This document shows, one piece after another, positions 1-64,000 of a DNA stretch of 64,000 bases. The number at the start of each line of letters is the position of its first letter. Positions within the stretch are counted from its first letter, which is position 1. Location of the stretch: contig JAGMCI010000001.1 in NCBI GenBank assembly GCA_023129325.1, forward strand, positions 23,722 to 87,721, given 5' to 3'. A program made the translations under genes and the position numbers. Source of the DNA: a candidate division WOR-3 bacterium. GTDB lineage: Bacteria; Hydrothermota; UBA3073; JACQXS01; JAGMCI01. The notes under the pieces are model-generated. The model was not told the DNA's origin. It worked only from the letters and a program-made list of their open reading frames with translations, and made no database searches.

Positions 1-3000
1 GGTAACTGTAATAAAGCATTTGCAATAATTGGAAAAAATAAGTGATTCCAATCTCGGTAAGCCCATTCATTGTAGTGTGTGTTCTTCTTTTGACAATGGA
101 TATATGTTTTAACAGTAGAGTGTAATAAATTCTCCATAAGACCCAATAATTTCTTATCATTCGAGAGGATAGCAATTTGATCTCCTGATGGCAATGCGTA
201 TAAGATTGATTTAAGGTAATCTGTGCCAGTATTCCATAAAATTATATCCTGAAGATTCTTTTTTCTCGCGTTCAGATTGTGCCGGATCTTGGTAATTTTC
301 GTGGACTTTTTTCCTATATATTTTAGGTATCTTTCTTGAGCTACGATCATAGCTCGTTTAACAACAACGTTGATACAAGACCAAATTATCTTAGGTAAAA
401 CTTCCCAAAGTGCTTTCAGTGAATTAAAAAGATAGGCTCTTACCTCTTCATTCCGATGATGTGCAAGGTGGATTATTGCTTTCTTCATCCTCGTGTCCCT
501 CGGAGCTTTTGATAGAAGTATAGGCAAAGCACGGGCAGATGAGCGCCTGTAACCACAAGAAAATCGTGAGACTTCATCATAAATTTGTTCAGGTGGTTCG
601 GGACGGTTTGCCGCTATCAGTAATTGCTTTCCACACCACTCTTTGTAATTGTTCTTTTCCACCCAATCCCATTGGCGCAGAACTAACGATGCAGTGAAAG
701 CAGCAATTGCATTAGCTCTTTCCTCTGAATCTTCAAGAAAATTCTTTGGCTGATATAAAGGATTATCTCTCTTAACTAATTTCTTAGCAAATTTCATTGC
801 ACTCTCAAGTGTAAAATTTGTACCTAAAATATTCTCATCTAAAAGCTTTAAAGACCAGACAAGCAGACTCGTGACTTTCTGCCTCTCCTCTATAAGTTGG
901 AGTTTCCTGCTTGTTTCCTCGAATTCAGTAGGTAATTTAAATTGAATCTGGATGTAGCTATTAACATCAGATTTTGATACTTTATAGTTTTTCCGTTCTG
1001 CTTGAGCTGCCCAAATTCGACAAGTCTCCTTTCTATATTCAACAACTGATGCATTCTTTTTTTCTTCTTCAAAGAGAAAAGGAGGATTTTCAGGAAAAGA
1101 ACACATAGCATTCTGGAGCCTTGTGGCTGCTTTTTTTGGACCTTGTAAAAGAATTGGGAGCACAAAATTCCTGATATCCAATTTTCGCTGAGACTCTTTT
1201 GCTAATTTCAGCAATATATTATAGTCGCTCTTATCTCCGCCCAGTGAGAAGTAAGTTGAGAATATATTAACAGAATTCTCTGCTGTTATGTCTTGAGTAA
1301 CACGATAAATATCCATAATCCAGAAAGCTGGATTTTCTAATATTGGAAGTATTGCCTCTCGGCATACTTTGTAGTTAGCAAGAGCAACTGAGGCACAAAC
1401 TCCAATAATTGCAACTGACGAAGAGTCTTTGAGTACTTTTTCAAAAAGTTTTAACGGATCTACTCTATTCTTAATCTGTTCATTCATCCAATACTCTAAT
1501 GCCATCAGTCCACAAGTAATTGCATCAGGTGCTACACTTGGATATCTATACCAGTGATAAACGTGTTCATCTCCATAGACTTCTATCTCATTAGAATTGA
1601 GTTTGACTATTTGAGGTATGGGATGTTTGTTCCATTCCTCTTCTTCTCTTAGGTTCCAGCAGTTTGTTGCATGGTTTATAACTTTCGTAATTAGTTTTAT
1701 TCCTTCGTCTGGATGCATTCGTAGTAGGCCAAGATAGGGTCCTTTCAGATATGTTGGTGGATTCCAACCCGTATGCCCAATTCCCAAATCCATAAATAAG
1801 GGATAGTAGCTTCCAAACCTATCAGGCTTTATCTCTTTACATAAAATTTTTTCTATAATTTCCACTGCGGTTTGCGGCAGATATTTGCAGAGGGGAATCC
1901 ATCCCTCTTTCAAAATTAGTTCTTCAAAACCATAATTATTACTATTCTTCTTTCTAAGAACTTTATCCTTTACAAACCCTTCTACTATATCAGGCAGACA
2001 ATCCGCTGCCCATAGGACAGATTTTATGAGGTTATTCCGTATATCGTCTGTCCCTATCGTATCTTTAATAAACTTTGAATCTAATAGTTCAAGACAAAGT
2101 TTTGCAATTTCTTTCCTCAGTAATTTATCACCTTCTGTATTCGTCATCCATTTTTGCGACACTTCTGAAAATTCATAGAAAGCTCTATATCCCAACTTGT
2201 TGCGATTTTTAACAACCAGTTTTATTATTGGAAACCATTGTGGCCAAACCGGCACGGTCCAATAAGCAAGATATTTCTCAAATTCTCGTTGAGGTAAATC
2301 TGGAAATATGGCATAGGCCATTGAGCTTGGTTGGACACAAATAATTCGTAAAGCATTCAAGAGTTTAGCTAGTAATAAGCACTCATTTTCAAACAAATGT
2401 TTTTCTATTTGAGATAGAATTTCTGGCAAAAGAGGTGAAAATAAAGGAGCTGTCAAAGCAGTTTGATACCACCGTGGTGAAATGCTATTGTCACTTTCCA
2501 ATGTGGTTAGAAGCCCCATCCATTCTTTTGGAGAAGAACTCACTTCTAATAACCGAGAGGCAAAGAGTCGAAAAGGGCGGACAAGATATAGCGATTCATC
2601 GAATTGTTTTAGGAACCCTATAATATTTCCTTTATTTTGAGATATTAACATAGTTAAAGTCCAATCTTCTAAAACATCATGAGCAAACTTGATATGATTA
2701 TCCTCTTGAGTCAAAAGTTTATCAGAAATTAGTCCAGATAGTGCTTCACTATCCATACTGATATCAATTGCTGAAGATCCTGTTGTCAAGAAATCCTTTC
2801 CGACAGAAATGAGTAGTTGTTCCCTTTTATCAGGATTTCCTCGCCCTGGTCGCGTACCTTCAGCCAAGTGAACAACCTCTTTCCAAAACCAGTCTAAAAG
2901 CCATGTTTCAGTAAGTATAGGTGGAAGTGACTTTAGCTGAAGCGAAATTTCTGGCAGGGTAAGAATATCCAGAACTAAGGGGCGGGAAAGCAACTCTTTC

Positions 3001-4487
3001 AGATATTCCCGTGAAGTCAAATCTTTTAACTTAGGTAGTTGATTCACCACCTCCTCTATCTCATCATCCGAGAGAGCACTGATCTCCACACGTTCTAAAG
3101 TTTTATTAACTAAATTTTGACGTGTCTCTAAGTGCAATAAAATATTTTGAGCTTCTTGGCTCCGGCAAGTGAAAACAATCTTCCAATGATATTCTTTATG
3201 TCCTCCACTTTTAGCGACTTTTTCATTATATCTTTGCACTTCAAGGATAAGATCATTCAGAACTCTTCTCTTATTCTCATTAAGAGCTCGTTCTAAACCG
3301 TCAATGAGAATGCACCGGAGTGGAGCTGTTCCTATTGCTCCCAGAATCGTTTGGAAGCTACTTTTAATCTGTAGACCGGATAGAAAATTTTCTAAACCTG
3401 AGCCAAATAATCGTTCAACAGAGATTGCCATTATTTTTCCTTCACCTCTCAATCGATTTGCTAATAGTCGCAATAAGGCTGACTTCCCCGTCATGGGTTC
3501 TCCAATTAAGACGATTATTTCATATTTTTTAATTGCTTCAGTAACTTTATCGAGCAATTCCGTTCTTGGTAACTGTACTTTATTTCCAATTTTAATATTA
3601 ATTGAATTTAAAACTCTATCGGTGTGCTCTCTGAGACGATTGAGGTCTGGGATGTAATTAACTTGTTCTTTAAGTGCAATAGTAACTGGTAATTTTCCTT
3701 TTAGAATGTCTCTCGTAATGCACCCAGCCGAACGAGCATATTCGGAGACAATTGAAGTAAGGGAGCTAAATAGAAGTTTTGCTTGACTGGTATCTTTTAC
3801 CTTTAATTGGTTAAGTAATTGGTTCCAACAATAAGTGGCATCACGGCTACCAGGACTTTCCAGATCGAAGTGCAGAACTACTAAACATTTTAAAAATTTC
3901 CACAACTCATCATCGGTAATATTCTTTCCTGCCGATTTATTGAGTAGATTCCGAATTATAGTTAAATATTCCTGCTTTTCGTGAGACGAGAATTTTGAAA
4001 GATTTACTTTTCTTATAAACTCAGCGGAATTCTTTGAAGTTCTTGCCCATTCTAATAGTGATTTAAAATGTTTATCAAGTTTACTTTGGTAAGTACCAAT
4101 ACCGATTCCAATCCTATCGGCGTCAGGATTAAACTGCCACCCAAGAGAACCACTGAAAGTTTTCCAACAATCGTCAATTACTCTTGCAAAAGTGGTATTG
4201 GTGGAAGTATCTGAAAATACTAAATCTTTTTTAACCTGCAATGCTAGTTTTCTTTCTTCGCTACCATTTGTGCTGGTAATGACTATATCATCAAGAAGAC
4301 ATCCAGACCAACGGTGTTGAAGTTTAATCTCTTTTGTAACTCCTGAATCAAGTCCCCGTGGAGCCTCACTTGCTAAAAGTGATACCAAATAGTAAGTTCC
4401 CACTAGTTGCTCAAATGTAGTTCCTCCACCCCCTGTAGAGAATGGGTTTGATAATCCTGAATCTATTATAGGGCTATTTGAAGACAT
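1..4487 (-). CDS. Large STAND-type P-loop NTPase, partial (C-terminus beyond left edge, >=1495 aa): N-terminal PD-(D/E)xK-like module, central Walker A/B NTPase, C-terminal HEAT/ARM-like helical repeats
   Basis: Absent from the ORF track because it has no stop in the window. My reverse-strand read from ATG 4487-4485 (GGAG about 13 nt upstream) stays open in one frame to base 1. Walker A GEPMTGKS (~3481-3504), Walker B CILIDGLE (~3292-3316). N-terminus GGGGTTFE...LDDIVI...LALQVKKD; C-terminus has HHRNEEVRAYL-type repeats. Confidence 0.7.
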   Translation of the reverse strand, partial: MSSNSPIIDSGLSNPFSTGGGGTTFEQLVGTYYLVSLLASEAPRGLDSGVTKEIKLQHRWSGCLLDDIVITSTNGSEERKLALQVKKDLVFSDTSTNTTFARVIDDCWKTFSGSLGWQFNPDADRIGIGIGTYQSKLDKHFKSLLEWARTSKNSAEFIRKVNLSKFSSHEKQEYLTIIRNLLNKSAGKNITDDELWKFLKCLVVLHFDLESPGSRDATYCWNQLLNQLKVKDTSQAKLLFSSLTSIVSEYARSAGCITRDILKGKLPVTIALKEQVNYIPDLNRLREHTDRVLNSINIKIGNKVQLPRTELLDKVTEAIKKYEIIVLIGEPMTGKSALLRLLANRLRGEGKIMAISVERLFGSGLENFLSGLQIKSSFQTILGAIGTAPLRCILIDGLERALNENKRRVLNDLILEVQRYNEKVAKSGGHKEYHWKIVFTCRSQEAQNILLHLETRQNLVNKTLERVEISALSDDEIEEVVNQLPKLKDLTSREYLKELLSRPLVLDILTLPEISLQLKSLPPILTETWLLDWFWKEVVHLAEGTRPGRGNPDKREQLLISVGKDFLTTGSSAIDISMDSEALSGLISDKLLTQEDNHIKFAHDVLEDWTLTMLISQNKGNIIGFLKQFDESLYLVRPFRLFASRLLEVSSSPKEWMGLLTTLESDNSISPRWYQTALTAPLFSPLLPEILSQIEKHLFENECLLLAKLLNALRIICVQPSSMAYAIFPDLPQREFEKYLAYWTVPVWPQWFPIIKLVVKNRNKLGYRAFYEFSEVSQKWMTNTEGDKLLRKEIAKLCLELLDSKFIKDTIGTDDIRNNLIKSVLWAADCLPDIVEGFVKDKVLRKKNSNNYGFEELILKEGWIPLCKYLPQTAVEIIEKILCKEIKPDRFGSYYPLFMDLGIGHTGWNPPTYLKGPYLGLLRMHPDEGIKLITKVINHATNCWNLREEEEWNKHPIPQIVKLNSNEIEVYGDEHVYHWYRYPSVAPDAITCGLMALEYWMNEQIKNRVDPLKLFEKVLKDSSSVAIIGVCASVALANYKVCREAILPILENPAFWIMDIYRVTQDITAENSVNIFSTYFSLGGDKSDYNILLKLAKESQRKLDIRNFVLPILLQGPKKAATRLQNAMCSFPENPPFLFEEEKKNASVVEYRKETCRIWAAQAERKNYKVSKSDVNSYIQIQFKLPTEFEETSRKLQLIEERQKVTSLLVWSLKLLDENILGTNFTLESAMKFAKKLVKRDNPLYQPKNFLEDSEERANAIAAFTASLVLRQWDWVEKNNYKEWCGKQLLIAANRPEPPEQIYDEVSRFSCGYRRSSARALPILLSKAPRDTRMKKAIIHLAHHRNEEVRAYLFNSLKALWEVLPKIIWSCINVVVKRAMIVAQERYLKYIGKKSTKITKIRHNLNARKKNLQDIILWNTGTDYLKSILYALPSGDQIAILSNDKKLLGLMENLLHSTVKTYIHCQKKNTHYNEWAYRDWNHLFFPIIANALLQL

Positions 4488-4596
4488 ACGATTTTTCTAA
4501 CTCCTTTTTAATTTTTTAAATTTTACTCCAAAAGGCTTGTGATGTCAAGTAAAAATGCGATTGGATAAGCAATCTTTAATGTAGCTTTTATTAAGA

Positions 4597-4628
4597 ATAT
4601 AAAAAGAGAGTGGAATTAACCACTCTCT
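4597..4628 (-). terminator. Rho-independent terminator after the Cas4-like gene
   Basis: Stem agagagtgg/ccactctct (4605-4613 / 4620-4628) with a 6-nt loop. The A-run 4598-4604 on the plus strand gives a U-run on the minus strand. Confidence 0.5.
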
Positions 4629-4642
4629 TGACTTAAAAAGAA

Positions 4643-5413
4643 CTATCCCTTCCACTCTTTGCATATATCAGCATACTCACAGTCGTTACACATCCAACTC
4701 GGATTTGGGAAGAAAATTCCTTCCTTTATTCCTCTCAAGACCTGGACACTAAGATTAAAGAACCATAAATGGTCTTTTCTTGTCCTCTGTGCCTCTATCC
4801 GCTCTATCTTGGGCTTGCGGTTCTTGACTAAGTTATCTATCCTCAATTTAGGTTCCCGCTGATAGATTACCCAGTAAGCATAAGAGTAAGCAGTTAGCTG
4901 TAAGTTCCGTTCCACATCGCTTCCATTTAACGCTCTGATTGAAGTCTTAAAATCAACAATCGTCTCACCATTTTTACCGTCCTCAATCAAGTCTATTATC
5001 CCTCTTAAAGGAACATCCAGAGTCTCTGATGTCTTAGCATTGATTAAAGGAACCTCAAATGGCATCTCTGTGGATTTTACCTTGATTCCAGAAGAATTCT
5101 TAAAATACAGGCTCAGTAGATTCTTACCCATAGCCAGAAGGTTTTCCTCTTTCTCTCCATTTCTATAATGGATATTATCCAGTTTCTGTGCTGACCAATC
5201 AATCTGGAATATATGCCAGAGTTCCTCTAACTTCGGTCTTTTTCCTGCAAGTAATTTCTTGTGTAACCATTCAAGACTTGAATGAATCACCGACCCAAAA
5301 GCAAGTCCGGAGGGCTTAAAAGACACGGGAATCTGGTCTATGTAGTAAAAGCGGTATTTGAGAGGACAGTGGAGATAGGACTGAATCTGGCTGGTGCTAA
5401 TATGGTCTATCAT
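4643..5413 (-). CDS. PD-(D/E)XK nuclease, Cas4/RecB-exonuclease-like with a 4-Cys cluster
   Basis: N-terminal SQIQSYLHCPLKYRFYY; IIDLIED...IVDFKTS (D...DxK); QLTAYSYAY; C-terminal CNDCEYADIC. With Cys16 this gives the Cas4-type C...CxxC...C pattern. Confidence 0.65.
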   Translation of the reverse strand: MIDHISTSQIQSYLHCPLKYRFYYIDQIPVSFKPSGLAFGSVIHSSLEWLHKKLLAGKRPKLEELWHIFQIDWSAQKLDNIHYRNGEKEENLLAMGKNLLSLYFKNSSGIKVKSTEMPFEVPLINAKTSETLDVPLRGIIDLIEDGKNGETIVDFKTSIRALNGSDVERNLQLTAYSYAYWVIYQREPKLRIDNLVKNRKPKIERIEAQRTRKDHLWFFNLSVQVLRGIKEGIFFPNPSWMCNDCEYADICKEWKG

Positions 5414-5414
5414 C

Positions 5415-5717
5415 TTAGCCCCCTTCTTTGAGGCCTTCGATTATCTCGCTTGCCCTTCGCTTTCCGAGCTTCTTCAGGTCCAGGACTTCGTAGTTCTCCT
5501 GCAGGTACTCTGCAACTTCCTGCTCTCCTTCTATACCCTTGTCTCCGAGAAGCCTGAAAATGAATCTCCGCTGGGCATCTGTCATCTTGGGTTCATCTGA
5601 CTCAGAATCCTCTGTGCCACCCTGACCAGTTGCAAGCCTGACTGGAATCTTGAGCAGATGTGTAGGACCTCCCTCTTTATGGGGTAGCTCTACAAGCTCT
5701 ATCAAATCTTTAAACAT
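5415..5717 (-). CDS. Hypothetical protein, translationally adjacent to the Cas4-like gene
   Basis: 100-aa ORF whose stop lies 1 nt from the downstream gene start. No motif recognised. Confidence 0.4.
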   Translation of the reverse strand: MFKDLIELVELPHKEGGPTHLLKIPVRLATGQGGTEDSESDEPKMTDAQRRFIFRLLGDKGIEGEQEVAEYLQENYEVLDLKKLGKRRASEIIEGLKEGG

Positions 5718-5843
5718 GAGACACCTCCTTTTCTTTCAATGAACACGGGGGAATACTATCATCCTGGATATAGGAAACAAGGGGGGAGATTTTAAATGAT
5801 GAACACAGTGATTATTTTATAGACGAAACTATGCTCTATACTC

Positions 5844-6632
5844 TCATCGCAACAATGTAGTGAGCCGGTTCAGTTCTTGGGCACTTACTTTCCATAATTC
5901 CATTAAGTTATAAAGCGTAGCGCCTGCACCTTGAACATTCATCTTGGCAGGTCTTACATCCTTCAAGCCAAGTAAAGCTTCACCTGAACAATTTACCATA
6001 CCTCGCGAGTAAAGATTGTAGATTTCTTGTAACAATACGCCTATGGTTGCATCAATATTTCCAGTTCCACGGTAATCCTCTTGTCTAAGACCAAATTTGC
6101 CTTTATGTGCGAAAAGGGCTAAAAGGCACATTTGTCGATACGAGATGTCTTCACCTAATCTTATCAAGAGATTTGCCTGTGCCCTATCGATCTCAGGATG
6201 AAAGGATATATTAGCCACAAGATTACCGTAAAACTGCAGCTTCTTTTCTTGGTGTTCTCTTTGTGCAGCAAGCAACACTCCTTCTAATATCTCTTCAGCC
6301 GAAGCACGCTCATTGAGTTGCTCTCGGAAAAAGTCGTCTTGGCGAACTTGCTGACCATTTGCTATATTTTCCTGAATCTTTTCAGCTGCAAATGCAATGG
6401 TAGCTCCAATTCTTACTTCTTCTCGTTTTCCCAAGAATCGATGCTTGATTTCTTTAGCCAAGCGGCGAAATGTATGTGCTAACAGAGGGCCACTTATTCC
6501 ACCAAGAACTGCTCCCCCGGGCCCAGCGGTGAAGAATCCAACAGATGCACCTGCTACACCTCCTGCAATATCTGACCCCACTGTAACCAAGTCGTCTATG
6601 GATTCTGATTTGTTGTTTTTAGGATTAGCCAT
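5844..6632 (-). CDS. Hypothetical protein with an N-terminal glycine-zipper segment
   Basis: 262-aa ORF with GGVAGASVGFFTAGPGGAVLGGISGPLL near the N-terminus and a helical remainder. No family recognised. Confidence 0.45.
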   Translation of the reverse strand: MANPKNNKSESIDDLVTVGSDIAGGVAGASVGFFTAGPGGAVLGGISGPLLAHTFRRLAKEIKHRFLGKREEVRIGATIAFAAEKIQENIANGQQVRQDDFFREQLNERASAEEILEGVLLAAQREHQEKKLQFYGNLVANISFHPEIDRAQANLLIRLGEDISYRQMCLLALFAHKGKFGLRQEDYRGTGNIDATIGVLLQEIYNLYSRGMVNCSGEALLGLKDVRPAKMNVQGAGATLYNLMELWKVSAQELNRLTTLLR

Positions 6633-6803
6633 ATTTCTCCTTCCTCCGTGGGTTCTACCAATAATAATCTCTTGTTCGTTGTCATTCTTAATAAATTATA
6701 TCTCATTTTTATTTGTAGTCAACTAATTTTTCCCCTCTTTTTTGTTTTTATAGGCTCTGTATAGTGAAGCCAAATTGTTCTTTTTAACTTGAAAGGGGGG
6801 AAC

Positions 6804-7046
6804 ATGAAACCTGAATCAGTAAAACATTCTCTGCGAAGTCCCTCAAGCTTCATTGTGGTGGTTTTAAAATCTCTAAGGCACCGTGCTTGTATACGGTGTG
6901 GAGAACCCATCAACTCACTTGAGGAGTCCTTTGAGCACTGGGAGAAAAACTGGGATGGAACATATGAGTATAAGCCAAGAAAAAAGAAGGAGAGATTTGA
7001 AAATGAAATTCAGTTAAGGTTAGAGTTTAAAAAGGAGGAACGATGA
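6804..7046 (+). CDS. Small hypothetical protein, first gene of the HerA/MoxR/vWA operon
   Basis: ATG at 6804 preceded by gaaagggggg. The stop overlaps the next start (ATGA at 7043). Contains CIRCGEP. Confidence 0.4.
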   Translation: MKPESVKHSLRSPSSFIVVVLKSLRHRACIRCGEPINSLEESFEHWEKNWDGTYEYKPRKKKERFENEIQLRLEFKKEER

Positions 7047-8539
7047 AACCGATTGCTTTAACCATAGGCACAGATGGAGAGCATATCTTTGCCAGAGGAG
7101 ATAAGTTTGCAGAAAAAAGTAGTGAGATTCAGATTTTGGATTTTGTTAAGGTCAAAAATACGATTGGCAGAATAGTTAGACTTCACGATGCTCATGACTT
7201 TAACACTGAGAATGCAGTTTCCAGGATAGCCAAGAACTGCTTGAAAAACGGAACTAAACCAGAGCCACGGATACAGGAAATGGTCTATAAGAAACTTGAG
7301 ATTGAGCCATTGGGAACAGTTTATCCAAGTGGGGAACTGACAGAATATGAAGGTGGAATTGGATATTTTGAGCCTGTTTATCATGCAAAGGAAGAAGAAA
7401 TTGCCAAGCTCTATCCGAGTCCTAATCCAGGGCTTACTATTGGTCATATAGCCTCTGGCTATAAAGTAACTAATGTTCCTTTTAAGCTTGGGCTTGATAC
7501 TGCACTTTCACGGCATTTGGTTGTATTTGGTAAGAATGGAACAGGGAAGACTAATTTCCTGAAAGAGATTATTTCTGCTAATTTGGAACTTGAGATTCCT
7601 GTTCCCATGCTTGTCTTTGGACATCCAGATTTGGGAATAGATAATCCAAACGATAAGGGAACAAAAGGGTTGAGCTCACTAAATTCAGATAAGATAACTC
7701 TTTTTGGCTATGATAAGCGGATTCTGATTTCATCAGAGGAGATTTCCTTGTCAGACATTTTTGACCAGTTTGAGACTTCAACGAGTATGCGAGATTTGTG
7801 GGCTTATATGAAGGCAAGAGAGCCAAGAAAGTTCATTCAGATATTGGCAAGATATGACCTGAATGCTGACCCTTATAGGCTACGCCGAAAGACTATTCCT
7901 GACCCACAAAAGAAAAAAAAGACTATTACAATGGGGATTGCGAGCATGCCTACTATTGATGCAGTCAGTAAGCAGGCAAGGATACTGGCTAACTATGTTG
8001 ATGCTGATGCACCACCCTTGATTGGACAGATACTACTCGAATTGAAAAGAGGCAAGACAGTTTTGGTGAATACTTTCAATATGTCTGAATACTATCAGGG
8101 TCTATTTGTAAAGCTTTTGCTTTCACGGCTTCAAAGGTCAGGAAAGCATGCTCTGCACCGCAATGTAGGACAGCGATACTTTGTAGTCATTGATGAAGCC
8201 CAGCACTTTATTAAGACAACAGGTGAAAAGATTGCTGAATTTGTCATGGAGTGCAGGAAATTTGGGGTAACCTTACTTCTTTCTACTCAGTCACCAGCCA
8301 GTGTTCCATCATCAGTTTATGGACAGATATACTCTACGGTTGCTTTTCATCTGAATAGACCAGACTTAAAAGTTTTAGTTGAGAATGCACCTTTACTTGA
8401 AGATTGCAAAACAATAATCTTAAGACCACCCTTACGCAGAACCTTAGGTTTAGCCATTGTTCAGGCTTTGGGTTATCCTTATCCAGCAGTGATAAAGGTG
8501 CCGAAGTTTGAGCGTAGATTTGAAAAGCCTTCCGTCTAA
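7043..8539 (+). CDS. HerA/FtsK-like (DUF87-type) P-loop ATPase
   Basis: Walker A VVFGKNGTGKTN, Walker B YFVVIDEAQHF, then GVTLLLSTQSPASV. The N-terminal barrel-like segment (ILDFVKVKNTIGRIVRL) is typical of a HerA HAS-barrel. Confidence 0.7.
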   Translation: MKPIALTIGTDGEHIFARGDKFAEKSSEIQILDFVKVKNTIGRIVRLHDAHDFNTENAVSRIAKNCLKNGTKPEPRIQEMVYKKLEIEPLGTVYPSGELTEYEGGIGYFEPVYHAKEEEIAKLYPSPNPGLTIGHIASGYKVTNVPFKLGLDTALSRHLVVFGKNGTGKTNFLKEIISANLELEIPVPMLVFGHPDLGIDNPNDKGTKGLSSLNSDKITLFGYDKRILISSEEISLSDIFDQFETSTSMRDLWAYMKAREPRKFIQILARYDLNADPYRLRRKTIPDPQKKKKTITMGIASMPTIDAVSKQARILANYVDADAPPLIGQILLELKRGKTVLVNTFNMSEYYQGLFVKLLLSRLQRSGKHALHRNVGQRYFVVIDEAQHFIKTTGEKIAEFVMECRKFGVTLLLSTQSPASVPSSVYGQIYSTVAFHLNRPDLKVLVENAPLLEDCKTIILRPPLRRTLGLAIVQALGYPYPAVIKVPKFERRFEKPSV

Positions 8540-8568
8540 AAACGGAAGGCTCTATTTTAGGAGGAAAA

Positions 8569-9969
8569 ATGAAAGAAGAAGAACTATTACAGATAGTTAT
8601 TCCTGAAGCACAGGTAAAAGTCAACTTTCCAAACACAAGTGGTATGACTGGTAAGGTAAGTTATGCTCTGAAAAAGGATACCCAGGGTCTCTGGCATTTA
8701 GCTGGCGAACTTGTTATGGATAACGATATTATTAAAGATAAGGTTTTGATTGAGTCTGAAGAGATTATGGACATTTTGCAAGATGCTCTATCAGTAGACC
8801 AATATTGTCAGGATGAGGACTTTCAAAAGCACCAGAGAGAGCTTGCTTTAAGACTTGCCCTCCAAATGTGGGGTAAAAAGGGAATACACCTTAAAAGTAA
8901 TTCAGTAGAGATAGAGCTTGAGCCATACATCTTGCAACAGCACACAGTGAGTAAAAACGAAGCCAATCTGCTTAAGCTTCTTTTTGAAGAAGTTCAGAAA
9001 AAGATAAGAAAAGTGAAGATACCCGATTACCTTAAAGTTAAGGCACATGAGAACTTTATTCCTGACAAACTTCTTCTGGAAAGTCTATTACAACGAATCT
9101 ATGAGAATGTACCAGCAATTGCTATCCTGGGACCCACTGGAAGTGGTAAATCAGCTATGGCTTGGTATGTAGGAGCAAGACTTAATCAGGAAGGTTTTGG
9201 AATTTATACGATTGATGGACATGCAAGACTTGAAGGAGATAGACTTTTTGAGAGAGATGATTTTGACCAGAAAGGGACTTTTATTCTGGAGGGCATTCTG
9301 CTTAGGTTAGCTCGGGAGACAAAGAGGCTTAGAATTAGATTATTAGTGATTTTAGAAGAATACAATGCCTTTTCTGATGAGACGAGAAGAGAGTTTTACA
9401 GACTGTTTTCAGATGAGAACCGAGTTTATCAGATTCAGAGTTCTAAATCCAGAGAAAGCCAAGAGATTGATTTCTCCCATGTCCAGTTTCTCTTGACAGG
9501 TAATCCTTTATCCAGTGATAGATACCTAACAGATGACTTACGCAGACTCTCTAATGCTGAAACTCGGAGGTTGGTGATTCTTTATCAGGATTATGCTCAA
9601 GAGCCAGCAACAGTCCAGAAGATTTTGCAAGCGATAGTTAGTAAAAAGGAAGCTTATGAGAAGCTCAAAGCTAAAGTGTCTGACTTGGACAAACGAATAA
9701 ACTGGAAACTTGGAGTAGACATATTCAAGGCTCTAAATTCAAGAAAAGATGGAGACTCACTTGGCTTTGATGTTGGATATTCTGCTGTAGCTGATATGCT
9801 CTGGACAGCCACTTTGAGGGCTCATCAGTCAAAAAGGTTTGAGATTGCTATAACAGAACATATTTTGAATGGGATACCAGATGTAAACATAAGGCAGTTA
9901 GCAGTGGATAGGATAAGACAAGCAGCGAATATTGCTATATCTGGCGAGGTTATTACCAGAGATACATAG
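8569..9969 (+). CDS. AAA+ ATPase of the AAA_5 type (MoxR/NorQ/CbbQ-like)
   Basis: Walker A AILGPTGSGKSAMA, Walker B LLVILEEYNAF, sensor region FLLTGNP. GGAGG RBS. Confidence 0.65.
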   Translation: MKEEELLQIVIPEAQVKVNFPNTSGMTGKVSYALKKDTQGLWHLAGELVMDNDIIKDKVLIESEEIMDILQDALSVDQYCQDEDFQKHQRELALRLALQMWGKKGIHLKSNSVEIELEPYILQQHTVSKNEANLLKLLFEEVQKKIRKVKIPDYLKVKAHENFIPDKLLLESLLQRIYENVPAIAILGPTGSGKSAMAWYVGARLNQEGFGIYTIDGHARLEGDRLFERDDFDQKGTFILEGILLRLARETKRLRIRLLVILEEYNAFSDETRREFYRLFSDENRVYQIQSSKSRESQEIDFSHVQFLLTGNPLSSDRYLTDDLRRLSNAETRRLVILYQDYAQEPATVQKILQAIVSKKEAYEKLKAKVSDLDKRINWKLGVDIFKALNSRKDGDSLGFDVGYSAVADMLWTATLRAHQSKRFEIAITEHILNGIPDVNIRQLAVDRIRQAANIAISGEVITRDT

Positions 9970-9978
9970 GAGGCCGAA

Positions 9979-10428
9979 ATGAAAGAGATTTTTGGAGACT
10001 TATTTGAACAGAAAGATGCAGATGTCATCTGTATCACTACTAACGGCTTCGTTAAAAGAGATGGCTCTTGTGTGGTGGGTAGAGGTTGTGCAAAAGAAGC
10101 TGACAGAAGATGGAATTGTAGCAAGACCTTAGGTGAGTTAATCAGACATTGGGAAAATATTCCTGTGATATTTTATAGAACAAACGATTACACGGTAGTC
10201 AGTTTTCCCGTAAAACATAATTGGTGGGAAAAGGCAGACCTTGATTTAATTAGAAAATCGGCAAATCTTTTGGTAGGGTTAGCAGATTTCTACGACTGGA
10301 AGAAAGTAGTGCTTCCCAGACCAGGATGTGGAAACGGGAGGCTGGATTGGAAGGATGTTAAGCCTGTTTTGGAGCCTATTTTGGATGATAGATTTTATGT
10401 CATAACTAACAAGAAAGGATGCGAGTGA
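9979..10428 (+). CDS. Macro-domain-like protein (ADP-ribose binding/processing fold)
   Basis: GDLFE..DADVICITTNGFVKRDGSCVVGRGCA and LPRPGCGNGRLDWKDV match the macro-domain glycine-rich loops by eye. Confidence 0.5.
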   Translation: MKEIFGDLFEQKDADVICITTNGFVKRDGSCVVGRGCAKEADRRWNCSKTLGELIRHWENIPVIFYRTNDYTVVSFPVKHNWWEKADLDLIRKSANLLVGLADFYDWKKVVLPRPGCGNGRLDWKDVKPVLEPILDDRFYVITNKKGCE

Positions 10429-10567
10429 TGTTCGTGGTTTGGTTTGCAAAGGGGACAGAGGACTATCGTTGAAAGAGACGATAGGCAAAGACGGTGATTG
10501 TCTTAATCGGGGGGAGCCCAGCAGACCAAGCTGTGAAGATGAATGAAGAGAATAGGAGGTAAGAGAA

Positions 10568-10975
10568 ATGGAAGAATTAGAGAAGTTGCAGGAAGAGGCA
10601 AAAAGACTGATAGAGCAGTCAAATGATGAGGAGTTTCGGGAGATGGTATTCTTTTGGCACGGCGATGAATTCCTTGCAGAAAATTTGCGCAGAAGCACAG
10701 ATAGTTGCGAGGATATTGACTGTGTCAAAGGGTTTGTTGAGAAATTCGGGGCAAGGATTGGCAAGAGAAAAGAAGAGAAGAAGCCAGTGTTTAGAAAACT
10801 GAAAAGGGATACGGTAGTCAGTTATGCTGATGGCAAGGAATTAGTAGGAGTATATTTTGCAGATACAGACGGAAGTCAGGCACTAATTGAATGTAGTTCT
10901 GAAAAAGCTGATAGAATTATTAAAGTCTGGAATGAAGAAGAAGGCACAAAAGGAGGTGAAAGTGGGAAAATTTAA
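10568..10975 (+). CDS. Hypothetical acidic protein
   Basis: 135-aa ORF with an AGGAGG RBS, lying inside a tightly packed operon. Confidence 0.45.
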   Translation: MEELEKLQEEAKRLIEQSNDEEFREMVFFWHGDEFLAENLRRSTDSCEDIDCVKGFVEKFGARIGKRKEEKKPVFRKLKRDTVVSYADGKELVGVYFADTDGSQALIECSSEKADRIIKVWNEEEGTKGGESGKI

Positions 10976-11195
10976 AGGAGCAAAATGTCCGGTTTGTGGA
11001 CAGGTAATTTATGACCCATTGTTATCTGAGTTAAAAGCGGGTAGCAGTAGAATTGATGACTTTGCACATTTCATAACGAATGAGGCATTAGATGGACTTA
11101 ACATGGAGATTGATGTTGAATTATTTGATGAAATTAAAGCAAGGGTATCATTGGCTTTGATGCCAGAGGAAGATGTAGATGCTTGTGGAGAATAA
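10962..11195 (+). CDS. Small hypothetical protein with a CxxC motif
   Basis: GTG at 10962, 5 nt after GGAGG (10952-10956). Contains KCPVCGQ. Confidence 0.4.
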   Translation: MGKFKGAKCPVCGQVIYDPLLSELKAGSSRIDDFAHFITNEALDGLNMEIDVELFDEIKARVSLALMPEEDVDACGE

Positions 11196-11205
11196 GGAGG
11201 AGATA

Positions 11206-11559
11206 ATGGTTGAGTATATGGCTTGTATGCGAAGCAATAGCTTTAAGGTTAAGAATATTGAGGCGTTTAAGAAAGCTATTGAGGATGAGAAGATTTTGAT
11301 GAATGACATTGAAGTGATTGAAGAAGGCGGGGAGGTAATTCTGGCGGGATATTCTTTTATTCCGTTCAATTGTGGGCCTGATGAAGGTTATGAGGATTTT
11401 GAGTTCGCGAAGTTTATCCAGGAGCACTTGGTACGAGGAGAGAAAGCTGTGATAATGGAGATAGGGCATGAAAAGTTGTGTTATCTCAATGCTTTCCAGT
11501 ATGTTATCACACCGGAGAAGATTGAAGAAAAGTCTATGACTGTTCCAGAGGGAGCATAG
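11206..11559 (+). CDS. Hypothetical protein
   Basis: ATG at 11206 preceded by aaggaggagata; 117 aa. Confidence 0.45.
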   Translation: MVEYMACMRSNSFKVKNIEAFKKAIEDEKILMNDIEVIEEGGEVILAGYSFIPFNCGPDEGYEDFEFAKFIQEHLVRGEKAVIMEIGHEKLCYLNAFQYVITPEKIEEKSMTVPEGA

Positions 11560-11569
11560 GAGGTGTTAG

Positions 11570-11764
11570 ATGAAGAGCGTGAGAATATTAGTACCTTTAA
11601 CTGAAAAGGCCAAGGTTTGGGTTCACAATAATGTGAGCTACGAGCCCTGGCAGAGATTTGGAGACGATGGAGTTGCTATCGAGTGGCGATTTCTTGATGA
11701 CATTTTGGAGGAACTGTATAACGATGGCTTTAAGGCGGGAGAGGATTATTTTGTGCACGGATAG
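11570..11764 (+). CDS. Small hypothetical protein
   Basis: 64-aa ORF with ggaggtgttag upstream of the ATG. Confidence 0.45.
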   Translation: MKSVRILVPLTEKAKVWVHNNVSYEPWQRFGDDGVAIEWRFLDDILEELYNDGFKAGEDYFVHG

Positions 11765-11774
11765 GAGGCGTAAG

Positions 11775-11951
11775 ATGGGCAAAGAATGTGACCATGAGTG
11801 GAAGGATGTTAAGGACTGGAAGGATAAACTCAAGATTAAGTACGGTGAGATTATAGAAATCCCTCAAAAGTGTATGAAATGCGGATTAGAAGGATATGAG
11901 GTATGGGTTTATTCTTGTATAGTAGATAAAGAGGACAACGAGGTTCATTAA
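11775..11951 (+). CDS. Small Cys/His protein (possible zinc ribbon)
   Basis: ATG at 11775 after ggaggcgtaag. Sequence MGKECDHEW...CMKCG. Confidence 0.4.
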   Translation: MGKECDHEWKDVKDWKDKLKIKYGEIIEIPQKCMKCGLEGYEVWVYSCIVDKEDNEVH

Positions 11952-11965
11952 GGCGAGGAGGGAAT

Positions 11966-13618
11966 ATGGGAATTAAGATAATTCTTGCAGATTATGTGAG
12001 ATATTACTTAAGGCGGGTGATTGGGATTGATATTCCCTTGCGGGATTCTCCTGCACCCGCTTATGTTTATAAGCCCAAGATAGAACTTCACCTGCCAGTG
12101 AGTAAATCCAGTTTGGGAGAGTTCTTGGGAAAAGATTTTGTAAAGAGTGCAAGTAGAGAACTTTTGTTCTCAATCTTGATAGGTCTTGCTTATCACGAAG
12201 TAGCTCATGCCAAGAGTGGTGAGATTGAAGTAAAGCCTCATAGTTTGAATAATCTTATTTGCGATTCCAATGACTTCAACTTTGTTCCTCAGACCTGGCC
12301 TGGTTCTATTCCCTTTACACTTGCTCTAACGAATATCATCTATCGTCAAGGTAAGGATTTGAAAGGCCGTTCTTTGAAGACCAGAAAAGATAAGCTGGAA
12401 GCTCTTCTTGATTTGGCAGTGACATTTATGAGAAAGTTAAGGGTGAAATATGATGGAAAAGATGTGAGAAGCTTACCCCAAGACCACGAGCTTTTTGACA
12501 TTTTTGAGCAACTCAAGCCTATTATGATAGAGGCAAGGAAGGCTGAAGTGAAGAAGAGACCAGGATTGGTTTTGAGACTATACAAGGCTTTAGAGAAGTT
12601 TTGGGTTAAAGAGAAGAAGCAGACATCTCCCACTAAAGCTCCAAGCAAATCTGGAACTGGAAGCCTAAACAAAGCATTAGAATCAGTCTCTGTGCCTATG
12701 AAAGGAAAGCTCACAAAGAAAGATGCGAAAGAGATGCAAGAACAGGCAGAGAGGAATCCTGAGTTCGAGAAGATTAGGAATCAGCTTAAGGAGATTAAAG
12801 ATAAGGTAAGAGAAGAGAAAGAACAAGAGATTGAGAAACAAGTGGAAGGTTGGCTTGGAGAACTCCATGAGATTGAGGAAGTAAAGGAAGAATCAGCCGA
12901 GACTCCAAGAATAGATGAAAGTCTTGTTTCAGTTTTAAGGCGAGAGATTAGACCTTTACTCTTTAAAAGGACTTTAGCACGAAGGGCACCATCAGTCAGC
13001 GGCACAAAGTTCGCACCTGAAAGGTTTTATGAAATCAAGACAAATCCAGAGGAACCAAGAATAACGAAAGACACAAAGAGAATAGGTAGACTTATTGATG
13101 AAACTGAAGTTGTTTTCTGCTTTGATAGGTCTGGCTCTATGATGGGGAATAAGGAAAAAGTATGCCAGCAAATTGCGGCTACACTCTACAAGGCACTTTC
13201 AACTATACCAAGGGTTAGAGTTCAGATTATAGGTTTTGACGACGGCCCCTGTCTAATTAAGGGAACGAGACCGCTCTCAATGGATACAGTATTAAGAAGA
13301 ATCCCAATCGGTCTTTGTGCAAGAGGAGGGACTAATCTACCGTTGGCTTTGAAAGAAGCACTGAATCGAGCAAAAAAATCCTTGACAAACAAGCAATTAG
13401 TGATTATACTAACAGATGGAGATTTAAGAGGAGAGATGAATGCAACTGACCTTGCACTTTGGGCTAAAAGGCATAGTATTGATTTAGTCTGTATAGGTGT
13501 GGAAGAAAACAATGCATCTGAGCTCAAAAGGAAGTTTGGAGCTTCCAATGTTCTTTATGTGGAGGATATTCGTAATCTTGCGAAGGAGATGAGGAGGGTT
13601 GTGCAAAGGAGGATATAA
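11966..13618 (+). CDS. vWA-domain protein with an N-terminal HExxH metallopeptidase-like motif
   Basis: MIDAS motif VVFCFDRSGSM and VIILTDGD in the C-terminal third. YHEVAHA (HExxH) near residue 77. A Lys/Glu-rich linker joins the two. Confidence 0.7.
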   Translation: MGIKIILADYVRYYLRRVIGIDIPLRDSPAPAYVYKPKIELHLPVSKSSLGEFLGKDFVKSASRELLFSILIGLAYHEVAHAKSGEIEVKPHSLNNLICDSNDFNFVPQTWPGSIPFTLALTNIIYRQGKDLKGRSLKTRKDKLEALLDLAVTFMRKLRVKYDGKDVRSLPQDHELFDIFEQLKPIMIEARKAEVKKRPGLVLRLYKALEKFWVKEKKQTSPTKAPSKSGTGSLNKALESVSVPMKGKLTKKDAKEMQEQAERNPEFEKIRNQLKEIKDKVREEKEQEIEKQVEGWLGELHEIEEVKEESAETPRIDESLVSVLRREIRPLLFKRTLARRAPSVSGTKFAPERFYEIKTNPEEPRITKDTKRIGRLIDETEVVFCFDRSGSMMGNKEKVCQQIAATLYKALSTIPRVRVQIIGFDDGPCLIKGTRPLSMDTVLRRIPIGLCARGGTNLPLALKEALNRAKKSLTNKQLVIILTDGDLRGEMNATDLALWAKRHSIDLVCIGVEENNASELKRKFGASNVLYVEDIRNLAKEMRRVVQRRI

Positions 13619-13623
13619 AAAAG

Positions 13624-13661
13624 AGCGGGGATAAAACTTGTCTCCGCTTTTTAATTTTTTT
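13624..13661 (+). terminator. Rho-independent terminator ending the HerA-to-vWA operon
   Basis: Stem 13624-13631 / 13641-13648 (agcgggga / tctccgct, one G-U pair), followed by tttttaattttttt. Confidence 0.55.
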
Positions 13662-13791
13662 GTTGCAATTATTTAAACTGTTATATATTATAAAGATGAA
13701 TCTTGTCTGAGGACAGTTGGTATATAAAGTAGAAGAAAAAAGATTACTTAATAATTTTGAAGTAATATGTTATAATTCAAGAGGAGGATAA

Positions 13792-14652
13792 TTGGAAGAA
13801 AGAACATTAGTGTTACTTAAACCAGATGCTATTAAAAGAAACAAGGTGGGGTGTATTATTACTAAATTTGAAGATGCTAACCTACAGATAGAAAAGATAA
13901 GAACGTTTAAACCCACGCCGGAAATAGTAAGCGAACATTATAAAGCAACAGAGAAATGGTTGATAAATGTGGGAAACAAGACTATTACGAATTATAAGGA
14001 GGTTTTTAAAGAGAAATGGGAAATTGAGTTAAATAGAGATTTTCATACAAGCAATCCGCTACAAATTAGTAAGATGATTAAAAAGTGGTTGGTTAATTAT
14101 TTATGTGGAGAGCACATTATAGGTATTGTATTTAAAGGGAATCATGCGGTTGAGGTAGGGAAAAAACTTGTAGGGGATACCATGCCCTTGAGAGCTCTTC
14201 CCGGCACTATAAGAGGAGATTTTGCAATAGACTCTGCAGATCTGGCCAATAAGGAGAAGAGGGCGGTTCGTAATCTCGTTCATGTTTCTGAGGATCTTGG
14301 AGAAGCACAACGAGAGATTTCGTTGTGGTTTAAGGACGAAGAAAAACAGAAGGGGGAAGAAATGGATATAGAGAATAGAGATTTAGAAGAAGTATTTAAA
14401 GAACTTAAAGGAACCGACAAGAGAAAAGCTGCTGAGGTAGCCTATGTTCTTGCTATTTTGAAAAAGGAGCAAGGAGATATAGAAAAAGCAAGGAGTTACG
14501 GGGAAGAAAGTATTAACCTATTTAAACAGGTTAATGTGCAATCGTTCGAAGATGCTGCAGCAAGGTATGTTGTATTAAAGGGGGTCGCTTTACCCAGCTA
14601 TATTCATGAGAATGTTGTACGAGACAGATTGTCAAAATTGAGAATACTCTGA
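13792..14652 (+). CDS. Nucleoside diphosphate kinase-like domain with an insertion and a C-terminal helical (TPR-like) extension
   Basis: EERTLVLLKPDAIKR, GTIRGDFA and NLVHVSED (the NxxH[GV]S[DE] active-site His context). TTG start 5 nt after GGAGG. 286 aa, well above the length I recall for stand-alone NDKs. Confidence 0.65.
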   Translation: MEERTLVLLKPDAIKRNKVGCIITKFEDANLQIEKIRTFKPTPEIVSEHYKATEKWLINVGNKTITNYKEVFKEKWEIELNRDFHTSNPLQISKMIKKWLVNYLCGEHIIGIVFKGNHAVEVGKKLVGDTMPLRALPGTIRGDFAIDSADLANKEKRAVRNLVHVSEDLGEAQREISLWFKDEEKQKGEEMDIENRDLEEVFKELKGTDKRKAAEVAYVLAILKKEQGDIEKARSYGEESINLFKQVNVQSFEDAAARYVVLKGVALPSYIHENVVRDRLSKLRIL

Positions 14653-15323
14653 TGATTTCTTTCCACGATTCACTTTGTATGTATAAAAAAATTGAAGGAT
14701 TAGAAAAACTGAAAAAATTAGGTTTACCATGTCCACCCCACGTAATAGTATCAATTGAAAAAGATAATCTGCTTGATGTAAAGACTTATATTTTGAGCCG
14801 AGTGAAACAAATTGGTATCCCTCACTCAAAAGGAGATAGAATCGGGGTCACTATCAGAGTCTCCCTTCCTGGAGCTCTGGATAAAACTGCTGTACACGGA
14901 GGATTACATGTAACTGAGGAAGAAGAAATTGTTAAAAGAATTCTGCAAAAATATGAGGAGTATAAACAAAAAGCTAAAATCATTATTATGCATACTATAG
15001 ACGCGAGATGTTCTGGAGTTATAGAGTTGCAAGATCAACAGGTAATTATTGAAACAATTCCCGGAGATAATCCTCCTTTATTAGAAGGAAGGACAAATAA
15101 TATTGAAAGGTGGCAGTGGTTGTTTTTCCTAAACAGAGACCCAAGGGTACCAATAAGTTCTTACATGGATACTAATAATCAAGAGAGGCGGCTTCTATCA
15201 TTTTCGGATATTAACATTTTTAAAAAATACTTAAGGTACTTCTCTGATAGAAAATGGGTATATTTAGAATGGTCAATTGCTAAAAACGGGAATCTCTATT
15301 TCTATGAATACCTTGAGCATTGA
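14652..15323 (+). CDS. Hypothetical protein resembling the ATP-grasp nucleotide-binding domain of PEP synthase / PPDK (PPDK_N-like)
   Basis: The start overlaps the NDK stop by 1 nt. GVTIRVSLPGALDKTAVHGGLHV and CSGVIEL..VIIETIPGDNPPLLEGR resemble VAVRSS..ED..SFAGQ and SGV..IEA.WGLGE.VVSG. This is a by-eye similarity only. Confidence 0.4.
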   Translation: MISFHDSLCMYKKIEGLEKLKKLGLPCPPHVIVSIEKDNLLDVKTYILSRVKQIGIPHSKGDRIGVTIRVSLPGALDKTAVHGGLHVTEEEEIVKRILQKYEEYKQKAKIIIMHTIDARCSGVIELQDQQVIIETIPGDNPPLLEGRTNNIERWQWLFFLNRDPRVPISSYMDTNNQERRLLSFSDINIFKKYLRYFSDRKWVYLEWSIAKNGNLYFYEYLEH

Positions 15324-16407
15324 AAAAACTATGTCTTTTCCTTACTCTTTAAGAGAGTTAACATTAGAGCTCACACGATACTGCTATCTCAAATGTAAAC
15401 ATTGTTCTTCCTTCATTCCGGAATCTTCATGTAGATCGGAAGATTTGACTTTATCTAAATTTGCGAGTTTAGTGTACTCAGCCAAAGAACTAGGGTGTGA
15501 AGAGCTCTATCTATCAGGAGGCGAGCCACTCTCTTTTGGAGCAATAATTCCTTTTTTAGAAAAAATAGAGCCGTTAAATATTAAGGTTTTTGTTTACTCT
15601 TCAGGAGTGATAGGTTATTCAAATGGAACTATTTTTGGAATAAGCTCTGATTTTGCGAATAAATTGAAAATGCGTGGCGTTGAGAAAATTATTTTTCACT
15701 TAGCAAGTGCCACTTCATCTATCCATGATTTCTTTACACAACAGAGAGGTAGTTTTCGAGTCACTATGAATTCTATGAAGACTTGTGTTAGTGCTGAGAT
15801 TCCTGTAGAGCTAAATTTTGTTCCCACTTCCATCAATTGGTTTGAACTTCATAATCTTGTTAGACTGAGTTATGAATTAAGAGGACAACGATTGAATATA
15901 CTGAGATTTGTACCCCAAGGACGAGGAGCCCTAAATAAAGAGGAACTGCTCATGGGTACTACCGAATTGAATCAATTTAAACGAGAAATTGAATTACTTT
16001 CTCAGGACTCTACTCGAGTTCCGTTAAAGATAGGAGCTCCCTTTAATTGTCTTTTTCCAGAGAAATCTGTTCCTTGCAATGCCGGCAGGTCTCGGCTTCT
16101 TGTTAGATCTAATGGTGATACATTCCCCTGCGAGGCATTTAAACATTCTCCAGTAGATTCTCAAGCCAATCTCAAACATAACAATCTCCAAAATATTTGG
16201 GAAAATTCACCTTTAATAATAGCTCTTCGTCAATTTGATTCTTCAAAACTTGGATATCCTTGTAATTCCTGTCAACATCGGGAATTATGTGGAGGTGGCT
16301 GTCCGGGGCAGCGGGCTCTATCATGGGGTTCTATTTATGCAGGTTTCGATCCTATCTGCCCATTAATAAACAACATAAAGAAAAATTCATTTCCGTCTAA
16401 ATCTTGA
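15304..16407 (+). CDS. Radical SAM enzyme with a C-terminal SPASM-type auxiliary cluster domain
   Basis: CYLKCKHC (CxxxCxxC) and LSGGEPL. C-terminal CNAGRSRLLVRSNGDTFPCE ... CNSCQHRELCGGGCPG. The start is ambiguous (15277 TTG, 15304 ATG or 15331 ATG). Confidence 0.8.
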   Translation: MNTLSIEKTMSFPYSLRELTLELTRYCYLKCKHCSSFIPESSCRSEDLTLSKFASLVYSAKELGCEELYLSGGEPLSFGAIIPFLEKIEPLNIKVFVYSSGVIGYSNGTIFGISSDFANKLKMRGVEKIIFHLASATSSIHDFFTQQRGSFRVTMNSMKTCVSAEIPVELNFVPTSINWFELHNLVRLSYELRGQRLNILRFVPQGRGALNKEELLMGTTELNQFKREIELLSQDSTRVPLKIGAPFNCLFPEKSVPCNAGRSRLLVRSNGDTFPCEAFKHSPVDSQANLKHNNLQNIWENSPLIIALRQFDSSKLGYPCNSCQHRELCGGGCPGQRALSWGSIYAGFDPICPLINNIKKNSFPSKS

Positions 16408-16500
16408 GTTCTTATACAAAAAGAAGATTGAAAAATTTTAAACCAAAGTGGAATATGAACTTGTTTCTTTTCGTTTATTCTAAAAGAAAATGATTTCCTT

Positions 16501-17034
16501 ATGAAGAACATTGAAGTGGAAGTAAGAAGCTTTATTACAAAAGATCAATATGAGAAACTCATTAGCTTTTTCAAAGAAAATGCCAAATTTATTAATGAAG
16601 ATTATCAAGAAACTTATTACTTTGACACAAAAGAAGATTTACGCATTCAAAGGAATAATTTCTTCTCAAAAATTTGGTTGAAGAAGGGGGAAATCCATGA
16701 CAATTGGCGAGAAGAGATCGAAATAAAATTTAATAGAAATGATTTCGAGAAACTCGAAAATTTATTCATATCTCTGGGATTAAAAGTTCAAATAAAATGG
16801 TTTAGAAAAAGGCATACTTTTGAATGGCAGGATACAAAAGTTTGTTTAGATTATACAAAAGGATATGGCTATATAATTGAAGTAGAGAAACTGTGTTCCG
16901 AAAAAGAGAAAGAAAACATATTAAAAGTGATCCAACAGCAAATGCAAAACATTGGTATTTCATTAACTCCAAAAGAAGAATTTGATAAAAAATATCAATA
17001 TTATAAAAAAAATTGGAGGAAATTAGGGGGATAA
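16501..17034 (+). CDS. CYTH-domain protein (CyaB / thiamine triphosphatase-type triphosphate tunnel metalloenzyme)
   Basis: N-terminal IEVEVRSF (ExExK-like signature), with size and alternating charged beta-strand pattern typical of CYTH. Confidence 0.55.
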   Translation: MKNIEVEVRSFITKDQYEKLISFFKENAKFINEDYQETYYFDTKEDLRIQRNNFFSKIWLKKGEIHDNWREEIEIKFNRNDFEKLENLFISLGLKVQIKWFRKRHTFEWQDTKVCLDYTKGYGYIIEVEKLCSEKEKENILKVIQQQMQNIGISLTPKEEFDKKYQYYKKNWRKLGG

Positions 17035-17095
17035 AAAAATTACTTTAATTTAATCCAATCCAAAAGTGATGTATTTCATTTTTTTCCATTTTTGG

Positions 17096-18139
17096 TTATT
17101 TTACAAGTGCTTTAATTATTAGAATAAAAAGCCCGCCTGCAATAGCAATCATAATACCTTCTAATACTCTATATTTAATTTCAAGCAATGATATTTTTTT
17201 CTCTAGAGACTTAAGTGAAACACTAGGACCAGCTATAGTTTTGAGCATATCCATTGGAATATCCTCCTGCCCAACAAGAGGTCCCTCATAACCCCTGTAA
17301 ATTTCGCTTTTTATCTCTTCAAACATTATCATAAAAACAGGTTCTTTGTATTTCAAAATAATGTTTTTGGGACCGGCATTGTATAGGGAAAATAATAATT
17401 TACCATGAAATCCGGGATCAACATGAAATCCAGAAATATTTACTAATCCTCTATTTTTATATCCAAATCTAACTGAAATAAGTCCTATTAAGTCCCAAGG
17501 GATATAAATATATTCATAAGTAGTGAGAATAGCAAATTCACCTGGTGTCATTATAGCTATGTCATGTTTATTTGAGAATCTCTGTGGGCGAGGGTTTGTG
17601 CTTAAATAATAACTTTCACCAATCCTTAGGTTACAATTTGCGCTTTGGAATGTACCTGAAGTCAAAGTGAAACCATGAACAAATATTGGTAATATTCCGT
17701 GTTTTTTTTGTAGTTGTTCACGTTGTTTTCGATTCTTCAATTTCTTTATTTCTTCTACTACAGCATCTTTATGTTTCTCTTTAAGATCAATTAAATCGGG
17801 AAGTTCAGTAAACTTTTTAATTTCTTTTATAAGTTCCGAATTGTTTATCCACTCTCTGTGGTTCCTGTCTCGGAATGCACCAAAAAAACTCTTTAGTGTT
17901 TGCTCAACGAAATTCTCCAACCGGCCCTTTGGCCAATAATATTCAGGTAGCTCAAGCTGTTTTTTAAGCTTTTTAAATTCTGCATCTTGCTCATCAGATA
18001 AATCGATGAAATTTGAGCCCTTAAGTTTTTCTATAAGTTTAGATAGCTCCTCTCTTTTCTTGATATCCAGTGTTCCCCATACCAGATACTCTCCCAACAC
18101 AACTCGTATAAGGATATCTTTAGCAGATAAAAAACTCAT
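17096..18139 (-). CDS. dCTP deaminase / dUTPase-fold protein with a ~150-aa helical insertion and a C-terminal transmembrane helix
   Basis: ATG at 18139 follows GGAGG by 6 nt. MTPGEFAILTTYEYIYIPWDLIGLISVRFGYKNRGLVNISGFHVDPGFHGKLLFSLYNAG aligns by eye with E. coli Dcd LHPGELALAV...RIDPGWSGCIVLEFYNSG. C-terminal IMIAIAGGLFILIIKALV. Confidence 0.65.
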   Translation of the reverse strand: MSFLSAKDILIRVVLGEYLVWGTLDIKKREELSKLIEKLKGSNFIDLSDEQDAEFKKLKKQLELPEYYWPKGRLENFVEQTLKSFFGAFRDRNHREWINNSELIKEIKKFTELPDLIDLKEKHKDAVVEEIKKLKNRKQREQLQKKHGILPIFVHGFTLTSGTFQSANCNLRIGESYYLSTNPRPQRFSNKHDIAIMTPGEFAILTTYEYIYIPWDLIGLISVRFGYKNRGLVNISGFHVDPGFHGKLLFSLYNAGPKNIILKYKEPVFMIMFEEIKSEIYRGYEGPLVGQEDIPMDMLKTIAGPSVSLKSLEKKISLLEIKYRVLEGIMIAIAGGLFILIIKALVK

Positions 18140-18527
18140 GAGGTTCCTCCTTTTTCTGTCAATTAAATATTTTATAAAGAACAAATCCTTATAAAATATA
18201 GATTATCATATTGAATTGAAAAGTCAAGAACTTTCTGTATTAACCATATGATTTGACTTTAAGATTGGGATATAACATATGTTTTACCCCTCCAAAAAGT
18301 TCTAACTTCCTCTACGAGACGGAGCCAGACGGACAAAGACTCTGCAAAACAGGGGCTTTGTCCTTTATTTAAACCAAATTTTACTGGTTCTAACCTAACT
18401 TTTTCGGCTTCTGCCCTGGACAGACCGTTTTTGATACTCAAGAATGGGTTTTGCTTTGATAAAGAGTTTTTCTACCATGAGAATAGAGTCCGAACCTAAA
18501 GATGGAAAAATAGGGGGTATAGAGAGT

Positions 18528-20084
18528 TCATTTGTTGGATTGAACCTTAATTCTCAATATTTCTTCTATAATTAGAAGAGTAAATGCCCCCGCTACTATC
18601 CAATATAAAACAGTTGTCAGTTTTGCCCTTAATCCAAGCAAAGGCAAGAATCCAACAAGTACAATACCGTACCCTAACAGTACTCTTTTTATACTTTCCC
18701 TTTTACACCATCTCTTTAATAAATTGCACCAATCTGGATAATACCAAATGAACACGAGGAGCATGGCTAGCATTATGCCTCTGGCTACGAAAGTTGGATC
18801 TAATTGAACTATGTAGGCAAGTAATAATATGCATGCTAATTGTACTATGAGAGATAGGATTATCTTAAAGTTCTCGTTTAACACTTGTGTCTGAGGCATC
18901 CATTGTTTTTCATTCTTAAACGATAAACCAAGCATTAAAAGCGCCATCACAGATAAAGGCAGGGAGGAAAGAAGGAAGGATGCCAAAGATTGAATGTATT
19001 TTAATGATAGCCCCCATATACATAAGAGAGCACATATGTAGCCAAATCCTTTATACCCACCGCAAGGAAGAGAAATTATTTCTGTTTCTTCATAGTTTTT
19101 GTTTTCTAATGTCCACACACGTATAAATACGGGAAGCCTCCTTGTTTGCAAATACCAAAAATAGAAAAGATATATAAATGGTAGTAAGATGAACAAAGCT
19201 GTCATTGGCAATTTCTTTTGGACTATACCCCAAAGAATAGGGTAAAGAAATAAAAGGCATGATAGATAACCTACAATCATTAAAATTATACCAAAAAGAC
19301 CCTTAGAGTGGCTTTCACGAAGGGTTGAAACTACTGCACCAAAGATAGTATTTTCAGGAGTTCGTCGCTTAAGACGGCCAATTAGCCATAGAATGAGAAA
19401 TGCAATAAAGATTAAAGATGATACAGTGAGAATCCAAAATATAATACCATAAAGGACACATAAAGCAGCTATAACCAGTCCAGGTGCATACCACCAGGCC
19501 ATCATCTGGACTCGTTTAATCTTGGAATTTGGGATTTTTGTATCTCTTAAATACTTGTCAAAAGCGTTTTCGTGCTCAATAGTTCCAACAGTCTCCCAAA
19601 ATCGACTCCCTGGCCCAGTTTTTTGTTCAAGATTTGACTCCTTCCAGATAATCTTGTTGGTTATTAGAGAAAAAACAAGGACATATAGCAGTAATATAGT
19701 AACAAACACGCCAACAGGTGGCGAAGGGATATGTAAATGGAATATTTGGAGATGTGGTTCGAGAGATGAACCGGGTAGCAAGAATAAAGTTATCACGAAG
19801 GCCGAGAAGATAACCGCTATATTTATTCCGAGTTTATTGCGAAAATCTCCATACATCTCTTTACTAATTTCTTGATGTGCGTCAAAGCCTATGATGCATA
19901 TTATTATCCAAGAGATAATGGTCGAAATATCCTTAGAGGCAAATCCAATAGTACTGTCAACACCGAAGAGAATGCTAAGAATCTTACTTTTTGATATGAT
20001 TTTGATTAACAGAGGAGCATATTTGGTGATCAAATAGAAGGGTAGCAGAAGGATTACTAATAATGTCTTCCGTTTCTTCTTCAT
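18528..20084 (-). CDS. Polytopic integral membrane protein, unknown family
   Basis: 518-aa ORF made almost entirely of hydrophobic helices (at least 10 by eye). Confidence 0.6.
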   Translation of the reverse strand: MKKKRKTLLVILLLPFYLITKYAPLLIKIISKSKILSILFGVDSTIGFASKDISTIISWIIICIIGFDAHQEISKEMYGDFRNKLGINIAVIFSAFVITLFLLPGSSLEPHLQIFHLHIPSPPVGVFVTILLLYVLVFSLITNKIIWKESNLEQKTGPGSRFWETVGTIEHENAFDKYLRDTKIPNSKIKRVQMMAWWYAPGLVIAALCVLYGIIFWILTVSSLIFIAFLILWLIGRLKRRTPENTIFGAVVSTLRESHSKGLFGIILMIVGYLSCLLFLYPILWGIVQKKLPMTALFILLPFIYLFYFWYLQTRRLPVFIRVWTLENKNYEETEIISLPCGGYKGFGYICALLCIWGLSLKYIQSLASFLLSSLPLSVMALLMLGLSFKNEKQWMPQTQVLNENFKIILSLIVQLACILLLAYIVQLDPTFVARGIMLAMLLVFIWYYPDWCNLLKRWCKRESIKRVLLGYGIVLVGFLPLLGLRAKLTTVLYWIVAGAFTLLIIEEILRIKVQSNK

Positions 20085-20114
20085 TTATCAATTACATTGC
20101 TTTCATAAAACAGC

Positions 20115-21074
20115 TTATAATTGCTTCTTTCGAGAAGGATGTCTTAAGTGCGAAAGAGCATCTAAAAGTAAAAAAGTACGAAGTGAATTGGCTTCTGTGC
20201 CAAAATCTGTAATAAATCCATGAAGTATAGCATGGCGATTAAATCTACTTTTGTTCTCGAGCAATGTTTTATCAGACTGTTTTTCTCTACCAAAATCCTT
20301 ATAGCCGACTTCTTGAACAAAAGCAAGAAGACAGTCCACATATAAACTTCCAAGCTCGACTTCCTTGTCTTTCTGAAGTCCTTTTTCTATAGCTTTCTCT
20401 ATTGTTTTTAAAACTCCTCTTACCTTCTTCCCACATTGATTTAGAAATTCTCTTGCTATACCTTCTACTTGTGGAAGAAGTAAAGTTACAGCTCCACTGA
20501 AATATTCTTTTTTATGTAGCTCAAGAGATTCATCTATAAGGTTTATCCTACTTTTGAATAATGAATTAGATTCCCATTTTTTCACTAGTTCTATAAGATT
20601 GCTGTAGTTGTTATTTTTAAAATGCGTGACAAACAAATTATCTATTTCCTTTCCACTTTTGGCAAAAGCTATTTTATTAAGCAGCCGCATAGTAAGTGAA
20701 GGTGTTATTATCCATTTGTTTCTTTTCGCATTCCTAATAGTTACTACTCTTACTTCTTTTATATGCTTTATAAATCCTTGGAATGCTTCTCCCCAAGGTG
20801 GTAAGATAAAAGAACGCTGGATTTGCTGAACAGATTCAAAAAGCTGTTTAGAAATCAATGGTTGGTAAAGAGTTTTCAGATTCCGCATAAGTTCTTGATA
20901 AGGCGCCATGAGTTGTTGAGCTTTTATAAGGTTTCTGGCAAGGTCCTCTAAGATAACAGACTTAAAAGGAGAATAAATCCTCATATACTCATCTTGCATT
21001 TTCTTAATACCCTCTATGATTTTAAAATGATCAGACTTAATTCTCTTTAAGAATTTATCCATTTGTTTATCCAT
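20115..21074 (-). CDS. Hypothetical protein with a C-terminal HEPN-like Rx4HG motif
   Basis: ATG at 21074 is preferred over the TTG at 21137. The C-terminal NRHAILHG fits the R[NH]xxxHG motif of RiboL-PSP-type HEPN domains. Based on this single motif only. Confidence 0.4.
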   Translation of the reverse strand: MDKQMDKFLKRIKSDHFKIIEGIKKMQDEYMRIYSPFKSVILEDLARNLIKAQQLMAPYQELMRNLKTLYQPLISKQLFESVQQIQRSFILPPWGEAFQGFIKHIKEVRVVTIRNAKRNKWIITPSLTMRLLNKIAFAKSGKEIDNLFVTHFKNNNYSNLIELVKKWESNSLFKSRINLIDESLELHKKEYFSGAVTLLLPQVEGIAREFLNQCGKKVRGVLKTIEKAIEKGLQKDKEVELGSLYVDCLLAFVQEVGYKDFGREKQSDKTLLENKSRFNRHAILHGFITDFGTEANSLRTFLLLDALSHLRHPSRKKQL

Positions 21075-21227
21075 AACTTTTCCCTCTTTTTCTGAGAACC
21101 AACTTAATAATTTTACTACTCTTGAGCAATATGTCAACTTTAATCTGCTGTATCAAATTTTAGTATGCCAAAATAAAAATTGTCTCTACGATAGCTATTC
21201 CTTTTATTTAAACTAATTCAATAGGTT

Positions 21228-22916
21228 CTAAATCACCTTTTGTCTTTTAGTCAATTTTCTCGGTATTTGCTTTATTATAGTGAAAGAAAGTGCTAGATTG
21301 CATCCACGGTATAACGATGGTATGGATGCAATCTTATTATTATTCAAGACCTTAAAATTTGAAGGAATACAACTTTCTATTTCTACTTCATTATCCCTAA
21401 TAACGATTTTCTTAATAAAAGTCTGCACAGTCTTTTGCTTCATTTCAAAACCACAGTTGTTCAAGTTATGAGAAAGAGTCTTTAGAGCCTCTTTAAGGGA
21501 TTGAGGAAGTGTTACAGGAGATTTAATTGTTTGCTCGGCTCTTAACCTCTGTTTTTCTTCAGTTAAGGCTTCCTTGGTCTCATTTATATCAGAGAGTTGA
21601 GTCTTCAATTGCTCCATGCTTACTACTTTTTCTCTAAAAGCCTTAATTATCCTTTTTTCTTCTTCACCTAATCTATGAAACTTTACTCCTATTTCGTTCA
21701 GTCTTTCTTGAATCAGCCCTTCATCTCTTTTCACATTCTGCCGTGTTTTCCTCAAATATTTGAGAATCAACCCAGGATTTCTAATGTATTCACCGAGGGT
21801 TTCCCAAACCAAAGGTTCTATTATCCGAGCGCTAATTTGTTTTCTCTTTGCCGAACATCTGGGAGGTGGTGGAAAAGACTTAATCACTCTTCCCCTACAT
21901 TTATATCCTCTGTAAGGGAAGGGTCTATTTTCACTAACGCATCCCCAAAAATTTGCACCACAAGTTCCACATTTTATTAAACCTCGTAGAAGATATTTAT
22001 GCTTTTTATTATTTCTTGGAGAAAAAAGTTTATGTTTGGCAAGCTGTTCTTGTGCTGATTGGAAAGTAGCCTTATCCATAATATGAACCCTTTCTGGAAG
22101 TTTTACTGGAATCCACTGACTTTTTGGCGTTTTAATATTGCTACTTTTTTCATGCCTAACATATCGATTATTCTTCTTAGGGTGTTCTGGAATCACTGAT
22201 TTTTTCTTATAGTAATACATTGTCCCGATGTAAACTTCATTGCTTAATATTCTATGTACAGTAGAGGGAGACCATCTTTTACCATATCTTGGAGGTATTT
22301 TTAGTTTAGCCAGCCTTTTAGCAATAAACCAAACACTTAATCCTTCCTCAACCATCCACCTAAACATCATTTTTACTATTTTTGCTTCTTCTGGATTGAT
22401 TTCAAAATGTCCTCTGTGGTTTTCATCCTTTACATATTTATACCCATAAGATGGGATATGACCCAGAATTAATCCCTGTTTTATCTTATGTAATTTTCCT
22501 CTTCTTATTCTTTCTGTAATTTTAGCTCTTTCATACTCAGCTACTGCTCCTTGAATATTAGAAAGTAACTTATCCTCAGGAGTTTTAGCAATAGGTCTAT
22601 TTAAGTAAATGACTTCAACCTTTTGCTTTTCCAATTCCTCCTCAACCAGTCCCTTATAGATGTATTTTCGGGCAAGTCTATCAGGACAGGTTATAAGAAC
22701 AGCATCAAACAATCCTTTTTGAGCATCATCTCTTAATTTATCTAATGCTGGACGGGCCATTAGTTCACCACTATACCCATTATCTATATATCTTTTGCCT
22801 ACAAGATATTCTTTCTCTTTAGCATAGTTTTCCAGCTGCTCTATTTGAGAGGCAATAGTATTTTCTTTTTCTTGCTTTTGAGTAGAAACTCTGGCATAAA
22901 TAGCTACTTTTTGCAT
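21228..22916 (-). CDS. Large serine recombinase (resolvase/invertase catalytic domain, recombinase domain, zinc ribbon, coiled coil)
   Basis: MQKVAIYARVSTQKQ (catalytic Ser context), DRLARK, Cys-rich CGTCGANFWGC...YKCRG, C-terminal coiled coil. Confidence 0.9.
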   Translation of the reverse strand: MQKVAIYARVSTQKQEKENTIASQIEQLENYAKEKEYLVGKRYIDNGYSGELMARPALDKLRDDAQKGLFDAVLITCPDRLARKYIYKGLVEEELEKQKVEVIYLNRPIAKTPEDKLLSNIQGAVAEYERAKITERIRRGKLHKIKQGLILGHIPSYGYKYVKDENHRGHFEINPEEAKIVKMMFRWMVEEGLSVWFIAKRLAKLKIPPRYGKRWSPSTVHRILSNEVYIGTMYYYKKKSVIPEHPKKNNRYVRHEKSSNIKTPKSQWIPVKLPERVHIMDKATFQSAQEQLAKHKLFSPRNNKKHKYLLRGLIKCGTCGANFWGCVSENRPFPYRGYKCRGRVIKSFPPPPRCSAKRKQISARIIEPLVWETLGEYIRNPGLILKYLRKTRQNVKRDEGLIQERLNEIGVKFHRLGEEEKRIIKAFREKVVSMEQLKTQLSDINETKEALTEEKQRLRAEQTIKSPVTLPQSLKEALKTLSHNLNNCGFEMKQKTVQTFIKKIVIRDNEVEIESCIPSNFKVLNNNKIASIPSLYRGCNLALSFTIIKQIPRKLTKRQKVI

Positions 22917-23601
22917 AGGTTCAAGGTTAATTTATCTTCACCGGATCATAGCATATTTAAAAAATGCTGCCAAGAGAGCAGCTATTTTTTGTGCTTAGTT
23001 AAAAGAAACTCAAAAATCTTCTCTATTTCAAGCTCTTCGGCCTTTGTAGGACGACAATATTTCCAGACAATCTTAAATTGATTCCTGTTTTTCTTTTTAG
23101 GAGACATAACACTTTTTACTTTAAGAGCAAGGGAATTTAAAAGAAGGAGGGGAAAATTAGCTAAAATAAGAACTCTTATTAGGATACAGCTCTTGACAAA
23201 ACTTTTTATTTGTGCTAGTCTGGATAGAAAACAAATACAAAAATAAGTCGCTAAAATAAAAAGGAGGCTGTCTCAACAATTAAATTGGCAGAGTAAGGAG
23301 ATATAAAATACAAGCATAAAACTACCAATTATGTAACAACACGCTAAAATCTATCTTCTCCGTCTCCATAGTTGAGGTCTTCGTTATAGTCTGTGCTGCA
23401 GATTTTGAACTTAAAACAAAAACACCCTTAAGAGGTGTTTTTTAGTCACATTCAGTCCACAGATTAGCTTAAAACTTGCCCAACCCAGCAAAAAATTAGT
23501 CTGGAAGTTTTGAACTTCCTTCGCTATCCTTAAGGGTTCTTTAAAAGACAAACACAGAAATAGAAGAATCTCAGTAACATCTATAGAAAGAATTAACTAT
23601 T

Positions 23602-24159
23602 ATGAAGAGGAGGTACAGAAACTGTATCCACCAGTATCGACTGGAAAGAGGAATACTTCAAAAACAAGTAGTAATGCTTATGGGACATGAAGTCACATCA
23701 CTTTTGTCAAGGCATGAGACAGGTAAAGAATATCCAAATCTTGAAAATGCCTTAAAGCTCGCAGTCATACTTGAATATCCTGTGGAGATGCTTTTTACAC
23801 CGCTGTATGAGAAGTTACGGCACGAGGTTTTTAAGAGATGGAAGAATTTAGGCTACGAGTTAACTATCCAGCTCACACCGCAAGGTGATTGTGAGAATCA
23901 GATTAGTAGGTATCGCAAGCGACTTGGCTTAACTCAAGAGCAGGTTGCAAAGCTTATGGGCTCTAAAAGTAGTGGATATATTTCACGGTTTGAGAATGGA
24001 AAGAAACTGCCGACCCTTACTAATGCTCTGAAGCTTGGATTGGTGCTTAAGTGTCCAGTAGAGATTCTGTTTAAGGAGCGGTATAAAAAGATAAAGCAAG
24101 AGATTGAGGAGAAAAAGGAAGATTCTATTGTTTTTAACCGTGTTAATCGAGAGAATTGA
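23602..24159 (+). CDS. Tandem XRE-family HTH transcriptional regulator
   Basis: Two repeats of the pattern ...YR.ERG(L)TQ.QVA.LMG....ISR.E.GK..P.L.NALKL..VL..PVE.LF. Confidence 0.75.
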   Translation: MKRRYRNCIHQYRLERGILQKQVVMLMGHEVTSLLSRHETGKEYPNLENALKLAVILEYPVEMLFTPLYEKLRHEVFKRWKNLGYELTIQLTPQGDCENQISRYRKRLGLTQEQVAKLMGSKSSGYISRFENGKKLPTLTNALKLGLVLKCPVEILFKERYKKIKQEIEEKKEDSIVFNRVNREN

Positions 24160-24558
24160 AGTTTTAAAGAACGTGCTCTTTGGGCAGGAGGGGAAATGGA
24201 GATACAGGAAACAGTAGTTAGTATTAAGTAGTTAGTAGTTAGGGTAATAAAATAAGATAAGGAATACAGCTGTAGGGAAGTTATGAATTGCAGACAAATC
24301 TGAATCCAAGTATATGAAAGACAAGAGTATCTCGTGATCTCAAGTATAGATTGTGAAAGAAATTGGGCTTAAGCCAACTTGAGGTGTAAATTTGTTATTG
24401 AGTGAGAGAGTGTGGGGATACCCGGTGTTAAAACTGGGTATTCCTATATTCAGTATTTCTTTATTATAAACCATTTTCTAATGATTCTTTCCCACTAAAA
24501 ACATCATTTACGTCTCTATACAACTGACTTTCCAGCACAGAAAGACTTTTTTTATTTT

Positions 24559-25899
24559 CTATTGTTTCTGAAACTCAAAAGATTTGCCATTTCGATCAAC
24601 CATCCATAAGATATTGTAATCTGAAATTCTCCAGTGTCTATAGTAGTCAGAAATTTCCCAAGGTCCTTCAGATATGCTTGCCCCTACGATACATGCTATA
24701 GGACGAATCAAACTTGCTCCAGTCGCTTGTCTCAAGGTCGCTTTGGGGTCATGAATCAACTCCCACACAAATCTTGCGGCCGCCTGAGTTCCCATCCCTG
24801 TGATACCTGTGATCCAAAGCAAATTTTTCTCTAAGTTGAGAGGACTCTTAGATACAGTAATCAAGCCACAATCCTTTGAGGATAAAGTATGGGGGCCAAA
24901 ATATACTCGTCCTTTGTTAGAAGTAGCGACAATTTGGTTAAATACTCGACCCCCAGTTTTTACAAAGTGAGTTGGGTGGATTATGTCATTAAAAGCAAAG
25001 GCATAAATGTTGACAATGCCAGATCCAATTAGGATAATGTTACGATTGGAGGCAAGATCTGCAGTGTCTTCCCATTGATCAACTCCCGCAGTAACTTTTA
25101 TGTTAGATTTTAAAGCAGCCATTATCTCAATTATTCCAATAGCGTCGCTGGTAGCAGCAGATGAAATTGGACCCTGTAAATGTGACGCCGTTTCACCTAA
25201 AACCACTAATAGTGGTTGTTCAAGAATTTTATCCAACGTTGATAGATTAATGTTCTCATCCGGGGCAATCTTATCCCAAAGAGGAAAAGGAATGGGTGGT
25301 ATGGACAACTTTTGTCTATCGGACAAACCATAAAGTAGAACTTCTTCTTGTGGCATAATAAGACGCCGTCTCATGACGAAAGCCTTCCTTTTTCTAAGTT
25401 CCGTTACTAATGCAGGTCTGAAAATATCCTGCTTAATTTTTCCTATCTTCCCGTATACTTCCTTAGATACTGTTATTTTCCCGATAGGACAGTTTTTTTG
25501 AAGTTTTCCTGTGATGTCTAACGCCGGATGAGCAAATTTACCTCGTTCATCTTCCGGCACATCTGCTATATCTTTTGCCTCAATCTCATGTACACCAATG
25601 CGAACGAAAAGAGGCAAACATAGCTTATTTTTTCCTACATTGAATTTAACTAAGTTGTCTGTCAATCGAAGGCAAGCATCAACAGCATCATTGGGCGTCG
25701 GAAAGGAGAAAATTCTGCCATCACCCATTTGATGCCAACTTTTACCGCCGAACATCTTGAAAGTCTCCTCAACCAGCAAATGGTAAGCCTTAAACGTGCC
25801 TTTTATATCCTTTTGAGATCCACTCTCTTTAAGCATGGTAGACTTATAAACATCAATATCTACTATCCCATTTATTAATGGATTTTTATTTCCTTTCAC
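24559..25899 (-). CDS. Class III nucleotidyl cyclase domain fused to a ~250-aa C-terminal domain of unknown family
   Basis: GIVDIDVYKST (first metal Asp), QMGDGRIFSF (second Asp), RIGVHEIEA, HPALDITGKLQKNCPIGKITVSKEVY. The C-terminal half (LLVVLGE...IILIGSGIVN...ITGITGMGTQAAARF) was not recognised. Confidence 0.6.
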   Translation of the reverse strand: MKGNKNPLINGIVDIDVYKSTMLKESGSQKDIKGTFKAYHLLVEETFKMFGGKSWHQMGDGRIFSFPTPNDAVDACLRLTDNLVKFNVGKNKLCLPLFVRIGVHEIEAKDIADVPEDERGKFAHPALDITGKLQKNCPIGKITVSKEVYGKIGKIKQDIFRPALVTELRKRKAFVMRRRLIMPQEEVLLYGLSDRQKLSIPPIPFPLWDKIAPDENINLSTLDKILEQPLLVVLGETASHLQGPISSAATSDAIGIIEIMAALKSNIKVTAGVDQWEDTADLASNRNIILIGSGIVNIYAFAFNDIIHPTHFVKTGGRVFNQIVATSNKGRVYFGPHTLSSKDCGLITVSKSPLNLEKNLLWITGITGMGTQAAARFVWELIHDPKATLRQATGASLIRPIACIVGASISEGPWEISDYYRHWRISDYNILWMVDRNGKSFEFQKQ

Positions 25900-26142
25900 T
25901 TAAAAACCTCCTTGCCTTTCTTTTTTTTTGCTATTGAGACTTTAACCCTTCCCTAATAATATCCCGAAAATCCATTTTGTCAATCAAAAAATTACACCAT
26001 CTTTTTGAGATAGTGTTTTTTTATCCAGATATCCACACACAGATAGTCCACACTAAAATTGAAAATTTAGACAATCAAGCAATTTTTACCCTCTATGCTA
26101 TCTTTTTGTCTCTGGTATGCTGAAAGAACCTAAATAATTTTC

Positions 26143-26385
26143 ATGATGCAGAACTCTCTCAGATATTACAGAAAAAGAAAAGGACTTACCCAGAGGCAAG
26201 TAGCAGGTGCTTTGGGATTAAAAGATTCATCTCGTATTTGCGATTGGGAAGTAGGACGAAAACTTCCAAATTTAAAATACGCTCTTATGCTTGCTGCCTT
26301 ATTTAAATGTCCTCTGATAGTTTTATACTCTGATTTACACAATCAATACTGGCAACGGTTTCATAAAAAATCATATATGCACTAA
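26143..26385 (+). CDS. XRE-family HTH regulator
   Basis: LRYYRKRKGLTQRQVAGALGL...ICDWEVGRKLPNLKYALMLAALF. Confidence 0.75.
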   Translation: MMQNSLRYYRKRKGLTQRQVAGALGLKDSSRICDWEVGRKLPNLKYALMLAALFKCPLIVLYSDLHNQYWQRFHKKSYMH

Positions 26386-26387
26386 TT

Positions 26388-26948
26388 ATGTCCAAGCCCG
26401 ATAAAATTTTAGCTTTAAATCCAGGTACTAAAGAAACGGGCTTTGCCTTATTTGAAGATGGGGAACTCATTGATTGGGGAGTATGGACATTTAAACCTAA
26501 AAAGCGTCGGGACAGTGTTAAAAGGGCTCTTTTGAAAATAATTAAAAGAAATAAGCCAAATGCTTTAGTAATAGAAAAACCACACCTCATTCACCAAAAA
26601 GGCTCTTCTAAATTTAATGCTGTATTCGGGGGACTCAAAAGGACTGCCGAAGAGCATAAACTTACCATGCACGAATTGGACCCCCAAGAAGTCAGAGAAA
26701 CTATTTGCCAGGAAGGCCGAGCCACAAGAGTTAAGATAGCCAAGCGTATAACCAAACGCTACCTTTTTCTTAAACGGTATCTTCCCCAAAATAAGCCGGT
26801 TTTTGATTTTCGAGTTCTTAAACAGTATCTTCCAAGAGATAAACCAATCCTTTATCTTTCGCATAAAGAGAAATACTGGTTGCGTATGTTTGATGCGATT
26901 GCTTTAGGTATAGCTTTTATTAAAATGTCCCCTCTTGTTAAGAGTTAA
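26388..26948 (+). CDS. RuvC-like Holliday junction resolvase paralog with Asn at the first catalytic Asp position
   Basis: ILALNPGTKETGFALF compared with RuvC ILGIDPGSRVTGYGV. ALVIEKPH (Glu present) and FDAIALGIAF. Confidence 0.6.
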   Translation: MSKPDKILALNPGTKETGFALFEDGELIDWGVWTFKPKKRRDSVKRALLKIIKRNKPNALVIEKPHLIHQKGSSKFNAVFGGLKRTAEEHKLTMHELDPQEVRETICQEGRATRVKIAKRITKRYLFLKRYLPQNKPVFDFRVLKQYLPRDKPILYLSHKEKYWLRMFDAIALGIAFIKMSPLVKS

Positions 26949-26975
26949 AGCCTTGATACGCTGGAAGTGAAATCT

Positions 26976-27845
26976 ATGAAAAACAAATGGTGGGGACCAG
27001 TCTGGCGAGGCTTGACCTCTGACCCTCATTCTAAACACTACCTAAAACTCAAGAATGCCATTTGGCTACTTCTATATTTCATAACCGATGCTGACAGAAA
27101 GACAGGCTATCTTATCCGCAAATGTCAAACCATAAGTCAAGATATGGGAGTATCAAAAAATACCATTTACTCTTGGCTGGCTCGTCTCAGAAAGCATGAT
27201 TATATTGAGACTCAAAGCACAGGAAGAGCCCTTTTAATTAAGATTGCTAAATGGCGACCTATTAAAAAAATGAGGAAATTGTCTCCCCATACAAATCAGA
27301 GTAATGCCACCATACAAACCAGAGTTGTATCCCCAGACAAAAATAAGGCAAAGGCAATGCCAAGAAAACAGGGTCAGTTAGCCAAAAACCAAAGGTCAGG
27401 ATACACCCCTAACGAAAGAGTGTTAACGAAAGATATTAACGAAAGATATATAGCCCGTGGGGCAAATAATTCTTTTTCAAATGAAACTTATACCAAGATT
27501 ATTAGAGCCTATAAGAGACTGAAGAGAGTTAGAGTAGACAGAACCAATAAGGGCAAAATTCTTCGCAATATCAAGACCATGTTGCAAGAGAAATACAAGC
27601 CAAAGGACATAATTGCCTGTATGGAGTTTATGGCTCAGGACAAATTTTATAAACCTATCTGGGATATGGGAACAGTTTGTAAAAAGATAGCCGAATTTGC
27701 GGGAGGAAGGCTAAAAAGACTAAAGAAGCGACGACCATTTTACAGGGGCTGTCCTATGAGATATGACCTATCGGCAGTTTTTGAAGATGGGCAGTGGAAG
27801 CAATTTGTGGGCAAGGAAGAAGATATTGAATGGAAGGAGAAATAA
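26976..27845 (+). CDS. Winged-HTH DNA-binding protein, possible replication initiator
   Basis: KHYLKLKNAIWLLLYF...ISQDMGVSKNTIYSWLARLRKHDYIET. Paralog of 28206-28715. Confidence 0.45.
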   Translation: MKNKWWGPVWRGLTSDPHSKHYLKLKNAIWLLLYFITDADRKTGYLIRKCQTISQDMGVSKNTIYSWLARLRKHDYIETQSTGRALLIKIAKWRPIKKMRKLSPHTNQSNATIQTRVVSPDKNKAKAMPRKQGQLAKNQRSGYTPNERVLTKDINERYIARGANNSFSNETYTKIIRAYKRLKRVRVDRTNKGKILRNIKTMLQEKYKPKDIIACMEFMAQDKFYKPIWDMGTVCKKIAEFAGGRLKRLKKRRPFYRGCPMRYDLSAVFEDGQWKQFVGKEEDIEWKEK

Positions 27846-27846
27846 T

Positions 27847-28023
27847 ATGGAACACATAAAAATATATTTTCAAGGTGAAAGGAGAAGTTCCAGGCATTTA
27901 GCAAATTTAGATGCTTATTATAAAAGATTGTGGGCTAATGACGGACTGACTTTTAAGAAAGAGTATATAAAAAGATACACCCAAAAGGAATATTTAGAAT
28001 TAATTGCCTATGAAACTTCCTAA
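27847..28023 (+). CDS. Small hypothetical protein
   Basis: ATG at 27847 with AAGGAG 8 nt upstream; 58 aa. Confidence 0.35.
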   Translation: MEHIKIYFQGERRSSRHLANLDAYYKRLWANDGLTFKKEYIKRYTQKEYLELIAYETS

Positions 28024-28205
28024 ATCCTTAATAACCAAATTAAAAAAGAAAATCTCTTTATCTCAATACGATATTTATATTCTTAGCCAACATAAAGCCG
28101 AAGATGAAAGACTTTACTGGAAAATTAGATTCATAGATTTAAAAAACAAAGTTTTAAAGCAAAGAGGAAAACTGCTTTAAATAATTTAACAATTAACTAA
28201 AAACC

Positions 28206-28715
28206 ATGAATCAAAACTACATTCGTCGGGGACTTGTCGCAGATAAGGACGCAAAGCACTATTACAGGGTGAAAAACGCAATATGGCTGTATTTGTATCT
28301 TGTTCTTTCCGCCAATTCAAAAACAGGAAAGCTGCTATCAAGATTAGATTTTATTGCCTCTCAGATGGGCATCTGCAAGGACACTCTTCAAACCTGGCTG
28401 GGACATCTGAAAAAATGGGGCTATGTGACTACTCAAAAACAGGGAGAGTCTATTGTCTTCAAATTGAGTAGATGGAAAGAATCTTATCAACCTAAAGTTG
28501 AAGCAAAGGCCAAAGAAGAACTTTTAGCAGAGCGTATAGCCAAAACCTTCAAAGACGAAGAAAACCTGAGCTATTATGAGACTCTATGCGAGAGGTATTC
28601 AGAAGACCTAATCAATTTAGCCTTCAGGGAAGTGAAAAAGATTCCATCTTCAAAGATACGCAAATCAAGGGGAGCCTTATTCACTTACCTTGTTAAAAAA
28701 TATGCCAAGAAATAA
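28206..28715 (+). CDS. Winged-HTH DNA-binding protein, paralog of 26976-27845
   Basis: KHYYRVKNAIWLYLYL...IASQMGICKDTLQTWLGHLKKWGYVTT aligns with the N-terminus of the upstream paralog. Confidence 0.5.
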   Translation: MNQNYIRRGLVADKDAKHYYRVKNAIWLYLYLVLSANSKTGKLLSRLDFIASQMGICKDTLQTWLGHLKKWGYVTTQKQGESIVFKLSRWKESYQPKVEAKAKEELLAERIAKTFKDEENLSYYETLCERYSEDLINLAFREVKKIPSSKIRKSRGALFTYLVKKYAKK

Positions 28716-29214
28716 AAACACAAGAGTCTTAGCATTAGACCCCGGCACTCGTGAAACAGGCTATGCAGTGCTTACATCACGCTATGACCTAATAACCTGG
28801 GGTATAAAGACCTTTAGGCGGAGAAAAGAGCCTCATAAGATGCTTAAAGAGGCAAGGGATACCATTGAAAGAATCATTGATGTTGAAAAACCGGATGTTT
28901 TAGCGATAGAGACAACTTTTAGAGGAAGATGGAGGAACATTTCACGATTAGAGGTCTTAGTGGAAGAGTTTATGGATTTAGGTAAAAAGAAAAGGCTTAA
29001 GGTTTATGGATTTTCTCCGCTCACTGTAAAAAGGGTTATCTGTGGCAATGGAAGAGCAACAAAGAGAAGACTATCTAAAATCGTTACACAAAAATATTTC
29101 CCATCTTTAAAAAGATATTACAGATACAAACACACCTACAGCCGTAGGCATTGGCAACATGCCTTTGATGCCGTCGCCATTGGGCTGACATATTTTAGGC
29201 TGAGGAGAGAGTAA
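28702..29214 (+). CDS. RuvC-like Holliday junction resolvase with canonical catalytic residues
   Basis: VLALDPGTRETGYAVL, VLAIETTF and HAFDAVAIGLTY. Confidence 0.65.
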   Translation: MPRNKNTRVLALDPGTRETGYAVLTSRYDLITWGIKTFRRRKEPHKMLKEARDTIERIIDVEKPDVLAIETTFRGRWRNISRLEVLVEEFMDLGKKKRLKVYGFSPLTVKRVICGNGRATKRRLSKIVTQKYFPSLKRYYRYKHTYSRRHWQHAFDAVAIGLTYFRLRRE

Positions 29215-29336
29215 TCTAATTCCCTGTTCCGCGTGGTGTGGAATTAGGCTTATTGCCTGTCTCAAGAGCCTGGCATGTCTTGAGTCAAGACAGGAGACTT
29301 CAAGAACATAGCTTGGGGATTAGATAAAATATCAGT

Positions 29337-29855
29337 ATGAAACTCCTAACTCAAGAAAAAATTATCTACCAAACTCATCCACATCTTATACTTATTATAG
29401 TGCCTATTATTTGTATAGGCTTGATTTGGATTTTCTTCTCTTACTTTTTATGTCCTCTTTTCGAAGAATATAAAAATCTGTGTATAAAAGTATTAGCAGT
29501 TACTTTTTTGTTTGTCATTTTGACTTTCTTTCTTGATTGGAAAAATAGTCTTTATTTTGTAACTAACTTAAGAATTACTAAGCAAAGAGGGATTGTGGGT
29601 AAAAGAACTATGTCCATCTGGTATGCCCAGATTGAGGACCTCTCTTGCCAATTATCTATATTTGGTGAAATCATTGGGTTTGGAGATTTAATCATTGAAT
29701 CAGCAGGAACTTATGGGAATATTAAATTCAAAGGGATGCCTCTCCCAAGAAAAGTAAAATCACTAATAGAAAATGAGCTGATAAAGCTACGCAAAGGTAA
29801 AGTTCCTCAAGAGTTATATAACTTCTATTTATGGCAAATATTGAACAAATCTTAA
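29337..29855 (+). CDS. Membrane protein with a bacterial PH (bPH_2 / YdbT-like) domain
   Basis: Two N-terminal TM helices, then LYFVTNLRITKQRGIVGKRTMSIWYAQIEDLS...GDLIIESAG. Confidence 0.6.
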   Translation: MKLLTQEKIIYQTHPHLILIIVPIICIGLIWIFFSYFLCPLFEEYKNLCIKVLAVTFLFVILTFFLDWKNSLYFVTNLRITKQRGIVGKRTMSIWYAQIEDLSCQLSIFGEIIGFGDLIIESAGTYGNIKFKGMPLPRKVKSLIENELIKLRKGKVPQELYNFYLWQILNKS

Positions 29856-30211
29856 AACTTTTAGACCAATTTGAGGACATTGAGATAAGACTCCATTATA
29901 AGCCAAAGCACAAAGTCGCAAAAAGCCCCAAGGAGAAAGCTGTAACTCAGATAGGAGCCAAAATTTTAGAGATCTTACTTAAGCTACTTCCTCATGCCCC
30001 AACTATGAAAGATATTGCTAATGGACTTAATCAGGTTCTAAAATGTAACCCAAAGATTTCGTCAGAGAAGGTAGAGCATATTTTAAGAAAGGAACTTCAC
30101 TTAAAACCAGAGAGGACCAAGAAGGGTTATGTTATCAGGTCTATCAGTGTGCCTGAACTTAAGGCATTAGCCCAAAAATATGGTTTTAATATTAAAGTAA
30201 TAGATGAGTAA
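29831..30211 (+). CDS. Hypothetical protein
   Basis: 126-aa ORF overlapping the upstream gene end. No motif recognised. Confidence 0.4.
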   Translation: MANIEQILKLLDQFEDIEIRLHYKPKHKVAKSPKEKAVTQIGAKILEILLKLLPHAPTMKDIANGLNQVLKCNPKISSEKVEHILRKELHLKPERTKKGYVIRSISVPELKALAQKYGFNIKVIDE

Positions 30212-30240
30212 TTTATAGTTCTTTGAAAAAATAGGAGGGT

Positions 30241-31338
30241 ATGATGAAAGTTTTAATGCATGAAACAGCTCTAAAAGAGCTGTTAGAGAAAGTTGTTAGT
30301 GTAATTGGGAGAAATCTGAGCTTATCTGCACTTGAGTGTGTTAAATTACAAGTAAAGCCAGACTCAGTCAGAGCCACTGCTTCTAATTTGAACACCTGGC
30401 TTTTGGCACAAGCTGAATGTCAAGCTGACGAAGAAGGTGTAATAGTTGTGCCGGGCAAGAAATTAAGCGAGATAGTGAAGCTCTTGCCAAGGGAAGAAAT
30501 GGCTTTGGAAGTAAATGAACGCCAGTTAGCAGTTAAATGTCAAGGTTCCAGATTTAAGCTGTCCCTGATTTCGGAAAAAGATTATCCAAAAGAGCAGTGT
30601 CTTCTTGGGCGAGATGGGTTTATAGAGATTCCAAGAGAGAGATTTCAATCTGCTCTGGGAGCCATATCCTTTGCCACAGCCAAGCAAGAGTATCTGAAAG
30701 CCATTTGTGGTATCCTGTTTGAATTTAAAAAGGATAAATTAGTTCTGGTAGCCACTGATGGACATAGATTAGCAAAGATTAGTATTCCTGTTGAGTCTGA
30801 AAACGAACAGAAAATAATAGTGCCATCTGATATTGTCAGATATATCTTAAAGATGAAGGGCAAGACAGTCAGGATTTTTGTAAATGAATCAACTGTGGGC
30901 TTATATGGTAAGAACCTTGGAGTAACTTCAAGACTCCTTGAAGGTAAATACCCTGATTATGAGTCAGTGATTCCTCAAGATAGTGATAAGATACTGATTG
31001 TAAATATCAGGGAACTAATTCAGGGCTTGAAACAAGTTGAGGTTTTTGCCCAGGATGTAAATGAAATAGCCAAACTAACAATCTTAAAAAATGCAAATGA
31101 GCTTTCCCTTGAGTCTGCAGGAGAAGGGTTTAAATCTGAAGTTAAGGTCGGGTGTGAGTGTAGTGGAGATGAAATAGAGATTGGATTTAATGCCAAGTAT
31201 TTGCTTGAGCTTCTTTCTGTCATTAAAAGTGAACAGGTTAAGTGGACATTTAAAGACCCAATGTCTGCTATGATACTGAAGCCAGTAGATAAAGAGACTG
31301 ACGAACTATATCTCTTGATGCCTATAAGGCTTGAGTAG
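30241..31338 (+). CDS. dnaN: DNA polymerase III beta subunit (sliding clamp), element-encoded copy
   Basis: LVATDGHRLA, three-domain length (365 aa), C-terminal LYLLMPIRLE. RBS ataggaggg. Confidence 0.85.
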   Translation: MMKVLMHETALKELLEKVVSVIGRNLSLSALECVKLQVKPDSVRATASNLNTWLLAQAECQADEEGVIVVPGKKLSEIVKLLPREEMALEVNERQLAVKCQGSRFKLSLISEKDYPKEQCLLGRDGFIEIPRERFQSALGAISFATAKQEYLKAICGILFEFKKDKLVLVATDGHRLAKISIPVESENEQKIIVPSDIVRYILKMKGKTVRIFVNESTVGLYGKNLGVTSRLLEGKYPDYESVIPQDSDKILIVNIRELIQGLKQVEVFAQDVNEIAKLTILKNANELSLESAGEGFKSEVKVGCECSGDEIEIGFNAKYLLELLSVIKSEQVKWTFKDPMSAMILKPVDKETDELYLLMPIRLE

Positions 31339-31346
31339 GAGGTGGT

Positions 31347-31883
31347 ATGAGAAATCAGCAAAGGAAACTGTTTCCTAAACTGAAAAAGAAAGGTTGGTAT
31401 GGTGGTCTGAAAGTTCGTATCCAACTGATAAGAGAAAATTACGATGCCTGGGGCCCAAGAGTTACTGATGCAGCCGAGCTTGTAAGACTAATTGGAGACG
31501 AAATCCGTTACTCTGATAGAGAGCTCCTTTTAAGCATCCTCCTAGACTCTACATGGAAAATCTTAGGCATAGAAGAGATAAGCAAAGGCTCAGGACGCTC
31601 ACTCATAGCATCTCCAAGGGAAATTTTTAAGTCTGCACTTCTCACAAATGCTGAAGCCGTAGTTTTGGTTCATAATCATACAGCAGGAGATTCAACTCCA
31701 AGTCCAGCAGATATAAGAATATCCGAACGGGTAGCAAAGGCTGGTAAAATCTTAGGAATCGGAGTTGCAGACCACATTATTATAGGCAAGTCCTACACAA
31801 GCCTTTTTGAGAAAAAGCTCGGTCCATTCAAGCCAAAAAGAAAGCGAAAAGGAGGAAAAGATGTATCCAAGATTAGAAGCTAA
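31347..31883 (+). CDS. radC: RadC-like JAB/MPN-domain protein
   Basis: VVLVHNHTAGDSTPSPADIRISERV (HxH...SxxD JAMM motif). Confidence 0.8.
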   Translation: MRNQQRKLFPKLKKKGWYGGLKVRIQLIRENYDAWGPRVTDAAELVRLIGDEIRYSDRELLLSILLDSTWKILGIEEISKGSGRSLIASPREIFKSALLTNAEAVVLVHNHTAGDSTPSPADIRISERVAKAGKILGIGVADHIIIGKSYTSLFEKKLGPFKPKRKRKGGKDVSKIRS

Positions 31884-32280
31884 AGTTGAGCTTGTAAGAG
31901 AAAAAACCACTGAATTGGGTCCTTAAATAAAGACACCTGAAGATGTTTTTGAACTTCTCTCAGATTTAAGGCATCAGGATAGAGAACATTTTGTGATTAT
32001 TTGTCTCAACACCAGAAACCGAGTGATTTGCATAAACACAGTAAGCATTGGCAGTCTGAATGCAAGCCTTGTCCATCCTCGTGAGGTCTTTAAGCCCGCC
32101 ATTCTGGCTAATGCTGCATCCATTATTCTTGCCCATAATCATCCATCAGGTGAGACTGAGCCTTCAAAAGATGATATTGAAATTACAAAAAGAGTCAAAG
32201 AAGCTGGGAATCTTTTAGGAATTGAGCTTTTAGACCATGTAATTATTAGTGATTCAGACTGGAAATCAATCAAGGACTAA
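31861..32280 (+). pseudogene. Second RadC-like gene interrupted by an in-frame TAA (31924-31926)
   Basis: ATG 31861 gives MYPRLEAKVELVREKTTELGP, then TAA, then IKTPEDVFELLSDLRHQDREHFVIICLNT...ILAHNHPSGETEPSKDDIEITKRV in the same frame. Both halves align with RadC1 (RIQLIRENYDAWGPRVTDAAELVRLIG...). Confidence 0.6.
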
Positions 32281-32322
32281 ATAGGAGGCAAAGATGAAAA
32301 AAGTGTATCAGTGGAGGAAGCT

Positions 32323-32496
32323 ATGAAACTATATGCTGTGCTGTTTCATTGGGAGGATGAGTTTGCTCTTGAAGCAGTGTTTTAAACCAGAGATAAAGCA
32401 GAGGAGTATATAGAATCTGAAAATAAGGAACGCCAATGCACTGAAAACGAGTTATGGATTGAGCCTATAGAGTTGGATAAGCCGAAGGGAGGGTGA
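32323..32496 (+). pseudogene. Small ORF interrupted by an in-frame TAA (32383-32385)
   Basis: GGAGG lies 5 nt before ATG 32323. MKLYAVLFHWEDEFALEAVF, then TAA, then TRDKAEEYIESENKERQCTENELWIEPIELDKPKGG, then TGA at 32494, 1 nt before the next ATG. The second half has no start codon of its own. Confidence 0.4.
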
Positions 32497-32497
32497 T

Positions 32498-32710
32498 ATG
32501 TATAGGTGTCCAAATTGTGGGAGCGATGAACTGACTGAGACGATTGAGCGGTTAATAGAGTTTGATGTGAAGACTGGAAAGAGGCTGAACGAAAGAGAGG
32601 TTGATGACTCAGTTCCTTCATATTTTTGCAGGAACTGTGGGCATCAATTTGGTGCTGATGAGTTGGTTAGAGAGGAGGTAAAATATGAACTGGCATCAAT
32701 TGTGGGATAA
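32498..32710 (+). CDS. Zinc-ribbon protein
   Basis: CPNCGSDE ... CRNCGHQF. Confidence 0.55.
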   Translation: MYRCPNCGSDELTETIERLIEFDVKTGKRLNEREVDDSVPSYFCRNCGHQFGADELVREEVKYELASIVG

Positions 32711-32903
32711 GGTAGAAGAAGCAATTGGGATTTGGAAAAAGATGACTGGACATGGAGGAGAGTATGGAGGAGACCCTATGGACGGAGACGAAACTGAGTT
32801 GTTTGCTAAGGCAGTTAAGATTTTGGCAGATGACCACGAAGGGAACATGGACAAGTGGGAAGTTAGTCGGGAGTTGGACGAGATTGAAAAAAAGATGAGA
32901 TGA
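32685..32903 (+). CDS. Small acidic hypothetical protein
   Basis: ATG preceded by gaggaggtaaaat; 72 aa. Confidence 0.4.
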   Translation: MNWHQLWDKVEEAIGIWKKMTGHGGEYGGDPMDGDETELFAKAVKILADDHEGNMDKWEVSRELDEIEKKMR

Positions 32904-32922
32904 GGGAAGGAAAGATGGACCA

Positions 32923-32994
32923 TCTTTTTACAAATGCAGAAACTGTGGGAAAGAGTTTAGGTCAAGAGAGTTGGTTAGAGAGAAAAGGAGGTGA
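32923..32994 (+). repeat. Startless remnant copy of the 3' end of the zinc-ribbon gene (compare 32618-32690)
   Basis: The frame reads SFYKCRNCGKEFRSRELVREKRR, against SYFCRNCGHQFGADELVREEV in the intact gene. Shared nucleotide strings are aactgtggg and gagttggttagagag. The frame opens just after a TGA and has no start codon. Confidence 0.5.
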
Positions 32995-32999
32995 TTGAG

Positions 33000-33449
33000 A
33001 TGTCTAACAATAATGGCAACGGAGTAACTGTGAAGCTCAGGGAGAAGGCGGAAAAGATACTTCTCTCAAAGTATGAGAGGGCAGTTGCTAAGCTCAAGAA
33101 AGAGCATAGAGAACTCACTAATGAGCTCAAAAAGAAGCTAATCTCTGAATGGGGAATTGATAGTTTAGTGAAAGAGCTTGTGAAGCTAAGAGAACGGGCT
33201 AAAGTGTTAGAAGACCAGATAAGAGAAAAACTGGGCTCTCATTATGGCTATAATGACTGGGAGAACTGGAAATGTAGTGACTTTCACGGGGATAAGCTTG
33301 AGAAAGAGGTTGAAGCACGAGCCAAGTCCAAGATTAACCTTGAGCAAGAGGAACAGCGTCTAAAAGAGCTTAAGGAAGACCTTCTTGAAGAGCTATGGCT
33401 TGCAGGTCAGCCAGATGAGGTCAAGGATGTTCTTTCTAAGATGGTATAA
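33000..33449 (+). CDS. Coiled-coil hypothetical protein
   Basis: ATG at 33000 after aaaaggaggtgattgag. Lys/Glu-rich heptad-like sequence. Confidence 0.5.
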   Translation: MSNNNGNGVTVKLREKAEKILLSKYERAVAKLKKEHRELTNELKKKLISEWGIDSLVKELVKLRERAKVLEDQIREKLGSHYGYNDWENWKCSDFHGDKLEKEVEARAKSKINLEQEEQRLKELKEDLLEELWLAGQPDEVKDVLSKMV

Positions 33450-33457
33450 CTTAAAAA

Positions 33458-33498
33458 GGGGATGTCCCGAATTGCTTCGGGATGTCCCCTAATTTTTT
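33458..33498 (+). terminator. Strong rho-independent terminator closing the plus-strand element block
   Basis: 14-bp stem ggggatgtcccgaa / ttcgggatgtcccc with loop ttgc, then taatttttt. Confidence 0.7.
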
Positions 33499-33950
33499 AA
33501 TAAACTTATGAAAAAACTAAAACGACTCACAGATGCAGAAGCCGAGGCATTTATGTATTTTCTGGAATCAGAGAGAATCAGGCACTTGGAGGATATAAAG
33601 ATGATAGAGAAGAAGCAAGAGAGGATTACAAAAAGATTTGCGATTAAGAGGCCAATGATGGATTGGAGAGATTGGTGGGTGAAGTAAGTTGGAGTAAAGA
33701 GATCTGTAGGAGACTGGCTAAAAACTTTGCTGATGGTACAAGACTGGAAAATGTTTGTTCTCTAAAAGAGCCTATTTTTACCCATAATGTGGTAAATTGG
33801 TATTATAAATCTTTCATTTTGGGCATAAAAAGTGGCGAATGTTATGCAAAAATTCGAACTTTCGGACACGCTCCTAATGATAGGTATTTGGCAAATAGTT
33901 ACTCGATGTGGGCTGCTACATTCCCAAACCGTGTGGTGGTAGGATTCCGC

Positions 33951-35072
33951 CTATCTCCCCCTGATCATTCTGTCCATCCAATCTCTGGCTTGCATCTCGT
34001 TTGAAAGAATACTCACCTGCTCCTGAATCATGCAAGCTGCAAATAAAACTCGGATGTCTTCAATGTGAGCATGTGGGTGAAGAGTGTCCACAAAGAATAT
34101 TACCACATCGCAACCACCTAGCAGTATTTCAGTAGCAATCTCAATGTCCCCTCCATTGGGACCAGAGTGACGTAGGTTGACCTTCTTTTCAAGAGTCGGT
34201 GCAGCCTCCTTAACTAGCTTCCCTGTTGCACCTGTTGCCAAGATACTTTTGAACTTACCTAATTCCTTCTCATAATCTACCACGAAGTCTATCATTCTAT
34301 CTTTCATCTCGTCGTGGGAAATCAAGGCGATGACTGCATTCCCCAAAGCACCGTCCAAATCCCTCTCCTCTTTTGCTTGTAGGAAGTCCTTAGGGGGGTT
34401 AGCTCGTCGGGATACACTCCAGGAGCCTCCCGGCGCGCTTTGTGTTGCCGTATTGACCCTCACACTCACTTCACTTTGAGGAAATTTCAAATTGAATGGG
34501 ATCTCTTGTACATTAAGATTCTTGTCTCGTTTTGCTTCGCCCCGAAGCCAGTCCTTGACAGACCCCAAATTCATAAGCTTCTTCACATGCCATGTGTCGG
34601 CAAGCCGTAGTAAGGCAATATTCTCAGGATAGAGAAGATGTGCTGTTCGAGGGCTAAAGAACGGCCAAAGAATGCTGACTTTGCGTTGAGTAACTAGACT
34701 GGACAACTTTATTACTCCACCTTCTTGAGTTCTTGGAAGTTGTATTATGCCACATTCGGTGTGAAGAAAACTTACAATGTTTTTCTCGAGTTTATATGGA
34801 ACTTTCTTTTTCACTTTCTTTCTGCAGACTCGCTTGCTTTCAAGACATGCAATTCTTAGCTCAAGATTATGTAGAACTTCCTTTTCCATTCCGCTGACTT
34901 GCTCGCCTTTAATAAGGCGACTATATGTCCCGCCCGTAAAAACAAAGCAGAAGTCAGTTAATGTTTCTCTGAGAGTCAGCTTTTCCCATGCTTCTCGGAA
35001 AACCGTGGCGAGTGCTAGATTCCTTTCTAGGCTATCATGACTCGCCAAGACACCAATCAATGTCTTCTCCAT
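33951..35072 (-). CDS. Tandem methylglyoxal synthase-like (MGS-like) domain protein
   Basis: C-terminal half VIALISHDEMKDRMIDFV...ILATGATGKLV...HSGPNGGDIEIATEILLGGCDVVIFFVDTLHPHAHIEDIRVL matches MgsA motifs. N-terminal half IGVLASHDS...FVFTGGTYSRL is a degenerate copy. Confidence 0.6.
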   Translation of the reverse strand: MEKTLIGVLASHDSLERNLALATVFREAWEKLTLRETLTDFCFVFTGGTYSRLIKGEQVSGMEKEVLHNLELRIACLESKRVCRKKVKKKVPYKLEKNIVSFLHTECGIIQLPRTQEGGVIKLSSLVTQRKVSILWPFFSPRTAHLLYPENIALLRLADTWHVKKLMNLGSVKDWLRGEAKRDKNLNVQEIPFNLKFPQSEVSVRVNTATQSAPGGSWSVSRRANPPKDFLQAKEERDLDGALGNAVIALISHDEMKDRMIDFVVDYEKELGKFKSILATGATGKLVKEAAPTLEKKVNLRHSGPNGGDIEIATEILLGGCDVVIFFVDTLHPHAHIEDIRVLFAACMIQEQVSILSNEMQARDWMDRMIRGR

Positions 35073-35616
35073 CAGAACCCCCTTTTAACGCCTCCATCAC
35101 TGAGGTAAATAATAGATTAGTTTCTTTAAAATATAGGATATTTAACTTTAAAAGTCAAGGTTTTTTCGCAAAAAGTTATGAAAAAAGCGAGCTTTATCCG
35201 CTATATATATTTTGAGATAGACATAATACTTTGTCAAACAAAAGACCTGTGGATAACTTGTACCTCAGTTGACACCTCCCTTGCTTTCTCCATCAGAATT
35301 AAGAATTAGGTAGTGAAGAGCGTCCTTGCATATTGCATATACACCCACAAAATGAGAGAGGTATAAATAAATATAAAAGGGCCAGATATATAAAAAATAA
35401 ACATATCTGCAAGTATTTCCTCCGCATAGCAGTCAATTCTTTCTTTAACAAAATTCTTTAACAAAATCCATAAAAGACTAATGAAGCAAAGTATGACATA
35501 TCTCATGGGCTATCACCGGCGAGTTTCTTGGAACATCAAGTAACCAAAGAGGCGTTTGTAAGAAAATGTTAGTAAAAGAATCTATTCTCTTTTATCCCTG
35601 AGCCTCTACAATTAAT

Positions 35617-35985
35617 CTATCTCATTACCGCCTTCCTTACCTTCTCTATCACCTTTTTTGGCAGAGTATATCCCTTTACCAGATAATCACAAGCCCCAAG
35701 TTCAAGTGCTTTCTTTACTTTCTTAACCTCTGCTACATTGGTCAGCATAATTACGGGGATAGACTTCAGCTTCTCATTGGCTTTTAATCTTTTCAACACC
35801 TCAAATCCACTGAGTTTCGGCAACGTCACATCAAGTAGTATCAAGTCCGGCTTCTCTTTTGCTTTATTAAGTCCTTCTTCCCCATCCTGGGCTACATCTA
35901 CTTCAAATCCCTCTTTTTCTAACTGCTCCACATACATCCTGGAGATATAAGGGTCATCCTCAATGATTAAGATTTTTGTGTGCAT
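35617..35985 (-). CDS. Single-domain response regulator (CheY-like receiver)
   Basis: KILIIEDDPYI, DLILLDVTLPKLSG, VIMLTN and DYLVKG. Confidence 0.85.
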   Translation of the reverse strand: MHTKILIIEDDPYISRMYVEQLEKEGFEVDVAQDGEEGLNKAKEKPDLILLDVTLPKLSGFEVLKRLKANEKLKSIPVIMLTNVAEVKKVKKALELGACDYLVKGYTLPKKVIEKVRKAVMR

Positions 35986-35990
35986 AGAGT

Positions 35991-37529
35991 TTATTTTTTG
36001 ATTGGCAAACTAAATGAAAATGTAGAACCCTTTCCTTTGCCTTCCGATTTTACCCAGACTTTTCCTCCATGTGCCTCTACTATCATCTTTACAATATAGA
36101 GCCCGAGCCCTGTGCCATTTGCCTGAATAATAGCCTCCTTGCCCCTACAATATTCCTCAAAAAGCCTGGGAGCAAGACTTTTAGGAATTCCTATACCAGT
36201 ATCTTTGATATGAACTGTTATCTTATTCTCTGTTGTCTCAACTGAGGCAAAGACTTCACCTTTCTCAGTATACTTGATAGCATTCTCAATTAAATTAAGC
36301 AGGACATCCATAATCTTATCTGGGTCTGCAAAGACTTCTGGTAAGGGCTTTTTAGGAACCTCAAATTTGAGTTTTAGTTTCTTTCTCTTTGCTATATTAG
36401 AAAGTTGTTTAATAGCAGAGTTTATCAAATTTTCAATTTTTATTTTTCTTTTTCTCAATTCAAGCTTGCCTTTTTCAATCTTGGATACATTAAGGAAAGT
36501 ATCAATGGTCCTTATCAGCCTTTCAGTATTTTCAAAACTGAATCCCACAATTTCCTTCTGTTTAGAAGTAATCTCCCCAAACTCACCACCAGCTAACATC
36601 CATAGATAGTTTTTGATTACTCCAAGTGGACCCATAAGCTGATGTGAAGTAATGGCTACAAAATCCTTTAATTTACGATTTAATTTTTGTATTTTCTTTC
36701 TTCTTTCTATTTCTTGAAGCATTCCTTTAATAAGTAGCCACCCAAGGATAGAAACCACAATGAGGAAAATACTCCGCCATACAAGTTCAACAAGGGATTT
36801 AAAAAGAATAGTCTGAATAAAAAGCACCAATAAGATTCCAGATACTAATAACTCAGTAACGATAACACGAATATGAAAGAGACGATGTTTGAGAATAGCA
36901 TAGCTGGTAAAGACCACCAAGATTACTGCAAAGGCAGGACCCAAAGTATTAAAGTTATAAATACCAAAAGAGGGTAAAATCAAGTTTGTAGTTACCCCGC
37001 CAATACCAAAAAGTAAAGAGCCCCAAAGAACATAGCCTATTTGAAGTCTTGCAAGTCCTTTGCTTTTTCTAAATTTCAGAAACAAATTAACAAATGCCCA
37101 GACAAAATAGGCTATAAAAAATAACCCAAATATGGGATAAAGGATTCCAAGCTCACCAGTAATATAGCCATCAATACTGAAACGAGTGTATAAGAAATTA
37201 GTGAAGAAGAGAGAAATTATTAAAAATGCTAACCAAGGTAAAACAACAACAAGTTCGTTCTTTTTAATTCTTGCTTTAGGAAAGCATTTGGAAAAGAGCC
37301 AGAAGCTTGCAATGATAATACAAGAAAAAGTAAAAGGAAGTTTTCCCCACCAGACATTGGAAGTAAGCTGAAATAAGGCTATACTTAAGTTCCAACCAGC
37401 CACACCAAGGATAAAAATAGTAAATGTCCAGTTAGCTATATTCCCTTTAGCTCTCAAAAGAACAATTACTGCTAATCCTAAACAGACTGTGAATATAGTT
37501 AGTAAAATGATGATGTTAATAGCAAACAT
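35991..37529 (-). CDS. Membrane sensor histidine kinase
   Basis: About 7 N-terminal TM helices. H-box FVAITSHQLMGPL, N-box LLNLIENAIKYT, G-boxes IKDTGIGIP and GTGLGLYIVK. Confidence 0.85.
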   Translation of the reverse strand: MFAINIIILLTIFTVCLGLAVIVLLRAKGNIANWTFTIFILGVAGWNLSIALFQLTSNVWWGKLPFTFSCIIIASFWLFSKCFPKARIKKNELVVVLPWLAFLIISLFFTNFLYTRFSIDGYITGELGILYPIFGLFFIAYFVWAFVNLFLKFRKSKGLARLQIGYVLWGSLLFGIGGVTTNLILPSFGIYNFNTLGPAFAVILVVFTSYAILKHRLFHIRVIVTELLVSGILLVLFIQTILFKSLVELVWRSIFLIVVSILGWLLIKGMLQEIERRKKIQKLNRKLKDFVAITSHQLMGPLGVIKNYLWMLAGGEFGEITSKQKEIVGFSFENTERLIRTIDTFLNVSKIEKGKLELRKRKIKIENLINSAIKQLSNIAKRKKLKLKFEVPKKPLPEVFADPDKIMDVLLNLIENAIKYTEKGEVFASVETTENKITVHIKDTGIGIPKSLAPRLFEEYCRGKEAIIQANGTGLGLYIVKMIVEAHGGKVWVKSEGKGKGSTFSFSLPIKK

Positions 37530-37583
37530 ACTTTGTCTTTAAATTAACATATAAAAACAGTACTGACAATTGTGGATAAAAGT

Positions 37584-38177
37584 CTAAATATGGAAAGTTA
37601 TGTTTTTGAAAAGGGATTTTTTAATAGCTTCAAAGCAGGGGGCTGTTTCTCGGGTATAAAGAATTATAGGAACAGGGAAAGGCTCTTTTAGAAAGTATTC
37701 TTCATATTGATTTGGGATGGCGTTTCTTTTAATCCTTTTATTTGAAGTATGCACAGGGAGTTTAAGATGGTTTTGAAGAAAATGCATTAAAGATGGTTTA
37801 ACAGAGGCTACGGTAGTTTCAATATTGTGCTTTTTGGCATATAAATAAAGGGCAACAAATAATCCCTTTGTTAGAATTAAGGGATATTCTTTATTCTTAA
37901 TTACAAGTCTTGAAATCTCTGCTGTTTTATTACAAGAGAGTTCAGAGAATTCTTTTATCTTAAAATCAAACATAATCTCAGCAGGAAGCTTATCTGGGAC
38001 AGATTTTAAATATAGTCCCACTGTCCCTATGATATCTGATTTATTTAAGGCAACAAAGAAGACCTGAGGATTTTCTTCAAGATACCTAATACACCATTTC
38101 TCCCTATATGCCTCTTCTACAAAATTGCATATCTTTTGATATTCAGATTTGGATTTGCATAATCTTATGGTAATCAT
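37584..38177 (-). CDS. GNAT-fold N-acyltransferase-like protein (FeeM / autoinducer-synthase-like)
   Basis: TAEISRLVIKNKEYPLILTKGLFVALYLYAKKHNIET resembles the AEISRL core of N-acyl amino acid synthases. Weak by-eye call. Confidence 0.35.
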   Translation of the reverse strand: MITIRLCKSKSEYQKICNFVEEAYREKWCIRYLEENPQVFFVALNKSDIIGTVGLYLKSVPDKLPAEIMFDFKIKEFSELSCNKTAEISRLVIKNKEYPLILTKGLFVALYLYAKKHNIETTVASVKPSLMHFLQNHLKLPVHTSNKRIKRNAIPNQYEEYFLKEPFPVPIILYTRETAPCFEAIKKSLFKNITFHI

Positions 38178-38881
38178 TTTACACTCTTAATAAAGCTTGC
38201 TGTATTGCTGTAACAAGAGAACGCTTTCTCAATTTTAATTCCTGTGGCTTCAATTATTTCCTTTAACTCAGAGGTAGATAAAAAGTGATACTTACCTCTT
38301 GAAGCTCTATTTACTATTACAATATTAATTAAACATACTATAAGAAGGGATGGAATTATAGCTCCAGTAAGCAAGAAGTCAAATATCTTATCTTTTCCCC
38401 ATATTTCTTTTATATGTGTAAAAAACACAGCCAAAAAGTTCTTGTAATAAGGATTAACAAATATTCCTTTGCCCTTATTTTTAAGCACCCTTGAAAGTTC
38501 CTTAACTGCTGATTCTGGGTCATTCAAGGTATAAAGAACATTGATGCTCACTACTCTGTCAAAATAATCATCAGGAAAAGGCATTCTCTTATTTAAATCA
38601 AAATATGAGAAATTAACTTTAGCATTGACCAATCTTCTACACTTTTTCTCTGCCCGGTTAAGCATGGCTTGAGAAAAATCTAAGGCTTCAACTGAAATGT
38701 TGGGTATCTCAATTTTATCAAGCCAGACTTCAAGGGTTCCAGTGCCACAACCTGCGTCTAAAATTTTAAATCCAGGCTTAAGCTCCAATTCCTCACAAAC
38801 TCTTTCCATAAGCTCTTTGTATGGAATAAGCAAAGCTATCGCATCATAGCAGGTGGCATAAAAATCCCAGAAAATGCTCAT
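38174..38881 (-). CDS. Class I SAM-dependent methyltransferase
   Basis: Motif I ILDAGCGTGTL, post-I EALDFS, and FDRVVSINVLY. Confidence 0.8.
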   Translation of the reverse strand: MSIFWDFYATCYDAIALLIPYKELMERVCEELELKPGFKILDAGCGTGTLEVWLDKIEIPNISVEALDFSQAMLNRAEKKCRRLVNAKVNFSYFDLNKRMPFPDDYFDRVVSINVLYTLNDPESAVKELSRVLKNKGKGIFVNPYYKNFLAVFFTHIKEIWGKDKIFDFLLTGAIIPSLLIVCLINIVIVNRASRGKYHFLSTSELKEIIEATGIKIEKAFSCYSNTASFIKSVK

Positions 38882-39564
38882 TCTTCACTCTCAATGAGAA
38901 TCTCACTTAAATCCTGCAAAGAATACTTTTCTCCATCCCAAGAGTAAACTTTCATCACTTTCTTTGGTGATTCAAACATTTTTCCATTAGCTGACATGGT
39001 GCGATATTCTGTAGTGATGAGTTCAAATATGCCATCTTTATCTAAATCTTCTTTATATAAATCTCCTGCATAAAGAGCCTCAGGAGTAGACCAAATCTCT
39101 TTACAGGTATCACCCTCCCAAGCGAAGGCATAACCGCTCAAGTAACCAGCATTACCTCCCACAAAGGTGGCAAGAATTTCTTCTCTCCCATCTCCATTCA
39201 AATCAAACACTTCAAGCCAGTCCAAACAATCTTCCTCTGATACAAGAACTGCCTTTTTCTCATAATTTTTCCCACAGAATACCAAGACAGAATAAGGATA
39301 AACTGATATTCCGGCACATACTATAATCTCCTGCAAGCCGTCCCCATCTAAATCTTCTCGTATTATTGTATCTATTACAATATCCTGAGAGCCAAGATTC
39401 ATCACACTGTCCTTATTTAAGTCATAGTAAATGCACTCATAGGGCAGTTTTTCTGACTCAGTTGTATTCCGTTCATATTCCCCTTTCCGTTTCATGTACA
39501 GGAGATTCAATAAACACACAATAGAAAATATAAGAAAACTTAACAAAATAATTCTTTTAAGCAT
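38878..39564 (-). CDS. FG-GAP/VCBS-repeat protein with an N-terminal signal/anchor
   Basis: DLDGDGLQEII, DLNGDGREEIL and DLDKDGIFELI repeats; hydrophobic N-terminus. Confidence 0.65.
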   Translation of the reverse strand: MLKRIILLSFLIFSIVCLLNLLYMKRKGEYERNTTESEKLPYECIYYDLNKDSVMNLGSQDIVIDTIIREDLDGDGLQEIIVCAGISVYPYSVLVFCGKNYEKKAVLVSEEDCLDWLEVFDLNGDGREEILATFVGGNAGYLSGYAFAWEGDTCKEIWSTPEALYAGDLYKEDLDKDGIFELITTEYRTMSANGKMFESPKKVMKVYSWDGEKYSLQDLSEILIESEE

Positions 39565-39819
39565 CTAATCCTCTTCATACAACTCTTTAAACTTCTCTGC
39601 AAACTCTGACTTCCGAAACAGAGTCACAGGACTCGGAAGGTCTCCGGGTTCCTTACCGTCAGGATAGTCCACGATTCTCCCATCCGGAAACTGAACCATA
39701 TAGACTCCATGGTACCACTCCCACAACCACAATTTCCCTATTTGCCCAAATCTTGGGTCGTTTCTGTCTGTTACCACAACAATAATATTGCTAAAAGGCG
39801 TTTCATTAAATTTGCTCAT
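39565..39819 (-). CDS. Small hypothetical protein, first gene of the FG-GAP/methyltransferase operon
   Basis: 84-aa ORF with RBS ggagg 6 nt upstream. Its stop abuts the next gene. Confidence 0.5.
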   Translation of the reverse strand: MSKFNETPFSNIIVVVTDRNDPRFGQIGKLWLWEWYHGVYMVQFPDGRIVDYPDGKEPGDLPSPVTLFRKSEFAEKFKELYEED

Positions 39820-39880
39820 CAGAACCTCCGAATTTAAACAATACCAATCTCACTTGTCTTTTGGGGATTAAGGTGGGGAC

Positions 39881-40012
39881 CTAAAAAGAAAGGGGCACCC
39901 ACATTGCCCAGCCACAGCCGAAACCGTGACTACCGCTCCACGGACTTGGAGCAATGGAGTACCCCTATGTGGTTTTCACCACCGGGGCAATCCACTTGGC
40001 CGTGGAGCGGTT
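39881..40012 (-). ncRNA. GC-rich structured RNA element (candidate riboswitch/attenuator leader or sRNA), class not identified
   Basis: Markedly GC-rich island in an AT-rich intergenic region. 11-bp closing stem ccgctccacgg/ccgtggagcgg (39933-39943 / 40000-40010) encloses nested helices capped by a GAAA tetraloop on the minus strand. Downstream is a hairpin plus U-run (gggca..tgccc, ctttcttttt), about 60 nt before the 39819 start. Confidence 0.4.
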
Positions 40013-40060
40013 TTAAACAAGCGAATTGCAAATTAAATAAGCTCTCAAAGAACTATTTAA

Positions 40061-40088
40061 AGTTTATCCATCTTTTTTAAAAAGTCAA
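40061..40088 (-). promoter_or_regulatory. Candidate sigma70-type promoter for the structured leader
   Basis: On the minus strand, TTGACT (40088-40083), a 16-nt spacer, then TAAACT (40066-40061). Sequence match only. Confidence 0.3.
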
Positions 40089-40535
40089 CAAAAAAAATTG
40101 AAAATTTTTTGGCTTAATGATGCCTCTTTTTGATGTTTGCATTAAAAAAGTCTCCCAAAAAGGGCTTAAATAAAGGAAAGTGGATATTCTCAGTTTTTTG
40201 ATTGACTATTTTAGGGCTTATATTAGCCAAAGAGTAGATACACAAATCTCTCTAAATCCTTGTTATTTCAGGGTTTAGCTTGACAGGGATTAAAAAATAT
40301 GCTAACCTTAATATTGAGATTTGAGACTCCTGTTTAAGTCCTTGAGAGAAATTGTACACATTGACATTTTGAAAGATATATAGTTAATTTGTCTTACTGT
40401 AGAATCTAATCAAGATAGTAAGAGGAACATACAATTTTCCTTCTCCGGTTTTGCCGCCTTTCCGGGCTCCCTTCACGAGGCAATCTAACTAACATTTTTA
40501 GAGAAAATAAGGGAGGGTGGAAAGGAGGTGAAACT

Positions 40536-41498
40536 ATGTTAAGAGAAGGAGAACCAATCCCAGGAGGGATTAAGGAAAAAGAAGAATTAGCAGAGGTGCC
40601 TGCTGAGCGCAAGATTGAAAAGGAACGTCAGCCTACAATCAGAATTCTTTTAGTAGAAGATAGACCAGAGTATCAGAAAGCAGCAATAAAAGGTTTAGAA
40701 AAAGCTGGTTTAAAAGGAAAAGTAGTAGTGGAAACAGCTAAAGATTATGATGAAGCCATGAAACTGATTGAAAAAGGGGAAAAGAATCCGAAAGAAAAGT
40801 TTGACTGTATAGTGACAGATTTGCTTTTTCCTGAAAGGACGGGATCAGGAGACCATACATTGGGAATTGGAGTTACAGAAAGAATTCGGGAAACAATAGA
40901 GTCTTCCAACCTCAGAGATGTAGAAGATAGGGGTGTACGAGAGAATGTAATGAGTGATCTGGGCGAATTAGAGAAAGCTGTTGGAGGGGAAAAGTATGGT
41001 ATCCATGCTCCTATTATGAGATGGGAAGCGGAGCGAGAAGGTAGAGGAACAGAAAAAAGATCCATATTCAAATCCGCGGAAGCAGTCCAACCCTTAGGAG
41101 TGCTTATTGTAGAAAAGGCAAAAGAGATGGGATTACCTTATGTAATAGTTACTTCAGGTCACGGTGCCCATAACGATGTTACTACACCTATATCCTTCTA
41201 TCTTAAAGTCAGAGGGTTAATACCCAATTTCAGAGGAGCCGCTTTCAGGGGTGTATCTATGGAATCAAGAGAAAGTGAAAAAATGTTTACAGAAGAGGAG
41301 TTTATCCGCCATGAGCAAGAGTATTACAAAAGAATGGGATGGGAAATACCTTCAAAAGAAGAAGCAGTAAGGAAATATAGAGAACAGTATGAAGGCAATC
41401 CGTTCTTTACAGATATTGATAAAAGGGTTGTAGAGCTTTGGTCGTATATTCTTAGCCGAGCCGCTTTCTATGTTGAACAGAAAAGAAAGACTGAGTAG
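40536..41498 (+). CDS. Receiver-like N-terminal domain protein with an unrecognised C-terminal domain
   Basis: RILLVEDRPEYQ and FDCIVTDLLFP suggest a REC fold. The C-terminal ~170 aa (PYVIVTSGHGAHNDV...) is unassigned. Strong RBS ggaaaggagg. Confidence 0.5.
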   Translation: MLREGEPIPGGIKEKEELAEVPAERKIEKERQPTIRILLVEDRPEYQKAAIKGLEKAGLKGKVVVETAKDYDEAMKLIEKGEKNPKEKFDCIVTDLLFPERTGSGDHTLGIGVTERIRETIESSNLRDVEDRGVRENVMSDLGELEKAVGGEKYGIHAPIMRWEAEREGRGTEKRSIFKSAEAVQPLGVLIVEKAKEMGLPYVIVTSGHGAHNDVTTPISFYLKVRGLIPNFRGAAFRGVSMESRESEKMFTEEEFIRHEQEYYKRMGWEIPSKEEAVRKYREQYEGNPFFTDIDKRVVELWSYILSRAAFYVEQKRKTE

Positions 41499-41505
41499 TT
41501 GTTTT

Positions 41506-41547
41506 GAGCTCTAGACTATAAAATCAAGTCTGGGGCTCTTTTATTTT
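41506..41547 (+). terminator. Rho-independent terminator
   Basis: Stem gagctctagac / gtctggggctc (two G-U pairs), followed by ttttatttt. Confidence 0.5.
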
Positions 41548-42033
41548 GGGATTAACTGCCATGGCTAGCTGAAATAGGATTTTGTCTGAAAACTCAATTT
41601 TTACTTGCAATATTCATAAACCTCCAATATAATCGACAGGTATTTTTAAACTTAAAAAGAAGGAATGAAAATAGAAGTAGAGTGGTTTGACTATTTAACC
41701 AATTGCTATTTAACTGTTTTTTGAGTTTTTGAGAAATTCGGGGATAGTTTGGGGAGAATTTGGTGGTTGACTTTTTCACTTTATATAGTATAAGAGTAAT
41801 GCAAGGATGAAAATGGTTAATATTGGGACAATAAATTTAGAGAGTAAGGGAGCGATAGAGTTCCTTGAACTCCCTGTCCCAGGTACCAACCATCTCTTCC
41901 GCATCTTTGCGTCTTGAGGATTGAAAAAGATTAAGGGAGGTAATGTGTATGATATTTAAGAAAGAGGAAAAGCAGTGTATTTTGAGGAATGGAGGAGTTT
42001 CTCGGGGCAATTTTAACCAAAAGGAGGTGTGAG

Positions 42034-42900
42034 ATGTTAAATGCGAGAAGAAGTATTGCAGGACTGGTGGTTCTTATAACCATTGCTCTCTTGGGAGCGT
42101 CTTTTTGGGGATGTGTTCCAAAGGGGGTTGAACGAGGAGAATCGGTCTTAGAGAAAGTAAAAAGAGAAAAAGTTATTCATGCAGGATACATAAAATACCC
42201 ACCCTTTGTTATTCAAGACCCAAAAACAAGAGAGTTATCGGGCTATTTCATCGATTTGATGGCCCAAATAGCAGAATTGATGGGCGTTGAAATTGAGTAT
42301 GAAGAGACCAACTGGGGCAGGATGATAGCCGCACTTGAGACCGGAAAGGTTGATGTTGTTGTATCGGGAATCTTTAGAACAATCCCTCGGGCGATGCAGG
42401 TGACCTTTACAAAACCTGTCCTTTATGTCGGAATTAGTGCCATCATTAGAAAGGAGGATACGAGATTTAAAGAGCTCGAGGATTTTGAAAAACCCGGGCT
42501 GACAGTAGCTGTGACAGATGGAGAGGTTGGGCATGAGTATGCCAAAAGATACCTTCTAGATACCAAATTAATTGTTCTGGAGACGGAGGATATTACACGT
42601 CCTATGTTGGAGGTTATTACAGGGCGTGCAGATGTAGCTTTGGGCGATGCAATGTCCTGTTATCGATTTGCGAAGGAGCATAAGGAAAGTGTCACAGATC
42701 TATTTGCCGGAAGGCCTTTTTATGTTTTCGGTACAACCTTAATGATAAGAAGGGGTGACCCAGAGTGGCTTGATTTTTTAAATCTTGCTTTGGAATTTAT
42801 GGAAAACTCTGGATTCACAGACAAACTGGAAAAGAAGTACAAAGAGGCAGACGCTGCTTGGCTAAGTGCCGCAAAACCATGGAGAACTGAGACAGAATGA
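42034..42900 (+). CDS. Amino-acid ABC transporter substrate-binding protein (family 3 SBP)
   Basis: Signal/lipobox-like LLGASFWGC, then GYIKYPPF...LSGYFIDLMAQIAELMGVEIEYEETNWGRMIAALETGKVDVVVSG. ATG 42034 after aaaggagg is preferred over 41989. Confidence 0.8.
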   Translation: MLNARRSIAGLVVLITIALLGASFWGCVPKGVERGESVLEKVKREKVIHAGYIKYPPFVIQDPKTRELSGYFIDLMAQIAELMGVEIEYEETNWGRMIAALETGKVDVVVSGIFRTIPRAMQVTFTKPVLYVGISAIIRKEDTRFKELEDFEKPGLTVAVTDGEVGHEYAKRYLLDTKLIVLETEDITRPMLEVITGRADVALGDAMSCYRFAKEHKESVTDLFAGRPFYVFGTTLMIRRGDPEWLDFLNLALEFMENSGFTDKLEKKYKEADAAWLSAAKPWRTETE

Positions 42901-42977
42901 GTCAAACCATGTGGAATCCATCACCTAATAGTGACCAGTGATTTTGGCATTAAACCAATTGCAGAGGGTTACATATT

Positions 42978-43649
42978 ATGCATTATAATTGGGATTTAGG
43001 TCTGTTATGGGAATACAGACGGGTATTTTTACATGGTGCCATAGTTACACTGGAACTAACTGGAATCACAATACTTTTTGGAACAATCTTGGGCACTTTT
43101 CTAGGTGTTCTTTTACTTTCAAGGAATAAAATAATTCGAGGAATAGTAGTAACTTATGTTGAACTTCTCCGGGGGTTACCACTCTTAGTACTTCTCGTTT
43201 GGCTTTACTATTTTCTACCTGCTTTTCTCAATATCAAAATCTCCGCTTTTACAACAGCTGCCTTTGGATTATCAATAAATTTATCTTCTTTTGTGGCTGA
43301 TGTTGTACGAGGTGCTATTGATGGTGTGCCTACAAGTTATAAGGATGCAGCTAGATCTTTAGGTATGTCTTCAAAGCTAATTTTACGTAGGATTGTTCTA
43401 CCAGAGGCTTTTAGAGCGTTAATCCCAACTCTTACTGCCCTGTATATAACAATGTTTAAGATGTCGACATTAGCCTCCGTAATATCTGTTTGGGAACCAC
43501 TGCACTCCGGTAATAGTATCATAATACACACATACAGAGCTCTCGAAGTCTATACTGGAATTGCTATTATATATCTAATAATTATTGTGCCTGCAACTTA
43601 TTTTTCAAAAAAACTGGAGAAGAGTAAGTACTTTATACGCAGAGTTTAA
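42978..43649 (+). CDS. Amino-acid ABC transporter permease (His/Glu/Gln/Arg/opine family)
   Basis: ELLRGLPLLVLL plus the EAA-loop-like YKDAARSLGMSSKLILRRIVLPEA; about 5 TM helices. Confidence 0.85.
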   Translation: MHYNWDLGLLWEYRRVFLHGAIVTLELTGITILFGTILGTFLGVLLLSRNKIIRGIVVTYVELLRGLPLLVLLVWLYYFLPAFLNIKISAFTTAAFGLSINLSSFVADVVRGAIDGVPTSYKDAARSLGMSSKLILRRIVLPEAFRALIPTLTALYITMFKMSTLASVISVWEPLHSGNSIIIHTYRALEVYTGIAIIYLIIIVPATYFSKKLEKSKYFIRRV

Positions 43650-43679
43650 ACTGTTGATGTGGGAGAAAGGAATAGAGAT

Positions 43680-44507
43680 ATGAACAGGGTAATCATGAAG
43701 ATTCAAGATATCCATAAATCTTTTAATTCGAATAAAGTCCTTATAGGAATAGACCTTGAAGTAGAGAAAGGGGAAACGGTCTGTATTATAGGCCCAAGCG
43801 GGGTAGGAAAAACCACTCTTCTCAAATGTTTGAACTTGCTTGAATTAATAGATCAAGGCTCAATATATGTTAAAGATAAAAAGATCATAGAGGCTAAAAC
43901 AAATGGCACTGAGCACCAGAATTCCATGCCTGCTTGTATATTCAAGGGAAACAATCGAGAAGAAATCGAAAGGAAAATTTTCGTTAGAGAAGACGAATTT
44001 AGGAAGATCGTCGGAATGGTTTTTCAGCAGTTTAACCTTTGGCCAAGTAAGACTGTGTTCGAAAACATTATTGAGGCTCCCATTTATGTGAAGAGAATAA
44101 AGAAGGAAGAGGCAGGAGAAATAGCTTTAAGACTCTGTAAGGAAGTGGGTCTTGAGGATAAGATGAGTAGTTATCCGATTGAGCTTTCTGGAGGGCAGCA
44201 GCAAAGGGCAGCAATTGCACGCGCACTGGCAATGGAGCCTGAGATATTGCTCTTGGATGAGGTAACATCCGCACTGGATCCAGAGTTGGTGGTCGAAGTT
44301 CTGAGGGTCATAAAGCGACTCAAGGACAAAGAGATAACTTTATTGGTAGTGACACATCACATTGAGTTTGCCCAAGAGATTGCGGACAGAATTATATTAT
44401 TACATAGTGGTAGTATCATCGAACAAGGCCCTCCACAAGAAATACTCCAAAATCCAAAGGATAGAAGAACAAGGAGTTTTCTTGGTACCATTTTAGAAGC
44501 TCGATAA
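43680..44507 (+). CDS. Amino-acid ABC transporter ATP-binding protein with an insertion after the Q-loop region
   Basis: Walker A GPSGVGKTT, signature LSGGQQQRAAIARA, Walker B ILLLDEVTSALD, H-loop VVTHH. Confidence 0.85.
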   Translation: MNRVIMKIQDIHKSFNSNKVLIGIDLEVEKGETVCIIGPSGVGKTTLLKCLNLLELIDQGSIYVKDKKIIEAKTNGTEHQNSMPACIFKGNNREEIERKIFVREDEFRKIVGMVFQQFNLWPSKTVFENIIEAPIYVKRIKKEEAGEIALRLCKEVGLEDKMSSYPIELSGGQQQRAAIARALAMEPEILLLDEVTSALDPELVVEVLRVIKRLKDKEITLLVVTHHIEFAQEIADRIILLHSGSIIEQGPPQEILQNPKDRRTRSFLGTILEAR

Positions 44508-44763
44508 TTCGGGTTCGAATGTGATGAAAAATTACTCCTTTAGGTTATTATCAGACCAAAATTTAAAAAAGAACTTGAAAAATTCATAATTTCAAATAAT
44601 ATTAAGGATATTAAAGTGAGAATTATTTCAACTGTTGTTAACAATAAAAAACGACTTTGCTGGCGTCTGAGGATAATTTGGAGATCGGGACAAATTCTCC
44701 ATTATAAATTACTTCATAGAGGATTTGTAGCAAATCGCTTAAAGTCTTCTTAAGGGGTTTGGA

Positions 44764-47700
44764 ATGGACAACAAAGCTAATAAGGAATTTAAGATATTAG
44801 AGGCAAAGAAGAAAATAAAAAATAGATATTCTATAGAAAGATTCCCTGAGGAAGAGAAATATATTTTAGGAGCTATTGGAATATCTATAGAAACCTTAGA
44901 TGAGAAAAGTAGGGGAATTTTATACCATACATTAAGGGATGTCTTAAAAGAAATAGGTGATATCCCGATAGGTATTAAGAAAGGATGCTTTCGAGGAAGA
45001 ATAGATGAGGGATGCTGGAAGTATCAAAATTGTGAGATTAAAGATTTACATGAGTCTGACAGGAACGGATTGAATTTCAACTGCTGGGCAGGAAAAAAGA
45101 AAAGGATGTGTAAGAATAAAAACGAAAAAATCTGGAAGTATCAATTTGACAATGGTAAAAATACAAATCCATACAGTATCTCCCCCAAGCCACATCTCAA
45201 AGAACAATTCGGGGGATGCGGTGATTGTAATTTAAGACAAGATTGTCGTGATTCCAAACCCTGTCCTTATTTAGGATGTGTTACGCCGAGCATAATTGAG
45301 GAGAATTTTAACCTGAATTGGTTGCCAAAGAATGTATCAAAGTTAGATAATGAGGGATTAAAAGCTCTGATAAAAGACAGGTTAGAAGAACTGTCAAAAC
45401 CGGAGGACAACGAAACAAATGAGAAAAAGAAATCCAATATGTTCCTATTAGATACATTGTGCCCTTATACATATCGCTATACTTTACCAGACCCAATACC
45501 AAGTCTAACTTATAAATCAGATAAGTTCCCTAATCAGATGAGATTTCTACAATGTTACATCACTTCCCGAGAGTTTGTTGATGAAGTGTTACATGATATT
45601 TTAAATATATATGGAATAGGGGTACTGTTTATAGATCCTCGTAAAGGAAGAAAAGGAATCTATCATATACAGAAGAATGCAAGTTCTGATATGAAACCAT
45701 ATTTGGAACTACCTTATTTTATTATAAAGTCTGTAGAAGGTAAAGAAACTTGGAAAGAAACAGAGAATGATTTTTTTATAACTACTCTATTTCAAATTCT
45801 TCGTCAGAGGCCCACTATTACAGCGAAAGGAAGACTCTATCCTGAAGTTTTCTATGTGTTGAATGAAGACAAGAAATACCGTCTAAATGAGTTTGAGAGA
45901 TTAAATGACCTTCTTTTTTGTACAGATGGGGAACTAAGCACATTTATTTTCACCTGGCGCCTATTGAAATGGAATGAAGCTTGTGATAAACAGGAAATTA
46001 AAATAGATGATTGGATGGAACTGACAAAAAAACAAAAGAAATATATCGACCTGAATAATACAATGACTCCTGAGGAAGAGTTCATTCTATGTGAGAAAGA
46101 AAATAAGTTAATCATGTTGCAATTCAAACAAGAGTTAAAAGAGACTGGTATATGTAACCTAAAGGAACTAACAATACAAGAACATATAGAACTGCCATTA
46201 AAAAGGAGAATTGGGCCTTTCAAGAGAACTTTAAAAGAAGAACTTAAGGTGTTAGGATTTATAGAAGAGCCTGTAGATAATAGCAAAGAATACAAAGTTA
46301 CTAAAAGATTCTGTAGGATGATTATATGGGTAACAGATTTATGTCGGAAGGCTCTAAAGTATAGATTGAATAGCTATAATGTAAAAAGATTCTATACTGA
46401 GAGAAATGAGAAAGAGGAAGAGTACTGGCTCGATTTTGAAAAACTAAAGTTAGAAGAAGAGGAAATATTAAAATTGTCTGATAGATATAAAAAGTATCTT
46501 CAAAATGGCACCGAGGCTATCACGAAAGACAAATTCAAAAAGGATTTGAAAATAATTAAGGAGATTCTTCTATCTGGATTCAAAGAAGAAGAATTCAATA
46601 AAAAGATAAACAAAATTAACCAGATAGCCAGATTCCCAATACTACCTTATTATGTATGGAGAGCGAATGAGATTTTCTCAATGGCTCATATAGGTTTTTC
46701 ACTAAGCCCAAGAACTGTAAAAGATACCGAAGATAAAGATAAGGAAGTAGTGTTCTTTGTGGGGAGCGTTAAGGACGAGAGTGAAAAGATTACATTGGAA
46801 GGCATTCAAGAAGATATGAAACCATTACTTCTGCAGAACAAGGATTTTTTCCTGACTATGTTACTTCCTTTAATAAATAATATATTGTACGATAAGATAA
46901 TCTATGAAGAGATTTCATCCTATGCTAAACGAGTTGCTGCCGTTACTATCATCATTGATGCTTTTGCTCATAATGTCGCAGCACATTGTCTAAGTGCCCT
47001 TGTTTTGTATCTCGAAGAGAAAAGAAAGAAATTGACTGACAGTACAGAAATTTATAGAGGACAAAACTCGCAGAAAAAGAAAGAGATTCCTTGTCCTACT
47101 TTAGATGAACTTAAAAAATTATTCCAAATGCCAGACATTCCTGATACTCCTAATTTTGATGGGTGTAAAGAATATGATGCAAAATTTGACGATTCCTACA
47201 AAAAAATGTTCTCACTGTGTGTCTATTTGGAAAGAGAAGAGACTTCCTTTGTTAACTTTCTCATATTTATGCGGGCAAAAAGCGCATTTTGGGCTGGAGC
47301 CATTGGCTATCAATCACCAGGTGGAATAATTATGAATTTCTACGATATCTTTACTCAGTTTGCGGATAATTCTTTATTTCTTGGAACAATTGCCTATAGC
47401 GAGGAAATTACTGGGGTTGCTATTAAAATAAATAACAAGGCGGGAGCTGTTTCTCTCCTTGAACAAAGCACTTATCGCTATGAATACAATAGCATCACTG
47501 GAAATGAAGAATTTTTAAGAGAAAAGGAGTGGAATGATACTTTTTATAAAGTTAATGCTAGCTACAAACCTCAGAAAATACATAAGGAGCTTAAAAAATA
47601 CAATATTTTCTTGCCCGGGGGAATAGTTGGACTTCAAGCCCTTTATACAATTTGGGAAAATATTTTAAGAAATGTGAAACATACGAGAACTGATTATAGC

Positions 47701-49032
47701 ATAATGCCCTTGAAGATCGAGATTAAAGAGGATGGAAATAAGTATTCCATTACCTCTTATCTTGATTTAGAAGTTGATAATGCTAAAGAAGTTGTTTATG
47801 GGGGGGAAGAAAATGGTAAGCATAAGCTTGGTATTATTGATAACATCAGGAAAGGTATCGTAGACGAAAATGGTAAGCCCCTTATGGGAGGGAATACTCA
47901 AGTGGTAATATGTGCAGGGCTCATCAGAAGCTTATCTCCTGTAGAAACGCATCAGAAAATCAAAGAGGAAGAACAAGATTTATTGAAGGTGTTTGTTGAA
48001 GATAAAAAGATAAAGTACGCTGTGAAAGTATGGAAAGGTGATTACTATGTTAAATGGAAAGATATCAAGAATAGCATAAGGGATAAAAGCGAGGAGAATA
48101 TTTATCGTTTTAAGATAGTAGTTACAGAGAATGCTGACGATGAGAAGGAAATAGCAAGATTAAAAAGACCTCCAGTAAGAAGGATACAAATGTTCGCTAA
48201 TAGATTGAAAAATTTAGAAAAAGGAAATACAAGCAAAGGGAATATCGATAAGAAAAAGGTTTTTAGACAACTTTACGAAGAATGGCTGGCCCAATGGGTT
48301 TATGAAGATAATTTAAAATTTAAGTTTGCAGCGTATGGGAGAATTTGGCAAAAAAAACCTAAAAATATTGTTAAATACGAAGGAGATGAATATGATGAAG
48401 TTTTTGTGCATACTGATGACCAAGAAGTATTAAAGTCTTCTCGAAATCATATAGGTGTGAGAAGCCATGGTACCTTTACAGAATTAACCAGAGAAGAGAA
48501 AGGGAATAAACTTCTTGCTGAGAATCTCGAAGAATTGATAGAGATCCTTGCTACAAGAATCACAATACTGGATAATAGAATTCTTAATAAATTTCAAAAT
48601 TTGCATGAGAGGCAACAAAAAATCTTATCTGATACTCTAAATGTAAAAATATTCAAGGAAGAACAACAAAGACATAAGCTATTGAAAGTTGTGAAGGGAA
48701 CTGAAAAAAAACAACATTTCCTAGTAATCCACCTCTCTAATATAGAGACAGCCAAAGAAAACGGAAAAGATATTTATAAAGAAAATTTACAGGAGTTCGT
48801 AGACGAGGTCGTTGGTACTCAATCCTCCCCCAAGCTATATCGTTACCTTGTATTCACTTCGGGTAGAAACCGCAGGGTTGAGAAAACGGGTTTTGATGAT
48901 TATCAAAAACGCCGCACATTTTTTGTACATCTCGAAAATTTTCTTCGGATTTTTGAATGGGCATCCCAGATTCCAATTGAAGCAGCCTTTCGTGTAAAAT
49001 ATGGACTTGTTAAATGCTTGGTGGGAACATAA
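44764..49032 (+). CDS. 1422-aa cytoplasmic giant protein: Cys-rich N-terminal region, ~600 aa unassigned, histidine-kinase-like (H-box-like plus GHKL ATPase-like) core, C-terminal pseudo-receiver
   Basis: Cys cluster GCFRGRIDEGCWKYQNCE...NCWAGKKKRMC...GGCGDCNLRQDCRDSKPCPYLGC. IIIDAFAHNVAAHCLSAL is H-box-like; LYTIWENILRNVKHT is N-box-like; GKPLMGGNTQVVICAGLI is G2-like. The C-terminus (RITILDNR / HFLVIHLS / YLVFTSGR) is REC-like without an acceptor Asp. No TM helices seen. Confidence 0.6.
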   Translation: MDNKANKEFKILEAKKKIKNRYSIERFPEEEKYILGAIGISIETLDEKSRGILYHTLRDVLKEIGDIPIGIKKGCFRGRIDEGCWKYQNCEIKDLHESDRNGLNFNCWAGKKKRMCKNKNEKIWKYQFDNGKNTNPYSISPKPHLKEQFGGCGDCNLRQDCRDSKPCPYLGCVTPSIIEENFNLNWLPKNVSKLDNEGLKALIKDRLEELSKPEDNETNEKKKSNMFLLDTLCPYTYRYTLPDPIPSLTYKSDKFPNQMRFLQCYITSREFVDEVLHDILNIYGIGVLFIDPRKGRKGIYHIQKNASSDMKPYLELPYFIIKSVEGKETWKETENDFFITTLFQILRQRPTITAKGRLYPEVFYVLNEDKKYRLNEFERLNDLLFCTDGELSTFIFTWRLLKWNEACDKQEIKIDDWMELTKKQKKYIDLNNTMTPEEEFILCEKENKLIMLQFKQELKETGICNLKELTIQEHIELPLKRRIGPFKRTLKEELKVLGFIEEPVDNSKEYKVTKRFCRMIIWVTDLCRKALKYRLNSYNVKRFYTERNEKEEEYWLDFEKLKLEEEEILKLSDRYKKYLQNGTEAITKDKFKKDLKIIKEILLSGFKEEEFNKKINKINQIARFPILPYYVWRANEIFSMAHIGFSLSPRTVKDTEDKDKEVVFFVGSVKDESEKITLEGIQEDMKPLLLQNKDFFLTMLLPLINNILYDKIIYEEISSYAKRVAAVTIIIDAFAHNVAAHCLSALVLYLEEKRKKLTDSTEIYRGQNSQKKKEIPCPTLDELKKLFQMPDIPDTPNFDGCKEYDAKFDDSYKKMFSLCVYLEREETSFVNFLIFMRAKSAFWAGAIGYQSPGGIIMNFYDIFTQFADNSLFLGTIAYSEEITGVAIKINNKAGAVSLLEQSTYRYEYNSITGNEEFLREKEWNDTFYKVNASYKPQKIHKELKKYNIFLPGGIVGLQALYTIWENILRNVKHTRTDYSIMPLKIEIKEDGNKYSITSYLDLEVDNAKEVVYGGEENGKHKLGIIDNIRKGIVDENGKPLMGGNTQVVICAGLIRSLSPVETHQKIKEEEQDLLKVFVEDKKIKYAVKVWKGDYYVKWKDIKNSIRDKSEENIYRFKIVVTENADDEKEIARLKRPPVRRIQMFANRLKNLEKGNTSKGNIDKKKVFRQLYEEWLAQWVYEDNLKFKFAAYGRIWQKKPKNIVKYEGDEYDEVFVHTDDQEVLKSSRNHIGVRSHGTFTELTREEKGNKLLAENLEELIEILATRITILDNRILNKFQNLHERQQKILSDTLNVKIFKEEQQRHKLLKVVKGTEKKQHFLVIHLSNIETAKENGKDIYKENLQEFVDEVVGTQSSPKLYRYLVFTSGRNRRVEKTGFDDYQKRRTFFVHLENFLRIFEWASQIPIEAAFRVKYGLVKCLVGT

Positions 49033-49045
49033 GAAAGGAGGAACA

Positions 49046-49162
49046 ATGAAAAAGTATGTAATAGTCACTTTTCAAACGGTATATGGATACGAGATAAAAG
49101 ATTTAAAGGGCAAAAGTAACCGAAGCGTTAAAAAATTATTAGAGTATAATAGAAAAAAATGA
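49046..49162 (+). CDS. 38-aa small ORF, translationally coupled between the giant gene and the next gene
   Basis: AAAGGAGG lies 6 nt before ATG 49046. The stop TGA overlaps the next start (ATGA at 49159). Confidence 0.35.
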   Translation: MKKYVIVTFQTVYGYEIKDLKGKSNRSVKKLLEYNRKK

Positions 49163-50433
49163 AGTATTGCGAATGTGATGTTCCAGGCCAATACATTCTC
49201 ATAGTGGTGGACTCCACAGAGGAGTTCGATGAGAAGACAATGAATAAAATCAATGGAATAGTTCAACACTATAACATCACCAGTAAAAACGGCGTGTGCT
49301 TTTTACACAACCGCAAAAGCCCTCTTTATGACATTCCTGAAGGTTGTGATGACGAAAAAATCCCTACAAAAGAGTATGCTGGTTTCCAATCGTATCCCTA
49401 TTGTCTTTTAGATCTTATTTTCTTTGAAAAGAAGAAAATGTACGAGGGAAGAGAAGAGTGTAGCAAGTTTCCTTCTTGGGAAGAAATTTTAATAAAATTT
49501 GAGTCCAATTGGGAAGAACTTATTTTCTCTCCCTTTCTCCCCCTTCATCTCTCTCTCCAAGCCTTCTTTGGGATTAGTAGAGATGAGAATGGAGAATTTG
49601 TAAAAGTTGGGACGAGAACCGAAATAGGAGATGCGGAAGAACAGAAGATACTCAATTCCATTAATGTCCAAAGAGAAAAATTGACTAAGGAAAGAAAATT
49701 GAAGGACGGCAACCAAGATCTTCCTGATAAGTATAAAAAAACCTTCCCTAATCCAGATGCCTTTCTTCTTGTAGATGAAGCTCAATGGGATTTCTATGCA
49801 TCTACATTCGATAAAATTATGCCTCCCAACAAATGTGTGGGAATAAGAGATGGGTGTAAAGAAAACCGTAATGAAGAGAAAGAAGAGTATGATAAAGACA
49901 AAAAAATAGCACTTCTTTTAGAAAAGTTCATAAGCCACATAAAGGGGAAGGATGAAAAGGATAAATTATCGGCTTTGAAAATAGCGATTAGTAACGAGTT
50001 CGGCGAAGAAGCAAACCATAAATCGGATGGACCTATTCCTGCTAACTACAAAATTAAGATTCCCTGTGAGGAGATTGGGTATGATAACTTTGTAAAAACC
50101 TTGCGTGAGCTCTGTGCTATCCTTGCAAATACTCCTGCCCGTGGCGATCCAAAAGATTGTAAAAATAAAAAGGGAATTTTTGTTTATAAAGGGAAATGCG
50201 ATAAAGAAAGAGACGAAATCCTTGAGCAAATTCGAGGTATAAACGGTAATAACTTAGATAGAATTTGTCACTGTAAATTAGAAGAAAGAGTAAAAGATAA
50301 AAATTGTAGCTATGAAGTCCTCAGAAACCAGATTGCCGATTGGGGTATTTGGAAGGTAATGAGAGTTATTGCAGGGATTGAGGAGCTGGCCAAGATTTTA
50401 GATGATGCAATCAAATGCCATGAATTGGATTGA
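49159..50433 (+). CDS. Hypothetical protein with an N-terminal receiver-like module and a Cys-rich unassigned C-terminal region
   Basis: QYILIVVDSTEE and YCLLDLIFF fit REC strands beta1/beta3. The remainder is Lys/Glu/Cys-rich with no recognised motif. Confidence 0.5.
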   Translation: MKYCECDVPGQYILIVVDSTEEFDEKTMNKINGIVQHYNITSKNGVCFLHNRKSPLYDIPEGCDDEKIPTKEYAGFQSYPYCLLDLIFFEKKKMYEGREECSKFPSWEEILIKFESNWEELIFSPFLPLHLSLQAFFGISRDENGEFVKVGTRTEIGDAEEQKILNSINVQREKLTKERKLKDGNQDLPDKYKKTFPNPDAFLLVDEAQWDFYASTFDKIMPPNKCVGIRDGCKENRNEEKEEYDKDKKIALLLEKFISHIKGKDEKDKLSALKIAISNEFGEEANHKSDGPIPANYKIKIPCEEIGYDNFVKTLRELCAILANTPARGDPKDCKNKKGIFVYKGKCDKERDEILEQIRGINGNNLDRICHCKLEERVKDKNCSYEVLRNQIADWGIWKVMRVIAGIEELAKILDDAIKCHELD

Positions 50434-51247
50434 TTTCGTTGATGGAATGAAAATTGCTCTTTATGAATGTGGGCAAGTTGCTTTAAAACTTAAAGGAAAG
50501 GTTACAACTCAACGGAAAAAGCAAGATTCACAACACCAGACAAGTCTTGAGCTTACAGATGTTGACCTTCTTTCACAAGAGATTATCTTACTTCGAGCAT
50601 ATTCATTAGTTCCATCATTGGAAATATATAGTGAAGAAATAGAAGAGTGTCCCAAGGCAGTTTTTTCTCTTTTTTCTAAAAATAAAAATCGATATGTACT
50701 AATTATAGACCCTTTAGATGGTACAAAATGTTATCTCGCTGGTGGGAAAGCCTATGCACACATGGTCGGCATACTCGATCAAGAAACAGAGAAAATGGAG
50801 TGCAGCCTAATTTATTTCCCTGAAAAACGGGAACTGTATTCTGCTGTCAAAGGAGAAGGCAGTTGGGTGCAAAAATGTTTTTATACCAAGCCTGAACCCA
50901 TTAAACCTAAAAATCCCCCTAAGACTTTTGGAATTGTAAAGAGAACTAAAGAAAAGAATTGTGAAATTTTTCAAAAGCATAGGTTTCAACTTGTGAAACT
51001 TAACGAGGAAAATAGTTCATGTGCCTCATACCAAATCCAGATCGCTAAAGGCGAACTGGGGATTGTAGGTATGCGCCATTTCCATGGCCATGACACTGCG
51101 ATACCTGGTTTGATTGTCCAAGAACTCGGTGGCGCAGTGGTTGATGCAGAAGGGAAAAGTGTGAAATACGACAAAACTATGGCAAGGATATCTCTTGTAA
51201 TTTCTTCCCTTCGGAAAGATTATGCAAGAATTCTATGTAAAGAGTAG
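50420..51247 (+). CDS. Inositol monophosphatase / CysQ / SuhB-family phosphatase
   Basis: LIIDPLDGTKCY (DPxDGT), upstream ELTDVDLLSQE, and HDTAIPGLIVQELGG (WDxAAG-like). Confidence 0.75.
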   Translation: MNWIDFVDGMKIALYECGQVALKLKGKVTTQRKKQDSQHQTSLELTDVDLLSQEIILLRAYSLVPSLEIYSEEIEECPKAVFSLFSKNKNRYVLIIDPLDGTKCYLAGGKAYAHMVGILDQETEKMECSLIYFPEKRELYSAVKGEGSWVQKCFYTKPEPIKPKNPPKTFGIVKRTKEKNCEIFQKHRFQLVKLNEENSSCASYQIQIAKGELGIVGMRHFHGHDTAIPGLIVQELGGAVVDAEGKSVKYDKTMARISLVISSLRKDYARILCKE

Positions 51248-51274
51248 TCTTAATTAAGGAGGAAAAACGGATAG

Positions 51275-53777
51275 ATGGACACCCTTATTCATAGGACCAA
51301 AAGGAGAAAATCTTGAAGTTCTTGAGTCCATAATAATAGAAGTCCTGAGAGAGAATATATATTGGCGAAGAAATTTTTATCCTCAAGACCGAGTCTCTAT
51401 TGCCCCCCAAGCTAAACTCGCTGATCCATATGGTAAAATAGTAGCAGAGTTTCGAGCAAAGATAGGAGAGATAACGCAACAATTGAAGAACGAAGGTCCT
51501 TACTATAGCCCGAGATATATTGGTCATATGCTTTCTGAGACTTTAATTCCAGCCATTGCAGGTTTCTTTGCAACAATGCTTTATAACCCAAATAATGTTA
51601 CAAGTGAAGTTTCTCCAATTACTACTAAATGGGAAATTGAAGTCGGGAAGGATTTTGGGACTCTTATGGGCTATGAAAGAGATAAATGCTGGGGGCATAT
51701 CACATCAGGTGGAACAGTGGCAAATATAGAAGCTCTATGGGTTGCGAGAAACCTTAAATATTATCCACTTGCTGTCTGGAAAGCGTTGGTTTGCCACTGG
51801 GACCCCAATGTAATAAGGGATATAAGAATAACACCTGACAGGAAGGATAAGAAGTTTTTAGAGCTTACACCTTGGCAACTCCTTAATCTTGATGTAGATG
51901 AGATTCTTTCTTTGAGAAGGAAGGTAATAGAGCACACTTTAACGAAGGACCCTATGGGAAGACGAACGGAAGTAGAGAAAAAATTTGATAAAGAAGTAAA
52001 GAAATATTCAATTCAAGGTATAGGGTTCCAAAAATTTCTTGAAAAACTTACAGAGGACCCAGAAAATGAAAAGACAAGACTATGGGGAAAAAAGAAAAAG
52101 CTATTTAAAAAAGGACTCAGAGATATCAAGCCCGGTGTGATATTGGTGCCACGAACAAAGCATTATTCCTGGGACAAAGCTGCGGATGTTTTAGGAATTG
52201 GAGCTGAGAGAATAATAAAAATATCTATTGATAAACATTACAGAATGGATCCTGAAAAAATGGGAGAAAAGATAAAGGAATGTAATAAAGAAAAGAAACC
52301 AATTATAATGGTCGTTTCAGTCTGTAGCTCTACTGAAGAGGGAGCAATAGATGATTTAAAAAAGATCAACGAAAAGAGAAAAAATTTACGAAAAGAGAAT
52401 ATTGCTTTTTATCTTCACTCAGATGCTGCTTACGGTGGCTATTTTGCCTCCATGCTGCTAAAAAGCGATAGTACTCCTCACATTACTCGCATAAACAATG
52501 TAAATGATTTTAAACGATATTGCAATAAGTTAACAGAGGAGCATAGCGAATTATTGTTTAATGGCTTATGCTTCCTCAAAGATACAGATTCTGCTACTAT
52601 AGATCCGCATAAACTTGGTTATATTCCTTATCCAGCCGGAGGCATAGTTTTCAAGAACAAAGCAGTTCAAGACATGATTTCCTTTGAGGCTCCTTATATA
52701 TTTCATGGAAATGAAGAAGAGTTTATTGGAAGATACATTCTTGAAGGTTCTAAACCTGGCGCTGCCGCTACTGCTGTATATCTTTCCCATAGAGTCATAG
52801 GACTAAATCAAGAGGGATATGGAGACTTACTTTATAAGACAATAAGGGCCGCCAGAATCATATACATGGTAATAAAAAAGATAAACGACGACCTTCAAAG
52901 AGAGGAAAGATTAATCAAAGTAATTCCTATTTCTGAACCTGATACAAATATAATAGATTTTGTAGTGAATTTTAAAGATAATGTTTCTCTTAAAAAAATG
53001 AATGAACTGGCAGAAATTTTATATAATGAGCTTGGGATGATTGCGGGGAAAGAACTTCACGAATACCATTTTATAATATCAAAAACAGATTTTGAATGGG
53101 ATGGATATCATGGAAATACGTGTCGTTCTTTATTAACATCTGCAGAAATAAACCCAGGTAATTTTGTCTCTGAAACACCAATAGAAGAAAAAGATAAGGA
53201 TGACAAAATAACGGTGTTTCGGATAACTCTCATGAATCCTTGGTTACTTCAAGGGAAAGTGAATTATTTTAAAAAGTTCGGCAACTATCTCGGATTTTTG
53301 CTAAGGCTTCTTTCCCCTAAGATTCTTATTGTAGAAGATGAAAATAAAGATGCGGAACGTCTTATAAACATATTAAGAGATATAGAAGCTGTAAAACCTG
53401 TCAAGTTTGCTAGTTGGGGTAGAGCCAAAACTAGGGAAGAAGCTATAAAATGGTTGAGAAAAAATGTAGATATAGATATTCTTCTTCTCGATGTTGAATT
53501 GGTATACAAAGATGATAAAGCATTGGATCCTATAGGAGGTATGGGAGTCCTCTCCTATTTAAGAAAAGAGATGGGAAAAAAGCACACTCCTGTCATAGTG
53601 TACAGTAAGTTCCCAGAGAGTGAAAAAATAGAAAAGCTTGTTGAGCATAGATTTGATAGAAAAACTGATTATTTTATTCACAAAGAAAGAGAAAAATCGG
53701 AAGAGGAAAGAATGCAGGAAGAGCATTTTCTTCTTGTAAAAATATTGAAAGGACTGAGGAAAAAGTATTATGAATAG
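51275..53777 (+). CDS. Group II PLP-dependent amino-acid decarboxylase (TyrDC-like N-terminus) fused to a C-terminal receiver domain; start region is frame-anomalous
   Basis: LFIGPKGENLEVL...IYWRRNFYPQD, HITSGGTVANIEALWVARN, HSDAAYGG, and DPHKLGYIPYPAGG (PLP Lys). C-terminal REC: KILIVEDENKD, ILLLDVEL, VIVYSKF. The only ATG with an RBS (51275) is one base out of frame with the conserved N-terminal peptide (see findings). Confidence 0.75.
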
Positions 53778-54186
53778 GAATATTTTTTCTATACTGGGCA
53801 ACAATCCGGTAGGCTGGGCTTTTGCAAGAATGTTTTTCGGCAACAAAAACGAGGTTAATATAATAAGCTTAGAGAAAATAAAAGAATTAAAGACAGATTA
53901 TCTTGTAGTAGCGGATAAAAAAGTATCTCTGCATACCCTTTTAACTATAGAGATCGAAAGTAAAACCACTTTTCCTATACTTTATCTGATTACTGGGAAA
54001 AATTCAGATTTTCCCAAAGTCAAAGGTATTTCAGTTATGGAATTGCCGATTCGTATAGTAAATATCCCAAGAGCATTATCTGGAGCTAAACGAGGTAAGC
54101 AAGAAATAGAAAAAGACACACTTTATAAAAAGAATTATTGGTATTACCTTTGTGAAGTGAGGAGTGCATTAATATATCATGGATAA
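53770..54186 (+). CDS. Small degenerate receiver-like protein
   Basis: The start overlaps the decarboxylase stop by 8 nt. YLVVADKK / ILYLITG / VMELPIRI give a REC-like strand pattern lacking the N-terminal acidic pair. Confidence 0.4.
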   Translation: MNRNIFSILGNNPVGWAFARMFFGNKNEVNIISLEKIKELKTDYLVVADKKVSLHTLLTIEIESKTTFPILYLITGKNSDFPKVKGISVMELPIRIVNIPRALSGAKRGKQEIEKDTLYKKNYWYYLCEVRSALIYHG

Positions 54187-54249
54187 AAGATAGTTTATTA
54201 AAAGGAAGAATGGAACCATAAATAGAAAAGTTCAATTCATTAAGAGAAA

Positions 54250-54912
54250 ATGAAAACAGTGGCGCTTATGGGACAGAAAACCCCATTTTTTCTAAATTTT
54301 GAGAGAATCTTTCTTGGCATTGGAATCAAGCCAAAATTTTTGAACGAGAACAATTTCCAAAGTAAACTTTCAGCAAAAAAATCTGTTGATATTATTATAA
54401 CGATAGACACAAACTATAACACCTCTTCTCAAGTCAATAAATGGATATGGAATAGGCTAAGACTGAATGAGGAACGAATAGGCAAAGAACTTGCTGGTCT
54501 GCCAGTTTTAGTGCTTGGAATAGATAAGAAGTTTATAGAAAAACCTGAGGGGAAAGTCTTCCGAGATTTTAAATGGTGTCATCAATATCTTACAAAACCT
54601 CTTAATCTGCAAAAGTTTCTGGAAGCTTTGAGTATTTTATCTCCTATTGACCCAGGGTCGCTCTCTGTAATTAAAGAAGATGCTCCAGAAAGTATGTTAG
54701 GCGTTCTTGAGCACGACCTTAAAGCTATATCTCAAAAATTCAATTATAATGGAAGCGATGAGAATGTTAGAAAAAGATTTCATGAGGTTAAGATTGACCT
54801 AAAAAATTATGAAACTTTAGAAAAAGATAAAAAGAAAGCTAGAAGAATAAAAGAAGAAATCGAGAAACTAAAGACAGAAATAATTAAAAGAAAAGGAAAT
54901 ATATGGAAGTAG
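54250..54912 (+). CDS. Receiver-like protein with a C-terminal helical region
   Basis: VDIIITIDTNY, PVLVLGI and QYLTKPLNLQKFLEAL (K-P of beta5). C-terminal LEHDLKAISQ is weakly HPt-like. Confidence 0.45.
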   Translation: MKTVALMGQKTPFFLNFERIFLGIGIKPKFLNENNFQSKLSAKKSVDIIITIDTNYNTSSQVNKWIWNRLRLNEERIGKELAGLPVLVLGIDKKFIEKPEGKVFRDFKWCHQYLTKPLNLQKFLEALSILSPIDPGSLSVIKEDAPESMLGVLEHDLKAISQKFNYNGSDENVRKRFHEVKIDLKNYETLEKDKKKARRIKEEIEKLKTEIIKRKGNIWK

Positions 54913-55724
54913 AGAAGATTCTTGTTATAGACGATGAGATGTACCCAGAAGGAAGCAAAGAGCCGAGATACGGGCGACTTTCAGAAGCCGATTTAGCTGT
55001 CCAGATAAAATCATTTATGGAATCTCAAGAATTTGAGGTAGAATTTTCTGAAAAAGGAGAAGATGCGATAGAGAGGATAGAAAAAGATATTGAGAAAGAA
55101 ATTAAGCTTGTACTTTTGGATATAAGATTCACAAAAGTAGACACCAGAATGCAAGGTCCTACAATTTTCAGGAAAATTAGAGAGATAAGAGGTGATTTAC
55201 CGATAGTTATAATTACCATCCTGCCCACCAGAAAACTACCCCAGCGGGAAGATATATTTAAAGAACTGGTCGAACTTGGAGCATCCCTCTTTATTGAGAA
55301 AAAATATTTCACAAAGAGAGGCAAAGAACAGCTCAACTTTATCAATGCCCTTATAAGAAAACAGGAAATTAAATATACTTTAAGATACAGTGAAGGGCTT
55401 GATTCTGACAAGATGGAAATCATAGACATAGATATTCTCAGAAAAGAAAAAGATACCGAATTTTCTATATTAAAGAACCCTTATCGTATTCCATTTCCAA
55501 TGGAGGATTATATAGAGCAATGTGTTGAGGAATTCCCTAATCCAGTGCATTGGAAAGAAAACCTTGCGGTTCGCGAGGAGTGGACGGATACAAAGTTTCA
55601 CAAAGAGGTTCACAAGCTTAACGACAGAATAATGCGCTCCTCCGGTGGCAGGATTCCCGACCTTCTTGAGAGACTCGGACGTGCAGGTTGTAGGTTGAAT
55701 ATAGATAAGATAGAGAAAAGGTAA
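54903..55724 (+). CDS. Response regulator: receiver plus OmpR-like winged-helix output (divergent)
   Basis: KILVIDDEMY, KLVLLDIRF, PIVIITILP and LFIEKKYF. The C-terminal FHKEVHKLNDRI resembles the OmpR/PhoB recognition region. Confidence 0.55.
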   Translation: MEVEKILVIDDEMYPEGSKEPRYGRLSEADLAVQIKSFMESQEFEVEFSEKGEDAIERIEKDIEKEIKLVLLDIRFTKVDTRMQGPTIFRKIREIRGDLPIVIITILPTRKLPQREDIFKELVELGASLFIEKKYFTKRGKEQLNFINALIRKQEIKYTLRYSEGLDSDKMEIIDIDILRKEKDTEFSILKNPYRIPFPMEDYIEQCVEEFPNPVHWKENLAVREEWTDTKFHKEVHKLNDRIMRSSGGRIPDLLERLGRAGCRLNIDKIEKR

Positions 55725-55781
55725 GGGAACTTATCTCAATACCTCACTCAGTAGCAGAAAAGCTAACATTGGTGGACAGAA

Positions 55782-56597
55782 GTGGATAATACTGTTGTAA
55801 AACCTAAAGTTCTCATAATAGATGATAACAAACCCTTTGCTTGGGCATTTAAACGAGCTTTAGTAAGCCTTTATCATCCTATATATTTAATATTTGAAAA
55901 TCAATTAGAAACTATTGGTAATCTTCTTGAAAAGAATAAGAACAAAATTTTTATATTGGTTGACACTTACTTTGAAACTAAGGGCAGAGGAACAATATCG
56001 GGGGTAGAGATTGTTAAAGATATTCGGACAAAATTACATTCTCGGGTCCCAATAGCAGTGATGGGCATGAAGCATGAGAAAGATTTGGGAGGAGAAATAA
56101 TGAGCTATAAGCCCGGATATTATTTTTTAAACAAACCCTTTTCACTTTTTCATATTCTCTGTGTTATTAAAAGAGCAAAATGTGTAAATGAGAAAGATTT
56201 ACAGAAAATTGTGGAAGAGCAAACGAAAGAAATAGCTTATAGTTTTTTTCATAAGGTCCAAGGCTTAATAAGAACTGTTGGTTTCTATTTTAATGAGTTC
56301 TTAAAAGAAAGTTCCAGCTCTTTTGGTAAATTTGGAAATAATATAGCTAAAATTACTGAAAATATGATTAAAGAAATGGAGAATATTGCAAAACCTGACC
56401 CCGATAGATATATTCAAAAAGCATATACTACTGAGCTAAATAAAATTTTAGAACTAATTACCCATTTATATAAGTTTCTCTATTCCGGAGCTAAAAACAC
56501 AGAGATGAATAAAGTAATTAAAATTGCCCAAAAAGTTATCATACTTGAAAGAGAAGCCTCTAAGATGTGTAATGCAGTATTGGATAAGTTAAAATAA
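55782..56597 (+). CDS. Receiver domain protein with a C-terminal HPt-like four-helix region
   Basis: KVLIIDDNKP, IFILVDTYF, PIAVMGM and YFLNKPF. The C-terminal SFFHKVQGLIRTVG resembles the HxxKG phosphotransfer motif. GTG start. Confidence 0.5.
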   Translation: MDNTVVKPKVLIIDDNKPFAWAFKRALVSLYHPIYLIFENQLETIGNLLEKNKNKIFILVDTYFETKGRGTISGVEIVKDIRTKLHSRVPIAVMGMKHEKDLGGEIMSYKPGYYFLNKPFSLFHILCVIKRAKCVNEKDLQKIVEEQTKEIAYSFFHKVQGLIRTVGFYFNEFLKESSSSFGKFGNNIAKITENMIKEMENIAKPDPDRYIQKAYTTELNKILELITHLYKFLYSGAKNTEMNKVIKIAQKVIILEREASKMCNAVLDKLK

Positions 56598-56599
56598 AT

Positions 56600-58009
56600 A
56601 TGTTTAATATCTTACTAATTGATGATGAAGCTGATGTAAAAGATGTTTTAGAAAAGATTCTACATTCAGTAGATTGCACCATAAAACAAGAAAAGGACAC
56701 AAGAAAAGCATTGAGCAGGATTAAAGAAGGAAAATGGGACCTTATTTTATTAGACTTGCTTTTTAAGGAAAATGCTCATCCAGTAAAGACACAAAGATAC
56801 GGAGAGAAACTTTCCCAATATTATGGATTGGAAATTCTTGAAGAGAGCAAGAAAAAGTATCCTGAACTTGGAATCATGGTTCTTACTGTTCATGAAGTTA
56901 AGGAATGTCTTAGGAAAGCATTGCAAATAGGAGCATATGATTATTTAGTCAAAGAGTTTGATTCAGAATTTCGGTGTGAACACATCTACCAAAAGATAAA
57001 ACATTACTTAGAAGTAATTCATCTCAAGAAAGAGAATGGACGATTGCGAAGTGAGTTAAGAAAATTTGAAGCTACTCAAGAAATTATTGGAAGAAGTAAA
57101 AAACTTCAAAAGGTGCTCGAACTTGCAAGAAAAGTTGCTGATACTGACTGTACTATCCTTATTCAAGGTGAAACTGGAACAGGTAAGGAGCTTATAGCAA
57201 GAGCAATTCATCAAATGAGCTTAAGGAGAGATAACCCATTCATTACAGTAGATTGTGGCGCCTTGCCAGAGACTTTGTTGGAATCAGAACTTTTTGGTCA
57301 TGAAAAGGGAGCGTTTACAGGAGCCATTCAGAAAAAGGAAGGTCGTCTCAATGCCGCCCACAAAGGGACTATCTTTTTAGATGAGATTGGGGCAGCCTCT
57401 CCTAAGGTGCAAGCAGACCTTCTCCGAGCGATTGAGAAAAAAGAAATTACTCCTATAGGGAGCACAAAACCTTTAAAGATTGATGCAAGAATAATTGTAG
57501 CCACAAATGTTAATTTAGAAGATAAGGTAAAATCAGGTAAATTTAGAAAAGATTTATTTTATCGTTTAAGTGTAGTGCCCATTCATATTCCGCCATTGAG
57601 AGAAAGAACAGAGGATATGTCTTTATTGCTTGAGTACTTTTTAAGGAAATATTGTGCTAAATATAAATTTCCTCTTAAAAGATTTTCTCATCAAGCAATG
57701 GAGTCTCTTACGAAATATAATTGGCCCGGAAATATTAGAGAATTAGAAAACTTAGTAGAGAGCATGGTCACAACTTGTGAGGGAAAAGTAATTGGACATG
57801 AAGCATTACCTGATAAGTTTAAAGCGACACCCGATACGAATAATTTAAGCCTAAGAACCCGCGTGAGATCTTTTGAAAAAGAAATAATTACTTCCGTTCT
57901 TGAACAAAATAATTGGAATTGTGCTAAAGTATCTAATATCCTTAAAATGCCTCCCAGAACATTAGGCTATAGGATTAAAAAATACAATCTGGCAAAAAAT
58001 CGCCGATAA
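56600..58009 (+). CDS. Sigma-54-dependent NtrC-family response regulator (REC, AAA+, Fis-type HTH)
   Basis: ILLIDDEADV, LILLDLLF, GETGTGKELIARAIH, ESELFGHEKGAFTGA (GAFTGA), FLDEIG, and C-terminal NCAKVSNILKMPPRTLGYRIKKY. Confidence 0.9.
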   Translation: MFNILLIDDEADVKDVLEKILHSVDCTIKQEKDTRKALSRIKEGKWDLILLDLLFKENAHPVKTQRYGEKLSQYYGLEILEESKKKYPELGIMVLTVHEVKECLRKALQIGAYDYLVKEFDSEFRCEHIYQKIKHYLEVIHLKKENGRLRSELRKFEATQEIIGRSKKLQKVLELARKVADTDCTILIQGETGTGKELIARAIHQMSLRRDNPFITVDCGALPETLLESELFGHEKGAFTGAIQKKEGRLNAAHKGTIFLDEIGAASPKVQADLLRAIEKKEITPIGSTKPLKIDARIIVATNVNLEDKVKSGKFRKDLFYRLSVVPIHIPPLRERTEDMSLLLEYFLRKYCAKYKFPLKRFSHQAMESLTKYNWPGNIRELENLVESMVTTCEGKVIGHEALPDKFKATPDTNNLSLRTRVRSFEKEIITSVLEQNNWNCAKVSNILKMPPRTLGYRIKKYNLAKNRR

Positions 58010-58074
58010 GAAATAAAATTTACCATCCAGTAGAATTATAAGCTATTAAAGAATTAAGTTAAAACCCCAAATAT

Positions 58075-58104
58075 AAAAAAGGCGAAAATTCGCCTTTTTT
58101 TATT
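58075..58104 (+). terminator. Rho-independent terminator ending the REC-rich operon
   Basis: aaaaaaggcgaaaattcgccttttttt: stem ggcga/tcgcc, followed by a 7-T run. Confidence 0.7.
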
Positions 58105-58258
58105 TCTACCCTATATCTTCTCTTGAGCTTCTTATAATTCTATTCCCCTGAATTTACAACCGTTTTAGAAATTTTCTCAAAGATTTCTTGCTTTGTGTCA
58201 CGGATTTTGCTCTATATATAGTATACCTGAATTCGGAAGAGAGAGGAGGTGAGTTAAG

Positions 58259-58900
58259 ATGAAGGATTTGCTCATCAAAGTCGCTGGCAGTGAAGAACCA
58301 GCTCGGGATGTCACTATCAAACCTGGAACCACAGCAAAAGACATCTTGGAAGGCCTGGGTTTGAAGGGATATTTGCTCTCCAAAGGGCCAGAAGACCCTC
58401 CCTTTGGGGAATCTGAAAACGTGTATCCCCTGGTGGAAAATGGCTCGAAGTTGTTCGCTAGCTTGCCAGCCGAGGTTGGAGGGACCCTTTTGGGTCCCTC
58501 GGCCCACTCTTGTCTATCAAAAGTAATTGCTTGGTTTAAAGAAGGCAGTATCACGGTTACTTCCAGCAAAATTATGATAGAACCGAGAAATAAAATTGTT
58601 GTGGAGAGAAGTAAAAAACCTTACTGGCAAGAAAGAGGATGGAAAAGACACAGATGGATGTACACAGGATATTATAGGACAAGGTATGGAAGCTGGGACG
58701 GCAAAATCGAGAATATTACTTGTTATCCCAAATTTTATATTCATAATCCTCCGTCTAAATTACAGCAACATCCTCATTGGGAATGCTTTATATGCCGGGG
58801 GAGGAGATGGTTTTTGATACATTTTAAGCAAAACCCCAGAAATATAGACTCTGGGATAATCCAAGTTGAGAGGATAATCAATGAAGCATTTAGGATATAA
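58259..58900 (+). CDS. Ubiquitin-like beta-grasp domain ending in Gly-Gly (residues 74-75) fused to a 138-aa Cys/His-rich C-terminal domain
   Basis: MKDLLIKVAG..RDVTIKPGTTAKDILEGLGLKGYLLSK....FGESENVYPLVENGSKLFASLPAEVGG has ubiquitin length and a GG at 58478-58483. The following domain contains YIHNPPSKLQQHPHWECFICRG. RBS gagaggagg. Confidence 0.65.
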   Translation: MKDLLIKVAGSEEPARDVTIKPGTTAKDILEGLGLKGYLLSKGPEDPPFGESENVYPLVENGSKLFASLPAEVGGTLLGPSAHSCLSKVIAWFKEGSITVTSSKIMIEPRNKIVVERSKKPYWQERGWKRHRWMYTGYYRTRYGSWDGKIENITCYPKFYIHNPPSKLQQHPHWECFICRGRRWFLIHFKQNPRNIDSGIIQVERIINEAFRI

Positions 58901-58967
58901 ATATCTATTATCTAACTTATTTTCTTTAGTTTGGTTAATTTTAAAAAATAGAGGAAGGGAGGTCAAG

Positions 58968-59663
58968 ATGAAGCACCAAGATACAGACTTTGTAATAACT
59001 AAGCTGTACTTGGAGGAAGAGAAAAAAGAGATAGAAAGCGAAATTACTAAAGCTATTCAAAAAATTAGAGAAACTTGCGATCGATATGAATACAAAAAGA
59101 CTCAATTGGAGTTTGGACACTTACTTAAAGTGAGTAGACTTAAAGAAATAACAGAAAAAGTTATTAGTTCTTTCGATGTCAGTGAAACTGTTCCTCTTTA
59201 TGTGATAGGGTCTTGGTTTCTGTATGACTGTTATCAATATCTAACCAAAGAACCTGTAGAATCTCTGCATTATGTTACTGGAACCAAACTTGGGAATCTA
59301 TATACCCTGGATAGGATTTGCACTTTTAAATTAGACATACAAACCATTGCCCATGCCCGTGGCAACATTGCCTCTTCGCATAAAGCATTGATAGAGATGG
59401 ATGAGTATGGGCACAGACTTCATGCCCATTTTCACAGCCATCCCGGAAAGGGAGCAGGAGCTACACAGCCTTCTCTTGTGGATGATATCTATCAAAAAGG
59501 ACTAGAAAAAGGCGGTTATTCTGTAATTGGTGGGATTTTTAGTAGGGACGGTTTTTTGAGGTTTTTTTCGTCAAAGAGACAATTTAGGATAAAAATTTAT
59601 GGTGAAGGGGTGGAGGTAATAGATGACAAGATTTATAGGCTCACCAAAGCCAAGACCAGCTAA
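58968..59663 (+). CDS. JAB/JAMM (MPN+) metalloprotease
   Basis: EPVESLHYVTG (Glu) and HAHFHSHPGKGAGATQPSLVDD (HxH...SxxD). ATG 58968 after ggaagggagg. Confidence 0.75.
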   Translation: MKHQDTDFVITKLYLEEEKKEIESEITKAIQKIRETCDRYEYKKTQLEFGHLLKVSRLKEITEKVISSFDVSETVPLYVIGSWFLYDCYQYLTKEPVESLHYVTGTKLGNLYTLDRICTFKLDIQTIAHARGNIASSHKALIEMDEYGHRLHAHFHSHPGKGAGATQPSLVDDIYQKGLEKGGYSVIGGIFSRDGFLRFFSSKRQFRIKIYGEGVEVIDDKIYRLTKAKTS

Positions 59664-60429
59664 ATACATAACTCGGGAAATAAAACCCACCGTAACAGGA
59701 GAAGCCAAGATAACAGATAGACAGGAAAGAATCCCGGGTTTTTCTCAAGAGGTTCTTGAGAGATTGTCTGTAGTTATGATTGGTGGAGGCGGTCTGGGTG
59801 GCGAGATAGGGGAAGGGTTGGTGAGAAAGGGTGTTGGAGAGCTAAGGATTTTTGATGGGGATGTAGTAGAACTTTCAAACTTGAACCGTCAAAGGTTTTA
59901 TAAAAAAGACCTCTATAAAAATAAAGCCAGGTGTTTAGCCAAGAATTTAGCCAGAGAGGCAGTAAAAAACTCAATAATTATTGGATATCCCTTTAGATTC
60001 CAAGAAGCGGTTGAAGAAAATATAGATGTAAGTTGCGATTTAGCAATCTGTGGTGTTGATAATAATCCAACAAGAGCCTATGTTTCTAAATATTTCTATC
60101 GCAGAGAGACTCCTGTGGTATTCACTGCTGTAAGTAGAGATGCCAATAATGGCTATGTTTTCATCCAAGAACCTGATAAAGCTTGTTTTGGATGTTTGTT
60201 TCCAAACGCTATGAATGATACTACTGAACCCTGCCCAGGGGTTCCAGCTATCAAGGATATCCTTAAAGCAGTAGCTGGTTTGACTCTGTATGCGGTCGAT
60301 TCAGTATTTATGAATAGAAGAAGAAATTGGAATTACAAAGAGATATTCTTGGCAAGTTTTGTCCCTGACAAAGCTTTCTGGGTGAAGAGAAAAGATAATT
60401 GTCCTCTTTATGGAGAACACAGCACTTAG
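59623..60429 (+). CDS. E1-like ThiF/MoeB-family adenylyltransferase
   Basis: VMIGGGGLGGEIGEGLVRKGVGELRIFDGDVVELSNLNRQ, GVDNNPTR and CFGC...EPCPG. The start overlaps the JAB gene end. Confidence 0.8.
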   Translation: MTRFIGSPKPRPAKYITREIKPTVTGEAKITDRQERIPGFSQEVLERLSVVMIGGGGLGGEIGEGLVRKGVGELRIFDGDVVELSNLNRQRFYKKDLYKNKARCLAKNLAREAVKNSIIIGYPFRFQEAVEENIDVSCDLAICGVDNNPTRAYVSKYFYRRETPVVFTAVSRDANNGYVFIQEPDKACFGCLFPNAMNDTTEPCPGVPAIKDILKAVAGLTLYAVDSVFMNRRRNWNYKEIFLASFVPDKAFWVKRKDNCPLYGEHST

Positions 60430-60451
60430 GGTTTAAAGAAACACAGTAGCC

Positions 60452-61945
60452 ATGTCAAGAAAAGACAATAAGCCTGATATTCTCATTGAACTGGGAGACA
60501 GTATAGCTACAAGGATTTTGAATGCTCTTACCAAAAGAGATACACAACAGGAGATACCCCAAGGAAGCGTTATTTTAGGTGAAGCTCAAGACCTTTATTA
60601 TCCAGATAAGTTGTCACCTGTGGTTATTTCTCCTAAAGAGAGGTCAAAACATTGCTATATTGCAGGGTCTACCGGCTCCGGAAAGACAAAACTTATTGAA
60701 CATATGATTAGGTCTGACATTCAACTTGGCAATGGCTTTTGCTTAATTGACCCTCACGGAGACTTGAGCCTCAATATTCTAAAATATATAGCCAATTTAC
60801 CTCAAGATAGTTTTGACCCTTCCTGTTTTATTTTAGTAGAGCCCTTTGACCGACAGTACTCAATCGGCTTTAACCCATTGGAAGTTCCTAAAAATGTTCC
60901 TGTTTATTCCCATATTTTAGAGTTAATGAGAGTGTTCCGAAAAATCTGGGGAGACCGTGCTTGGGGTCCCAGGATGGATGAACTTCTAAGAAATAGTTTA
61001 GTCACTTTAGCAGAGAATCAATTAACTTTACTTGAAGCGAGAGCTTTACTTACTGAATCTAATTTTAGAAAAGCCCTTATAAACCGCACTACTAATCAGG
61101 AAGTAAAAGAATATTGGATTTATAGATATAACTCTCTTTCTGAACGAATGCAAGGGATGTATAGGGAGCCAGTTCTTAATAAGGTAAGTGTTTTTGTTAC
61201 TGACCCAAATATAAGATATATGGTTGGACAAACCAAAAGCACCCTTAATTTCAGGGACATAATGGATGAGGGAAAATGGGTTATCTTAAATTTAAGCAAA
61301 GGTTTCTTAAAGGAAAATAGCTATCTATTAGGAGGTTTATTTCTAACTAAGCTCCAAATGGCAGCTATGTCAAGGGCTGATATTCCTGAGGAGAAGCGTC
61401 GCCCCTTCAATGTTTATATTGACGAGTTCCAAAACTTCTCTACTAAAGAGTTTGAAGTAATTTTATCAGAGGCTCGCAAATATAGGTTAGTTTTACATCT
61501 TGCCCATCAAAATGTTGACCAAATACATAGAGAACTTAGGGCCTCAATTTTAGCTAATGTTTGGCTGCAAATATTTTTTAGATTATCTCACCGTGACGCT
61601 GCCTTATTAGCTGATGAAATAAATCCTAAAAATAAACAGGAAGTTATTCGCAAGTTTACTGATTTACATACAAGAGAAGCTTATATAAAAATTAAAGGGC
61701 AAGAACCACGACTAATGCAAACAGCTTATGTAGAAGAAGCTAAAGCCAGTGATTCCCAAGTAGAAGTCATTCGCAATCTATCACGGCAGTGTCACGCCAG
61801 AAAAAGAACCGAAATAGAAAAAGAAATCCAAGCCCGACGAGCTTCAATAGAAAGTATAGACTTTAGTCAGGAAGAGGTTTCAGAAACTCTTAAAATAAGT
61901 CCGTTAAATTCAGAAGAATTTGAGGAGGGTCAAAATGCTTGGTAG
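60452..61945 (+). CDS. TraD/VirD4-like (FtsK/HerA superfamily) DNA-transfer coupling ATPase
   Basis: HCYIAGSTGSGKTKL (Walker A), FCLIDPHGD, FNVYIDEFQNF (Walker B), and LHLAHQNVDQ. Confidence 0.65.
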   Translation: MSRKDNKPDILIELGDSIATRILNALTKRDTQQEIPQGSVILGEAQDLYYPDKLSPVVISPKERSKHCYIAGSTGSGKTKLIEHMIRSDIQLGNGFCLIDPHGDLSLNILKYIANLPQDSFDPSCFILVEPFDRQYSIGFNPLEVPKNVPVYSHILELMRVFRKIWGDRAWGPRMDELLRNSLVTLAENQLTLLEARALLTESNFRKALINRTTNQEVKEYWIYRYNSLSERMQGMYREPVLNKVSVFVTDPNIRYMVGQTKSTLNFRDIMDEGKWVILNLSKGFLKENSYLLGGLFLTKLQMAAMSRADIPEEKRRPFNVYIDEFQNFSTKEFEVILSEARKYRLVLHLAHQNVDQIHRELRASILANVWLQIFFRLSHRDAALLADEINPKNKQEVIRKFTDLHTREAYIKIKGQEPRLMQTAYVEEAKASDSQVEVIRNLSRQCHARKRTEIEKEIQARRASIESIDFSQEEVSETLKISPLNSEEFEEGQNAW

Positions 61946-62771
61946 GCAGAGCCGATATGAGAGAGCATTAAAGCCGAAGCCATTGGCTTTACAAGACCGT
62001 GATACAGCTATGATTAAAGCGTGCTATAAATACAGGTGGCTCTCTCGTGAACAGTTGCAAAGGCTTTTTAATTTTCATTGTATTACAAGAATCAATATCA
62101 GACTCAGAAAGCTATACGACAATAAATATCTTTCAAGGCGGTTCCTCCCTGCTTCAAGAGGTAGTTCCCAAGCTATTTATTCGCTTGGCATTAAGGGAGT
62201 AGATTTAGTGTCTGAGCTGACAGGAGAAGCCCCCAAAATTATTAAGCAAAAAAGAAAAGAAAATTTAGAAGTGAAAGAGATATTTTTAACCCACAATCTT
62301 CTGGTGAGCGATGTAAGAATTGCCTTTTGGCTGGCTATAAAAAATCATCAAGATATGAAGTGGCTTAGGTGGATAGATGAGAGAGAATTACAAATTGAAT
62401 GCAGAAACAAGATACTACAACCAGACGGTTATTGTCAGTATTTTTATCAAGGGAAGTTATTTAATTTTTTCTTAGAGCTTGATAGATCAACTGAAAGCAA
62501 TCCCAGATTCTTAAATTCAAAGGTAGCTCTTTATCTAAAACTTGCTAAATCAGGACTTTATCAGAAAATTTTTGGAGTAAAGTATTTTAGAGTGCTTATA
62601 ATAACGTTAACAGAGGAGAGATTATATAATCTCAAAACAAATATAGAAAAAATAACAGACAAAATATTTTGGCTTACAATAATTGACAAAATAACGCCTG
62701 TCAATGTCTTTGATAAAATTTGGTATAGAGTTGGTAAGGAAGGATTTTATTCTTTATTGGAGACGAAATGA
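61935..62771 (+). CDS. Replication-relaxation family protein
   Basis: LQDRDTAMIKACYKYRWLSREQLQRLF...RLRKLYDNKYLSR matches the N-terminal wHTH pattern of this family. ATG 61935 after gaggagggtcaaa. Confidence 0.6.
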   Translation: MLGRQSRYERALKPKPLALQDRDTAMIKACYKYRWLSREQLQRLFNFHCITRINIRLRKLYDNKYLSRRFLPASRGSSQAIYSLGIKGVDLVSELTGEAPKIIKQKRKENLEVKEIFLTHNLLVSDVRIAFWLAIKNHQDMKWLRWIDERELQIECRNKILQPDGYCQYFYQGKLFNFFLELDRSTESNPRFLNSKVALYLKLAKSGLYQKIFGVKYFRVLIITLTEERLYNLKTNIEKITDKIFWLTIIDKITPVNVFDKIWYRVGKEGFYSLLETK

Positions 62772-63256
62772 AGTATTGTCCTACATGTGGACGGTGGAAT
62801 CAAGGAAGCCCTGTATTTTGCCAGTATTGCGGTCATACTTGGAATTATAGAGTCTGTCCAAGAGGACATCTAAATCCTCCTAATGCAAGATTCTGTCAAG
62901 AATGTGGCTCTCCAGATTTATCTGAACCAGCAGAAGGTAGAGTTCCTATATTCTTTCGTTTAATTAAGCCTTTATTTTGGATATTTGTTATTAGTATTGG
63001 ATTATTAGTTTTTATAAGTTTTATTAAATCTGTCTCTAATACAACCTCTTTAAGTTTCCAATCTTTTATTCCGTCTCTTATACCTATAGGACTTTTATTG
63101 TTGGTTATATTTTTAATCCCAGGGACAATAGGGAGAGGGATAAGGAGAATTATATTTGGGTTAATAAAGTTGGGTTTGAAGACAGTGATAGGGATAGTTA
63201 GTGGCACTTTGCGTTTTTTGTTTGGAATAGGTAAAAGGAATAAAAGTCGGGGGTAA
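62768..63256 (+). CDS. Double zinc-ribbon protein with C-terminal transmembrane helices
   Basis: CPTCGRW...CQYCGH and CPRGH...CQECGS, followed by 3 hydrophobic helices. Confidence 0.6.
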   Translation: MKYCPTCGRWNQGSPVFCQYCGHTWNYRVCPRGHLNPPNARFCQECGSPDLSEPAEGRVPIFFRLIKPLFWIFVISIGLLVFISFIKSVSNTTSLSFQSFIPSLIPIGLLLLVIFLIPGTIGRGIRRIIFGLIKLGLKTVIGIVSGTLRFLFGIGKRNKSRG

Positions 63257-63257
63257 A

Positions 63258-63575
63258 ATGAGAGTCAAAAATCATCGTGAAATGAGAAATAATAAGGATA
63301 TAGAAAAAACCAAACATAGTGCAATCAATACAGGACGCAATACAGGACGATTGCACTACTCATTGCACTATCCTTGGAAAGAGGTTGTTTCTAATCAAAA
63401 TAGTTTTAAACCCATAGAAAGCTTTCCAATTGGTGACTTAGTGGTGACTAAAAGAGGGCATGAAGTAAAGATAATCAGTAGAAGTAATAATCACATAACA
63501 ATTAAAGTTTTAGTGAACAATAAAGAATTAGAATGTCCCTTGTGGATGTTAGTCAAGCCATGGAAAAACTCTTAG
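63258..63575 (+). CDS. Hypothetical protein
   Basis: 105-aa ORF starting 1 nt after the upstream stop. No motif recognised. Confidence 0.4.
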   Translation: MRVKNHREMRNNKDIEKTKHSAINTGRNTGRLHYSLHYPWKEVVSNQNSFKPIESFPIGDLVVTKRGHEVKIISRSNNHITIKVLVNNKELECPLWMLVKPWKNS

Positions 63576-63769
63576 ATATAAGCCAATTATCGGAATTCTT
63601 ATCAGTGAAGCAAGGAACCATCTACTGGTGGGTATCCATAGACTATATTCCCTATTATAAGATTAATCGATTAGTTAGATTCAAAAAAGAGGAAATTATG
63701 GAGTGGTTAAAAAAGAAGAAGCATACCGGAAGGAGAGAGCTTATTCCTCAAATAAATTTGGACTCTTAA
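63560..63769 (+). CDS. Excisionase-type HTH DNA-binding protein (MerR/AlpA-like HTH_17)
   Basis: LLDISQLSEFLSVKQGTIYWWVSIDYIPYYKINRLVRFKKEEIMEWL. Confidence 0.7.
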   Translation: MEKLLDISQLSEFLSVKQGTIYWWVSIDYIPYYKINRLVRFKKEEIMEWLKKKKHTGRRELIPQINLDS

Positions 63770-63821
63770 ATTTAAAAAAATTTCTTGACTTTTGAATATT
63801 CGGTGCTAAATTTATCAAGCT

Positions 63822-64000
63822 ATGAGAATATATAAGAGAGGAAAATCTTGGTATTTAGATTATACTTATAAAAGGAAACGGATTAGAAAGAGTGTCGGAA
63901 GGTCTAAAAAGATGGCAGAACTGGCTTTAAAAGATATTGAAGTCAAAATAGCCAAGGAGGAACATTTAGGGATTCATGATAGGAAAAAGATTCCATTTGA
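63822..64000 (+). CDS. Tyrosine integrase, N-terminal arm-binding region only (runs off the right edge)
   Basis: Not in the ORF track because it has no stop. ATG 63822 gives MRIYKRGKSWYLDYTYKRKRIRKSVGRSKKMAELALKDIEVKIAKEE, the classic KRG..WY.DY...GKR.R.S.G integrase N-terminus, directly after the excisionase. Confidence 0.6.
   Translation, partial: MRIYKRGKSWYLDYTYKRKRIRKSVGRSKKMAELALKDIEVKIAKEEHLGIHDRKKIPF

What the first reader, a model, noticed from the sequence alone, without database searches (positions are those of the whole stretch)
13792..17034. Operon of four nucleotide/triphosphate-handling enzymes: NDK-like, ATP-grasp (PPDK_N-like), radical SAM-SPASM, CYTH
The four genes are co-oriented and the first two overlap by 1 nt.
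- An NDK-like domain (KPDA, GTIRGDF, NLVHVSED) is expanded by an insertion and a helical tail.
- A small protein resembles the ATP-binding domain of PEP synthase/PPDK.
- A radical SAM enzyme (CYLKCKHC) carries a full SPASM auxiliary-cluster domain.
- A CYTH triphosphate-tunnel enzyme closes the set.
The cluster lies between a mobile-element operon and a serine-recombinase island. Radical SAM enzymes paired with nucleotide kinases recall prokaryotic viperin loci that make chain-terminating nucleotides, but this enzyme is SPASM-type, not viperin-like, and I saw no convincing precursor-peptide gene nearby. One hypothesis is synthesis or turnover of a modified (poly)phosphorylated nucleotide or signalling molecule. 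A peptide-maturation role cannot be excluded.
Basis: partly seen in the sequence, partly recalled or inferred. Interest (0 to 1): 0.65.

Follow-up and report, generated by a model that had tools for sequence, protein, structure and literature searches.

The report
Uncharacterised radical-SAM nucleotide-handling gene cassette
The four genes are real, but the unit conserved elsewhere is a rare, undescribed trio (small ATP-binding enzyme, radical-SAM enzyme, membrane-anchored dUTPase-like protein on the opposite strand) that probably makes or processes a modified nucleotide, here with two extra nucleotide enzymes on a bacterial mobile element.

Summary
All four ORFs exist as described:
- a long archaeal-type NDK with a helical tail;
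- a stand-alone ATP-grasp of the PEP-synthase/PPDK/rifampin-phosphotransferase type, shown by fold and by fused relatives but not by any Pfam or NCBIfam model;
- a radical-SAM enzyme with a full SPASM domain, no RRE domain, and no match to any named subfamily;
- a CYTH protein.

The four-family operon was not seen in about 40 related loci examined. What does recur, in more than 30 archaeal loci (Bathyarchaeota, Methanoperedens), is ATP-grasp + "DCD-long" + rSAM-SPASM. DCD-long is a dUTPase/dCTP-deaminase-fold protein with a helical insertion and a C-terminal membrane anchor, and it lacks the deaminase glutamate. In archaea this trio comes with a wHTH protein, a 70-aa protein and a 424-aa nuclease-like protein.

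In the window, DCD-long lies just outside the finding (17096-18139, minus strand, convergent). NDK and CYTH are window-specific additions, and the nuclease, 70-aa and wHTH genes are absent. In variant cassettes other nucleotide-type proteins occupy or join the DCD-long slot (HD-like, thymidylate-synthase-like + DUF4062, dNK kinase).

Best reading (about 0.4): a pathway that makes a radical-SAM-modified (deoxy)nucleotide, probably conflict-related. No known defence model or paper matches it. No biochemical step has been shown.

The parts
13620..13652 (+). Intrinsic terminator closing the upstream VWA operon; left boundary of the unit
   Evidence: 15-pair stem followed by a T run
13748..13776 (+). 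Promoter-like site (TTAATA-17-TGnTATAAT) ahead of g1. AGGAGG lies 5 nt before the TTG start.
   Evidence: 10 of 12 matches, with an extended -10 TG; sequence read. This is a consensus match only.
13792..14652 (+). g1: long archaeal-type nucleoside diphosphate kinase (residues 1-184) plus a helical, TPR-like tail of about 100 aa
   Evidence: Pfam NDK 102.9 bits. 146 bits to P. aerophilum NDK 1xqi over residues 3-184. TPR_12 is below cut-off. Relatives with the tail: P0195-P0199, 39-40% identity.
14652..15323 (+). g2: stand-alone ATP-grasp domain of the PEP-synthase/PPDK/rifampin-phosphotransferase (dikinase) type, with no swivel-His domain. An alternative start is ATG 14679.
   Evidence: No profile hit. 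AF2 pLDDT 87. Foldseek top hit is the RPH ATP-binding domain, E 2e-8. Relatives are fused to PF00391, and one hit is a PPDK_N protein. 72 homologue clusters, all unnamed.
15331..16407 (+). g3: radical SAM enzyme (CYLKCKHC) with a full SPASM domain (two auxiliary-cluster motifs) and no N-terminal RRE domain
   Evidence: the best named family is PqqE at 108 bits against a cut-off of 381, so it is no equivalog. PDB PqqE E 1.4e-17. AF2 pLDDT 92. Foldseek order: SuiB, PqqE, SkfB, then BlsE, anSME, viperins, MoaA.
16501..17034 (+). g4: CYTH (triphosphate tunnel metalloenzyme) protein of the archaeal type; 93-nt gap after g3 with no terminator
   Evidence: Pfam CYTH 43 bits. TIGR00318 cyaB 47.1 bits, below its cut-off of 57.95. 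PDB hits: Pyrococcus 1yem and Saci_0718 TTM. No terminator-like site in the g3-g4 gap.
17096..18139 (-). DCD-long: dCTP-deaminase/dUTPase-fold protein with a helical insertion of about 130 aa after the first strand, a C-terminal coiled coil and a C-terminal hydrophobic anchor. It lacks the deaminase Glu. It is the conserved partner of g2 and the rSAM elsewhere.
   Evidence: Pfam DCD 38.3 bits. TIGR02274 63.7 bits, below its cut-off of 92.8. 41-47% identical to the gene lying between g2 and the rSAM in archaeal cassettes. Family alignment. Best PDB matches are 155-aa archaeal proteins that also lack the Glu. Start ATG 18139 with an AGGAGG SD.
18195..18226 (-). Promoter-like site for DCD-long (TTGACT / TATATT region)
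   Evidence: site at 18222-18195 on the minus strand; sequence read. Consensus match only.

Best explanation
This is a five-gene, nucleotide-centred module carried by a bacterial mobile element. Its core was probably acquired from archaea. The core is g2 (ATP-grasp), g3 (rSAM-SPASM) and DCD-long (a membrane-anchored dUTPase-like protein).

Proposed mechanism; every step is inferred and none is shown:
1. DCD-long binds or hydrolyses a (deoxy)pyrimidine triphosphate. This either supplies the monophosphate or removes the canonical competitor.
2. The rSAM-SPASM enzyme carries out radical chemistry on that nucleotide.
3. g2 uses ATP to re-phosphorylate or activate the product.
4. The NDK converts the diphosphate to the triphosphate.
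5. CYTH trims or cyclises a triphosphate.

The product would be a modified (deoxy)nucleotide used in conflict. It could poison an invader's polymerase, as viperin products do. Alternatively it could mark the element's own DNA through the nucleotide pool.
For: 1. g2, DCD-long and the rSAM lie in one operon, in that order, in more than 20 loci. The family is very rare: 72 clusters among 5.8 billion proteins and 30 representatives among 1.84 billion.
2. The DCD-long slot is taken or joined by other nucleotide-type proteins.
   - A 433-aa protein has H..H/HD motifs that align to a dGTPase-like HD protein (weak, hhalign E 0.016).
   - A protein with a thymidylate-synthase-like N-terminus plus DUF4062 occurs in another variant. 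The TS hits are weak (E about 0.4) but consistent.
   - dNK kinases appear in L001, L006 and L045.
3. The window adds an apparently intact NDK and a CYTH protein to the same transcription unit.
4. g2 belongs to the dikinase ATP-grasp lineage.
5. The rSAM has no RRE, and no convincing precursor gene is nearby. A SPASM-type enzyme acting on a nucleoside exists: BlsE ranks 8th by fold.
6. Viperins, which are rSAM nucleotide modifiers, are linked or fused to nucleotide kinases and to a 'triphosphatase or cyclase' domain (bioRxiv 10.1101/2023.09.13.557418).
7. The setting is accessory and mobile.
   - One archaeal copy lies between HsdR/DarTG and Shedu.
   - A fused g2 relative lies beside NurA/HerA/DruA.
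   - In the window, mad8/HerA-like, Cas4-like and DarG-like genes lie upstream and a serine recombinase downstream.
Against: - No substrate or activity has been shown for any protein.
- By sequence and fold the rSAM is closest to peptide-modifying SPASM enzymes (SuiB, PqqE, SkfB).
- g2 lacks the swivel-His domain that its lineage normally needs, so its chemistry is unclear.
- DCD-long is membrane-anchored, which is unusual for a pool enzyme. It could instead be a sensor or an effector.
- Most archaeal copies sit among housekeeping genes, not in defence islands.
- No PADLOC model hits any of the five proteins above noise; the pVip models hit only the rSAM core, at about 31 bits.
- NDK and CYTH are unique to this locus, so their link to the core rests only on operon structure.
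- The HD-like and TS-like assignments are weak.
Confidence: 0.4

Rival explanations
1. Nucleotide-signal or abortive-infection system. The rSAM, g2, NDK and CYTH make or destroy a small nucleotide signal, with CYTH acting as a cyclase or triphosphatase. The trimeric, tail-anchored DCD-long would be the nucleotide-sensing membrane effector or a pool-depleting effector, not a biosynthetic enzyme.
For: - DCD-long has a conserved C-terminal coiled coil and hydrophobic anchor, and it lacks the deaminase Glu.
- A bacterial DCD protein with the same C-terminal anchor but no insertion stands alone beside a prophage integrase (L056).
- The helical insertion is variable, as expected of a sensor.
- CYTH families include class IV cyclases (TIGR00318, 47 bits).
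- Some copies have defence-type neighbours.
Against: - CYTH scores below the cyaB cut-off, and its nearest solved relatives include a triphosphatase-type TTM.
- CYTH is absent from every other cassette.
- No known effector or sensor domain was detected, and PADLOC gives no hit.
- The slot is replaced by soluble HD-like or TS-like proteins, which fits an enzymatic role better.
Confidence: 0.17
2. Peptide or protein maturation. The rSAM-SPASM enzyme and the ATP-grasp modify a ribosomal peptide or a partner protein. The nucleotide enzymes would be neighbours, or would supply ATP or SAM-related metabolism.
For: - The closest sequence and fold relatives of the rSAM are PqqE, SuiB and SkfB.
- ATP-grasp plus rSAM is a common RiPP pairing (established knowledge).
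- Archaeal cassettes carry a 70-aa ORF with a conserved 50-residue N-terminus and a hypervariable C-terminal tail.
Against: - No RRE domain and no PqqD-like gene were found.
- The only intergenic ORFs in the window are 24 and 29 aa with TTG starts.
- The 70-aa gene is absent from the window by HMM search. In archaea it is co-transcribed with the nuclease-like gene, not with the rSAM. Its tail has no conserved Cys or aromatic motif.
- g2 is of the dikinase type, not the RiPP-ligase type of ATP-grasp.
- Nucleotide enzymes recur in the same operon.
Confidence: 0.12
3. No single system. The window's operon is a chance collection of nucleotide-pool genes on a mobile element (NDK, CYTH and a dUTPase-like gene, as on phages and plasmids). 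It sits beside an unrelated g2-rSAM pair of unknown, possibly cofactor or repair, function.
For: - NDK and CYTH are not linked to g2 or the rSAM anywhere else.
- g1 relatives sit with Ham1, PRK, NUDIX, DCD and HD genes.
- g4 follows a 93-nt gap with a weak ribosome-binding site.
- Archaeal cassettes lie among housekeeping genes and carry a nuclease-like gene, which would fit a repair role.
Against: - g1, g2 and g3 are packed with an overlap or a 26-nt gap (depending on the g2 start) and an 8-nt gap, behind one promoter and terminator pair.
- DCD-long is the specific orthologue of the cassette partner (41-47% identity), not a generic dUTPase.
- Five nucleotide- or triphosphate-handling proteins in 4.4 kb is unlikely by chance.
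Confidence: 0.15

Closest known systems
Prokaryotic viperins (pVips) with linked nucleotide kinases
   Same: A radical-SAM enzyme sits in an operon with nucleotide kinases. Viperins are also found fused to a 'triphosphatase or cyclase' domain. The proposed logic is the same: make a modified NTP that poisons polymerases.
   Different: The rSAM here is SPASM-type with two auxiliary-cluster motifs. The PADLOC pVip models give only about 31 bits over the rSAM core, and viperins rank below SuiB, PqqE, BlsE and anSME by fold. The kinase is an NDK, not an NMP kinase. The ATP-grasp and the membrane dUTPase-like partner have no viperin counterpart.
PqqE / SuiB / SkfB (SPASM or twitch peptide-modifying radical SAM enzymes)
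   Same: These are the best sequence and fold matches. The CxxxCxxC and SPASM cysteines are all present.
   Different: The score is 108 bits against the PqqE equivalog cut-off of 381. There is no RRE domain, no PqqD and no precursor gene, and the gene context is nucleotide enzymes.
BlsE (blasticidin S) and OxsB/OxsA (oxetanocin): radical SAM enzymes acting on nucleosides or nucleotides
   Same: BlsE is a SPASM-type rSAM acting on a cytosine nucleoside and ranks 8th by fold. OxsB works with an HD phosphohydrolase on deoxyadenosine phosphates (own knowledge). That pairing parallels the rSAM + HD-like variant cassette.
   Different: There is no sequence-level orthology. OxsB is B12-dependent. No antibiotic gene cluster surrounds this locus.
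Rifampin phosphotransferase / PEP synthase / PPDK (PPDK_N ATP-grasp + swivel His + substrate domain)
   Same: The g2 fold best matches the RPH ATP-binding domain. g2's relatives carry the PF00391 swivel domain.
   Different: g2 is only the ATP-grasp module (214-223 aa). The Pfam PPDK_N model does not detect it, and no swivel-His or substrate domain is in the window.
Phage pre-replicative DNA-modification pathways (T4 hm-dC; Z-genome PurZ/DatZ/MazZ)
   Same: The gene repertoire is of the same kind: a dNTP hydrolase (dUTPase-like or HD), a TS-like protein, dN/NDP kinases and a modifying enzyme. Archaeal cassettes add a nuclease-like gene (own knowledge of these pathways).
   Different: No g2 or rSAM relatives were found in IMG/VR. 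The modifying enzyme is an rSAM. The cassettes are chromosomal in archaea. No modified base is known.
Pyrobaculum aerophilum-type long NDK (PDB 1xqi)
   Same: g1 residues 3-184 align over the full length, including the insertion (146 bits).
   Different: g1 has an extra helical tail of about 100 aa, shared only with a handful of 300-316-aa proteins.

Membership tests
Nucleoside diphosphate kinase (PF00334) | NDK fold with the catalytic His (NxxH motif) and the KPDA and GTIRGD nucleotide-binding motifs | tested here: met
   Pfam 102.9 bits against a cut-off of 27. Full-length alignment to 1xqi. NLVHVSED, KPDA and GTIRGDF were read. NCBIfam equivalog cut-offs were not reached (100 against 155).
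PPDK_N-type ATP-grasp (PEP synthase / PPDK / RPH dikinases) | Match to the PF01326 sequence model | tested here: not met
   No Pfam hit for g2 or for any of its 35 homologues, even at E 10.
PPDK_N-type ATP-grasp (PEP synthase / PPDK / RPH dikinases) | ATP-grasp fold closest to the dikinase ATP-binding domain | tested here: met
   The top five Foldseek hits are rifampin phosphotransferase (E 2e-8 to 2.5e-7). The g2 family profile also reaches a PPDK_N protein (P0332).
PPDK_N-type ATP-grasp (PEP synthase / PPDK / RPH dikinases) | Swivelling phospho-His domain (PF00391) in the same protein or system | tested here: not met
   It is absent from g2 and from the window's neighbours. It is present only in the more distant fused relatives P0318, P0319 and P0321.
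Radical SAM / SPASM | CxxxCxxC cluster motif plus the seven-Cys SPASM domain | tested here: met
   PF04055 38.4 bits, PF13186 28.2 bits and TIGR04085 45.8 bits, all above cut-off. The cysteines were read.
PqqE, MftC, AhbD, NirJ, sactipeptide and other named SPASM subfamilies | Score above the NCBIfam equivalog cut-off | tested here: not met
   The best is PqqE at 108 bits against 381. All 48 hits are far below their cut-offs.
RiPP maturase system | RRE/PqqD-like domain and an adjacent precursor peptide gene | tested here: not met
   The rSAM starts about 17 residues before the cluster motif and aligns to SuiB without SuiB's RRE. The only intergenic ORFs are 24 and 29 aa with TTG starts. The archaeal 70-aa gene is absent from the window.
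Prokaryotic viperin (pVip) | Viperin-type rSAM without SPASM, detected by the pVip models | tested here: not met
   PADLOC pVip models give 30-31 bits over the rSAM core only. A SPASM domain is present. Viperins rank 19th and below by fold.
CYTH / triphosphate tunnel metalloenzyme | CYTH domain with the N-terminal ExExK-type motif | tested here: met
   PF01928 43 bits against a cut-off of 23.2. The motif is EVEVR, a K-to-R variant.
Class IV adenylate cyclase (CyaB, TIGR00318) | Score above the equivalog cut-off | tested here: not met
   47.1 bits against 57.95. The nearest solved structures are uncharacterised Pyrococcus CYTH proteins and a TTM from Sulfolobus.
dCTP deaminase (TIGR02274) | Equivalog score, and the catalytic Glu in the G-x-(I/L)-T-L-E motif | tested here: not met
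   63.7 bits against 92.8. The position is Ser, Ala or Thr in all 14 family members. That the Glu is essential for deamination is established knowledge.
dCTP-deaminase/dUTPase-like fold (PF22769) | DCD domain match | tested here: met
   38.3 bits against a cut-off of 27. PDB dCTP deaminase and dUTPase hits.
Known anti-phage defence systems (PADLOC-DB 2.0) | A match of any component to a system model | tested here: not met
   g1, g2, g4 and DCD-long have no hits. The rSAM has only weak pVip hits.

The most novel reading that the evidence does not exclude
The g2 + rSAM-SPASM + nucleotide-hydrolase cassette would be a previously unrecognised route to a radical-SAM-modified deoxynucleotide, shared between archaea and a bacterial mobile element.

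In archaea it is paired with a divergently transcribed nuclease-like gene and a wHTH controller. That arrangement would make it a restriction-modification-like or chain-terminator immunity system that works through the dNTP pool rather than on DNA.

The window's copy keeps only the synthesis half and adds NDK and CYTH. It could therefore be an 'orphan modification' or stand-alone antiviral-nucleotide module on the mobile element.
Probability: 0.25. Interest if true: 0.85.

Novelty: new variant of a known kind. Interest (0 to 1): 0.62.

Why it matters
Radical-SAM enzymes that modify nucleotides (viperins, nucleoside-antibiotic enzymes) yield antiviral molecules and useful chemistry. All characterised antiviral examples are viperin-type.

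If this reading is right, it would show three things:
- a SPASM-type enzyme working on nucleotides in a conflict setting;
- a new minimal family of dikinase-type ATP-grasp proteins, about 30 representatives among 1.84 billion proteins;
- a membrane-anchored dUTPase-fold partner.

It would also be a clear case of an archaeal cassette rebuilt with bacterial promoters and ribosome-binding sites on a bacterial element from a cold seep. The product could be a new nucleotide analogue, or a new DNA base in Methanoperedens or Bathyarchaeia.

Tried and rejected
1. Archaeal (Borg or Methanoperedens) origin of the window. This was suggested by the g2 relatives. It was rejected because the window encodes DnaN, a sigma-54 activator, TraD/TraG-like proteins and AGGAGG ribosome-binding sites.
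2. A hidden copy of the archaeal 424-aa nuclease-like or 70-aa gene in the window. Neither tblastn nor HMM search found one.
3. A precursor peptide in the gaps. Only two small intergenic ORFs exist, of 24 and 29 aa with TTG starts, and neither is convincing.
4. A known defence system. PADLOC found none.
5. Viral carriage. Scans of IMG/VR found no g2 or rSAM relatives. They found one bacterial prophage-adjacent DCD-plus-anchor protein.
6. DCD-long as a dCTP deaminase. This was rejected because the catalytic Glu is missing throughout the family.
7. Sequence-level tests of g2 against Pfam and the PDB. No hits.
8. The HhH / FeS-loop reading of the 424-aa protein. It could not be confirmed. There is only a weak NucS_C hit (E 0.009), and the PDB profile search found nothing. 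The CX5CX2CX5C motif rests on inspection alone.
9. The HD assignment of the 433-aa variant protein. Pfam and the PDB are silent, and only a weak hhalign match supports it.
10. Defence-island enrichment around the archaeal cassettes. This was not found; the flanks are mostly housekeeping genes.
11. Eight literature searches on gene combinations. None found a description of this cassette.
12. The rSAMs paired with g2 are not one clean clade. There are three sub-lineages, and the window's rSAM pairs with that of L006 at 45% identity.

Full report
**Observation.** Pfam and NCBIfam confirm three of them.
- g1 is an NDK: 102.9 bits in two stretches split by an insertion. A C-terminal helical region scores below threshold for TPR_12.
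- g3 is a radical-SAM enzyme with a SPASM domain (PF04055, PF13186 and TIGR04085, all above cut-off).
- g4 is a CYTH protein (43 bits).
- g2 has no hit in Pfam, NCBIfam or PADLOC.

The unit is delimited on its left by a strong intrinsic terminator (13620-13652). A promoter-like site and an AGGAGG Shine-Dalgarno sequence then precede the TTG start of g1. g1 and g2 overlap by 1 nt (TGATG) if g2 uses its first ATG. Homologues and the gene caller start 27 nt later at MYKK. g3 starts 8 nt after the g2 stop. g4 follows a 93-nt gap with no terminator. An independent Logan contig of 64.7 kb from a cold-seep metagenome covers 11000-23000 without a difference, so the arrangement is not an assembly join at this scale.

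**The unknown gene g2.** It has 72 homologue clusters, all about 210 aa and all unnamed. The few with taxonomy are archaeal (Ca. Methanoperedens). An AlphaFold model built on 35 of them is confident (pLDDT 87). Its best PDB matches are the ATP-binding domain of rifampin phosphotransferase (E 2e-8), followed by D-Ala-D-Ala ligases and other ATP-grasp enzymes.

A profile search of 1.84 billion representatives found only 30 relatives. The more distant ones of 321-347 aa carry a C-terminal PEP-utilizers swivel domain (PF00391), and one hit is a bona fide PPDK_N protein. g2 is the ATP-binding half of a PEP-synthase/PPDK/rifampin-phosphotransferase-type enzyme, but it lacks the phospho-His carrier domain. 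No such domain is encoded nearby.

**What is conserved elsewhere.** I looked up the contigs encoding g2 relatives and scanned GTDB genomes and JGI metagenomes. This gave about 40 loci. tblastn with the window's proteins and with the cassette proteins shows one recurring arrangement:
- on one strand, a 424-aa gene and a 70-aa gene;
- divergently from them, a 125-aa gene, then g2, then a 300-350-aa DCD-domain protein, then an rSAM-SPASM gene.

Named hosts are Bathyarchaeota, Methanoperedens and an uncultured archaeon. NDK and CYTH were found in none of these loci. Full-length relatives of g1 sit instead beside Ham1, PRK, NUDIX, DCD or HD genes.

The window does contain the third member of that unit. 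The minus-strand ORF 17096-18184, convergent with g4, is 41-47% identical to the cassette's DCD protein. Its real start is ATG 18139, with an AGGAGG SD and its own promoter-like site. The 424-aa and 70-aa genes are absent from the whole 64 kb, both by tblastn and by HMM search. The 125-aa gene gave no tblastn hit either.

**DCD-long.** The alignment of 14 members shows the following.
- The first strand of the dCTP-deaminase fold is present (M-x-I-L-S...).
- A variable helical insertion of 90-150 residues follows.
- The rest of the fold has an invariant GFHVDPG motif.
- A conserved coiled-coil-like segment and a terminal hydrophobic helix close the protein.

The Glu that performs deamination in dCTP deaminases (established knowledge) is Ser, Ala or Thr throughout the family. 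The best PDB matches are 155-aa archaeal proteins that also lack it. The protein scores below the dCTP-deaminase equivalog cut-off. I therefore read it as a membrane-anchored dUTPase-like NTP-binding or pyrophosphatase protein, not a deaminase.

**The radical-SAM enzyme.** No NCBIfam equivalog is approached: PqqE scores 108 bits against a cut-off of 381. PqqE is also the best PDB sequence match. The AlphaFold model (pLDDT 92) is closest to SuiB, PqqE and SkfB. Next come BlsE, a SPASM-type enzyme that acts on a cytosine nucleoside, then anSME, and further down viperins and MoaA.

The protein starts about 17 residues before its CxxxCxxC motif, so it has no RRE domain. The only intergenic ORFs are 24 and 29 aa with TTG starts. 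Its nearest relative (45% identity) is in L006. There it is flanked by a 424-aa-type gene, a DUF4062 protein and a dNK kinase. The rSAMs paired with g2 fall into three sub-lineages.

**Variants that point to nucleotides.**
- In L007, L046 and L047 the DCD-long slot holds a 433-505-aa protein. Its invariant RDHIxHxFRV and LTHDLGY motifs align with the H and HD motifs of a dGTPase-like HD protein. This is weak: hhalign E 0.016, and Pfam and the PDB are silent.
- In L006 the slot holds a protein whose N-terminus gives weak but consistent hits to thymidylate synthases (E about 0.4), without the catalytic Cys. It is fused to DUF4062.
- dNK kinases appear in L001/L010, L006 and L045.
- The window adds an NDK whose kinase domain is a normal long archaeal type: 146 bits to P. 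aerophilum 1xqi, with the catalytic His present. It also adds a CYTH protein nearest to Pyrococcus CYTH proteins and a Sulfolobus TTM.

Taken together, the slot next to g2 and the rSAM is filled by proteins that bind or hydrolyse (deoxy)nucleotides, and kinases of the deoxynucleotide ladder come and go. This is the main argument that the substrate is a nucleotide.

**Context.** The window is a bacterial mobile-element-like region. It encodes DnaN, a sigma-54 activator, TraD/TraG- and HerA-like ATPases and a large serine recombinase. Upstream lie mad8/HerA-like, Cas4-like, MoxR-VWA and DarG-like macro genes.

The core genes' relatives with taxonomy are archaeal, so inter-domain transfer followed by refitting with bacterial expression signals is likely. 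This is an inference.

Around the archaeal cassettes the flanks are mostly housekeeping genes: Cdc6, RadA, His biosynthesis, ribosomal and SRP genes. One copy lies between HsdR/DarTG and a Shedu gene. A fused g2 relative lies beside NurA/HerA/DruA. The cassette is rare and patchy: 6 of about 186,000 GTDB species by the pattern scan. It is absent from IMG/VR for g2 and for the rSAM.

**Mechanism.** None of this is shown; all of it is inferred from families and synteny. The best-supported model is a nucleotide-pool pathway.
1. A dUTPase-like (or HD-like) hydrolase supplies or clears a (deoxy)pyrimidine nucleotide.
2. The rSAM-SPASM enzyme modifies it.
3. g2 uses ATP to re-phosphorylate or activate it.
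4. The NDK completes the triphosphate.
5. CYTH acts on a triphosphate.

The parallel with viperins is functional, not familial. Viperins are genetically linked or fused to nucleotide kinases and, in some eukaryotes, to a 'triphosphatase or cyclase' domain (bioRxiv 10.1101/2023.09.13.557418).

The archaeal layout resembles a restriction-modification-like or self-protection arrangement. It has a divergent operon with a NucS-like PD-(D/E)xK protein (Pfam E 0.009) that carries four invariant C-terminal Cys. It also has a putative wHTH protein, read by eye. On that view the window has kept only the synthesis half. I give the nucleotide-pathway reading about 0.4.

The rivals are:
- a nucleotide-signal or abortive-infection system with DCD-long as membrane effector or sensor (0.17);
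- unlinked nucleotide-pool genes beside an unrelated pair (0.15);
- peptide maturation (0.12).

**Comparison and novelty.** The locus is not a pVip, not a PqqE/MftC/AhbD-type system, not a recognisable RiPP cluster, not a dCTP-deaminase defence gene and not any PADLOC system; the membership rows give the tests. Eight literature searches on the gene combinations found no description. It is best filed as an undescribed variant of the 'radical-SAM enzyme plus nucleotide kinases' theme. It is built from a new ATP-grasp family, a SPASM-type rSAM and a membrane-anchored dUTPase-fold protein.

**Verdict.** The unit should be redrawn as 13792-18139 with a three-gene conserved core. The function is unknown but probably nucleotide-centred. 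The locus is moderately to highly interesting because it is rare, conserved across domains and testable.

Noticed in passing
window 7043-13618 (+): The upstream operon encodes a HerA-like ATPase that hits the PADLOC 'mad8' model of the MADS system (E 1.5e-18). It also encodes an AAA_5 (MoxR-like) ATPase, a stand-alone DarG-like macro domain with no DarT nearby, several small acidic proteins and a 550-aa VWA protein. A Cas4-like PD-(D/E)XK nuclease lies at 4643-5413 (-). It may be a defence or anti-defence module of its own.
   Followed up: partly
window 18528-21137 (-): Upstream of DCD-long on the minus strand lie a 518-aa polytopic membrane protein with no family hit and a 340-aa protein that weakly hits phrog_28904. 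Whether they belong with DCD-long is unknown; neither has a counterpart in the archaeal cassettes.
   Followed up: partly
window 30241-31338 (+), 56600-58009 (+), 60452-61945 (+): Bacterial hallmarks sit on the same contig as genes whose relatives are archaeal: a complete DnaN beta clamp, an NtrC-type sigma-54 activator and a TraD/TraG-like coupling protein. This suggests inter-domain transfer of the cassette onto a bacterial conjugative element in a cold seep.
   Followed up: partly
window 44764-49032 (+) and 51483-53777 (+): A 1422-aa ORF has no Pfam hit. Separately, a PLP-dependent (tyrosine-decarboxylase-like) decarboxylase is fused to a response-regulator receiver domain.
   Followed up: no
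L002 7296-7520 (-) and equivalents in about 22 loci: The 70-aa protein of the archaeal cassettes has a highly conserved 50-residue N-terminal part and a hypervariable C-terminal tail of 15-30 residues rich in Lys, Ser and Thr. It is co-transcribed with the 424-aa nuclease-like gene.
   Followed up: partly
L002 6024-7295 (-); alignment A2: The 424-aa cassette protein is 45-78% identical across phyla. It has an invariant D...E-x-K nuclease-like motif (weak NucS_C hit), a GVGPRIxxQ helix-hairpin-like motif and four invariant C-terminal Cys (CX5CX2CX5C). These resemble the EndoIII/MutY iron-sulfur loop. That resemblance is from memory and was not confirmed by any search.
   Followed up: partly
L002 10701-11066 (-), L003 9529-9912 (-), L011, L030: A conserved ORF of 121-127 aa with membrane-protein-like weak Pfam hits lies antisense, overlapping the 3' end of the rSAM gene in several archaeal cassettes. 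A short DCD-family gene (177-181 aa, also without the deaminase Glu) follows in Bathyarchaeota copies.
   Followed up: no
L052 6191-8984 (+): A g2-like ATP-grasp is fused to a PEP-utilizers swivel domain (327 aa). It overlaps an upstream 437-aa unknown gene and lies beside NurA, HerA, DruA and a 1377-aa unknown protein. This may be a separate, undescribed defence-island module.
   Followed up: partly
L056 1-636 (+): A high-GC bacterial prophage-type contig (integrase, capsid and portal-like ORFs) begins with a 211-aa DCD-fold protein. It has the same GFHVDPG motif, C-terminal coiled coil and hydrophobic anchor as DCD-long, but no helical insertion and no rSAM or g2 partner.
   Followed up: no

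Follow-up and report, generated by a model that had tools for sequence, protein, structure and literature searches.

In the window, a 64,000-nucleotide stretch of DNA, one ATG-to-stop frame (44764..49032, + strand) encodes a protein of 1422 aa, P0001; the identical protein is encoded in two independent assemblies of a cold-seep metagenome. P0001 is soluble: a 19-residue Kyte-Doolittle scan found no transmembrane segment, the top mean (1.56) falling on a polar helix that bears His, Asp and Asn residues (729-747). The length and solubility given in the preliminary description were thus confirmed, and all the strings quoted there (GCFRGRIDEGCWKYQNCE, NCWAGKKKRMC, GGCGDCNLRQDCRDSKPCPYLGC, IDAFAHNVAAH, WENILRNVKHT and MGGNTQ) are found in the protein. 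Searches of P0001 against Pfam, NCBIfam and PADLOC returned zero matches.

The P0001 gene heads an operon closed by a strong intrinsic-terminator-like hairpin of 11 pairs with a T run (58075..58100); this and all neighbours described here lie on the + strand. Upstream of P0001 are the binding protein (SBP_bac_3), permease and ATPase of an ABC importer (41989..44507) and, before these, a 320-aa receiver protein with a long insertion (40536..41498), possibly part of the same system. P0001 is followed by a 424-aa Cys-rich protein (49159..50433), a homologue of which immediately follows P0009, the closest relative of P0001; it shows only a weak link to a ~320-aa partner family common in other loci. 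Then come an inositol-monophosphatase-family protein (50402..51247), a PLP-dependent (tyrosine-decarboxylase-like) decarboxylase with a C-terminal receiver (51483..53777), and proteins of 138 aa and 220 aa (53770..54912), the latter 46% identical to one encoded in the P0009 locus. The operon ends with two receiver-domain proteins of 273 aa and 271 aa (54903..56597; hhalign 98% and 96% to REC) and an enhancer-binding response regulator composed of receiver, sigma-54 AAA+ and HTH_8 domains (56600..58009). Intact receiver domains are accordingly present in four proteins of the operon and in a fifth upstream, and the DD, the acceptor D, the T/S and the K are all preserved in the 273-aa, 271-aa, sigma-54 and decarboxylase-fusion proteins. 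No second kinase for these receivers is encoded in the operon and, because the operon is so full of receiver proteins, P0001 is probably their missing kinase, even if co-occurrence in an operon does not prove phosphotransfer.

The N-terminal part of P0001 consists of a lineage-specific extension lacking a detectable homologue (residues 1-449, 44764..46110) and a putative input domain (residues ~450-705, 46111..46878), which aligns with low confidence to a ~300-aa N-terminal domain typical of the P0001 family. Over the whole N-terminal ~700 aa no homologue could be detected, not even among relatives whose core shows 42-45% identity. The extension carries a cysteine cluster (residues 75-172, 44986..45279), a Pfam-negative candidate Fe-S or metal site. 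More than 12 cysteines had been claimed for residues 74-175; the cluster is real and non-random, but it comprises 10 (positions 75, 84, 90, 107, 116, 152, 155, 161, 167 and 172, in the spacing C-x8-C-x5-C, C-x8-C, C-x2-C-x5-C-x5-C-P-x3-C). These are 10 of the 24 cysteines of P0001 packed into 98 residues, a density that only 3 of 20,000 shuffled versions of P0001 reach. The cysteines are not conserved among homologues, and the Cys-rich head is unique to P0001.

The last cysteine block, C152-x2-C-x5-C-x5-C-P, resembles the SPASM/ferredoxin-type Cx2Cx5Cx3C(P/G) core known from the SPASM/twitch auxiliary Fe-S domains of radical-SAM maturases, an example of which is the radical-SAM/SPASM protein encoded at 15277-16407 of the window; moreover, relatives of P0001 have fused or adjoining radical-SAM/SPASM enzymes. 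However, the spacing in P0001 differs, the upstream Cx9-15Gx4C half is missing, and Pfam SPASM or Fer4 gave no match to P0001 even at E<=10. The radical-SAM CxxxCxxC motif is absent from P0001, and its SPASM-like motif was found in no other family member. Residues 1-449 stand where other members have radical-SAM, methyltransferase, HMGL-like or polyprenyl-synthase domains; among 24 long members, the N-terminal fusions were Radical_SAM (5), methyltransferase (6), HMGL-like (2), polyprenyl synthase (1) and SPASM (1).

Residues ~707-1422 form the conserved module of an unannotated, unnamed family, with 35 relatives retrieved by indexed search and 331-1794 matching cluster representatives by exhaustive HMM search. 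This module matched nothing in Pfam, NCBIfam, PADLOC or the PDB sequences. Neither HATPase_c nor HisKA nor REC was found by Pfam in 36 family members even at E<=1, hmmsearch of the family against the PDB sequences yielded no match at E<=10, and hhalign against canonical histidine kinases gave a probability of 0.1%. The profile searches suggested in the preliminary description hence came back empty and, because neither sequence nor profile comparison connects the family with kinases, the histidine-kinase assignment rests on one predicted structure.

That structure, an AlphaFold2 model of residues 705-1422 built with a 36-sequence alignment, has a pLDDT of 77 and a pTM of 0.80. Foldseek comparison with the PDB gave 25 matches at E<=1e-3, and the top 50 were all DHp+CA cores of two-component-type histidine kinases, phytochrome kinase modules among them, with the sole exception of PDK2 at rank 45; CpxA, HK853, WalK and phytochromes were matched at E-values of 6e-5 to 2e-3 with a probability of about 1.0. 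The kinase-like core proposed earlier is thus real at the level of predicted structure, and DHp-like and Bergerat folds are both predicted. In the model, residues ~707-1090 are predicted to form a DHp helical hairpin (707-846, 46882..47301) and then a Bergerat-type ATP-binding (CA) alpha/beta sandwich (850-1090, 47311..48033), with two large insertions. The hairpin comprises a helix (707-767), a disordered loop (761-824) and a second helix (808-846) with a KxAFWxG motif at 839-845. The CA-like domain contains a ~95-residue beta-rich insertion (854-946) with the invariant motif FxxN869xLxLGTIAxSE880.

Could this likeness have arisen falsely in the structure prediction or the search, with the module being a wholly different enzyme or scaffold that merely co-occurs with receivers? 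Every profile-based test was negative, the Foldseek TM-scores are low (target-normalised 0.35-0.54) with modest E-values of about 1e-4, and about 160 insertion residues interrupt the proposed core. Yet the core is well modelled, with a pLDDT of 88-95 for its N-box and G2 helices and its sandwich strands, the matches are strikingly homogeneous, and the motifs land on the structurally expected elements without the search imposing it: FAHNVAAH on the first long helix, ENILRNVKH on the sandwich-opening helix, and MGGNTQ at a helix N-terminus after a low-confidence lid, the proper places for the three anchors named in the preliminary description. We consider the artefact explanation very unlikely.

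The H-box-like motif I729-x2-D-(S/A)-x-A-H736-N737-x2-A-H741-(S/C)-L743 (46948..46992) contains three residues, H736, N737 and H741, that are invariant in 166/166 sequences. With two invariant His residues the acceptor site is ambiguous; H736, which a greedy but non-significant hhalign alignment pairs with the HisKA His, is favoured, with H741 as the alternative. In the N-box-like helix end T962-x2-E965-N966-x-L-R969-N970-x-K972-H973 (47647..47682), E965, R969, K972 and H973 are found in 169/169 sequences and N970 in 166/169; both the candidate His and the N-box Asn named in the preliminary description are thus conserved among homologues. A lid-like segment (1001-1041, 47764..47886) leads to the G2-like motif M-G1042-G1043-N-T-Q1046-V-V-I-C1050-A (47884..47925), in which both glycines are found in 168/168 sequences and Q1046 and C1050 are also invariant. 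The distance from N970 to G1042, 72 residues, is near-canonical for kinases. A protein Ser/Thr kinase of the GHKL type, an anti-sigma-like switch (PDK/BCKDK or SpoIIAB type) or a non-kinase GHKL ATPase, with the hairpin a mere structural bundle, could also be imagined, given the PDK2 match (6lil, E 2e-3) and the E965...N970 arrangement, which loosely recalls the ExxxN motif of GHL ATPases. This seems very unlikely, as the 44 higher-ranked matches are two-component histidine kinases including their DHp, the first hairpin helix bears the two invariant His residues, and the conserved partners are receiver-domain proteins, not sigma/anti-sigma factors or dehydrogenase complexes.

The two-component histidine kinases (HisKA/DHp plus HATPase_c/CA, such as T. 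maritima HK853, E. coli CpxA and WalK/YycG) thus share with P0001 the predicted hairpin and alpha/beta-sandwich ATP-binding domain, the invariant His on helix 1, the N-x3-N-x-K-H helix, the Gly-rich loop and operons with receiver response regulators, including NtrC-type activators. The P0001 family nevertheless differs from them in having no detectable sequence or profile similarity, in its H box (A-H-N-x-x-A-H instead of H-E-x-x-T/N-P), in its ~65-residue hairpin loop and the beta-rich insert with an invariant N/E motif between DHp and N box, in the invariant Cys after the GG loop, in an obligatory ~340-aa C-terminal alpha/beta module and, in many members, in N-terminal enzyme fusions. Also missing from the family are the F box and the canonical G1 (DxGxG) box, which in GHKL proteins supplies the adenine-binding Asp. 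D1001 lies at the strand end expected for the G1 Asp; the family varies at this column (D32/H32/G30 of 168), and the P0001 clade keeps D/E there. P0001 and its clade further lack several residues that some 95% of the family conserves: R848, D1047-K1048 (VV in the clade against DK in 95% of the family after the GG), G1369, W1373, P1389 and D1407.

The conserved C-terminal ~340 aa appear to be a family-specific module of two alpha/beta subdomains. In the smaller (1091-1180, 48034..48303), N1112 is near-invariant and R1115, R1140 and W1174 are invariant or nearly so; an R-x-H-G motif follows at 1233-1236. The second (1252-1422, 48517..49029) is a confidently modelled (beta-alpha)5 domain with conserved polar residues at its strand ends (E1260, D1270, R1272, E1299, H1323-L-S1325, T1365-x-G-R-x-R1370, E1391 and K1412). 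It had been described as receiver-like; the topology is right, but the domain gave no significant structural or profile match, to receivers or to anything else (Foldseek best E 0.078, hhalign 1.5% probability to receivers, no Pfam match). Its place after the kinase core recalls hybrid histidine kinases with a C-terminal receiver or pseudo-receiver, as do the Asp and the Thr at the ends of strands 1 and 4, respectively. Unlike a receiver, it has His1323/Ser1325 at the end of strand 3, roughly at the place of the acceptor Asp (hhalign puts H1323 about four residues off), and neither a second acidic residue nor a Lys at the end of strand 5. As a guess, this module might serve in regulation or in phosphatase or phosphotransfer chemistry at the H1323/T-x-G-R-x-R pocket.

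Such features would also suit a kinase-dead relative that has the histidine-kinase fold, does not autophosphorylate with ATP and serves the receivers as phosphatase, phosphotransfer scaffold or allosteric partner, phosphoryl groups coming from acetyl phosphate, another kinase or the chemistry of the C-terminal domain. The missing G1 and F boxes, the loss of D1047-K1048 beside the GG loop in P0001, and the large extra module, which has an invariant His/Arg/Glu constellation of its own and the R-x-H-G motif, all speak for it, and pseudo-kinases of this sort are known, with RetS and DivL found among PDB chains that resemble canonical histidine kinases. We consider it unlikely: the Mg/phosphate-binding N-box residues and GG loop, invariant in about 169 sequences, are hard to explain without nucleotide binding, the receiver acceptor sites are intact, and no other kinase is near in 76/78 loci, canonical histidine kinases occurring within 10 kb in only 2/78, both on the opposite strand and >6.8 kb off.

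A receiver-sigma54 activator lies downstream on the same strand in 45 of the 56 genome loci that extend 4 kb or more beyond the family gene, and all 61/61 sequences of this activator keep the acceptor Asp and Lys. ABC importers lie upstream of the family gene in 27/57 loci, and the enzyme types fused to the long members also occur as separate genes just upstream in other family loci. The ~320-aa and ~257-aa partner proteins could carry part of the chemistry. Some family loci sit among defence-type genes, and a ThsB-like TIR fused to a receiver is one partner in 7-8/78 loci. The Detocs defensive two-component system, reportedly described by Rousset et al. in 2023, is said to consist of the kinase DtcA, the receiver buffer DtcB and the receiver-effector DtcC; the soluble kinase-like sensor encoded with several receiver proteins and the TIR-receiver partner are reminiscent of it. 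In contrast to Detocs, the dominant output in the P0001 family is a sigma-54 transcription activator and not a nucleotide-degrading effector, and no family members were found on phage or plasmid records; PADLOC models matched nothing but the TIR in P0001, a typical family member and their partners.

On the strength of the model, the family is a previously unrecognised histidine-kinase variant, undetectable by sequence and with predicted catalysis, and we think it probable that P0001 is a cytoplasmic sensor kinase of this extremely divergent kind. It would dimerise through the hairpin, bind ATP-Mg via N970/K972 and the GG loop, and autophosphorylate H736 (or H741), from which the phosphoryl group would pass to the sigma-54 activator, the two stand-alone receivers, the PLP-decarboxylase-receiver fusion and perhaps the upstream 320-aa receiver. 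The variable N-terminal region would provide the input, in P0001 through a ~450-aa extension found in no other protein; Fe-S or another metal is probably bound by its cluster of 10 Cys. A small molecule is the probable cue, imported by the adjoining ABC importer and/or made by the associated enzymes, as relatives carry enzymes of this kind either as fusions or in neighbouring genes. An intracellular cue would thereby be coupled to sigma-54-dependent transcription and enzyme activity.

The gene at 44764-49032 (+) in the window is a single open reading frame, running from ATG to stop with a Shine-Dalgarno-like AAGGGG about 9 nt 5' of its start, and it encodes the 1422-aa protein referred to here as P0001. 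An identical protein occurs on two independent assemblies of a cold-seep metagenome, and among sequencing runs the sequence was recovered from cold-seep DNA runs only. Pfam, NCBIfam and PADLOC gave no match to P0001, nor to its fragments at E<=10, and an Rfam scan of the window gave none either. A preliminary description had proposed a soluble protein with a cysteine-rich head, a divergent kinase or GHKL core and a receiver-like C terminus; the strings it quoted are all found in P0001, and it was right about the absence of a transmembrane segment, the peak 19-residue hydropathy mean being 1.56 and falling on the polar helix 729-747.

The initial database search with P0001 returned one distant relative, P0002, with 24% identity across residues 679-1422. 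A profile of these two sequences retrieved 35 proteins of 630-1885 aa, all labelled 'hypothetical' and each lacking any Pfam domain in the shared region, and when 1.84 billion cluster representatives were scanned exhaustively with an HMM, 1794 matched at E<=1e-3, 695 at E<=1e-10 and 331 at E<=1e-30. The module common to the family corresponds to P0001 residues ~712-1422. The family has no curated model in Pfam 2025, NCBIfam 2026 or PADLOC 2.0; the literature searched gave no relevant description of it, and no relatives were found in plasmid and phage collections. The 78 loci examined from GTDB species representatives belong mostly to Saprospiraceae and Lewinellaceae, the remainder to Ignavibacteria, Cloacimonadota, Aminicenantes, WOR-3, Bacteriovoracaceae and one Promethearchaeota MAG; two come from cultured isolates, Flavilitoribacter nigricans DSM 23189 and Arcicella sp. 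LKC2W.

Across the 166-169 aligned sequences, invariant or nearly invariant positions run through the whole module: I729, D732, H736, N737, A740, H741, K839 and W843 in the hairpin region; N869, E880, P951, G956, E965, N966, R969, N970, K972, H973, G1042, G1043, Q1046 and C1050 through the G2-like motif; W1090, R1115, R1140, W1174, H1216, R1233 and H1235 beyond it; and E1260, D1270, R1272, E1299, H1323, S1325, F1345, T1365, G1367, R1368, R1370, E1391 and K1412 in the C-terminal domain. Together with three other family members (P0008, P0009 and P0017; 42-45% identity), P0001 forms a sub-clade that retains every family-invariant residue and lacks several that are ~95% conserved in the other members, namely R848, D1047-K1048, G1369, W1373, P1389 and D1407; at the D1047-K1048 position P0001 has VV.

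An AlphaFold2 model of residues 705-1422, built from a 36-sequence alignment (mean pLDDT 77, pTM 0.80), begins with a 60-residue helix (707-767) bearing A-H736-N-V-A-A-H741, followed by a low-confidence loop (761-824) and a return helix (808-846) that terminates in KxAFWxG. Next come a beta-rich insertion (854-946) containing the invariant FxxNxLxLGTIAxSE, a helix (954-973) terminating in ENILRNVKH, two long strands leading to a partly disordered lid, and a helix (1043-1054) that begins at the invariant GG and is followed by more strands. Foldseek searches of the PDB with this model gave 25 matches at E<=1e-3, and the best 50 matches (probability ~1.0, E 6e-5 to 2e-3) are DHp+CA cores of histidine kinases, with PDK2 at rank 45 as the sole exception; they include CpxA, HK853, WalK/YycG, LOV-HK chimeras, phytochrome kinase modules, CusS and HprS. 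That exception touches on a different reading, in which P0001 would be a protein kinase of the PDK/SpoIIAB type or some other GHKL ATPase; given a lone PDK among matches otherwise drawn from histidine kinases, we regard it as improbable.

Based on the model and these matches, the three sequence anchors of the preliminary description lie where such a kinase would have them, IDAFAHNVAAH on the H-box helix, WENILRNVKHT on the N-box helix and MGGNTQ in a G2-like loop. The predicted hairpin 707-767/808-846 is DHp-like, as in the matched CpxA and HK853, and both H736 and H741 are invariant (166/166 sequences). An alpha/beta-sandwich of the CA/Bergerat (GHKL) type is present as judged from the predicted structure compared with the PDB by Foldseek. 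The N box takes the form E965-N966-x2-R969-N970-x-K972-H973 on helix 954-973, with N970 kept in 166 and N966 in 162 of 169 sequences. The invariant G1042-G1043 pair stands after the low-confidence lid at the start of helix 1043-1054, its motif reading GGxxQ(DK)xC as against the GxGxG of a G2 box, and the helix after this loop carries an invariant cysteine, C1050 (168/168; window 47911-47913). N970 and G1042 are 72 residues apart, a spacing that we take to be near-canonical for histidine kinases; the core is longer because of two insertions, one of ~65 aa in the hairpin loop and one of ~95 aa before the N box.

The profile-profile check that had been proposed along with the kinase assignment came out negative, in that none of Pfam, hmmsearch and hhalign links the family to kinases. 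Pfam at E<=1 on 36 family members gave no HisKA, HATPase_c or related match, NCBIfam gave no match to kinase models, and no kinase or receiver model was found by Pfam in the 36 aligned relatives or in 24 long ones. The family profile retrieved nothing from all PDB sequences (hmmsearch, E<=10) and reached a probability of 0.1% in hhalign against both the window's canonical histidine kinase and a 4-sequence kinase alignment including HK853; a greedy hhalign alignment, itself non-significant, paired H736 with the HisKA phospho-His. A jackhmmer search seeded with a canonical CA domain never recruited the P0001 family from all fetched loci. A single predicted structure underlies the kinase assignment, and the resemblance might in principle be an artefact of prediction; with His, Asn and Gly motifs that are invariant in the family and fall on the right elements, this appears about as improbable as a PDK-like enzyme.

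The genomic setting provides a further line of evidence. An ABC importer (41989-44507) lies upstream of the P0001 gene, which is followed on the same strand by genes for a 424-aa Cys-rich protein, an IMPase-family protein, a PLP-decarboxylase-receiver fusion, 138-aa and 220-aa proteins, two receiver proteins (273 and 271 aa) and a receiver-sigma54 AAA+-HTH_8 activator, the operon ending at a predicted terminator with an 11-bp stem (58075-58100). Five receiver proteins are encoded in or around this operon, and the operon receivers have the DD, acceptor D, T/S and K all intact. The fusion encoded at 51483-53777 (+), next to the IMPase-family gene, is unusual in that a PLP-dependent enzyme resembling tyrosine decarboxylases continues into a C-terminal receiver whose acceptor Asp is intact, which makes it an enzyme-output response regulator. 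The sole canonical kinase in the neighbourhood is a 7TM histidine kinase encoded on the opposite strand together with a regulator of its own (35617-37529). This HisKA_7TM kinase and response regulator adjoin FeeM-like (N-acyl amino acid synthase family), methyltransferase and FG-GAP genes, and the stretch 35617-39819 (-) is a separate, conventional two-component unit.

A similar arrangement recurs elsewhere, as seen at ten metagenomic loci and the 78 loci from GTDB species representatives. Among the 56 loci with >=4 kb of downstream sequence, the same strand carries a receiver-sigma54 activator in 45, a ~320-aa protein immediately downstream in 39, a ~257-aa protein in 42, a ~610-aa protein in 20 and a ThsB-like TIR-receiver protein in 7; of the 57 with >=4 kb upstream, a polyprenyl-synthase-like gene is present on that side in 35 and ABC-importer genes in 27. 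The acceptor Asp and Lys are conserved in all 61 sigma54 activator sequences, and a canonical kinase within 10 kb was found at only 2 of the 78 loci, both times on the opposite strand and >6.8 kb away. The 424-aa neighbour of P0001 shows no more than a weak link to the common ~320-aa partner family (hhalign, 24%; HMM E 0.0015-0.006 via the homologue at the P0009 locus).

The core also departs from textbook kinases in its nucleotide-binding motifs. No G1 box (DxGxG) is present: its topological equivalent, column 1001, is D in 32, H in 32 and G in 30 of 168 sequences with no GxG after it, the following column is mostly His across the family, and the P0001 clade has D or E at position 1001. The missing G1 box and the loss of D1047-K1048 from the P0001 clade both favour the main rival explanation, a kinase-dead protein of histidine-kinase fold acting as a phosphatase or scaffold, which leaves the phospho-competent receivers at these loci with no kinase of their own close by. 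We judge it unlikely, if less so than a PDK/SpoIIAB-type enzyme or a prediction artefact. The proposed kinase or GHKL core is upheld by the predicted fold and by the His, Asn and Gly motifs on the right elements, but not by profile support or a G1 box. A divergent histidine kinase is the best explanation, because it accounts for the predicted fold, the invariant motifs and the pairing with phospho-competent receivers where no other kinase is present; P0001 would then, with moderate confidence and as far as a structural model allows, be a highly divergent, functional histidine kinase feeding a branched set of receivers.

The C terminus fared differently. In a separate AlphaFold2 model of residues 1081-1422 (pLDDT 82, pTM 0.83), a three-strand alpha/beta subdomain (1091-1180) is joined by a low-confidence linker with R1233-S-H-G to a (beta-alpha)5 domain (1252-1422) of five strand-helix units at pLDDT ~90. 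This domain has a flavodoxin-like topology, and its conserved polar residues (D1270, E1299, H1323/S1325, T1365-x-G-R-x-R and E1391) gather at the strand ends. The acidic pocket and Lys of receivers are missing from it; D1270 stands alone with no DD, H1323-L-S1325 occupies the end of strand 3, where receivers have the acceptor Asp, and P/H1389-x-E1391 follows strand 5. Foldseek against the PDB gave a best E of 0.078, to generic alpha/beta folds with no significant receiver, hhalign against the REC profile of the neighbouring activators gave 1.5%, and Pfam found no receiver in the domain. The receiver identity suggested earlier was rejected as unsupported on these values, since the likeness amounts to a shared generic topology, and residues 1252-1422 are a family-specific module. 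Neither the C-terminal nor the middle domains showed homology to the conserved partner proteins. The conserved R-x-H-G at 1233-1236 (window 48460-48471), in the low-confidence linker ahead of this domain, recalls the RHG seen in histidine phosphatases (SixA, for example), without fold support.

The N-terminal 700 residues are the variable part of the protein. The cysteine cluster noted in the preliminary description is real and dense, but comprises 10 cysteines (75, 84, 90, 107, 116, 152, 155, 161, 167 and 172) rather than more than 12; these are 10 of the 24 in P0001, lie inside 98 residues, and were equalled in density by 3 of 20,000 shuffles. Conservation of these cysteines found no footing among homologues, as phmmer and hhalign matched residues 1-704 to none of 169 relatives, including the 42-45% identical clade, nor to the polyprenyl-synthase-like neighbours. 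An indexed database search with residues 1-704 returned nothing and missed its own protein as well, and is thus uninformative. In the family HMM, residues 450-705 align with the N-terminal domain of ~300 aa that members typically have, at low posterior probability only. The H box typically begins near residue 321 across the family, and Pfam identified Methyltransf_23 (6), Radical_SAM (5, one with SPASM), HMGL-like (2) and polyprenyl_synt (1) domains in 24 members with long N termini; the extension of P0001 sits where those fused enzyme domains sit.

The last cysteine block of P0001, C-x2-C-x5-C-x5-C-P, resembles the SPASM core Cx2Cx5Cx3C(P/G), which the window's radical-SAM/SPASM protein (15277-16407) displays. 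Residues 75-172 hold this block and not the full signature Cx9-15Gx4C ... Cx2Cx5Cx3C ... C, and gave no Pfam SPASM or Fe-S match at E<=10. We infer that the cluster probably adds a candidate metal or Fe-S (redox) element to the input, for which the variable N terminus would serve. The cue may be an intracellular or imported metabolite, a suggestion drawn from the small-molecule enzymes and importers that are repeatedly fused or adjacent to family members.

Some systems may have further outputs. ThsB-like TIR-receiver fusions lie ~4 kb downstream of family genes on the same strand in a Saprospiraceae MAG (locus L007, GCA_035326885.1; 17333-18145) and in 7-8 of the GTDB loci L011-L088 (for example L079, 14837-15688); their recurrence suggests that some systems of the family drive an NADase-type effector. 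PADLOC models (Detocs and known anti-phage systems) matched neither P0001, nor the typical family member P0019, nor the conserved partners, the only hit being the TIR-receiver protein to ThsB. In the same MAG, 1-18145 holds two complete tandem copies of the system, with family proteins of 1052 and 1053 aa, each copy accompanied by a separate set of a ~340-aa partner, receiver proteins and sigma-54 activators. A scan of the window for sigma-54 promoters (TGGCAC-N5-TTGCA, <=2 mismatches) gave 20 matches against 10.7 +/- 3.3 expected, a weak enrichment, with none convincingly placed. The best -24/-12-like sites are 39893-39908 (+; GGGCACCCACATTGCC), ~630 nt upstream of a 320-aa receiver gene, and 27347-27362 (-; TGGCATTGCCTTTGCC); 58196-58211 is also among the best candidates and lacks the GG.

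Further features of the window lie outside the operon. Directly after its terminator, 58259-63769 (+) is a mobile-element-like block encoding a 213-aa protein, a weak JAB-like protein (58881-59663), a ThiF/E1-like protein (59623-60429), a TraG/TrwB-like coupling ATPase (60452-61945), a Replic_Relax protein (61920-62771), a Zn-ribbon protein and an excisionase-like ORF, the E1 and JAB pair recalling ubiquitin-like conjugation modules of conflict systems. Window 1-16407 is a conflict-system-like island with a giant nSTAND3 NTPase (-; >1495 aa, extending past the window start), a HerA-like ATPase (7043-8539), a MoxR-like AAA_5 protein (8569-9969) with a VWA protein (11966-13618), an NDK-TPR fusion (13792-14652) and the radical-SAM/SPASM enzyme. 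An apparent tandem duplication of a two-gene module, with RuvC-like genes (26388-26948 and 28690-29214) and genes for paralogous proteins (26967-27845 and 28206-28715), occupies 26388-29214 (+), near a large serine recombinase (21228-22916, -).

Two-component censuses depend on HisKA and HATPase_c profiles, so that a profile-invisible kinase family would leave 'orphan' response regulators unexplained; at 45 of the 56 informative loci, the family protein is paired with a sigma-54 activator and no other kinase is nearby. More tentatively, the family could represent a new class of cytoplasmic two-component sensors, welded physically or genetically to small-molecule chemistry and ABC importers in a metabolite- or signal-gated circuit of cell-cell signalling or defence. 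The chemistry would be that of domains of radical-SAM, methyltransferase, HMGL-like or polyprenyl-synthase-like type, either fused to the sensor or encoded beside it, and signalling would run through an atypical His motif and a C-terminal domain of a new catalytic or regulatory kind. Such a circuit would act on sigma-54 activators, on enzyme-receiver fusions and, for some lineages, on TIR-receiver effectors; it would occur in Bacteroidota, Ignavibacteria, Cloacimonadota and Aminicenantes, and even in Asgard archaea, so far invisible because no profile recognizes it. If catalytically active, these proteins would widen the sequence space of Bergerat/DHp kinases, lacking a G1 box, using A-H-N-x-x-A-H as acceptor motif and keeping an invariant Cys close to the nucleotide loop; their C-terminal domain, with a conserved pocket like that of an enzyme, would be a further novelty. 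A concrete and testable hypothesis for the input signal comes from the enzymes (radical-SAM, methyltransferase and prenyl-synthase-like) and importers that are recurrently fused or adjacent, and genetics is feasible in the two cultured carriers, F. nigricans DSM 23189 and Arcicella sp. LKC2W.
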